DNA of 64,000 nt, taken from contig NIVC01004006.1 of the NCBI GenBank assembly GCA_002269645.1, positions 1,096 to 65,095 of the forward strand, written 5' to 3'. Both the position numbers and the translations under genes were made by a program. Below, piece by piece: positions 1-64,000 of the stretch. How positions within the stretch are numbered: position 1 is the first letter of the stretch; the number at the start of each line of letters is the position of its first letter. This stretch comes from Macrostomum lignano. Its lineage: Eukaryota. The notes below the pieces were generated by a model. It searched no databases. It worked only from the letters and a program-made list of their open reading frames with translations, and had not been told where the DNA came from.

Positions 1-3000
1 GCGAGGAAAAGAAATCAATTAAGATAGGCTTGCTTTAGTAATCATTAATAGGCTATAAAGGAACCCTTTAATAGAACGTGTTCAACTAATGCTGGGTCTG
101 TTTTGAAAAGTCAGAACTCAGAAGTAGTCGCGATTAGAATCAGTATTGTCCCAATAAGTGCGACCAACAAATGCTGTTCAAAAAATAGGCCTGGCTGCAA
201 TGTCCCAATAAATGCCCAACAAATTACTAGCCTTGAGCTAGGCTGGGCTGTGTTTACTATTCAATGCGTTTGTAGCTTGTGTCCCAACAATGCCACTGAG
301 ATTGTTGCATTGCTTTTGAATTGTGCTCTACCAAGTAACACAAGTACTCTGGTGTACAATACTTCTACAGCAGATAATACTCACCCAAAACAGATCGTCT
401 CTTTCTCTTTAATCCTGTGCCGGACGGGTTTTCTTCAGATCCACCAGAAAATTCACAAAGAGACTGACTGCCTGCACGGATAGCGGCTGCTGCTGCTGCG
501 GCTTGTGAGCAGCAAGTGAACCAAATGACGGATGCAGCGGCGAGATCAGAATGCTCGCTGCTGATCGTTAAAGCGCATTCTTGTCTCTTAGGCATGTCGC
601 TGGCGTGGCTGACTTCAGAATCTGCGAGGAAAAGAAATCAATTAAGATAGGCTTGCTTTAGTAATCATTAATAGGCTATAAAGGAACCCTTTAATAGAAC
701 GTGTTCAACTAATGCTGGGTCTGTTTTGAAAAGTCAGAACTCAGAAGTAGTCGCGATTAGAATCAGTATTGTCCCAATAAGTGCGACCCAACAAATGCTG
801 TTCAAAAAATAGGCCTGGCTGCAATGTCCAATAAATGCCAACAAATTACTAGCCTTGAGCTAGGCTGGGCTGTGTTTACTATTCAATGCGTTTGTAGCTT
901 GTGTCCCAACATATCACTGAGATTGTTGCATTGCTTTTGAATTGTGCTCTACCAAGTAACACAAGTACTCTGGTGTACAATACTTCTACAGCAGATAATA
1001 CTCACCCAAAACAGATCGTCTCTTTCTCTTTAATCCTGTGCCGGACGGGTTTTCTTCAGATCCACCAGAAAATTCACAAATAGACTGACTGCCTGCACGG
1101 ATAGCGGCTGCTGCTGCTGCGGCTTGTGAGCAGCAAGTGAACCAAATGACGGATGCAGCGGCGAGATCAGAATGCTCGCTGCTGATCGTTAAAGCGCATT
1201 CTTGTCTCTTAGGCATGTCGCTGGCGTGGCTGACTTCAGAATCTGCGAGGAAAAGAAATCAATTAAGATAGGCTTGCTTTAGTAATCATTAATAGGCTAT
1301 AAAGGAACCCTTTAATAGAACGTGTTCAACTAATGCTGGGTCTGTTTTGAAAAGTCAGAACTCAGAAGTAGTCGCGATTAGAATCAGTATTGTCCCAATA
1401 AGTGCGACCCAACAAATGCTGTTCAAAAAATAGGCCTGGCTGCAATGTCCCAATAAATGCCCAACAAATTACTAGCCTTGAGCTAGGCTGCTCAGAGCTC
1501 TACCAAGTACACACAAGTACTCTGGTGTACAATACTTCTACAGCAGATAATACTCACCCAAAACAGATCGTCTCTTTCTCTTTAATCCTGTGCCGGACGG
1601 GTTTTCTTCAGATCCACCAGAAAATTCACAAATAGACTGACTGCCTGCACGGATAGCGGCTGCTGCTGCTGCGGCTTGTGAGCAGCAAGTGAACCAAATG
1701 ACGGATGCAGCGGCGAGATCAGAATGCTCGCTGCTGATCGTTAAAGCGCATTCTTGTCTCTTAGGCATGTCGCTGGCGTGGCTGACTTCAGAATCTGCGA
1801 GGAAAAGAAATCAATTAAGATAGGCTTGCTTTAGTAATCATTAATAGGCTATAAAGGAACCCTTTAATAGAACGTGTTCAACTAATGCTGGGTCTGTTTT
1901 GAAAAGTCAGAACTCAGAAGTAGTCGCGATTAGAATCAGTATTGTCCCAATAAGTGCGACCCAACAAATGCTGTTCAAAAAATAGGCCTGGCTGCAATGT
2001 CCCAATAAATGCCCAACAAATTACTAGCCTTGAGCTAGGCTGGGCTGTGTTTACTATTCAATGCGTTTGTAGCTTGTGTCCCAACAATGCCACTGAGATT
2101 GTTGCATTGCTTTTGAATTGTGCTCTACCAAGTAACACAAGTACTCTGGTGTACAATACTTCTACAGCAGATAATACTCACCCAAAACAGATCGTCTCTT
2201 TCTCTTTAATCCTGTGCCGGACGGGTTTTCTTCAGATCCACCAGAAAATTCACAATAGACTGACTGCCTGCACGGATAGCGGCTGCTGCTGCTGCGGCTT
2301 GTGAGCAGCAAGTGAACCAAATGACGGATGCAGCGGCGAGATCAGAATGCTCGCTGCTGATCGTTAAAGCGCATTCTTGTCTCTTAGGCATGTCGCTGGC
2401 GTGGCTGACTTCAGAATCTGCGAGGAAAAGAAATCAATTAAGATAGGCTTGCTTTAGTAATCATTAATAGGCTATAAAGGAACCCTTTAATAGAACGTGT
2501 TCAACTAATGCTGGGTCTGTTTTGAAAAGTCAGAACTCAGAAGTAGTCGCGATTAGAATCAGTATTGTCCCAATAAGTGCGACCCAACAAATGCTGTTCA
2601 AAAAATAGGCCTGGCTGCAATGTCCCAATAAATGCCCAACAAATTACTAGCCTTGAGCTAGGCTGGGCTGTGTTTACTATTCAATGCGTTTGTAGCTTGT
2701 GTCCCAACAATGCCACTGAGATTGTTGCATTGCTTTTGAATTGTGCTCTACCAAGTAACACAAGTACTCTGGTGTACAATACTTCTACAGCAGATAATAC
2801 TCACCCAAAACAGATCGTCTCTTTCTCTTTAATCCTGTGCCGGACGGGTTTTCTTCAGATCCACCAGAAAATTCACAAATAGACTGACTGCCTGCACGGA
2901 TAGCGGCTGCTGCTGCTGCGGCTTGTGAGCAGCAAGTGAACCAAATGACGGATGCAGCGGCGAGATCAGAATGCTCGCTGCTGATCGTTAAAGCGCATTC

Positions 3001-6000
3001 TTGTCTCTTAGGCATGTCGCTGGCGTGGCTGACTTCAGAATCTGCGAGGAAAAGAAATCAATTAAGATAGGCTTGCTTTAGTAATCATTAATAGGCTATA
3101 AAGGAACCCTTTAATAGAACGTGTTCAACTAATGCTGGGTCTGTTTTGAAAAGTCAGAACTCAGAAGTAGTCGCGATTAGAATCAGTATTGTCCCAATAA
3201 GTGCGACCCAACAAATGCTGTTCAAAAAATAGGCCTGGCTGCAATGTCCCAATAAATGCCCAACAAATTACTAGCCTTGAGCTAGGCTGGGCTGTGTTTA
3301 CTATTCAATGCGTTTGTAGCTTGTGTCCCAACAATGCCACTGAGATTGTTGCATTGCTTTTAATTGTGCTCTACCAAGTAACACAAGTACTCTGGTGTAC
3401 AATACTTCTACAGCAGATAATACTCACCCAAAACAGATCGTCTCTTTCTCTTTAATCCTGTGCCGGACGGGTTTTCTTCAGATCCACCAGAAAATTCACA
3501 AATAGACTGACTGCCTGCACGGATAGCGGCTGCTGCTGCTGCGGCTTGTGAGCAGCAAGTGAACCAAATGACGGATGCAGCGGCGAGATCAGAATGCTCG
3601 CTGCTGATCGTTAAAGCGCATTCTTGTCTCTTAGGCATGTCGCTGGCGTGGCTGACTTCAGAATCTGCGAGGAAAAGAAATCAATTAAGATAGGCTTGCT
3701 TTAGTAATCATTAATAGGCTATAAAGGAACCCTTTAATAGAACGTGTTCAACTAATGCTGGGTCTGTTTTGAAAAGTCAGAACTCAGAAGTAGTCGCGAT
3801 TAGAATCAGTATTGTCCCAATAAGTGCGACCCAACAAATGCTGTTCAAAAAATAGGCCTGGCTGCAATGTCCCAATAAATGCCCAACAAATTACTAGCCT
3901 TGAGCTAGGCTGGGCTGTGTTTACTATTCAATGCGTTTGTAGCTTGTGTCCCAACAATGCCACTGAGATTGTTGCATTGCTTTTGAATTGTGCTCTACCA
4001 AGTAACACAAGTACTCTGGTGTACAATACTTCTACAGCAGATAATACTCACCCAAAACAGATCGTCTCTTTCTCTTTAATCCTGTGCCGGACGGGTTTTC
4101 TTCAGATCCACCAGAAAATTCACAAATAGACTGACTGCCTGCACGGATAGCGGCTGCTGCTGCTGCGGCTTGTGAGCAGCAAGTGAACCAAATGACGGAT
4201 GCAGCGGCGAGATCAGAATGCTCGCTGCTGATCGTTAAAGCGCATTCTTGTCTCTTAGGCATGTCGCTGGCGTGGCTGACTTCAGAATCTGCGAGGAAAA
4301 GAAATCAATTAAGATAGGCTTGCTTTAGTAATCATTAATAGGCTATAAAGGAACCCTTTAATAGAACGTGTTCAACTAATGCTGGGTCTGTTTTGAAAAG
4401 TCAGAACTCAGAAGTAGTCGCGATTAGAATCAGTATTGTCCCAATAAGTGCGACCCAACAAATGCTGTTCAAAAAATAGGCCTGGCTGCAATGTCCCAAT
4501 AAATGCCCAACAAATTACTAGCCTTGAGCTAGGCTGGGCTGTGTTTACTATTCAATGCGTTTGTAGCTTGTGTCCCAACAATGCCACTGAGATTGTTGCA
4601 TTGCTTTTGAATTGTGCTCTACCAAGTAACACAAGTACTCTGGTGTACAATACTTCTACAGCAGATAATACTCACCCAAAACAGATCGTCTCTTTCTCTT
4701 TAATCCTGTGCCGGACGGGTTTTCTTCAGATCCACCAGAAAATTCACAAATAGACTGACTGCCTGCACGGATAGCGGCTGCTGCTGCTGCTGCTGCTGCT
4801 GCTGCGGCTTGTGAGCAGCAAGTGAACCAAATGACGGATGCAGCGGCGAGATCAGAATGCTCGCTGCTGATCGTTAAAGCGCATTCTTGTCTCTTAGGCA
4901 TGTCGCTGGCGTGGCTGACTTCAGAATCTGCGAGGAAAAGAAATCAATTAAGATAGGCTTGCCTTTAGTAATCATTAATAGGCTATAAAGGAACCCTTTA
5001 ATAGAACGTGTTCAACTAATGCTGGGTCTGTTTTGAAAAGTCAGAACTCAGAAGTAGTCGCGATTAGAATCAGTATTGTCCCAATAAGTGCGACCCAACA
5101 AATGCTGTTCAAAAAATAGGCCTGGCTGCAATGTCCCAATAAATGCCCAACAAATTACTAGCCTTGAGCTAGGCTGGGCTGTGTTTACTATTCAATGCGT
5201 TTGTAGCTTGTGTCCCAACAATGCCACTGAGATTGTTGCATTGCTTTTGAATTGTGCTCTACCAAGTAACACAAGTACTCTGGTGTACAATACTTCTACA
5301 GCAGATAATACTCACCCAAAACAGATCGTCTCTTTCTCTTTAATCCTGTGCCGGACGGGTTTTCTTCAGATCCACCAGAAAATTCACAAAGAGACTGACT
5401 GCCTGCACGGATAGCGGCTGCTGCTGCTGCGGCTTGTGAGCAGCAAGTGAACCAAATGACGGATGCAGCGGCGAGATCAGAATGCTCGCTGCTGATCGTT
5501 AAAGCGCATTCTTGTCTCTTAGGCATGTCGCTGGCGTGGCTGACTTCAGAATCTGCGAGGAAAAGAAATCAATTAAGATAGGCTTGCCTTTAGTAATCAT
5601 TAATAGGCTATAAAGGAACCCTTTAATAGAACGTGTTCAACTAATGCTGGGTCTGTTTTGAAAAGTCAGAACTCAGAAGTAGTCGCGATTAGAATCAGTA
5701 TTGTCCCAATAAGTGCGACCCAACAAATGCTGTTCAAAAAATAGGCCTGGCTGCAATGTCCCAATAAATGCCCAACAAATTACTAGCCTTGAGCTAGGCT
5801 GGGCTGTGTTTACTATTCAATGCGTTTGTAGCTTGTGTCCCAACAATGCCACTGAGATTGTTGCATTGCTTTTGAATTGTGCTCTACCAAGTAACACAAG
5901 TACTCTGGTGTACAATACTTCTACAGCAGATAATACTCACCCAAAACAGATCGTCTCTTTCTCTTTAATCCTGTGCCGGACGGGTTTTCTTCAGATCCAC

Positions 6001-6040
6001 CAGAAAATTCACAAATAGACTGACTGCCTGCACGGATAGC

Positions 6041-6073
<33 letters not shown>

Positions 6074-8612
6074 GGCTTGTGAGCAGCAAGTGAACCAAAT
6101 GACGGATGCAGCGGCGAGATCAGAATGCTCGCTGCTGATCGTTAAAGCGCATTCTTGTCTCTTAGGCATGTCGCTGGCGTGGCTGACTTCAGAATCTGCG
6201 AGGAAAAGAAATCAATTAAGATAGGCTTGCCTTTAGTAATCATTAATAGGCTATAAAGGAACCCTTTAATAGAACGTGTTCAACTAATGCTGGGTCTGTT
6301 TTGAAAAGTCAGAACTCAGAAGTAGTCGCGATTAGAATCAGTATTGTCCCAATAAGTGCGACCCAACAAATGCTGTTCAAAAAATAGGCCTGGCTGCAAT
6401 GTCCCAATAAATGCCCAACAAATTACTAGCCTTGAGCTAGGCTGGGCTGTGTTTACTATTCAATGCGTTTGTAGCTTGTGTCCCAACAATGCCACTGAGA
6501 TTGTTGCATTGCTTTTGAATTGTGCTCTACCAAGTAACACAAGTACTCTGGTGTACAATACTTCTACAGCAGATAATACTCACCCAAAACAGATCGTCTC
6601 TTTCTCTTTAATCCTGTGCCGGACGGGTTTTCTTCAGATCCACCAGAAAATTCACAAAGAGACTGACTGCCTGCACGGATAGCGGCTGCTGCTGCTGCGG
6701 CTTGTGAGCAGCAAGTGAACCAAATGACGGATGCAGCGGCGAGATCAGAATGCTCGCTGCTGATCGTTAAAGCGCATTCTTGTCTCTTAGGCATGTCGCT
6801 GGCGTGGCTGACTTCAGAATCTGCGAGGAAAAGAAATCAATTAAGATAGGCTTGCTTTAGTAATCATTAATAGGCTATAAAGGAACCCTTTAATAGAACG
6901 TGTTCAACTAATGCTGGGTCTGTTTTGAAAAGTCAGAACTCAGAAGTAGTCGCGATTAGAATCAGTATTGTCCCAATAAGTGCGACCCAACAAATGCTGT
7001 TCAAAAAATAGGCCTGGCTGCAATGTCCCAATAAATGCCCAACAAATTACTAGCCTTGAGCTAGGCTGGGCTGTGTTTACTATTCAATGCGTTTGTAGCT
7101 TGTGTCCCAACAATGCCACTGAGATTGTTGCATTGCTTTTCAATTGTGCTCTACCAAGTAACACAAGTACTCTGGTGTACAATACTTCTACAGCAGATAA
7201 TACTCACCCAAAACAGATCGTCTCTTTCTCTTTAATCCTGTGCCGGACGGGTTTTCTTCAGATCCACCAGAAAATTCACAAAGAGACTGACTGCCTGCAC
7301 GGATAGCGGCTGCTGCTGCTGCGGCTTGTGAGCAGCAAGTGAACCAAATGACGGATGCAGCGGCGAGATCAGAATGCTCGCTGCTGATCGTTAAAGCGCA
7401 TTCTTGTCTCTTAGGCATGTCGCTGGCGTGGCTGACTTCAGAATCTGCGAGGAAAAGAAATCAATTAAGATAGGCTTGCCTTTAGTAATCATTAATAGGC
7501 TATAAAGGAACCCTTTAATAGAACGTGTTCAACTAATGCTGGGTCTGTTTTGAAAAGTCAGAACTCAGAAGTAGTCGCGATTAGAATCAGTATTGTCCCA
7601 ATAAGTGCGACCCAACAAATGCTGTTCAAAAAATAGGCCTGGCTGCAATGTCCCAATAAATGCCCAACAAATTACTAGCCTTGAGCTAGGCTGGGCTGTG
7701 TTTACTATTCAATGCGTTTGTAGCTTGTGTCCCAACAATGCCACTGAGATTGTTGCATTGCTTTTCAATTGTGCTCTACCAAGTAACACAAGTACTCTGG
7801 TGTACAATACTTCTACAGCAGATAATACTCACCCAAAACAGATCGTCTCTTTCTCTTTAATCCTGTGCCGGACGGGTTTTCTTCAGATCCACCAGAAAAT
7901 TCACAAAGAGACTGACTGCCTGCACGGATAGCGGCTGCTGCTGCTGCGGCTTGTGAGCAGCAAGTGAACCAAATGACGGATGCAGCGGCGAGATCAGAAT
8001 GCTCGCTGCTGATCGTTAAAGCGCATTCTTGTCTCTTAGGCATGTCGCTGGCGTGGCTGACTTCAGAATCTGCGAGGAAAAGAAATCAATTAAGATAGGC
8101 TTGCCTTTAGTAATCATTAATAGGCTATAAAGGAACCCTTTAATAGAACGTGTTCAACTAATGCTGGGTCTGTTTTGAAAAGTCAGAACTCAGAAGTAGT
8201 CGCGATTAGAATCAGTATTGTCCCAATAAGTGCGACCCAACAAATGCTGTTCAAAAAATAGGCCTGGCTGCAATGTCCCAATAAATGCCCAACAAATTAC
8301 TAGCCTTGAGCTAGGCTGGGCTGTGTTTACTATTCAATGCGTTTGTAGCTTGTGTCCCAACAATGCCACTGAGATTGTTGCATTGCTTTTCAATTGTGCT
8401 CTACCAAGTAACACAAGTACTCTGGTGTACAATACTTCTACAGCAGATAATACTCACCCAAAACAGATCGTCTCTTTCTCTTTAATCCTGTGCCGGACGG
8501 GTTTTCTTCAGATCCACCAGAAAATTCACAAATAGACTGACTGCCTGCACGGATAGCGGCTGCTGCTGCTGCGGCTTGTGAGCAGCAAGTGAACCAAATG
8601 ACGGATGCAGCG
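1..8612. repeat. Tandem array of ~624-bp units (about 13.8 copies, truncated at window start)
   Basis: The motif gcgaggaaaagaaatc recurs at 1, 624, 1245, 1797, 2420, 3044, 3667, 4291, 4930, 5555, 6198, 6823, 7447 and 8072. Homology stops at 8612. Copies differ by a few SNPs and indels, GCT tract length and one ~72-bp deletion. Confidence 0.99.
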
Positions 8613-8640
8613 TTGTAAATGCAGGATGCAGGATGATTGG
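385..8640 (-). CDS. Partial gene built of tandem symmetric (phase 1-1) exons encoding a 79-aa repeat; function unknown
   Basis: Predicted exons 8458-8640 (183 nt, unique 5' part), 7833-8069, 7208-7444, 6584-6820, 5941-6195, 5316-5552, 4676-4927, 4052-4288, 3428-3664, 2805-3041, 2182-2417 (236 nt, 1-nt deletion), 1558-1794, 1006-1242, 385-621. Each repeat exon has the acceptor cttaattgatttcttttcctcgcag|AT and the donor TTGG|gtgagt. Repeat: DSEVSHASDMPKRQECALTISSEHSDLAAASVIWFTCCSQAAAAAAAIRAGSQS(I/L)CEFSGGSEENPSGTGLKRKRRSVL. No transcript evidence available. Confidence 0.65.
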
Positions 8641-8779
8641 CTGTTGTAAATTAATTGATAAATAAGGTGATCGTGCCGCCTCTCTTATATTTCACTGAGC
8701 TCAGAGTATTACTAGGCTGCTTATTATTTTTTTCAACGTACAAAAAATACGACATATACGAGTACGAGACAATACTTAC

Positions 8780-8797
8780 TGGACAATGAAGGCAAAT
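8780..8797 (-). CDS. Candidate 18-nt phase 1-1 micro-exon upstream of the exon array
   Basis: Minus strand ttttcttctataacaaacag|ATTTGCCTTCATTGTCCA|gtaagt. Canonical acceptor and donor, length divisible by 3, and in phase with exon 8458-8640. Confidence 0.4.
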
Positions 8798-10404
8798 CTG
8801 TTTGTTATAGAAGAAAACGGTAGCTTATCGATATCAACGTATCTGGAATTTTAGAAAAGTACATATGTAAATTCCAGTTAAGTTTTTATTTAATCATAAA
8901 ATTTTAAAAAGAATTTTAAATTCTACTTACATATGTGTAATGGTTCCTAGCCAAGTCTTTTCATGCCAGGTCATGCATGGAAACTCTTGTGACGTGGCAC
9001 ATTTTGTCTGTGTAGTGCAGGTCTCGTAAATGAATTATATTCGCTTGAACATATGCAGTACCGCCAGTACGCCGTTTGTCAAAGGGAACTTCTACATGTA
9101 CCTTTCCGTTAGAATTGGCTCTTCCTCTTGTAGGCCTCAACTTCAGTGTAAACTTTATCCCGACTCCCTTGCGCCCGCCTCTCCTCCCCGCTTCCCCCCG
9201 CCGCGATAGGAATGTACGCGTGGCCTGGGTAAGGGATTGCCTGGGTCTTGTACACGCTTGTCCTAACACTTCTGCACTGTACGTGGGTTTATCTTTACGA
9301 TCCAAGATAAGCAGAATTGTTTTCCAGGAAGGCCTAGTAGTTAGTTTTGGGCCAAACTAGTCATCGATTTCGACTTTACAGTGACAGTGACACGCAAACA
9401 TGTGCTAGCAGTCCATGCAGTCATCTTAAGTTTCTTGGTATCTCAGTACATTTCAGTATACCAGACGATAATTATCATAATTCTAGGAAAAATTTTTCTA
9501 CATAGTATAGCTGCCCAAACCCAGGCCAATAAGGAAGTCATTTAAAGCCTTAGAGATTAAACGTTTCCCTCTAATACTCGTCCTCGGTTTTCTCGGGAAA
9601 TGCAAAGTTTTTCTTTGCCCTTTATTTCTTTGCTCTAAAAGCGCTTCATAAGACTGTGAGAATTTCCACCGGAAAACTACCTCACTCAAAGTGTCACTTT
9701 ACGTTAATGGCCTCCAGTCACTAACTTGAGTCAGTTAATACCCATTCACATATGACAAATAGATTAATGCAGCTGACTGAAAACGAGAATTTCAGTTAAA
9801 ATGGCCGAGGGCACAGGCGGATGTAACCTTAATTTGCCATGTTTCGTGTATAAGTGAAATTGGAAGCTAATGAATTTAGATGCTAGCTGTTTCTATGCAA
9901 AAATCTAAATATACTAAATCTATAAGGTTTGTATGCTTGATTGTAATATTCTAAATCTGTATTAAATTATTTCATATTTAGTAAACACGATGCCAAATGT
10001 CAGTGGATCCTTTCAAGTGTTGATTGGCAGCCCTGTAGGGAACCTTTATCTGTTACTTGTAGTAGACTTTCTTGATATTGTAAGAAATATTGTAATAAAA
10101 CGAGAATTCCGATTTGAGACCCAATTGTTCTGTTGGATCAGACCATCAGTTCGCATAATTTTTTAAACTTCTTAGGACACTGCAAATCATTAGATTCCCC
10201 GTGTTTGATTAAAAATATGAAAAAATGACATTGATTTTTGAAAGGAGAATCGAAAGACGGTTCCAATGAATATTTTTTCATTTCAATAGAATTCATTTTT
10301 GGAAGTGTCGGGACGCACTTATTGGGCCTGGCCCAACACATTTTTGGTCCTAATAGCACGGGTCAGTTTATACACGCTTGTCCGAAGAAATGCCTAATGC
10401 ACAA

Positions 10405-10608
10405 ACACGCAGTCATACGCACAGGCACACACTCACACAGGAGTGTACAGCGGCCCTAACTTTATTTACCGTTAGGCATGTACACTTCATTGCACGAGCA
10501 GAGCCAAGCCGAGATTCCAATTTAACCCCAAATTTAATGCGACTTTGAATCGACCCTGGGCCGCTGGCACATTGGCACTCCGCGCTCGACCACTAGGGTG
10601 CGGCCCCC
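10405..10608 (-). mobile_element. tRNA-derived SINE (copy 1)
   Basis: Minus 5' end gggggccgcaccctagtggtcgagcgc...ccagggtcgattc has A/B-box-like motifs. The body matches 14922-15152 and carries the shared core gtgtacatgcctaac...gttagggccgctgtacac. Confidence 0.75.
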
Positions 10609-10642
10609 AATGTAACTTATATAAGCCATAATGCCGCAATCT

Positions 10643-10652
10643 CAACAACAAT

Positions 10653-10694
<42 letters not shown>

Positions 10695-10739
10695 AACAAT
10701 AACAACAATAACATCAACAACAATAACAACAACAACAGT

Positions 10740-10820
<81 letters not shown>

Positions 10821-10829
10821 AATAATAAT

Positions 10830-10864
<35 letters not shown>
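10643..10864. repeat. (AAC)n microsatellite, probably the 3' tail of the adjacent RTE element
   Basis: About 220 bp of aac with occasional aat, starting exactly at the 3' end of the minus-strand RTE fragment. Confidence 0.95.
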
Positions 10865-11458
10865 AATACGCGTTCAGCGTCACAGGGCGCGCCTCAAGGC
10901 CAAGTCGCCAGCCGAATCCGGTGCGCCGGCGTCAGCCAGCAGGCAGACGGTGCCTGCAACGGTGCCTGCAGCGTCAGCAGCAGCACCTGCTGCATCGGCT
11001 CTGTGCAGTACAACTCGGCGCGGATGATGTGGCCTGCCAGCTGGAGTCGCCGACGGCGCAACAGGTCGCTTGGACGGACCAGGCCGGTGCGGTGATACAA
11101 AGCCGCGTTGGTCACTCGCTCGTAGCCGATCTTGAAGGCAGCGCGCAGCTGGCCAGCGTGCGCCGCGTCAACTTGTTGCTCGAGCGACTCCGTCAGCGTC
11201 CAGGTCTCGGCGTTGTACAGCAGGACGGTCTCGATCACCGCCTAGAACAACGCCTTTCTCTGGTCTCGGACTGCAGGACTGCCCTCGCAGAACGAAAGGC
11301 AGCCCAGGCAAGCCCGCGGCGACGCCGCAAATCCACGCGGACGCCGGGAACCAGACCGCTGAGGTAGACGAACTGCTGAGAACGCGGAAGCTCTGTCGCC
11401 TGTCCATCAGCGCCTCGGCACAAAATCGCAGCCTCGATGTCGTCCGGCACGCAGAGCG
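10865..11458 (-). mobile_element. 5'-truncated RTE-clade non-LTR retrotransposon fragment (RT C-terminus)
   Basis: Minus translation gives QFVYLSG..DLRRRRGLAWAAF, then after a frameshift ETVLLYNAETWTLT...VTNAALY...RRRRLQLAGHIIR. These are the motifs of the RTE ORF C-terminus. A short-repeat tail follows. Confidence 0.85.
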
Positions 11459-11935
11459 CAATATCAGAAACATAAACTTGAAATCAACAAGCTAATACGA
11501 GCTATTTACCCATTTTTAATCCTTAGCGGAGTTTAATCTTTAATCCTAAGGACAGCTAACTTCATGTCGACTATAACCAGACGCAACGAATATTTTTGCA
11601 GCATTTACATGTAAGCCCAACGAGACTATTTCCACAGGTGAGCTTATATGAAGTTTACTCGTGGACAGCCTAAGGTGAAGCGTAAAGGTGCTCACAGTTT
11701 GATCAAGTTCTTACGGCAAATTTTGGGCATCAACTACAAATTAGGCATGTATATAAATAAGTAAATGAAACAAAACCGTAATTAGCGAAGTAAAATGTTT
11801 TATTTATTATATACTCTTTTCCTCTAGTATATATTAGCCGTGATTGGAATTAACGGCTGCATCAATTAGCTATACTTCAACCTGGTGGTTCACATTCTCT
11901 ATATCGATGGTCCATACACCGCTCTCCAAGCCAGC

Positions 11936-12751
11936 TTAGGTGTACCGGTTGATGAAGCTGGCGTAGCGCACAACATTGGCATACAGGGAGGTGGTGGAGC
12001 TGATGCCAGAGTTCACGCCCAGCTGGTAGTAGGTGCTGCCACTCCTGTACACCATCGGGCCGCCGCTGTCGCCAAAGTAGATGGAATTGGGCTGGCGGGA
12101 GCTGCAGAAGTAGGCGGATCCGCAGCCAGAACGGGTCAATGTGGTCTCGGCGTAGTTCAGAACGTTTGAAATGCCGTTGTGGTCGCCGCCGTAGCCCATG
12201 CTGATGATGGCGGAGCCGGCGCTGGGCTCGGAGCCGCTGAACAGCGCGATCGGCTGGACATTGCTGTTGAAGGCGATGTCGCTGCTGGTCTTCAGGACGG
12301 CCAGATCGTAGTCGCGAACGACGGCGCAGCCGCTGCCGGTGGGGTAGCCGGGGTAGATGTAGGTGTTGGAAACCCGGTAGCTGGTGCCACGGCCAGCGCG
12401 GACGGTGCCGACCTGTCAATAAAGAGTCACGCGAACAGCTGCTTGAAAGCTTCTAAATATATGCTGCCAGCTGGAACTCAAGCACTACAAATTCTTACTC
12501 AATACAGGTGGCTACTCCGCCGTATCAATTTTACTGTTGACTCACCTCAACGCTGCTCGGCGCCCGGTTGCAGACGCAGTGAGCGGCAGTCAGAATGGTT
12601 CTCTTGTTGAGAACAGAGGCGGAGCAGCCGGAGATCTTGGCCATCCAGGGAATTGGCCCAAGGCGGCATTCTGTCCGTTGAGGATGTAGCTGTCCAGAGG
12701 GTTGGCAGCAGCCACCGCCAGCAGGCAGGCGAGCGCAATCAGAAACTTCAT
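11936..12751 (-). CDS. Secreted S1A (chymotrypsin-fold) serine protease, 2 exons, with a 1-nt frameshift in exon 1
   Basis: Exons 12546-12751 and 11936-12412, intron GAG|gtgagt...ttattgacag|GTC. Signal peptide MKFLIALACLLAVAAA, mature N-terminus ILNG, and triad motifs TAAHC, DLAVL, GDSGGP. Exon 1 is 206 nt: one C is missing in the run at ~12648-12650 (TTC CC TGG). Confidence 0.9.
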
Positions 12752-13399
12752 TTCCGGTTTGATTGAACCAGTGTGCGACACCGAGATTGAAGAACGAACC
12801 GATTCACTGTTGCTGTTCGAATTGCTTCTCCCAGCGACACGCAGGCATATTTATTTAGAAGTTGCCGACGTGAGGAAAGCAGATTTTTGCTTGGGAACAA
12901 AGCACGCGTCAACGGCGACAACTTTGCAATTCAGATAAGCTGCTTGCAATAGCTCAATTGTGCTATTCGAATTTTCTATTGAAGCATTGTAACGGCCCAT
13001 TGGATAAATTTTTAACACTCTTATCGCTGGTTCGAGTAGCGCGTGCGCTTCTCGGTTCGTTTTTCGAAAAGTTTCCCAGCTTTTGATTGAATAAGCGAAT
13101 GCAGTTTGCGAGTGTTTTGAATTTTTGCTGAATAATGCTCGTAGCTTTGAAGTTGCTGGTTTCTGCAGAGTTTAAACATTCTGCTTTTCATAGAATTCTG
13201 CTATTAATGTTCAATTTTTAAGTTAGCTTTCGCGTGTCCATCTCATCTTATTCTAATTCGGTGCATGGAAAACAAAAGTACATGTATATTTCACATTATG
13301 GCATGCGTCCTATTTGTGATTTCTGTGTTTTATTTAACTTAGACTGATGCGGAGGAGCAACATCAGTCCCAGAATCGTGGAACATATGCTAGGCCCATG

Positions 13400-13560
13400 G
13401 GCTTGTGATCGAAGCAAATAGACAAAGGTGAACACCCAAAGGACATTGCGATGTTGCTGAATATAAAAGAAAAGACGGTTTACAGCATCCGTCAGCGCGT
13501 TGAAACCACTGCAGCAGAGATCCTCTGCGAAGGGGCGGCAATCGCCAAAGCAAGTTGCCT
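13400..13560 (+). pseudogene. Possible decayed Tc1/IS630-like transposase N-terminal HTH remnant
   Basis: One frame reads IDKGEHPKDIAMLLNIKEKTVYSIRQRVETT, then shifts to RRGGNRQSK. This resembles the IA..L.I...TV..I HTH plus GRP-like linker. Short and motif-level only. Confidence 0.35.
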
Positions 13561-13799
13561 AATGAATATCTAATGGTCTATTTTCGATTCGCTGATGGAT
13601 GGAGAGCTGAGCCATAAACTAAATTTCATGAGAAGAAGGCGAGAAAGAAATTGTTCACTTTAATATGGGGCGAGGGTCTCGAGGCGAGCGAAGCCATTAC
13701 ATGCAACCTCTGACTTTCTGACCACAGAATGCGCATTATAAAGCCATTATCTTATACTCGTAATTGTAATTCAACCCTTTGTTGTGAAGGCCGACCGTA

Positions 13800-14215
13800 C
13801 AACTGAAAGCTACAGCTTCCAAGTTCATCCAGGAAGGTGGCTCGGTGAAGCAGCGTTGTGCAAATGCGAAAGCAGACCTAGAGAAATTGCGCGTCTACTT
13901 TGACAGGAGTACACCGGTAAAGTTGCAGCAGGAAATGTACTTTGTGTTGGAATTTCACCTTTGGACTGCGAAGACGCGAATGGCTCCGTAAGCTGACGGT
14001 AAATTAAATTCCATTTAGAGATGTACAACCAATGGACGACGAACATTTAGACTGGCACCTATGGAGACCAAACATGCCCGTGGAAGTTTAGAGACGCGGA
14101 CTTCAGAAGATCGGAAGCAGAGCGTGCTTGTTGTAAAGTTTGAAAGCAGGTGTCCGAATGAGTGCGTGAATCTCTACCTGAAGAAGATCGAAGAGGCAAA
14201 GAGCAATTGGCTTGA
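13800..14215 (+). pseudogene. Decayed Crypton-type tyrosine recombinase (DUF3504-like) fragment
   Basis: LKATASKFIQEGGSVKQRCANAKADLEKLRVYFDRSTPVKLQQEMYFVLEFH, then a frameshift to FGLRRREWLRKLT*, then ETKHARGSL...RCPNECVNLYLKKI. Matches the D.L..L..YF...TP..LQ / FG.R.RE / CP...LYL pattern of DUF3504 and Crypton proteins. Confidence 0.65.
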
Positions 14216-14584
14216 TCCGCATACCTCTAATAACCCCTCCAAAATGATACAATCAACAACACGCGTCGAGCCTCTCTCTGCTCTCTGGATTAACCATGGC
14301 CACATTTTATTCCACACAAAACACATATGGACAAAATACAGCATTCATGAACACATTGGTATATTTATTAAATCAATAGAACAAACTTACTATTTACTAC
14401 GAGTATTAGAGCTGATAAGTAAGCCAACTACTTCTATTCAAGAAGTTAGCTTAAGAATTCTAGAAAAGCAATACATATTTGGGAAGTCAGCAGAAAGTGT
14501 TCCATACATATGCACATACAGTACACTGATAAGCAAATGCTCTGACGATCTGGCAAATCGATTAGAGTTCTACCCATACGAGTA

Positions 14585-17500
14585 TCAGGTGCAGAACGCC
14601 TTGGACACGGTGCAGGCGTCGCAGACAACTCGAAACGGTTGCCGCAGCAGCCGGCAAGTCTTCCTCTTGCACTCCGGATGCGTGCCCGGGTAAGTGACCG
14701 AGCGAACGCTGTACGGCCTGCCGCAGCACATCACGCTGCAGAGAACCTCCCTGCGGTACTGGCTGCTGTCTTCACTTGGCAGGCCCTTCAGCAGGCTCTG
14801 ACCGACAGGCGTGTTATCTGGGAGGCACTCTCTGTGACGGGTTAGGCATGCAGTGTGACAATGTTAGATTGTTGAACAAGTTCAGCTCAGCCACATTCTA
14901 AACAAATGAGCGCGCGGATACGTACGCAGGCACACACTCACACAGGAGTGTACAGCGGCCCTAACTTTATTTTTATCGTTAAGCATGTACACTTCACTGC
15001 GCCTTGCGGGGTTGGCTCTCAAGGCCGTTAATTGCACGAGCAGAGCCAAGCCGAGATTCCAATTCAGCCTCAAATTAATGTGACTGCACTTGGAATCGAG
15101 CCTGGGTCGCTGGCACACCAGAGCAGCTGCGCTACCGCTGGGCTACGGCCCCCTATGTATCAAGGACTACTCAAGTAGAAAGTTTTCAAGCCTGGCGCAC
15201 CTTCCATGCGTGACGGAGCAGTAATCCAGCGAGTGTTCATGAAATAGTAAAAGCGTCTTCTTTGGCAGCCCTTTGACAATCCGGTGACCAATGCATCGGG
15301 GACCAAGCGACAGAGGGTTCGTTGGCTGATGGTTACCGAAAGCGGCGTCCGGACAGAGCTCCTCGTATCCTGCGTAGCCTGAGCGATCGAATATGGCCCT
15401 GCGCATCTGGTGCTAGAAGTGAGGGACGAATTTTCGGAGGTGATTATAGCTGCGATTTCTAATGCAGAGTGACAAGAGCCGCGGATCTCTGCATACGGAT
15501 CAGTAAAGATGCAGAGTGACAAGATCATAAAGCCTCGGATCTCTGCATACGGATCAGTACAGATAGATGTAGAGTGACAAGATCATAGAGCAGGATCTCT
15601 GCATGCGGATCAGTACAGATAGATGTAGAGTGATAAGATCATAGAGCAGGATCTCTGCATGCGGATCAGTACAGATGCAGAGTGACAAGATCATAGAGCC
15701 CCGGATCTCTGCATACGGATCAGTACAGATGCAGAGTGACAAGATCATAGAGCCCCGGATCTCTGCATACGGATCAGTACAGATGCAGAGTGACAAGATC
15801 ATAGAGCCCCGGATCTCTGCATACGGATCAGTACAGATGCAGAGTGACAAGATCATAGAGCCCCGGATCTCTGCATACGGATCAATACAGATGCATAGTG
15901 ACAAGATCATAGAGCAGGATCTCTGCATACGGGTCAGTACAGATGCAGAGTGACAAGATCATAGAGCCCCGGATCTCTGCATACGGATCAATACAGATGC
16001 AGAGTGACAAGATCATAGAGCAGGATCTCTGCATACGGGTCAGTACAGATGCAGAGTGACAAGATCATAGAGCGGGATCTCTGCATGCGGATCAGTACAG
16101 ATGCAGAGTGACAAGATCATAGAGCCCCACGGATCTCTGCATGCGGATCAGTACAGATGCAGAGTGACAAGATCATAGAGCGGGATCTCTGCATGCGGAT
16201 CAATACAGATGCAGAGTGACAAGATCATAGAGCGGGATCTCTGCATGCGGATCAATACAGATGCAGAGTGACAAGATCATAGAGCGGGATCTCTGCATGC
16301 GGATCAATACAGATGCAGAGTGACAAGATCATAGAGCGGGATCTCTGCATGCGGATCAATACAGATGCAGAGTGACAAGATCATAGAGCGGGATCTCTGC
16401 ATGCGGATCAATACAGATGCAGAGTGACAAGATCATAGAGCGGGATCTCTGCATGCGGATCAATACAGATGCAGAGTGACAAGATCATAGAGCGGGATCT
16501 CTGCATGCGGATCAATACAGATGCAGACTGACAAGATCATAGAGCGGGATCTCTGCATACGGGTCAAGTCACAACTCCAAAACCGAAAAAACTATCACTG
16601 TCACTCACCGTGTCATAAATTCGCATCAAAACGTCCAAAGGATTTTTCCCAGTCCTATGAAACAGACTACCAGCCAGGAGCAGGGGCTTCTCCTGCTGCT
16701 GCTGATTCTCCAGCTGCTGCCACCAGGAGCCTCCGACAGCTCCGTAGTGCAGCACTCGATGACAGGTGCGCACAGAACAGGCTGCACTAGTGCCGTGGCA
16801 TTTGCACCTCACTGCCTCGGCGTGTCGAGTCGCCCTTATCCCGACCTGATAGTTGTGACCGTTCACCAGTTCAGTGAACTGCTCGAAGGCTTCCTCTACT
16901 GGCACGTCTGTCGATGTTGACGACCAAGAAGGCGTCTTTAAGCTTCGTTTAAGTCGACCAAGCGACAGGAATTTTCTGGTCAGACGGGTTCCAGCTCGAA
17001 GGCTCCTGTCGCAACCGTTGGACTTGAAACTGTCAAGCCGGAAGCCGGCGGGAAGTTTGGCAGCAAGCCAGCCAGGCGGCGCAACTGCAGCGGCCGCTGA
17101 ACTCTGCTGACGGCCCCGGCATGAGCACCGGCTGATGCGTCCTTTGGCGCACTCCCCCGCCATGGTGAGGGTCAGGACGAAGCCGGACAGAGCTCGGACC
17201 ATGGCGTGCTCCGCTGTCACTGGAAATGCATGAGGCTACATATGCATACAACTATGCTTTTGACTCAGAAGCTCAGCGGTAAACTAATCTGGCTCTCTGG
17301 CTGCGACCCCTGGTTCGATTCAACACGAAAATTGACCGATATAGGTTGTCGTTAGATTCACAACCCATTAGGGCCGACCCCCAGGACACAGAGACTGTAC
17401 ATGCCTGACGATTAGAAAGTCAGGGTCGCTGTACACCCTGAGTGAGCGTGTGCATGAGTGCGTGCATCGGTAGGAGTCACCGAAGGCGTTACGTCAGGAT

Positions 17501-17937
17501 GCGCAAATTAATGCGAGCGTATTATTATTAGGTACCTAATTAATGCTTCTGTAGTTGAACCGAACTACGAGTAATCTAATATTGCAGGTTGTTCCTCAGC
17601 AATGTCTCCAGAAATATTCACGACAAACTATAAAATTACCGTTGAAATATTGAACTGTATTTGACAGTTTCAGCAGAACTTACGCGCTTGCAGCTCCGGC
17701 GACAGTCGCGGCAGCTGGTGCAGCGAGCTGCAGTTCCAGCGGCAGTGCCGAAACTGCAGGCCGCACAGAGACACGGTGGCTTTGGCAGCTTCGGTCAGCG
17801 CCGCCAGTGCAGCCGGGCTCTGAGCCGATCGCTGGCAGAACCGCGCCTGAGCCCGGCTGAAGATCCGGTGCCGCCGCATAGCCGAGCAGGTGGAGGCGCC
17901 GCTGCTTGATGACGGCCTGTCCAGCTTGTGCAGGGCT
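14585..17937 (-). CDS. wnt: Divergent Wnt-family ligand (exons 2-5; first exon uncertain)
   Basis: Exons 17684-17937, 16609-17219, 15201-15406 and 14585-14831 join in frame through canonical GT-AG sites (phases 2/1/0/2). Motifs QARFC, QFRHCRWNCS, ECAKGRISRCSC, NGHNYQVG, CKCHGTSAACSVRTC, HSLDYC, GR|EC, MCCGR, VVCDAC...FCT*. Confidence 0.9.
14922..15152 (-). mobile_element. tRNA-derived SINE (copy 2) in a Wnt intron
   Basis: Minus 5' end ggggccgtagcccagcggtagcgc (A box)...ccaggctcgattcc (B box). Body is homologous to 10405-10608. Confidence 0.85.
15462..16565. repeat. 52-54-bp minisatellite filling a Wnt intron
   Basis: Unit atgcagagtgacaagatcatagagcgggatctctgcatgcggatcaatacag, about 21 copies. 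Confidence 0.97.
17262..17470 (+). mobile_element. tRNA-derived SINE, related subfamily (copy 3) in a Wnt intron
   Basis: agctcagcggta...cctggttcgattc, followed by the core tgtacatgcctgacgattagaaagtcagggtcgctgtacac. Confidence 0.7.
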
Positions 17938-18096
17938 CTGAGCGCGCGATAGTGTGTCGAAAAATTGAAAGATTACCAGTAAAAAATAGATTTTACCGAA
18001 TTTCAGACAGATATCAGCAATTGATATATTTGTATTTGTATCTGGGGACAGGGGTGTCAAGGGAATTTCGGCATGCGGTGAGACTTCTTCCAGTCG

Positions 18097-18172
18097 TATA
18101 ACCCCTTGGTGCTGGCGGCCCTTGGTGCTGGCGGCCCTTGGTGCTGGCGCCCCTTGGTGCTGGCGCCCCCCC
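18097..18172. repeat. Short array of the 16-bp unit ccccttggtgctggcg
   Basis: About four copies of the same unit as the large array at 19125-20340. Confidence 0.9.
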
Positions 18173-18498
18173 CATCAGAAAATTCTTGCTTCAAGCTATG
18201 AAGTCCCAAAATAAAAATCCGAAACTTGTCAGTGAATTGTTTTCAATATTTTAAGCAATAAAATGCTTGAATAATCAAGCTTACAGTTATAACTTACAGC
18301 CATTTGATCCCAAGGCAGTAATGTTGCTGAATTCCAATTGTTAAAAATATTATCAATAATTTTTGAGCAACAGTCATATTGTTAGGCTTTGTTATCTGTG
18401 TTATTTAGCTAGAAACACAAAGGAAAAGATAAACACAAAGTTCTGAAACCTGATTCTCTTTCAGTTGCTTTGCGCTGTCTCTGCAATGGTCTGCTTAC

Positions 18499-18760
18499 GT
18501 GTATATATATTCTTGAAAAATTATACGACCAATGGTGTCGGCGGCGCTGCCTTTTGATCTCGCCGACTTGCTAGGATAGCACCTGAACAGTACGCCAAAC
18601 TGTATAATTGCGCCCCCTCTCTTCTTCTTTGTGACGCTGCTTCTAAAAGAAGAAAACCTCGGACAAAGAGACAACCGTGTGCGTGCGGTCAAAAGTTCTA
18701 ATTTCGGAATGGACACACGATCGCCAGCGCCAGGTTCCAACCGGGAATGCTTCATCCAGC
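18499..18760 (-). CDS. Tentative upstream Wnt exon
   Basis: An open frame ends TAC AC|gtaagc, a phase-2 donor compatible with the phase-2 acceptor at 17937. It lacks a convincing signal peptide and the start is uncertain. Confidence 0.3.
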
Positions 18761-19124
18761 ACAAGTGGTGTTCAGCCTGCGCCCTATTGGTTTTTGGTTT
18801 ACGAACGCAATAAATCATTCACTCGGTAAGGACGCGGGCCTCCGGGTTTAACGACTGAAGTCGCTGGCCGCGAGAGATGAAAGCTGCAGGGGGGAGGGGG
18901 TTTAGATTTGCCGACTTTGAAAAGTAAAGCTTAAGTGGAGCGAAGGTCTGATTGCCCGCCTACGCAAAGTCACCTGACGGGAATCCGTGATTTTTCTTTC
19001 TAATAAAGAGGCTGAGACAGGTGTTGACTATATCTAAACTCCATTTTTGATTGTCTATACAAGAAATGGATCATACTTACATGTATAACGTCTTATTGAG
19101 AACTGAATGCTCAAGGTGCTGGCG

Positions 19125-20340
19125 CTGGCGCTCGGTGCTGGCGCCCCTTGGTGCTGGCGCCCCTTGGTGCTGGCGCCCCTTGGTGCTGGCGCCCCTTGGT
19201 GCTGGCGCCCCTTGGTGCTGGCGCCCCTTGGTGCTGGCGCCCCTTGGTGCTGGCGCCCCTTGGTGCTGGCGCCCCTTGGTGCTGGCGCCCCTTGGTGCTG
19301 GCGCCCCTTGGTGCTGGCGCCCCTTGGTGCTGGCGCCCCTTGGTGCTGGCGCCCCTTAATTGGTGCTGGCGCCCCTTGGTGCTGGCACTCCTTGGTGCTG
19401 GCGCCCCTTGGTGCTGGCACTCCTTGGTGCTGGCGCCCCTTGGTGCTGGCACTCCTTGGTGCTGGCGCCCCTTGGTGCTGGCGCCCCTTGGTGCTGGCGC
19501 CCCTTGGTGCTGGCGCCCCTTGGTGCTGGCGCCCTTGGTGCTGGCGCCCCTTGGTGCTGGCGCCCCTTGGTGCTGGCGCCCCTTGGTGCTGGCGCCCCTT
19601 GGTGCTGGCGCCCCTTGGTGCTGGCGCCCCTTGGTGCTGGCGCCCCTTGGTGCTGGCGCCCCTTGGTGCTGGCGCCCCTTGGTGCTGGCGCCCCTTGGTG
19701 CTGGCGCCCCTTGGTGCTGGCGCCCCTTGGTGCTGGCGCCCCTTGGTGCTGGCGCCCCTTGGTGCTGGCGCCCCTTGGTGCTGGCGCCCCTTGGTGCTGG
19801 CGCCCCTTGGTGCTGGCGCCCCTTAATTGGTGCTGGCGCCCATTAATTGGTGCTGGCGCCCCTTAATTGGTGCTGGCGCCCCTTAATTGGTGCTGGCGCC
19901 CCTTAATTGGTGCTGGCGCCCCTTAGTGCTGGCGGCCCTTGGTGCTGGCGCCCCTTGGTGCTGGCGGCCCTTGGTGCTGGCGGCCCTTGGTGCTGGCGCC
20001 CCTTGGTGCTGGTGGCCCTTGGTGCTGGCGGCCCTTGGTGCTGGCGGCCCTTGGTGCTAAAGCCCCTTGGTACTAAAGCCCCTTGGTACTAAAGCCCCTT
20101 GGTACTAAAGCCCCTTGGTACTAAAGCCCCTTGGTACTAAAGCCCCGTAATTGGTGCTGGCGCCCCTTGGTGCTGGCGCCCCTTGGTGCTAAAGCCCCTT
20201 GGTACTAAAGCCCCTTGGTACTAAAGCCCCGTAATTGGTGCTAAAGCCCCTTGGTACTAAAGCCCCGTAATTGGTGCTAAAGCCCCTTGGTGCTGGCGTC
20301 CCCAGCTGGTGCGTGGCGCCCCCTGGATCGTGCGGCGCCC
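19125..20340. repeat. 16-bp minisatellite (ccccttggtgctggcg)n with variant blocks
   Basis: About 70 copies. Variant units (ttaattgg.., ggcggccc, tactaaagcccc) cluster at the right end. Confidence 0.98.
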
Positions 20341-21070
20341 GCTGGTGTATTTACATGAAATATGGCACCACTCCAATTACGCATCACTTCATTACCCCAA
20401 TATTGGGGATATTATTACCCCAAAATCGACTAAAAAGTGCGGTACACATTCATTGAGCAAAATCCATACAGACTCGGCCATGCACATTTTCGATACTCAA
20501 AAGTAGGCTTCAGCCCGCCCTGATCCCAACCCCTTCTCCACTCACGTTCAGCTCTTTGATCCCCGCGTTGATCACGACTCTGTCACCACCCCATACAGCA
20601 ATCCGATGTTGAGGTTCGACGTACGTCAGCAACATGCGTGTTATACATCCGAATATACATCCGTTTAATTTCGACGTCTTACATGTGTATTGACGCCGCG
20701 CTGGCAAATGGGTACTTTTGATCAGTTCAGTGCTACAGTTTCAGTAGTTTTATTTGTTTAACCAGTCTTAATTACTGCCAACAATGCAATGTACATTACA
20801 TAAAGTTAAAATTCGTACAGTTTTAATTACATTTGCATAAAATTATAGTGCTGATCATATATGGGAAGGATTTTATTGCCTAGTTTATAGGGAAAACGTA
20901 CGCTACACCGTGTTAATCTCACCATGCAAAAACTGCTTTTGGCCTGAAGTAGCTACTGTATGCATGGTGTTGGGTCTAACTACGACTTTACATGTATCTT
21001 GTATCCGGGTCTACATGTATATATTGCGGGTCTATGAAAATTGACTGGCACAATTTTCCCCATTTTCCTA

Positions 21071-21150
21071 CGACAATTGACTGGCACAATTCACTCAAGA
21101 AATTGTCCCCAGTCAAATTAAAAAAGTCTAATTGTGCCAGTCAATTGTCG
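21071..21150. repeat. Perfect 21-bp inverted repeat (small MITE-like hairpin)
   Basis: cgacaattgactggcacaatt (21071-21091) and aattgtgccagtcaattgtcg (21130-21150), with a partial third copy at ~21040. Confidence 0.8.
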
Positions 21151-22951
21151 TGCACCCACATCTATTTTAATTATCAAATTATAGGGTTTTTTGCTAAACA
21201 GCGGTTGGTGGCAGAATGCTACTCATAGTACCAAGTCCGGGACGTACATCCAGAAGGACCAGAATATAGGATCAGAATGATTTGATCAAAACGCAGAGTA
21301 AAACCGTCTTCATGAAAACAGCCCCTCTGCTCAGATCTTTACGAACTTCTAGTTTTACTCACATATTTAAATGCTCTATTTACTTTATTTAGCGTTACTT
21401 CAAAATGTAACAGGCCTAAATTAAACAAGTACATGCTTAAATAAATCCGTTTGAAACAGATTTAGGTTTTAAACCATAGGGTTCAAAATTTATTTTCATC
21501 GATAAAGAGAATTAGTTTAAATATTTGAACTGCTTGCTTGCAGCAGCAGCGGGACGACAGATTCAATTTTTCAGTTATTGTGAATTGTATGTGTGGTAGG
21601 CCGGTCTACCACTGGGGCTTCGGCAACAGTTGGCGACGCGCGGAACGCCTCCACCCGGCGGACGATTCTTTGACGTCATTTCGGCTCCCCGGTTGAACTG
21701 TCTTCTCCCCCCCGTTGTTCCCACCCCCGCGGTCCATCAGTTGCCCCTTCCCTTGGTCCCGCTTTGTTTTGCCGTTTTCCACCCGGGTTTGTCCACTTTT
21801 TCCCACCGGTGTTCCCCCCTGTGTTCCCCCTGGTGTCCCCCTGATTGTTTTTTGCGTTCTTTTGGTATTTAATCCTTGGCGTTGCTTTAGTTTGTCAACC
21901 CCCCTTTTCCATCTTTTCCTTCTTTCTTCTTGGTTGTTTTAGTTTGATCTTATAGGCCGAGACTTAACTTAGCCTTATTATAGTTTTCTGATAGTTGCAC
22001 GGCACTGTCTCGTAATCATCCGTCTAATTGTAGTGTGTAACAATTACTCTATCGCCTAACTTCATTTAAGTCAATTAGCTTGTCTTTTATTCAATTAACT
22101 TCGTGAGTAATAACAATTTTCTTAATCACTGACTACCGCAAAATAAATCGATATAATAAATAACGAGCAATAATAATAAGTTTTATATTAAATTTATCCA
22201 GTTAAACTTCATCGAAGCCGTTAGTTTATATTGAGTTCTTTGCCCGCGGGGCGTAAAATAACCAATCAGTCTCAACTCAAAGAAAGCTCTGAGACCCTCA
22301 ACGTTCCGTAAAACGACATTTACGGTGGTGGCAGCGCTACTTTACTACCGAGAGTAACACAACTAGCAATCTCGACGAATTACGAGTTTACGGTGTCTGA
22401 GGACCCATTCTGAACGACTCGGGCCGCTACTAGACCGCTCGACTGCGATTACGACTACCCTCCCCCCGGAATTGAGGACCCGGCAGACGGAGTAACCAAG
22501 GAGAAGAATCAGCGCATCAATTCGTGCATTTTCCGGCTTTATTCGTGCTTCTACAACGCCGGCGGCAATTCAAACGAGGAATCCGCCCCACCTCACTGGT
22601 GTCAGCAAATTTTCGAAACCGAGAGTTTCCAAGAAAAATTCTTCTCCACCCCAGCTCATATGACCGCGCACACGCGCACGCACGCACGTTAACTGTAGTG
22701 GTAAGCTTGTTGACCTTAGCCCTCCGTCTCCGGTAACCAGTCACAACCACGACAAATCCCAGATCTCTCTGTCCTCGTCTTGGCTTTGGATTACTTCTAA
22801 CCAGCCCTCCAGAATCAGCATTGAGTTAGACTGAGAGCTTGACGAGTTTTAAACTTGAATTAAGGTTAAGCAGCATAGATTGCTATAGAAAAGTTTTATT
22901 AATATAGGATAGGATTTTAAGCCTACTAAAGTATCCTGAGAAATTCAGACA

Positions 22952-35880: not shown

Positions 35881-38800
35881 ACCTTAACATTCTTATTGAT
35901 GCTACACACACATTGTTTTGTTTTATTTTTGCACATCTTTGGCTTAGTTTTAGTCTGTATGTTTTACCCATTGCATGCTAACCTTTTTACAATAGCTTCA
36001 TTGCTTCATATTGTTACGCTTTTATACGCTTGTTCAGTACTCACAAAAGTACATCTACAGCCATTTTTGCATTGCATGTACATTTAACATGTACTGTTAT
36101 CGCTGTGTTTTGCTTCTTAAACTTCCTAGAATTTCATACGACCGAATGAATGATGCCCCCCCCCTCAATCTTTGTTGTGCATTTTCAAATTTTATTATGT
36201 TTGCTTTTGGTAAAACTTTTTTATCCTTCCATATTGCCCGCGTACTAATGCTAGTGCATTGTTGCAAAAAAACAATATTGCCATTTTTGGCTTATGTCCT
36301 GTATGATGCACCCACTGATCTTTAATTGAAAAGTTGGTCAATTTTATCTTGGTAAATTCTTGATTATCTCGTCCAGTAGTTTTGTGGTTTAGCAATGATG
36401 AGAGTTTTGAATAATCTCCGTTCCTGCCGGGATGGTGTGCACTGCAGCTTCTTACCATGGATATCCTTTTAGCAGAGAGCGGCATTCCTATTCCTACGAG
36501 TGTGACTGAACCTGCAGCGGTACAATAGAACAGGCAGAAGGGTACTGATTTTTATTTTGACGCCGTGATCAACAATGAATATCACTCGATTACCATAGAC
36601 AGCAGCTATATGTCTATAGTCTATGGTTTGACTGTCTGTGTGTGGTGTACAATTGTACAGTCTTTTCAGCTCGTACTTTTTTGTGACAAAATCAATATTA
36701 TGATAACTAAGTAACTCTTAATAATTACTTCGTATTTTGGCGATCAGAAACCAGATCAAAACTGAGAACATTGTTAGTGCCGACGCAAATCCGGTAGGTA
36801 GAAATATAACGGGATAAAAGCATTCTCTGACCCTTGATCAGACGCAGGTAGTGGTGGTCCAAATCCGGTTTAAATTCATCCAACAATTTAAAAGTTTTAG
36901 TAACCGTTGTACGAGTATCGCGTTTTCCTGACTGGTTTATTTATATCGATAAGAAAAGAAATAAATTTGCGAAGTTCCAATAAAAATAAGCGTGGCCAGA
37001 AAAATGCATTAAGGTTGGGGGGACAAAGCCAAGAATTCTATATTTTTATGTGCATTACTAAATTCCTACACATGTACATTTTTGAGAATATGTTGATAGC
37101 ACTCACTTTCGGCCCCGCAGCTAGGTTATATATTTTGGCGCCCTGAAGCAAACTTATTGATTTCCACAACGGGTCACAAAGGTTGGGAGGGGGCGACAAA
37201 GCATTGTCATGCCCCCCTATAGCTTTTACTGGCCCCTCGTCCTGTCTCCCCTGGTGGAGACAGGGCGCGCGGCAATTTGTGAAGTATTGTACGTGTACAT
37301 ATAGTAGAGATATAGACATTTAGGCTCGTAAATTCCCTGTTTCTAACTACCTGTACATGTAAACCACAGTTGTAGTTACATCATGAACATGTATCTAGAT
37401 CTAGTTACATGCATTATATAGTTTTAGGTCTACAGTAAATTTTAACGTTTTTTCATCTGCACAAAAGCGTGCTTAAAATATGATTTATATGTATTACCTA
37501 CATGTAGCAATGGGCGCCGTACATGTAAGATGGAAGATTTGTGATATTTCTTATAGAAAAGATAACGCGTACTGAAGTTCAAATTGTCAGTGTAGACTGT
37601 CACATGATGAGTTTTATTTCTAAGAAATCCAGCTAAGTGCAAAGACAGAGAGATGGGTCTGGCAGTGGTCTGTATAAAGAAAGACTCATTAAAGAACAAT
37701 ACTCGTAAGACAGACAAACTTTCACAAGATTGTCTCTTCTGCGCACACTGCATACTGTAGTAGACTAGTGGACCTGGATGAAAATTAGTAGCAGTTAGAT
37801 TAGATTGTCCCGCCATGGTGCAACTGCACCTACATGTAACTGTTTCGAAAGATCGCAATGGACAACAATCGGTTTTTCTAACAGATGGAGTTCGCCAAAA
37901 AACTCTTCAACCTGCTAGAAAAGGTACTCGTACGACCAATCGGATAATGCTTTAATTGATTCTATACGTTGTAAATAGGCTTAAAATAACCGATTTATTA
38001 AATTTTATGTAAATAAATATATCGGCACTTTGACGCCGTCACGCGATACCTTTAACGGGTGCCACGGGTTACTAGATGGAAACTGTGGCAACTAAAGTCT
38101 CGGCTAGTGGGAAACTCCAACTGCTGGGCATTCCAACTTTTTAGTCTCCCAATCATTCAGGTCATCACCTCGAGAGACGCCGTCGGCACTTTCAACAGGT
38201 GGCACACTGGGAGATTTTGGTCACCAAAAGAGAGTTTTCTTATTCAATGCCACGGAGAATCACAGCAGCCGAACAAAGTACCTTCTCTGGATTTATTCTA
38301 TTCAAACGCTATTCAATTTCTTTGTCACACGAGGCTTTGGAGTTTGTAAACGAATTTTTGATTCAAACTGAAAAACCGACTGCGCTAACTGTAAGTTTTT
38401 TGGCGCCAAGTTTTTTTGGTGCATCAATAAAAGGTTAGCAATATTACAATACGACCAAGCAGACACTATCGTATCTTCATATGATTGTCCGAATTCCAGA
38501 AAATCAAAAAATGGAGCGACCTATCTCAAGAAAAATAAGGCCATAAATGAAGTCAACCTTATGCAAAGCACGCACACTTTAAAAACATATCTCTCTTAGG
38601 AAGCATTACTAGACTTAATTTTTCCTGGAAAAACAGCTGGAAACGTTTCCTGGAAAAGTTTACTTGAAAATAAAACTTTAGCTTCGGCCACCTGTCCACC
38701 TCCATCGTGCATACTCGTAGAATGTACTTGAGCAATATGAAAATTTCTAAGAAATCTGCTTTCTGTGAGTTGATGCATATATAAACCCTCCGTTTCTCAA

Positions 38801-39717
38801 TTCTGGAAAAAAAGATGCAGCAAATGCAAACTACGATCGTACGAGCGTACGTAGACAAGCCTGAAAGCTTCCATGCTTATACGTATGTACAAAGCTTGGC
38901 TGTGAGCACGCTCACTCACAAATGGCGTATTTACCCTTAACTATACAGCACAGTAGGCGTCATAGAGCTACTGTAGATCCAGGCCCTCGTCCGCTCGTAT
39001 TGTAAGCAAGAACAATAGCTATTCTATACTGTAGCTACTCAACTCATACAGCCCTTGTAATTCGACTAGCTGAGCAATGTACAGCTTAGATGGGAGCCTA
39101 TTTACTAACGGTGAGTATCTTTGTGGCCATGGACTGGACAGTAAAAAGGAATGATGCATAGGCTGGAATTGAGATGGATTGAGATAGTACACTTAAACTT
39201 AAGCAATTTGATGGGCGATAATTTTGCTTTCGTCTCTTTTATAAAGACCATTCTTTATCCGAAAACTTAATTATACCATTTCGGTCGATGTCGCAATAAA
39301 AAAAACAATTTATATAATTAGCGACTACGCAATTGTTTACGCAATGCAACACAATTTTTCAACCGGATAATGATCACCTCCGTATAGTTTTGGCTACAGC
39401 TACTTGTAGAAATGACACAATACTGATACATATCTTTGTTACCAATGGGTTGCACAACAGTTCTTTAACATTCGCTAAGATTTTAAAGAACACTAGCAAT
39501 CTACGCCCCCCCGTTGGGGAGCCAAAGAAATGCAATACACGTTTTTTTAATAAGCTACATGTATCCTTGAAATCTTAAAAAAATCTCCTGTCAAACCTTG
39601 TAAGCCTTGACATGTCAGTAATTCCCCCCCACAAGCTTTAACATATCAACTTCCCCCCTTGACATCTCAGCAATGCCCCCAATAAGCCTTGGAAATCTAA
39701 AAATATCTGTCAACCTT

Positions 39718-39810
39718 CTAACCCTAACCCTAGCCTAACCCTAACCCTAAACCTAACCCTAACCCTAACCATAACCCTAACCTAACCCTAACCCTAACCC
39801 TAACCCTAAA
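39718..39810. repeat. Interstitial telomere-type repeat (TAACCC)n
   Basis: About 15 units of ctaacc with variants. A more degenerate echo is at ~40185-40230. Confidence 0.9.
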
Positions 39811-40624
39811 GCATTGAAATTTCAGTAATTCTCTCTAAGAGTCATTATAGCACTACTACAGCATTATAGCGATTCCCTGCAAGCCTCGACATCGTAGGGA
39901 TTCCCAAATGAATCTCTTAACTTCGACATGAAGCTTCTTTTATTTTTTACATTACGCTTTTTTTATCAGTGATCCCTCCTCTGACGAGGCATCAAATAAT
40001 GTAATAAAAAGTTTTCAATAAACTACATGTAGCTTCTGACTTTAGCCTTGAAATCTCATTTATACCCCCGTGAGCCTTGACATCTCAGCTATTCCCCCCG
40101 TAAGCCTTAACATGTCAGCGATGGCCCCCAAAAAACCTTGAAATCTAAAAAACCCCCTGTTAAACTTGAAACCCGATAAAATATAACCCTCAACCCACAC
40201 CTGACCTAAACCTAACTTTAACCCAACCTAAAGCCTTGAAATCTCAGCAATTCTTCTCCCCTAAGCCTTGACATTTTAGTGATTCCTTCTTTAAGAATCA
40301 CAGCACTATAACGATTTCCACCAAGCTTTGACATTGTAAGCAATTCCCAAATGAATCTTTTAACTTCGACATGACTTTTCTTTTATGTATACATAGTGCC
40401 ACTTTTATTTTTTACATGACTCTTCGTCTATCAGCGCCTCCCCCCGTGGCGAGCCAACAAAGAATGCAATAAAAAAATTGAGTAAAGTACATGAACTTTG
40501 AAGTAGCTTCTGGCTTTTGCTTTGACATCTCAGAAACCCCCCCCCCGTAATCTCAGTTATTCTCTGAGAGCCTTGACATCTCAGTTTTTCTCCCCAGCAC
40601 AGCATTATAGCTGCATTTAATTTT

Positions 40625-41518
40625 TACATGACACCCTTCATGTCTGACATGACGCTTCTTTTATTCTACCATGATGCTTCCTTATTTTTTAAATGACGCT
40701 TCTATAATTTTTTACATGACGCTTCTATGATTTTTACATGACGCTTCTATGATTTTTACATGACGCTTTAATGATTTTTTCATGACGCTTCTATGATTGT
40801 TTACATGACGCTTCTATGATTTTTTACTTGACGCTTCTATGTTTTTTTACATTACGCTTCTATGATTTTTTTCATGACGCTTCCATGATTTTTACATGAC
40901 GCTTCTATGCTTTTTACATGACGCTTCTATGATTGTTTACATGTCGCTTCTATGATGGTTTACATGACGCTTCTATGATATTTTACATGACGCTTTAATG
41001 ATTTTTTCATGACGCTTCTATGATTTTTTACATGACGCTTTTATGATTTTTTACTTGACGCTTCTATGATTTTTTACATTACGCTTCTATGATTTTTTCA
41101 TGACGCTTCCATGATTTTTACATGACGTTTCTATGATTTTTACATGACGCTTCAATGATTTTTACATGACGCTTCAATGATTGTTTACATGACGCTTCTA
41201 TGATTTTTTACATGACGCTTTAATGATTGTTTACATGACGCTTCTATGATTTTTTCATGACGCTTCTACGATTTTTTACATGACGCTTCTATGATTGTTT
41301 ACATGACGCTTCTATGATTGTTTAGATGACGCTTCTATGATTGTTTACATGACGCTTCTATGATTTTTTACATGACGCTTTAATGATTGTTTACATGACG
41401 CTTCTATGATTGTTTACATGACGCTTCTATGATTGTTTAGATGACGCTTCTATGATTATTTACATGACGCTTCTATGATTTTTTGCATGACTATTCTATG
41501 ATTTTTTACATGACGCCT
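40625..41518. repeat. 22-24-bp minisatellite inside element A
   Basis: Unit ttttacatgacgcttctatgatt, about 38 copies. Confidence 0.96.
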
Positions 41519-42267
41519 TTAGTCCTTTAATTTATTAATTTTTTAATAAAAGCTTTTAATAAAAACATTTACTACTAAGATTCGAACCCAGGTCGCTGCA
41601 TTAGCAGTCCAGTCTGTTAACTTCTAGGCTAGATCTTATCGAATTTATAAGTGAAATTGTAGCACTTATATAATTCAACACTCACTCACGAAGCAGTTAT
41701 GACATAATTAATTTCCCAGGCAAGTCAGTATCAGTCTCAATTAAAGTTGACAATATGGTTACGCAATCTAAATGCTACGCTTCCACACTGCATTTTCAAT
41801 ACTGTGACGCAATTCAAGTTGGAGTTACAATTCAGTTATGATGCAATCTATTTCAGAATCAGAATCAACCAGTCATTTTTTTCTCTAGCATTCTTACAAT
41901 GCATTTCAAGTTGAAAATTTTGCTTGACCTTTGCAAAAAAGCATGTTTTTCGAATATTTAATGCCTTTAGCATCGAGCAATTTCTTAGCCACGATGCATG
42001 TACCGTCACGGGAAAATTTCTGATCGAACAGTGCAAGTCTCATGAAAATCGGTTAAGCTATTTTTTCTCTAATCGATCACATAGATAGATAGAGACAGAC
42101 CATTTTTAGTATATAGGACTAGCAATCTTCGCCCCCCGATGGGGGACATCTGGATAGAATCTCTGTTCTCTACAAGTAACAAAAAGACAGCCAAAAAATC
42201 CTTCACAAAGACAACAGACAAACTGCTCAAATGAAGTGAATTGCAATAAGAAATCTTCCCAAGACAA

Positions 42268-42782
42268 CAAGCATCCCCCAGATAGCAAGCATTCCCCAGA
42301 TAGCAAGCATCCCTCAAATAGCAAGCATCCCCCAGATAGCAAGCATCCCCCAGATAGCAAGCATCCCCCAGATAGCAAACATCCCCAGATAGCAAACATC
42401 CCCCAGATAGCAAGCATCCCCCAGATAGCAAGCATTCCCCAGATAGCAAACATTCCCCAGATAGCAAGCATTCCCCAGATAGCAAGCATCCCTCAGATAG
42501 CAAGCATACCCCAAATAGCAAGCATCCCTCAGATAGCAAGCATCCCTCAGATAGCAAGCATCCCCAGATAGCAAGCATCACTCAGATAGCAAGCATCCAC
42601 CAGATAGCAAGCATCCACCAGATAGCAAGCATCCACCAGATAGCAAGCATCCCTCAGATAGCAAGCATCCCCCAAATTGCAAGCATCGCCCAGATAGCAA
42701 GCATCCCCAGAAAGCAAGCATCCTCCAAATAGCAAGCATCCCCCAGATAGATAGCATCCCCAAATAGCAACCATCCACCAGA
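42268..42782. repeat. 17-18-bp minisatellite inside element B
   Basis: Unit cagatagcaagcatcccc, about 28 copies. Confidence 0.96.
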
Positions 42783-42879
42783 CAATAAGTAGCTAGAGCG
42801 ACAATTTCCTTAGCTTTATAGTGGCTCCTTTAAATTGGCATGGCGCTTTATACCTTTACATTTGAAATTGTATATCTTG

Positions 42880-45800
42880 AATGTTTGACATGGTGGCTCT
42901 TTTATGTTTGACATAGTGGCTCTTCTATGTTTGACATGGTGGCTCTTTTATGTTTGACATGGTGGCTCTTTTATGTTTGACATGGTGGCTCTTTTATGTT
43001 TGACATGGTGGCTCTTTTATGTTTGACATGGTGGCTCTTTTATGTTTGACATGGTGGCTCTTCTATGTTTGACATGGTGGCTTTTTTAGGTTTGACATGG
43101 TGGCTCTTTTATGTTTGACATGTTGGCTTTTTAATGTTCGACATGGTGGCTCTTTAATGTTCGACATGGTGGCTTTTTAATGTTCGACATGGTGGCTCTT
43201 TTAGGTTTGAAATGGTGGCTCCTTAATTTTCGAAATGGTGGCTCTTTTATGTTCGACATGGTGTCTCTTTAATGTTCGACATGGTGGCTCTTTAATGTTC
43301 TTAATGGTGTCTGTTTTATGTTTGACATGGTGGCTCTTTATTGTTCGACATGGTGGCTCTTTAATTTTTAGCATGGTAACTCTTTTATGTTTGATATCGT
43401 GGCTCTTTTATGTTCGACATGGTGGCTCTTTAGAGTTCGACATGGTGGCTCTTTAATGTTTGACATGGTGGCTCTTTAATTTTTGAAATGGTGGCTGTTT
43501 TATGTTTGACATGGTGGCTCTTTAATGTTCGACATGGTGGCTCTTTAATGTTTGACATGGTGGCTCTTTAATTTTTGAAATGGTGGCTGTTTTATGTTTG
43601 ACATGGTGGCTCTTTAATGTTCGACATGGTGGCTCTTTAATTTTTAACATGGTGACTCTTTTATGTTCGATATGGTGGCTCTTTTATGTTTGACATAGTG
43701 GCTCCTTTAGGTTTGAAATGGTGGCTCTTTAATGTTTAACATTGTGGCTCTTTAATGTTTGACATGGTGGCTTTTTAATGTTCGACATGGTGGCTCTTAT
43801 AGGTTTGAAACGGTGGCTCTTTAATGTTTGACATGGTGGCTTTTTTATGTTTGACATGGTGGCTCTTGTATGTTCGACATGGTGGCTCTTTTAATGGTCG
43901 ACATGGTGGCTCTTTAATGTTCTTCATGTTGGCTCTTTTATGTTTGACATGCTGGCTTTTTTATGTTTGACATGGTGGCTCTTTTATGTTCGACATGGTG
44001 GCTCTTTTATGTTCTACATGGCTGCTCTTTTATGTTCGACATGGTGGCTCTTGTATGTTCGACATGGTCGCTCTTTTAGGTTTGAAATGGTGGCTCTTTA
44101 ATATTTGACAAGGTGGCTCTTTAATGTTCGACATGGTGGCTCTTTAAATTTCGAAATGGTGGCTCCTTAATTTTCAAAATGGTGGCTGTTTTATGTTTGA
44201 CATGGTGGCTCTTTAATGTTCGACATGGTGGCTCTTTAATGTTCTTAATGGTGTCTGTTTTATGTTTGACATGGTGGCTCTTTATTGTTCGACATGGTGG
44301 CTCTTTAATTTTTAACATGGTAACTCTTTTATGTTCGATATGGTGGCTCTTTTATGTTCGAAATGGTGGCTCTTTAATGTTCGACATGGTGGCTCCTTTA
44401 GGTTTGAAATGGTGGCTCTTTAATGTTTGACATTGTGGCTCTTTAATATTTGACAAGGTGGCTCTTTAATGTTCGACATGGTGGCTCCTTAATTTTCGAA
44501 ATGGTGGCTGTTTTATGTTTGACATGGTGGCTCTTTAATGTTCGACATGGTGGCTCTTTTATGTTCGACATGGTGGCTCTTTTATGTTCTACATGGCTGC
44601 TCTTTTATGTTCGACATGGTGGCTCTTGTATGTTCGACATGGTGGCTCCTTTAGGTTTGAAATGGTGGCTCTTTAATGTTTGACATTGTGGCTCTTTAAT
44701 ATTTGACAAGGTGGCTCTTTAATGTTCGACATGGTGGCTCCTTAATTTTCGAAATGGTGGCTCTTTAATGTTCTTAATGGTGTCTGTTTTATGTTCGACA
44801 TGGTGGCTCTTTAATTTTTAACATAGTAACTCTTTTACATGTATGTTTGATATGGTGGCTCTTTAATGTTCGACATGGTGGCTCTTTAATGTTTGACATG
44901 GTGGCTTTTTAATGTTCGACATGGTGGCTCTTTTAGGTTTGAAACGGTGGCTCTTTAATGTTTGACATGGTGACTCTTTAATGTTTGACATGGTGGCTCT
45001 TGTATGTTCGACATGGTGGCTCCTTTAGGTTTGAAATAGTGGCTCTTTAATGTTTGACATTGTGGCTTTTTTATGTTTGACATGGTGGCTTCTTAATGTT
45101 TGACATGGTGGCTCTTTTAGGTTTGAAATGGTGGCTCTTTAATATTTGACAAGGTGGCTCTTTAATGTTCGACATGGTGGCTCTTTAATGTTTGACTTGG
45201 TGGCTCTTTTAGATTTGAAATGGTGGGTCTTTAATGCTTGACAATGTGGCTCTTTAATGTTTGACATGGCTGCTCTTTAATGTTCGATATGGTGGCTCTT
45301 TAATGTTTGACATGGTAACTCTTTTATGTTTGATATGGTGGCTCTTTTATGTTCAACATGGTGGCTCTTTAATGTTTGACATGGTGGCTTTTGAATGTTC
45401 GACATGGTGGCTCTTTAATGTTTGACATGGTGGCTCTTTTAGGTTTGAAATGGTGGCTCTTTAATGTTCTACATGGTAACTCTTTTATGTTTGATACGGT
45501 GGCTTTTTAATGTCTGACATGTTGTCTCTTTTATGTTTGACATGGTGGCTCTTTAATGTTTGACATGGTAACTCTTTTATGTTTGATATGGTGGCTCTTT
45601 TATGTTCGACATGGTGGCTCTTTAATGTTCGACATGGTGGCTCCTTTAGGTTTGAAATGGTGGCTCTTTAATGTTTGACATTGTGGCTCTTTTATGTTCG
45701 ACATGGTGGCTCTTTTAGGTTTGACATGGTGGCTCTTAAATGTTCGACATGGTGGCTCTTTAATGTTTCACATGGTGGCTCTTTAATATTTGACATAAAG

Positions 45801-46280
45801 TCACATATATGTTTGACATGGTGGCTCCTAAATGTTTGACATGGTGGCTCTTTATGTTTGACATGGTGGCTCTTTTATGTTCGACATGGTGGATCTTTTT
45901 TGTTCTACATGGTAACTCTTTTATGTTTGATACGGTGGCTTTTTAATGTCTGACATGTTGGCTCTTTTATGTTTGACATGGTGGCTCTTTATTGTTCGAC
46001 AAAGTGGCTCTTTTGTGTTTGACATGGTGGCTCTTAATTGTTTGACATAGTGGCTCTTTAATGTTCAAAATGGTGGCTCTTTAATGTTCGAAATGGTGGC
46101 TGTTTTATGTTTGACATGGTGGCTCTTTTATGTTTGACATGGTGGCTCTTAAATGTTTGACATGGTGGCTCTTTAATGTTCGACATGGTAGCTCTTTAAT
46201 GTTCGACATGGTAGCTCTTTTATGTTGGACATGGTAACTCTTTTATGTTCGATATGTTGGCTCTTCTATGTTTGACATTG
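42880..46280. repeat. 20-22-bp minisatellite inside element B (3.4 kb)
   Basis: Unit tttgacatggtggctctttaatg with many variants, about 160 copies. Confidence 0.98.
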
Positions 46281-47029
46281 CGCTTCTTTGATGTTTAGCA
46301 GTTTTGTTGTGTTTTTAAGGTGTTTTAATAAAAAAATCTTTTTGCACTACTAAGATTCGAACCCAGGTCGCTACATTAGCATTCCAGTCTGTTCGCATCA
46401 GGGCTATCTCTTTTCAATTGGAGGACATGAATTGTGGCCCTTATAATTCAATTCTTACAGCAAGTCAATTGGAGTAAAAAGTTATGACATAATCAATTTC
46501 TCAGTCAGCCAGTATCAGTCTCAATTTAAGTTAGCAATATGGTTACGCAATTTAAATCAAGTCGTGTGTGCATTTCTTCGGTACTGTTTTCAACTTGTTG
46601 TGATGCAATCTTTATCACAATCAGAATTCAGCCAGTCAGTTTTTTCTCTAGCATTCTTACAATGCATTTCAGGTCGAAAGAGCTGCTTGACCTTTGCAAA
46701 AAAGCATGTTTTTCGAATATTTAATCCCTTTAACATTGAGCAATTTCTTAGCCAAGATGCATGTACCGTCCCAGGAAAATTTCTGATCGAATGGTGCAAG
46801 TTTGAAGAAAATCGGTTGAGCCGTTTTTTCTGAAATCAATCGCATACCCATATACATACATACATACATACATACAGACAACTCATTTTTAGGATATAGG
46901 AAGTAGTATGAAGACGCACACGTCTTTTTGCCACCAGTGAACGGGCTTCTTTTTAGACGTGGGTCTTCACTACTTGATAAACCTAGTTTTGTACCGATGA
47001 AAAAGAACTTTGAGAAGCTCAAGAAAAAT

Positions 47030-47530
47030 TCTTTGTCTGTTCTGTTTCTCTCCTCTCTAATCTCTCTCTAGTCTCCCCCCTCTTCTCTCGCTTCTCTCTC
47101 GTCTTATTTCTTATCTCCTCTTTTCTCCCTCCATTCTCTTTCATTTTTTCTCTCTGTCTCATCTGACCCGCAGCCATGAGCTGGAATCTTCTATAATAGG
47201 CCATCGAAGGCCTCGATATAAAAAAATTGTCTAAAGTCTCCAGAGCGTAGCATGGATATACCACCCCATTAAGCTGGTTCTGGTTGTTTCGGCTCTTAGC
47301 ATCAGCTTAAGAGCCTTAAGTGCTTGGAAAGTCAGGCCAGTTTTGAGGGACATAAAACTCGTACTCTCAAACAGATAGTACACTATTATGGACAAACATA
47401 CAAACAAATATCTGGGGAGGATTGTACACGTAAAGACTTGGAGCTTGCCCCCGCCAAACTTTGTACTGGGCTTGCAATTCAAATGTGCAGTTAAAGAGCT
47501 AAATATAATACGAAATTCTAATCACGTGAC
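47030..47530 (-). mobile_element. Possible old RTE-like LINE remnant ending in a GA-rich tract
   Basis: Minus frames give ...LKLMLRAETTRTSLMGWYIHATLW and RPSMAYYRRFQLMAAGQMR, a weak echo of the RTE C-terminal LR...W...RRLQLAGH..R pattern. Confidence 0.3.
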
Positions 47531-47603
47531 GCCCGTTTATCGATCTAATTTTCCTTGGTCTGTGCGCGAAGCAAATGAAGCTCTATTACACGCCCTCCCA
47601 ACC

Positions 47604-48798
47604 GGGTCCACCCCAACTGCCAGCCGGAAAACTGCCAGCCGACAATTGCCAGCCGACAACTGCCAGCCGACAACTGCCAGCCGACAATTGCCAGCCGACA
47701 ACTGCCGGCCGACAACTGCCAGCCGACAATTGCCAGCCGACAACTGCCAGCCGACAACTGCCAGCCGACAATTGCCAGCCGAGAAAACTGCCAGCCGGAA
47801 AACTGCCAGCCGACAACTGCCAGTCGACAATTGCCAGTCGACAATTGCCAGCCGAGAAAACTGCGAGCCGGAAAACTGCCAGCCGACAACTGCAAGCCGA
47901 GAAATCTGCCAGCCGACAACTGCCAGCCGACAAGTTCTAGCTAATTGAATCTACTGTAGCCTACTTATTAGCTAAGTAAAAAGCACGAAACTGTTTGGCT
48001 AGCAAAAGGCTTGTGGGGTAGCCTTAAATGTCGCCCTTCCCTACCCTAATTTTTTCAGATTTCCATTAGAAGTATATATGTGAAGGAGAAAGCATTCAAA
48101 TTTCGTATTTTAGGTAGCCTTTGCTCTTTCTTTGAAAGCTTTATTTAAGTAAAGTAATTTAATAGACTTATCTAGGATTGCGTCATATAGCAATCGCAAT
48201 CGCAAATTAAATAATAAAGTAAATAAACTTTCAATACAGAAATATTTACAATAGGCATTACAGAATGCTTTCTCCTTCACATATACTTCTAATGGAAATC
48301 TTAAAAAATTAGGGTAGGGAAGGGCGACATTTAAGGCTACCCCACAAGCCTTTTGCTAGCCAAACAGTTTCGTGCTTTTTACTTAGCTAATAAGTAGGCT
48401 ACAGTAGATTCAATTAGCTAGAACTTGTCGGCTGGCAGTTTTCCGGCTGGCAGTTTTCTCGGCTGGCAATTGTCGACTGGCAGTTGTCGACTGGCAGTTG
48501 TCGGCTGGCAGTTGTCGGCTGGCAATTGTCGGCTGGCAGTTTTCCGGCTGGCAGTTTTCTCGGCTGGCAATTATCGGCTGGCAGTTGTCGGCTGGCAGTT
48601 GTCGGCTGGCAGTTGTCGGCTGGCAATTGTCGGCTGGCAGTTTTCCGGCTGGCAGTTTTCTCGGCTGGCAATTATCGGCTGGCAGTTGTCGGCTGGCAGT
48701 TGTCGACTGGCAGTTGTCGACTGGCAATTGTCGGCTGGCAGTTTTCCGGCTGGCAGTTGTCGGCTGGCAGTTTTCCGGCTGGCAGTTGGGGTGCTCCC
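47604..48798. mobile_element. Foldback (MULE/FB-type) non-autonomous element with 9-bp TSD
   Basis: Inverted arms 47604-48097 and 48263-48798. The outer parts are 14-15-bp tandem repeats (caactgccagccga) and the inner ~165 bp is unique and almost perfectly inverted. Spacer is 165 bp. TSD CTCCCAACC at 47595-47603 and 48799-48807. Confidence 0.9.
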
Positions 48799-50735
48799 CT
48801 CCCAACCAAGCCGCCAAGCCCTCTCATGTTGCCACAACCCTACTTGGAAGCGACGGGTGTGTACATTGTATGTACGAATATTCCTTCCTTTCCTTCCTTT
48901 TCCTTTCCTTTCTAACCAGCTTAACTCAGCCCAACGCCAAAGCCATGCAAGCAATTGCATTCAAATACAAATGCAGATTATGCAAAGCGGTATGCAGCTT
49001 AATCTGATGAATTTCGATGCAAAAAAGGCATTTTTTACATGAAAAAAGTATCGAATGGTTATGAAATTCAAGAAATTTGTTAAATTAACTATATGGAACA
49101 CTGTGCATTGGTTTCAGTGCAAAATTCCTACCATTTCCGGTTTAAAAAGCCCCGGAACTAACATAAAAGTAAAAAGTCAAGTTTTCAGTTTTTTATCGAT
49201 AATTTTTTACCCAATGAACCAAATCTCTAGAAATTGCACACAAATATGCTGCGTTATGTGGGAAATCAGATTTCATAAAAATATTGTCGTCCTATTGCGT
49301 TATTTTGCCTGATTTCAAGCAAAATATTAAAAAATCACTACTCTGATCGATTTCCAATCACTTTTGACACATGAGCACTTGTTGCAGACACTCATAAACT
49401 TGGTAAATTTTAGCCAGACATTAGTACAACTAATTGCAGTGTCCACATTTGATTTACCTCTTTTAAAAATTTAATCACCCATTTTTCTGGCACCCAATCA
49501 GCCAAAAATCACAAATTATCGATTTCTGATCGATTTTTGAACCCGAAAGCAGCGAAATCAGACGGCGGCAATTCAAACCAATATAGTACAGCAAATATGC
49601 TATAGAAATTCGAAGTCGGATTATTCGCACCATGTTCTCAAAATTATAATGAGCAATAATACGAAAATCATGTGATTTTTTTCAAAATCGATCTTTATCG
49701 ATTTTCTCAGCACTGTAGAATCGTAGGAAAACAAAACTTTAGACACTTGTAGATTTTTGCATGGCGCATCTAACTGCACTGCTTTGAAGCCGAAACTCAA
49801 AAGGCTTCGTAGGAAAAAGTGGGGAAATAATAAAATGAGGGTCATTTTTTTACCCAAAAACCCACCAAAACTGAATAAAGATGTCGAAATAAATTAAAGC
49901 GCCATATACCATTTTGTAGGAAATTTAGTTTTACAACTTTTAATCTGAATCCTCAGATGTCGAAGCCGTATCTCGTAAGGTGTACCAGAATTTTGAGATC
50001 TCCCAGAAGCACTTTGGAAAAAATCGTCTTTCCAGTTAATTTACGGCTGATTTAAAGAATCTTTGCACTTGAGAGTATATTTATTCGATAGATCTAAAAG
50101 TTTTCTATCGATCGACACCTCACTCAACTCAATCGGTGCAGTGGTTGCAAAACAAAAGCATTTTTTGGCGAAAAAACGTGAAATTTAAAAATGCATGGGA
50201 GTCTAACTTATTTACTGGTAAGTACTTTCTAGCGCCATGGGTAGAAATTACTCACTCGCCCTCGGCCCCTGGCGAGCCTCGGGTTCTCTCGCTCTGGCCC
50301 GACGCCGCCTTCGGAGTTCACGAAAGTGAACTTCGCTTTTGGACAGGCTCCAGTACGCACATTACTTACTATGCAGGGCATCTCGTCTCTCTGCTCAGGG
50401 GCGCCATTCTTCAATTTTGTACAAAGTATCTACGCGTTTGCACAATTGCATTGTACGCTCGTACACTTACACACACTGTACCCATAAGTATACATGTATT
50501 TCTTTTCTTACCCAAGAGAAGTTTACAGTTGAGTAGCCAATAGAATTACAGAAGATTTTATAGGCTTTGTGTAGCTCGTAGCTGTTAGAACTATGGATAT
50601 AATACTAGCTCGTAGTCTTATAAATTCTAATCATAGAGATCCCGTTCAAGCTTCTGGAACTTTAACAGCAGTTTTCTTGAGATGCATTCGTTGTTTTTAG
50701 TGAAACAAAAAGCGCAGAGCCATCTAACAACTGAT

Positions 50736-54604
<3,869 letters not shown>

Positions 54605-54937
54605 CAAAAATCATTCACAGTTTTCAGACACTTTTGAACTGAATACAACTTTTTACCGGTTGAATAATGTAAAGAATGTAATTAAGTACATTAGGTAATT
54701 AGTTAACATTCGTGAATTTAGCGTATTGTAGCAGAGGCCCAACATCCAAGATCACTGGAAGTAGCCTAGAAGTAGAACTACACTAGCTATAGAAACCCTC
54801 GCTTTTCAAATTCGATATGTGCCAAATTCGTTCGCATGTTTTTTTCGCAAAATTCCTTACAAACGTAGACTTGCTTGTTTTTCACATCATTTTATACATT
54901 TTTGTTTAAAATATTAATTCTCATTAGTACGTAATAA

Positions 54938-55210
54938 TTGCCTACACTCGCCCCAATTGGGCCAGTAGTGCAACCGACACCTCTTGCGTGCAGCTATTGC
55001 GCGGCGCATCTGAAGGCTGCGTACGGCTGTGGGGGTCGCCACACACACCCTCAATTACCCCAGCTAATGCTGGCACCCATTTTACAGCTGGGTGAACTAT
55101 GCAGAGTTAAGTGTCTTGCTCAAAGGACACAAATTGTTCCAGTGGGATCGGGAATCGAACTCCCGACCTTCAATTCGTGAGTCCGACGCTCTAACCACTA
55201 GGCTACAACA
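54938..55210 (-). mobile_element. CORE-type tRNA-derived SINE
   Basis: Minus strand gtagcctagtggttagagcgtcggact...gggagttcgattccc (A/B boxes), followed by gtgtcctttgagcaagacacttaact...ccagctgtaaatgggt, the CORE-domain pattern. Confidence 0.8.
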
Positions 55211-55374
55211 TCTGTTGTTATTTTTAAAATAGAATCGAAATAAATTTACTTTAAGTGCCATTTTTTAATGAAACAATTATTTTTTACGCTTTATAGATAT
55301 TTTTATGCTACATCCTCTTTTTAGTGGATGGATTTTTCTAAAGTTCTTAAAATTTCTCGCCAACAAATTCATGG

Positions 55375-55555
55375 CTTTTGAGGGGTGGATACGTCCGACT
55401 TTCGCTCCCTGACCCCTGGTTCGATTCCGTGCGCGACCACATTCATGTGGGGCTTGTGTGCACAAAAATTGGAGTGTACATGTCTGACGATTAAAAAGTC
55501 AGGGCCGCTGTACACCCTGTGTGAGCTTGTGTAAGAGTGCATGCCTGCGTGCAGT
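55375..55555 (+). mobile_element. tRNA-derived SINE (copy 4), same structured core
   Basis: cctggttcgattcc B box and the core gtgtacatgtctgacgattaaaaagtcagggccgctgtacac. Confidence 0.7.
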
Positions 55556-56039
55556 ATTGGCGAGCTTGCATGTGCTCAGCAGTCAGTGGAATGGACATGA
55601 GTTGCTGTCAGCGCTGGTTGCGCGACCTGATTGTCGCTGAAGGCGCTGTATCAGGGTTTGGTGCATTTGACATCCATTAAACTGCCCACCGGAATGAGTG
55701 CAACTGAGGGGACTGGGGAGATTCCGTCATCTCTGCAAAAATCTTCCGACACCTCATTATACAGAGTGGTAAAAAGCAAACAGACATTTTAAAAGCTGCA
55801 TTCAGCATGTTTGGGAGCTAATGGTCGAGTCCTTGTTTGCGCAGGGATGCTGCGTGGAAGGCAGCCTATATAGTGGCTGTCATTAGCTTGACGTTTCACT
55901 CGCAAATATTGCCTAAAAGCATTCACTATATTCTCTTTAAACATGCCAATCACCCCCACCCCGATTAGAGCCTGCAAGATTGTCGATTTAAACTGCATGT
56001 CGAGCAGGCATCAAGAAAACCTGAAATTTCAAACCCGCA

Positions 56040-56801
56040 ATGTATCTTCTTTTTCTGCTAACTTTCGTCTTTTACAACGCCAGTCTCGCCAGTGCCATCT
56101 CCGAGGAGCCGCTCCAGCAATTCACCAAAATCGAAGCGTCGCTCTGCATCAACTACGAATTCTTGGAAAATCGCCCAGAGGCTAATTCGGTTTCCAGGTG
56201 CGCCGTAGCCTGCCTTTGGCGCGGCGAACTCTGCAAAGCCTTCACTACAGCTGAAGAGTTCGATGACGTGTGCCGATTGGCCCTGTTTGACAAGTGCAGC
56301 AAGAATGTGAGAAGCAAATGTAACTGCACCACACGCGGACTGGTTTACGTCAGGCAGAGCTTGAGACTCACACCGGGATCGTTCTGTCCCGAAGGCTACT
56401 CAACCAGCATCTGCGGGGTCAGGTACCGATTCTACAATCAGGATTCGGATTGGAATGCCGCCAAAGCGAAGTGCGAATCGGAGCCTGGACTCGTCATCAT
56501 GGCCGACATCACCAATAGCAGTGAGAAGACTGCTCTTCACGACCTGCACCTGGCCAATAACAGAGACGGCAACAGTTTCCTATCAGGCAATAGAATATAT
56601 TTTAACAGTGCCGATCATTACGCTGGTTGGTTTTGGTCAAACTGTAACGTCAGCGTTGAAGCTTCTGTGTGGGCCGGTGGTGAACCAAATGGCGAATCAG
56701 CCGAACCAATCATGGCGTACGTTGAAAATAAAGGTGTTTGCGACATTTCCTTAGAACAAAAAGGAAGCGCCGTGTGCGAGTGTCTGTCTCCGTTTGACTA
56801 G
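56040..56801 (+). CDS. Secreted PAN/Apple-like + C-type lectin domain protein, intronless (253 aa)
   Basis: Signal peptide MYLLFLLTFVFYNASLA. PAN-like SVSRCAVACLWRGELCKAF...CRL. CTL-like CPEGY, WNAAKAKCE, WFWSN, WAGGEPN and VCEC. Confidence 0.82.
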   Translation: MYLLFLLTFVFYNASLASAISEEPLQQFTKIEASLCINYEFLENRPEANSVSRCAVACLWRGELCKAFTTAEEFDDVCRLALFDKCSKNVRSKCNCTTRGLVYVRQSLRLTPGSFCPEGYSTSICGVRYRFYNQDSDWNAAKAKCESEPGLVIMADITNSSEKTALHDLHLANNRDGNSFLSGNRIYFNSADHYAGWFWSNCNVSVEASVWAGGEPNGESAEPIMAYVENKGVCDISLEQKGSAVCECLSPFD

Positions 56802-57103
56802 CCTGACCAACGAGAGCCGTTACGATTCAGAACTGAACAGAATGAACTGACATTATATGAAAAAAACCATACCATACCTCTTGTCTAAGAACAGCGCCTC
56901 GAGCAAAGTTGACAAAATAAATTGATTAACAACAATAATATAAGCAACCTTTGAAGCAACCTTCATGAAGAAGCAAACCAGGCATTCTAAATTTTTATTG
57001 GCGTCGATCGTGTTTTTCATTCTTTTAATATTCGTATGCCCGTGTGAAAACCATACTCGCTCGCTAGGCTAATCGTCTTAGAATAAATCTGTAGCAACCG
57101 TAC

Positions 57104-58313
57104 CAAGGACTAATCAAGTAGAAGGACGGGAGACTACGTTTCTGGGAAGAAACCGGCAGGGGCGTAGCCAGAGGGGGGCAAGGGGGGCCGCGGCCCCCCC
57201 CCCCCAATCACCAACTCTGGCCTTGGCGCCCCCCCCTTATAACTGCGCTTTGCCGCCCCTTTGAAAATGCTGCCGCTTTCCTGGCGCCCCCCATAAATAA
57301 ACTGCCCCCCCCCTATAAAGTAACTGGTGCCCGCCTAAAAGAAACTGGCACCCCCTAAAAGAAACTGGCACCCCCTAAAAGAAACTGGCACCCCCTAAAA
57401 GAAACTGGCACCCCCTAAAAGAAACTGGCACCCCCTAAAAGAAACTGGCACCCCCTAAAAGAAACTGGCGCCCCCTAAAAGAAACTGGCACCCCCTAAAA
57501 GAAACTGGCGCCCCCCCCCACTAAAAGAAACTGGCGCCCCCCCCACTATAAGAAACTGGCGCCCCCCCCACTAAAAGAAACTGGCGCCCCCCCCACTATA
57601 AGAAACTGGCGCCCCCCCCCCACTATAAGAAACTGGCGCCCCCCCCACTATAAGAAACTGGCGCCCCCCACTATAAGAAACTGGCGCCCCCCCCACTATA
57701 AGAAACTGGCGCCCCCCCACTATAAGAAACTGGCGCCCCCCCCCCACTATAAGAAACTGGCGCCCCCCTACTATAAGAAACTGGCGCCCCCCCACTATAA
57801 GAAACTGGCGCCCCCCCCACTATAAGAAACTGGCGCCCCCCCCCACTATAAGAAACTGGCGCCCCCCCCCACTATAAGAAACTGGCGCCCCCCACTATAA
57901 GAAACTGGCGCCCCCCCCCCACTATAAGAAACTGGCGCCCCCCCCCCACTATAAGAAACTGGCGCCCCCCCACTATAAGAAACTGGCGCCCCCCCACTAT
58001 AAGAAACTGGCGCCCCCCCACTATAAGAAACTGGCGCCCCCCACTATAAGAAACTGGCGCCCCCCCCCACTATAAGAAACTGGCGCCCCCCCCACTATAA
58101 GAAACTGGCGCCCCCCCCCACTATAAGAAACTGGCGCCCCCTAACTCACGCCCCCCCCCCAATCAATATTCCTGGCTACGCCCCTGGAAGAAAGGGAGAC
58201 CCAGTGTTCATATTTTGATACTTCTTGGCTTTCTTATAGCTATATTTATATTCATAAAGCTGCAAACTGTCTTCTAAAATTTTCCAATCGTCCTTCTACT
58301 TGAGTAGTCCTTG
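57104..58313. mobile_element. Outer MITE-like element with 25-bp TIRs
   Basis: caaggactaatcaagtagaaggacg (57104-57128) and cgtccttctacttgagtagtccttg (58289-58313) match at 24/25. No clean TSD. Confidence 0.6.
57157..58186. mobile_element. hAT-like MITE with internal ~21-24-bp minisatellite, nested in the outer MITE
   Basis: Perfect 15-bp TIR caggggcgtagccag / ctggctacgcccctg. Interior 57335-58140 is (actataagaaactggcgccccccc)n. The flanks share only gaagaaa, an imperfect TSD. Confidence 0.8.
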
Positions 58314-58599
58314 AACACGTTACATAGATATACATCAAAGCGCGCTAAAATTTTTATTCTTCGATCTATAAACCTACATGGCACACCTTTTAGTTGATAA
58401 AGATATGCACAGATCGGATAGTTATGCTTGGGGTCATACGACTCGTAGATTGGTATATTCGTATGGTACCGAAACCATGTCAGTGTGAGGTCGCGCAGTT
58501 TAATTATGACATTAGGAAGTGTTAACTAACGGGATTACTGCTGTCTTTTGTCTGTCAATTTGAGTCTGTTATTTTACTGTCTAAGATACAGGTCTGCAA

Positions 58600-61500
58600 T
58601 TAGGTATTCGACACCACCCTGGCAATTATTTTGTCCTTGTTTTCGGGCTGATAAGTTGTCGATTTCTTCCTGGTGTTAGGAGCTCCTTCTTTGCAAATTC
58701 CGCACAATTTCGGGCACCGCTTGCGTCCGCTGGAACTGGCGCAGCAGGTGGTCTTCGCCGATGCAGACAAGCCGGCGCAGGTGGATTCGTCGGCGCATGA
58801 AAAGGCTGCGTCTGGTAATTTAATAACAGCGGTGCGATTTAGCTGAAGAGAAACTGAAGCTCTAGCCCAGGTGTCCTTCACTAGAGAAATTGAAGCTCTA
58901 GCCCAGGTGTCCTTCGGTAGAGAAACTGAAGCTCTAGCCCAGGTGTCCTTCACTAGAGAAATTGAAGCTCTAGCCCAGGTGTCCTTCAATAGAGAAACTG
59001 AAGCTCTAGCCCAGGTGTCCTTCGGTAGAGAAACTGAAGCTCTAGCCCATTCGGTAGAGAAACTGAAGCTCTAGCCCATTCGGTAGAGAAACTGAAGCTC
59101 TAGCCCATTCGGTAGAGAAACTGAAGCTCTAGCCCATTCGGTAGAGAAACTGAAGCTCTAGCCCATTCGGTAGAGAAACTGAAGCTCTAGCCCATTCGGT
59201 AGAGAAACTGAAGCTCTAGCCCATTCGGTAGAGAAACTGAAGCTCTAGCCCATTCGGTAGAGAAACTGAAGCTCTAGCCCATTCGGTAGAGAAACTGAAG
59301 CTCTAGCCCATTCGGTAGAGAAACTGAAGCTCTAGCCCATTCGGTAGAGAAACTGAAGCTCTAGCCCATTCGGTAGAGAAACTGAAGCTCTAGCCCATTC
59401 GGTAGAGAAACTGAAGCTCTAGCCCATTCGGTAGAGAAACCGCAGTTCAAGTTCTTTGCCGGGGGATCCTGTGAGTTCTAGTCCTGATTATCCAATACGC
59501 TCGTAGACGAGTAACTACAATCCCAGCTAGAGGATGCATAATACTGGAAAAGCTTTCAGTGTCGTCATTTTTCCTGGAATTATAAGTACTCGTAGCAAAA
59601 CATGCAGTATTTAGAAAGTAGAGAAACAATTACCTTTGCACTGATCCTTTGACTTCCTTGAAGCGCCAGCCGCATGCAAAGCTTCGCAAGCTTCGTTGGA
59701 AGCGCACAGACCGCGCAGGCAGTGAGGCAACTCAGCGGAGCAAGCGCTGCATGCAGATCCCACAGTGTAGGCCCTGCTTTTGTTGCTGCCTGCACCTGGG
59801 CCCAGCTCACCGTAGTTGCAGACCAACAAGTAGGCAAACTGCCGGCTGTCTCCGCCGCTGCCACCGCTGCAGTCTCTCAAGTCGCAGCCGACGTACCGAG
59901 CGGTACCGGACACCAGATAACGGATTCCTGCGCAGCTGTTGCCATGACGACCGGCTCGTTTACACCGTCCAGTAGCGGCGTCAAACATCCGTCGCTGGTC
60001 CCACCAAGCCGCCGCCAAAATCTGCGGATCGGCCAGCCAATCAGCGGCCGTGCTTTGGCCCACGTGACCTTGCAGGCCGGGCACGGCTCGGTTCGCCGGC
60101 GAGTCCGTCTGGCCCGCCGTGCACTGGGCGGCCCAGTCGGAGGCGGTGGCCGCCAGGTGATCGTCCCACTCCTGTTGCAGAGCGGATGTGGGGCTTGTGC
60201 GTGGGAGTGTGTCATCGCAGTCGTTAAATAGATCTTTGAATCGAGCTTTAATTGTTTGGCGGGTGAGTTCATTTTAGTTCACGAGTTCATGAGTTCATGA
60301 GTTCACGAGTTCACGAGTTCACGAGTTCATGAGTTCATGAGTTCATGAGTTCACGAGTTCATGAGTTCACGAGTTCATGAGTTCATGAGTTCATGAGTTC
60401 ATGAGTGAGTTCATGAGTTCATGAGTTCATGAGTGAGTTCATGAGTGAGTTCATAAGTGAGTTCATGAGTGAGTTCATGAGTGAGTTCATAAGTGAGTTC
60501 ATGAGTGAGTTCATGAGTGAGTTCATGAGTGAGTTCATGAGTTCATGAGTGTGTGAATGAGTGAGTGAGTAAGTGAGTGTGTGAGTGAGTGAGTTCATGA
60601 GTGAGTTCATGAGTGAGTTCATGAGTGAGTTCATGAGTTCATGAGTTCATGAGTGTGTGAATGAGTGAGTGAGTGAGTGAGTGAGTGAGTGAGTTAGTTA
60701 GTGAGTGAGTGAGTGAGTGAGTGAATGAGTTAGCGAGTGAGTGAGTGAGTGAGTGAGTGAATGAGTTAGCGAGTGAGTGAGTGAGTGAGTGAGTGAGTGA
60801 GTGAGTGAGTGAGTGAGTGAATGAGTTAGCGAGTGAGTGAGTGAGTGAGTTAGTGAGTGAGTGAGTGAGTGAGTGAGTGAGTGAGTGAGTGAGTGAGTGA
60901 GTGAGTGAGTGAGTGAGTGAGTGAGTGAGTTAGTTAGTGAGTGAGTGAGTGAGTGAGTGAGTGAGTGAGTTAGTTAGTGAGTGAGTGAGTGAGTGAGTGA
61001 GTGAGTGAGTGAGTGAGTGAGTGAGTGAGTGAGTGAGTGAGTGAGTGAGTGAGTGAGTGAGTGAGTGAGTGAGTGAGTGAGTGAGTGAGTGAGTGAGTGA
61101 GTGAGTGAGTGAGCGATTGAGTGAGTGAGTGAGTGAGTGAGTGAGTGAGTGAGTGAGTGAGTGAGTGAGTGAGTGAGTGAGTGAGTGAGCGATTGAGTGA
61201 GTGAGTGAGTGAGTGAATGCAGTTATCAATGCCTAGGCCTCACCAAAAGAGCCATGTTGGCAGCCGGTGGCAACTTGTCATCGCGTCCCAGTGCAATCCC
61301 CGAGCGCATCCGATTGTGCCAATCCAACAGCTGCTGCTTGATCCGCGCTGTCAGCACCGACTTGCCCAGTCGCGGTGGCACCAGCAGGTGCTTATTTCGC
61401 GAATCTTTGAACACGTGGGCGGCCTCTCCGGCTTGAGCTTGAGCCAGTGCACTGAAGAGCTGCGCTGCGATGCCCAAATCGTCGCTCCCGGAGTCGCCGT

Positions 61501-61684
61501 CAGTACCAGCAGCGCCAACTGCAGCTGACGCCAGAGCCGCCGAAGCCATGGCATTCATCATAGCGTGCGGATCCTGCAGTGAGGATTCCACCGCATCTGC
61601 TGAGCCTAATAAAGCGGTCAGGATCAGACTAGCTAGCAGTAGCACCCAGGCTGAGGTGCTTCCAGTATCTGAACTGGTTGCCAT
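58600..61684 (-). CDS. Secreted CAP/SCP (venom-allergen-like) protein with C-terminal ShKT domain, 3 exons
   Basis: Exons 61244-61684, 59634-60171 and 58600-58811 join in frame (phases 0 and 1). Signal peptide, then LLDWHNRMRS, AANMALL|EWDDHLAATASDWAAQC, YVGC, LLVCNY, GSACSAC..C..GLC, and the ShKT-like CADESTC...CPKLCGIC. Confidence 0.9.
58848..59440. repeat. 36-bp then 29-bp minisatellite in CAP intron 2
   Basis: gaaactgaagctctagcccaggtgtccttcggtaga (about 5 copies) changes into gaaactgaagctctagcccattcggtaga (about 14 copies). Confidence 0.97.
60278..61216. repeat. (GAGTTCAT)n grading into (GAGT)n in CAP intron 1
   Basis: An 8-bp unit, then a 12-bp mixed unit, then a pure tetranucleotide. 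It fills almost the entire intron. Confidence 0.98.
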
Positions 61685-64000
61685 AGCTATAGATTACGTT
61701 ATGCGTTAATCCAGTGGCAAAAGCGGATCAGTAATCCGTAAGCAGATTTTGGAGTTATAGCTGTTAGAAATATTTCTATTTTTGGGTTTTATACAATTTT
61801 TATTTGTTTTGGCAGGTGTTCTTTTTACCGTATTTAATACACCAATTCGATAACTAATAGCCATATGATTTAATGAGCCCTAGCGCGTATTCCTGTCATA
61901 CCCGTGTCGTTAGCTTGCTGAGCTAAATTTATTACATATACATGTAGGTAAGGTATACTGCAATTTCTACATTCGGCAGTTGGAAATGCACCTGCAATAT
62001 AGTAGATCTAGAGAGAGATCTAGAGAGAGTTCCGACGGCTATTGACTTTGATGACAGACGTGTATGTACTCTTACATTGCACCGACGTTCAGCCGATGTA
62101 GGACGTCGTTATCCGTAATAATAATATCCGCTTCACGTATTTCATGTAAGTGGGTACATGATGACTATCCACAAGCCAGAGGTTGCACAGAGCCCATTGA
62201 AACCTGCAAACCTAGCTGGGTGCTCGTGCTGCACATGCATGGTGACCAAGAACATATAGTCAGAGTACATGTATGCTACAATCGTTCAAGGGGCCATCAG
62301 GGTTACTATACATGTAAGTGACTCCGAGTTAGCTGTTTCCCAATAATCCCACAATGACTAAAACAATTGCGAATAATTGTCGAACATATTTTGTGGGGGC
62401 GAAACGGAATTACGAGTACTTGCAGTGCAGCAGTGTGTGCTGCATAAATTCTGATGGAATTTGGTTCGAGAAATTTTCTCGATCCGATTTGTCGACGTCA
62501 TTTTTCCACTATAAAACAATAAAAGCAATAAAATATATTTGAAATAGTCAAAGTATTATTATTATTAATATTGCCAGAGTTTTTTGATATATCCAGGAGA
62601 AAACAAAGACAAAAAGACAAAATCACGAGTGTAAGACTGACAAACATGATAATTAATTCGACGACTGCGCATTCATTTTTCTACCATGCAAATTCTGTTT
62701 TTGGAATCGGAATTCTAGTTCTGAAACCAATCTTTGTGAAAAGCCAAAAAGTACCAACTATTTAACTATTATCAAAATTCAAAAGAATCAATGTGGAACT
62801 TTTCCAAGGACGAGCTAAGAGTTGTTTGTAAAGGAGAATTTGATGACGAAATTAAATATTTGCAAAATAATATTGTCGGCCGATTAAATGATACCAAAAT
62901 TCGAAAGAACCGTTCTTGTGCGGTCACTGCATGGTCAGATCGTCATATTCCATTTCGTCATATCGGATGACGAAGTGAACAGAAGCAAAGTAGCTTGAAA
63001 AATAATATGACGAAGTGACCAAATATTTAGTTATGCTGGATACTTCTTCATCAATCAATTAATCTGTTTGAGATTCGAGTTAGTATAAACCATTTTTATT
63101 AACTATTAAGCTGCGGCAAGCAGAACCGATCGATCGACAGGTTTTATCAATCGAGATGACAAAATGACTGGGATCATTAGGATTTCCAAGTAAATATGTT
63201 TGATTGCCACGTTAATTCACTTGAAGTTGGAACTATTGGACTCTCTGGAAAAATGACTCTCTTCAGGTAGTGCATGCTAATTAAGATGACGAAGTGACCA
63301 AAGTCGAGGTGAGCACCCCAGACACCCAGATGACGAAATGGCAGATGACGAAATGACTAGGAACCTCTTGTGCTGCATACACGAGTTTCCGCGACAAGCT
63401 CCAAGGTTTAACAGCACATTAACTCGTTTTTGTGCTCGAATGCACGTGTACCGTGTACAATAAATATAATACCATTCAGTATAAAACGAAAACAAAAACC
63501 GCACAAATACTGTGGACTTAAAAGCAACAAAAAAGTTATTTAATGTTGTTTAAGACTTGCAAACTTGCAATTAGTTTTGTTTTTGTTGCTTTAAACGATA
63601 TGAAACATAGTCTTTTTGTTTTAACGTAAAACTTTTTTAATGTAAATCCAAAAAAGAAAAAAAGGAGAATAAAATAATAATTTACTATACTATAATACTT
63701 AATTCTAACACTATGTCACTAACATAGATTTGAGATTTGAGAAGCGGGAGAAGCCTTTTTTTTACTTGAGTCAATTAATAGTAACTGGCTACGTTACTTT
63801 AAGTTCAGTATATATTACGATTTAAAATACTTTTAAAGGAAAATTCATGGTTTCTTCTTTAATTATAATTCAACTGACAGTGACGATGTTTACTTAGTAA
63901 CTTACTTAGGCTTAGCTTATTAGGCCTACCTCAAGTCGTATCTCGACCAGGTCTACCCCATGGTCAATAAAAAGAAGCATAAGCAAAAATTTTTTTCACA

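Follow-up and report, generated by a model that had tools for sequence, protein, structure and literature searches.

In human NBPF genes, a lineage-specific and dispersed multi-copy family, Olduvai (DUF1220) exon doublets form arrays; the Olduvai module is an acknowledged protein domain for which expression and selection are documented, and its units span several kilobases and two exons. The kringle IV-2 coding VNTR of human LPA resides at a single locus and consists of 5.6-kb two-exon units that encode a folded kringle. In the D4Z4/DUX4 and RS447/USP17 macrosatellites, whose arrays lie on several chromosomes, each unit holds a self-contained open reading frame. Insect Baramicin, apidaecin and neuropeptide polyproteins are multi-peptide precursors cut at furin sites; their repeats are usually contained in one or a few exons, their signal peptide is clear and their processing has been demonstrated. 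Internal repeats also occur in DINE-TR1/Helentron-associated, Tetris and foldback elements, where they are not known to be spliced exons.

The window considered here is a 64,000-nt stretch of the Macrostomum lignano contig NIVC01004006.1 (positions 1,096 to 65,095). We think it probable that its positions 1-10408 hold, on the minus strand, a spliced gene-like cassette restricted to M. lignano, not so much an established protein-coding gene as a very young, fast-turnover gene family or proto-gene. The minus strand of 1-8611 is a tandem array of 13 complete exon-plus-intron modules and an opening partial one. In a typical module, an AG acceptor and a GTGAGT donor delimit an exon of ~237 nt (phase 1-1), and an intron of ~387 nt comes next. 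All 14 donors read G^GTGAGTA (caret, exon boundary) and all 13 acceptors ttaattgatttcttttcctcgcag^; in the following list, the lower coordinate of each exon, from 8458 down to 385, is the last exon base before a donor, and the higher one, from 8069 down to 621, is the first exon base after an acceptor.

1-8611, minus strand: tandem array of ~624-bp modules, truncated at window position 1
385-621, minus strand: module exon 13, 237 nt, then an intron reaching window position 1
1006-1242, minus strand: module exon 12, 237 nt; the preceding intron in the sense of transcription (1243-1557) has only 315 nt
1558-1794, minus strand: module exon 11, 237 nt
2182-2417, minus strand: module exon 10, 236 nt, one nucleotide deleted in a T run, with frameshift and stop
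2805-3041, minus strand: module exon 9, 237 nt
3428-3664, minus strand: module exon 8, 237 nt
4052-4288, minus strand: module exon 7, 237 nt
4676-4927, minus strand: module exon 6, 252 nt, poly-Ala +5
5316-5552, minus strand: module exon 5, 237 nt
5941-6195, minus strand: module exon 4, 255 nt, poly-Ala +6
6584-6820, minus strand: module exon 3, 237 nt
7208-7444, minus strand: module exon 2, 237 nt
7833-8069, minus strand: module exon 1, 237 nt, phase 1-1; the first ATG in frame lies here (MPKRQE...)
8458-8611, minus strand: partial module that opens the array (module positions ~83-237) and runs to the first donor
8612-8637, minus strand: 26-nt filler, ATCATCCTGCATCCTGCATTTACAAC, at the site of a ~700-bp deletion, as compared with paralogous loci
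8638-10408, minus strand: conserved single-copy 5' part of the cassette
10409-10489, minus strand: TG-rich border plus ~80 bp, the left edge of the cassette

Each module exon has a single open frame whose first two nucleotides are the tail of a split codon, so that the exon is in phase 1 at both ends, as the sequence-only reading had proposed; it translates as (D)SEVSHASDMPKRQECALTISSEHSDLAAASVIWFTCCSQAAAAAAAIRAGSQS[I/L]CEFSGGSEENPSGTGLKRKRRSVL. That reading had seen in a 624-bp satellite an array of exons, all of 237 nt and free of stops. The exon-plus-intron modules are real, but their spacing runs from 621 to 643 bp with one exception of 552 bp, and the length of 237 nt applies to ten of the 13 exons, the others having 252, 255 and 236 nt. 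In the two longer ones, the additional length is an in-frame (GCA)n, or poly-Ala, expansion. Exons are open ahead of 2182-2417, where the loss of one nucleotide causes a frameshift and a stop within the exon, and hence the spliced open reading frame has 852 codons. Counting substitutions only, modules of the window array are 99.8% identical. The 13 copies go back to a single event and do not count as independent. Position 1 had been called a further acceptor; the window in fact stops 2 nt short of its AG, which nevertheless indicates that the array runs on leftward.

The beginning of the array has to be redrawn. What had been taken for a unique opening exon (8458-8640) is the partial module plus the filler, and its proposed acceptor at 8640 coincides with the ~700-bp deletion junction that is apparent against seven paralogous loci. 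At these loci the first-exon acceptor is gcgcccacgcacag^GTTC, unlike the one proposed at 8640, and the window copy is devoid of the ~700 bp containing this native acceptor. The upstream splice junction that had been predicted, CCA^CCAATCAT, depends on a deletion junction specific to the window copy and is not supported. The loss at its 5' end may impair this copy.

Nor is the array a single gene, as had been supposed, but one of the many copies of a dispersed family, whose gene models comprise Mlig029855 copies numbered up to g39, Mlig026960, Mlig003618 and Mlig033615. The same cassette occurs at at least eight other M. lignano loci with unrelated flanks, except that L006 and L010 are duplicates and that the flanks of L001 and L005 share another repeat ('R'); cassettes also occur inside the spans of other genes. 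A 2.5-kb 5' part comes first, then the module array and last a terminal exon that contains a stop codon and AATAAA; (TG)n marks either border, and the borders are the same from locus to locus. The 5' part at 8638-10408 is found at 97-98% identity in L001, L002, L004, L008 and L011, and the segment 10409-10489 is common only to some copies (L008, partly L002). Arrays in L001-L011 start at module position 68 and end at ~178-186, the first exon of the family is intact in six of seven loci, and the stop codon lies 76-120 nt upstream of AATAAA in six of six. The number of modules varies from 7 to more than 20 among these paralogues, in support of the sequence-only reading. Modules are 99.4-99.96% identical within arrays and 98.7-99.9% between them, array-specific fixed variants are present, and the similarity between loci is about twice as high for the arrays, in their exons and in their introns, as for the single-copy 5' part. 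A diverged subfamily (P0033/P0028), only 53% identical, has kept unit length, frame, junction and the block GLKRKRRSVL. All 30 protein matches come from M. lignano, and HMMER, run exhaustively against 1.84 billion representatives, gave eight matches, every source-traced one from M. lignano, with no homologue found outside this species.

That the modules act as exons, the central claim of the sequence-only reading, is supported by RNA-derived coding sequences that match joins at the proposed acceptor and donor. The Mlig_3_7 coding sequences were built from RNA-seq, de novo transcripts and TransDecoder (PMC5730564). Mlig029855 and other NCBI models have exactly the splice sites predicted for the modules, and three independent RNA-derived coding sequences use exactly these junctions; P0007 is reproduced exactly by module joins (L001 10001-10112 + 10500-10745 + 11133-11197), and P0004 ends precisely at an in-frame TAG. 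The supporting models are partial, and many look as if a single ~390-nt transcript had been mapped again and again. Annotation derived from RNA-seq at paralogous arrays indirectly shows that the cassette is transcribed on the minus strand and that neighbouring modules are cis-spliced. Since the modules are all identical, the junction k-mer proposed earlier is the same for linear unit-to-unit splicing and for back-splicing.

It is unproven that the modules are protein-coding with a functional repeat protein. Among 113 modules, variant sites amount to 10/213 in exons versus 26/387 in introns (Fisher p=0.37), and the exon substitutions (8 nonsynonymous, 1 nonsense, 2 synonymous, close to the 73/5/22% expected at random) reveal no measurable protein-level constraint or purifying selection. 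A W-to-TAG variant has spread to 11 of the 15 modules of array L003, and the frameshift in 2182-2417 interrupts, in the window copy, the continuous long reading frame that had been envisaged. Between 0 and 41% of the modules per array are frameshifted; part of these frameshifts may be homopolymer errors of long-read assembly. The indel frequency of exons is about half that of introns (p=0.008, for events that are not independent), and neutral simulations kept the frame between subfamilies A and B in 13% of cases. The module protein contains no Pfam domain, and AlphaFold predicts one helix (residues 21-49), the remainder being of low confidence.

It could be argued that the arrays nonetheless encode a functional secreted polyprotein, a flatworm analogue of multi-peptide precursors, from which furin-type convertases free 79-residue repeats at RKRR, module number setting the dose. 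Each module indeed ends in K-R-K-R-R followed by S, of all 10-residue blocks only GLKRKRRSVL is fully shared by subfamilies A and B, several models bear the UniProt auto-name 'Secreted protein', the gene ends in an orderly fashion with a stop and then AATAAA, and indels are rarer in exons. However, the substitutions follow a neutral pattern, homogenisation has carried a nonsense variant through one array, and a hydrophobic helix repeated in every module would be odd in a secreted precursor. Moreover, the conserved purine-rich AAGAGAAAGAGACGA might just as well act as a splicing enhancer at the exon 3' end, the structural model is of low confidence and homologues were not found beyond M. lignano. 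We therefore consider this scenario doubtful.

Less likely again is a non-coding, splice-competent tandem repeat in a mobile or recombination-prone cassette, its open frame being a captured gene fragment in decay, and its products spliced long non-coding RNAs, circular RNAs or nothing functional. The dispersal with fixed borders and unrelated flanks, inside the spans of other genes, would fit, as would the absence of measurable coding constraint, the tolerated stops and frameshifts, the greater similarity of arrays than of the 5' part, and a short motif (TTGGGAC/GCACTTATTGGG) common to the intron and both cassette ends. Yet no TIR, LTR or target-site duplication is demonstrable in the cassette (the TIR alignment score of 29 was equalled by the best shuffle), and, judged by length, no transposase or reverse transcriptase is evident in the 5' part, where no open reading frame exceeds 88 residues. 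The symmetric phase, in-frame ATG, stop with poly(A) signal and frame retained in the diverged subfamily are also gene-like.

It is very unlikely that chance produced the exon-like signals of a satellite and that the gene models amount to annotation noise. The ab initio models that UniProt has for the ML2 assembly do mix frames and invent junctions, and all modules were copied from one event, but three independent coding sequences share exactly these junctions, and the first and terminal exons are conserved. Furthermore, the remaining 107 kb of the window, both strands counted, contain a single candidate with a pyrimidine-rich CAG acceptor and a GTRAGT donor around an open frame of 150-300 nt, which gives a chance of roughly 1% per 624-bp unit. 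Flatworm spliced-leader (SL) RNA and other small-RNA genes typically form ~0.6-kb tandem units, but an array of such genes, which only unit size, tandem layout and a strong donor would suit, is refuted by SL and Rfam searches and hardly conceivable: the 35-nt M. lignano SL (PMC8629364) is absent from the window even allowing three mismatches, the unit has no Rfam match at the gathering threshold or at E<=1, no tRNAs were found, and the 237-nt segment is bounded by an acceptor as well as a donor.

We thus return to the young, gene-like cassette as the most appealing scenario. Tandem amplification of a 624-bp module, made up of a symmetric 237-nt phase-1 exon and a GT-AG intron of ~387 nt, is evident in the DNA, within an older two-exon segment, and would have proceeded by unequal recombination or slippage. 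Each array follows a dedicated first acceptor, starts at module position 68 and closes at module position ~180 inside the terminal exon with its stop codon and AATAAA. Concerted evolution has homogenised the arrays, and many unrelated genomic sites have received a copy of the whole cassette. Translation would begin at the first AUG in frame, which lies in the first complete module (MPKRQE...), yielding a low-complexity polypeptide of 79-residue repeats, each with one Ala-rich hydrophobic helix, disorder on both sides and RKRR at its end. Protein length would then follow the number of intact modules ahead of the first frameshift or stop, predicting 783 residues from the first Met for the window copy.

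With Baramicin, apidaecin and neuropeptide precursors the cassette shares tandem repeats that end in R-X-K/R-R and vary in number, but the M. lignano repeats sit on separate exons, and their processing is at best putative. It resembles DINE-TR1/Helentron-associated, Tetris and foldback elements in being dispersed, with ends that are fixed and a tandem array inside that varies in length, but terminal inverted repeats, a hairpin, target-site duplications and an autonomous partner are not demonstrable in it. As in D4Z4/DUX4 and RS447/USP17, the arrays are satellite-like, with units that carry gene parts and evolve in concert, although here the units are exons spliced to each other. Compared to LPA, the M. 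lignano arrays are spread over many loci, the repeat is disordered and the frame often broken, but both consist of near-identical tandem units of whole exons and introns, with frame-keeping lengths and a protein length that follows copy number. The module differs from that of NBPF in being a single 237-nt exon with no domain and no detectable constraint; as in NBPF, the family is lineage-specific, dispersed and multi-copy, and its exon-plus-intron modules are spliced in frame, vary in copy number by paralogue and are strongly homogenised. The cassette belongs among the exon-array and coding-macrosatellite genes.

On the minus strand of the window, each tandem unit comprises a whole exon and intron, with canonical GT-AG sites in 13 of 13 complete modules. 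The array displays 13 acceptors (…ttaattgatttcttttcctcgcag/, the slash marking the splice site) and 14 donors (G/GTGAGTA), and the exon-module anatomy with strong acceptor and donor, which a sequence-only reading had described, is borne out. The consensus splice motifs of M. lignano are GT[G/A]AG and CAG (PMC8629364). Limited to periods of up to 500, Tandem Repeats Finder does not detect the array; a repeat finder returns 300-nt blocks from position 1 to about 8700, spaced 621-643 bp apart except for one spacing of 552 bp, indicating that the tandem repetition stands, but not the uniform unit of 624 bp. In 12 of 13 window modules (237, 252 or 255 nt), the exon is divisible by 3 in length and has equal phase at both ends. 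The proposed spacing of 237 nt, or 79 codons, applies to 10 exons, but neither to those of 252 and 255 nt (n=2), whose extra length stems from (GCA)n, a poly-Ala expansion, nor to the single exon of 236 nt (2182-2417). The module exon has just one open reading frame, which starts with two bases of a split codon, so that both exon ends are in phase 1. After splicing, the window product stays open for 852 codons, 783 of them counted from the first Met (located in the first complete module); the claim of an in-frame array without stops holds this far, but a frameshift then leads to a stop inside the 236-nt exon. Window position 1 is 2 nt short of the next acceptor AG, confirming that the array extends leftward. 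The 13 modules are copies of a single event and therefore provide no independent evidence; exon-like configurations of this quality occur once in the remaining 107 kb (both strands of the window). The predicted module-module junction is GTTTTGG/ATTCTGAAG in the window and in L001, a fetched locus with a paralogous cassette, and GTTTTGG/CTTCTGAAG in most other arrays, with AGSQSICEFSGGSEENPSGTGLK and SVLDSEVSHASDMPK as predicted tryptic peptides of the repeat protein.

The Mlig_3_7 gene models at NCBI were built from RNA-seq (StringTie/TACO), a de novo transcriptome and TransDecoder (PMC5730564). The BOX15_Mlig029855g13 CDS (P0007) is the exact join of L001 10001-10112, 10500-10745 and 11133-11197, its junctions being the acceptor and donor predicted beforehand, and another model, P0004, ends precisely at the in-frame TAG of its own array. 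Since both match the predicted module joins, there is transcript support for unit-to-unit splicing: the modules act as exons at the predicted splice sites, and the RNA-seq-derived models of paralogous arrays indicate, indirectly, that they are joined to one another in RNA. The exon array thus stands, but not the single gene of interchangeable exons to which it was assigned, as there are many loci and the gene copies of transcript cluster Mlig029855 are numbered at least to g39. Many Mlig029855 models resemble one transcript of ~390 nt, mapped over and over along arrays. In the UniProt models (ML2 assembly), reading frames are mixed and names misleading. Those composed solely of the module repeat (P0012, P0023-P0027, P0029, P0030 and P0049) are often in the wrong frame (poly-Gln), and their names (Dymeclin, UCH domain, BAF250_C, Rho-GAP, DRIM) look like spurious automatic annotation.

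The modules belong to a dispersed cassette, whose window copy spans 1-10408 (minus strand) and whose parts, apart from the array, are as follows.

Parts of the cassette flanking the module array
5' part, ~2.46 kb: single-copy, no ORF >88 aa
First exon: own acceptor gcgcccacgcacag/GTTC…; encodes SSAFKLAAASVI[W/Y]FTCC…RRSVL; intact in 6 of 7 loci
Terminal exon: two alleles, ending …IRAGSQLIDEFSG[R/G]AGYFLSF or …ICAAVS before the stop; AATAAA 76-120 nt past the stop
3' part, ~0.9 kb

The array starts at module position 68 in every locus, ends at module position ~178-186 wherever the end falls within the fetched locus, and holds from 7 to more than 20 modules. Both cassette borders adjoin (TG)n, in the order (TG)n-TTTGTGCATTAGGCA … GTGCACGTTTG-(TG)n, and the dispersed copies have identical termini and unrelated flanks (six copies at the left border, six at the right), except that L006 and L010 are duplicates and that the flanks of L001 and L005 share another repeat ('R'). 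The L001 cassette lies within repeat 'R' and within the span of an antisense TIR-domain gene; that of L008 lies ~4 kb downstream of the span of a cathepsin-L-like gene model. The L004 cassette (5437-14806, NIVC01001124.1) is in sense orientation inside the span annotated for a myosin heavy-chain gene, with a Myosin_head fragment upstream at L004 2198-2755. Each module intron (e.g. window 6821-7207) contains three to five copies of a short motif (TTGTTGGGAC / GCACTTATTGGG), which recurs, partly inverted, at cassette ends (L001 6284-6304, 15318-15420 and 15985-16040), its sites there being the 5' end, a 38-bp triple repeat of the 3' part, and a stretch close to the 3' end. RNA folding of the intron gave no unusual structure (z = -0.02), and a scan of the 5' part for bacterial-type promoters and terminators, a scan type irrelevant to a eukaryote, stayed at shuffle level.

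Compared with the seven loci that show the region, the window copy lacks ~700 bp between the 5' part (to 8638) and the array (from 8611), replaced by a 26-nt filler of local microduplications. The unique exon said to open the array (8458-8640) is therefore wrong: its acceptor (acaacag/CC at 8640) is a piece of the conserved 5' part, whose counterpart in other copies lies 700 bp from the array, and it abuts the array only through the deletion. Since the family's true first-exon acceptor is deleted from the window copy, the proposed CCA/CCAATCAT junction is unsupported. The window copy may be transcriptionally impaired.

The family appears confined to one species. All 30 matches to a two-module protein query (30/30) are from Macrostomum lignano, and when 1.84 billion cluster representatives were searched exhaustively with a profile, only 8 matched, of which all that were source-traced are M. 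lignano. No Pfam family matched the repeat protein: for window-type modules (subfamily A) a Bd3614_N hit below threshold is noise, and for P0033, a member of the diverged subfamily B, Ykof is nominally just above the cut-off with no significant stretch. No description of the module array was found in the searchable literature on M. lignano satellites or exon arrays, and the module gene IDs have zero occurrences there and in supplements of M. lignano papers. Identity between modules is 99.4-99.96% in the same array and 98.7-99.9% across arrays; divergence among the single-copy 5' parts of these cassettes is 1.4-2.4%, with only 0.3% for the L001/L004 pair. Arrays have private fixed variants, such as an intron A-to-T change in all window modules and in 0 of the 3 arrays first compared; H/D versus N/A haplotypes are further array-specific variants. 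Such variants are the mark of concerted evolution, in which some exchange between loci is probable.

Is the array also maintained as a coding sequence? Its gene-like traits are the symmetric exon, an in-frame ATG and an orderly gene end. Subfamily B (P0033 and P0028; UniProt A0A1I8HX90 and A0A1I8FV09, ML2 assembly), with 80-aa units 53% identical to A, keeps frame and junction, has a similar terminal exon and fully conserves the block GLKRKRRSVL; its DNA is absent from all fetched loci. In a neutral simulation at the A-B divergence, the open frame was retained in 13% of trials. Across 113 modules of 10 arrays, variable sites number 10/213 in the exon and 26/387 in the intron (Fisher p=0.37), and indel events per nt per unit are 0.00083 and 0.00153, respectively (p=0.008, the events not being independent); this roughly halved exon rate hints weakly at selection or at an effect of homopolymer content. 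Exon substitutions comprise 8 nonsynonymous, 1 nonsense and 2 synonymous changes, the random-mutation expectation being 73%, 5% and 22%, and homogenisation has carried the nonsense change (TGG to TAG) into 11 of 15 modules of the L003 array. Frameshifted modules make up 0 to 41% per array, some of which may be long-read errors. Frame upkeep and purifying selection across the array were not seen among the compared modules, in a test of low power because the copies are ~99% identical. The codon-usage score, trained on 2,331 codons of Pfam-supported ORFs of the window, is 0.114 for the unit, as compared with 0.174±0.10 for coding and 0.086±0.17 for open non-coding sequence; codon usage is therefore uninformative. 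AlphaFold predicts one helix (SEHSDLAAASVIWFTCCSQAAAAAAAIRAG) in the repeat unit, flanked by low-confidence segments (pLDDT 62.7, pTM 0.32). RKRR/S at the end of every module forms R-X-K/R-R delimiters that are conserved in subfamily B. For the conserved purine-rich sequence behind KRKRR, three roles are conceivable: convertase cleavage, nuclear localisation or exonic enhancement of splicing; the only secretion label is the automatic UniProt name 'Secreted protein'. Our reading is that the module family is very young and that its ORF is translated, if at all, under no detectable constraint.

The cassette could have spread by microsatellite-mediated duplication or as a microsatellite-targeting mobile element. 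No convincing TIR was found: inverted alignment of the cassette ends scored 29 at best, against a shuffle mean of 17.1 and a shuffle maximum of 29, so that the signal equals that of the best shuffle. The cassette showed no LTR-like direct repeat, and its borders no clean target-site duplication; as both abut (TG)n, any such duplication would be hidden. A search for a transposase or reverse transcriptase by ORF length in the 2.5-kb 5' part found no ORF >88 aa, and the repeat protein carries no Pfam domain. That the cassette is an actively spreading vehicle, with an array of symmetric, strongly spliced exons that expands by itself, strikes us as improbable. If it were, a sense insertion in an intron could add in-frame repeat modules to host mRNAs, exon shuffling would be caught in the act, and cassette transcripts could yield a secreted polyprotein tuned by copy number, abundant circular RNAs of a single exon, or both. 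Classical non-coding satellite DNA shares with the array its head-to-tail monomers, high identity and concerted evolution, but the two differ: complete arrays are short (4.6-12 kb, 7 to ~20 units) compared with the very long arrays of such satellites, and RNA-based models make use of the splice sites. An SL-RNA or small-RNA gene array is dismissed, as the M. lignano spliced leader (sequence from PMC8629364) is missing with ≤3 mismatches and Rfam and tRNA scans are empty.

The window surrounding the cassette holds the following coding features.

Coding features of the window outside the cassette
11936-12199 and 12590-12781, minus: trypsin-like serine protease C-terminal exon (Pfam Trypsin, E=3e-6) and likely signal-peptide exon
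16564-17220, minus: Wnt exon
28250-28984 and 29303-29827, plus: MFS_5 (MFSD5-like) transporter, two exons
33808-35256, plus: ORF with Schlafen AlbA_2 domain
50682-53807, plus: 1041-aa intronless ORF with teneurin-type EGF domain, running into (TCTG)97 (53782-54170)

The trypsin-like exons sit between the Wnt exon and the cassette. Directly upstream of the cassette border is an ORF at 10643-11473 (minus), which has no Pfam match and which we take to resemble the C-terminal tail of a non-LTR retrotransposon (LINE) reverse transcriptase; a (TTG)74 tail, (CAA)74 in plus-strand reading, comes after it. That the array lies within the neighbouring Wnt gene is rejected, since the trypsin-like gene and this ORF intervene. 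An interstitial telomere-type (TTAGGG)n tract (39718-39809, CTAACC on the plus strand) abuts a repeat (39492-39809 overall) that is 98% identical to the insertion-site sequence of the L001 cassette (L001 5900-6167); L005 15084-15715 is an insertion-free copy of the repeat hosting that cassette, its junction not being clean. Minisatellite arrays make up about a quarter of the whole window. Among them are long arrays of 23-bp units at 40647-41516 (38 copies, 84-92% identical to L001 and L005 flanks) and 42875-46296 (148 copies), and 14-bp units at 47614-47933 and 48425-48788, ~490 bp apart, whose units CAACTGCCAGCCGA and TTGTCGGCTGGCAG are reverse complements, making this a foldback-like inverted pair.

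The anatomy first described is real, with RNA-level support, and its interpretation needs three changes: many loci, a frame often broken, and a different opening exon. Simple and tandem repeats account for ~15% of the M. lignano genome (PMC5730564), and what a repeat masker would label a 624-bp satellite is a spliced transcription unit at many loci of this model flatworm. One repeat supplies the pieces annotated as 'hypothetical protein' in dozens of models (Mlig029855.g1-g39 and others) and as UniProt entries misnamed Dymeclin, UCH and Rho-GAP; RNA-seq quantification across them meets a multi-mapping problem. The family offers a natural system for the birth of a repetitive gene by exon-module amplification, for concerted evolution that spreads benign and nonsense variants in a coding array, and for a spliceosome facing runs of identical splice sites (exon skipping, back-splicing). 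In kind, it resembles the exon-array gene families NBPF/Olduvai and the LPA KIV-2 VNTR.
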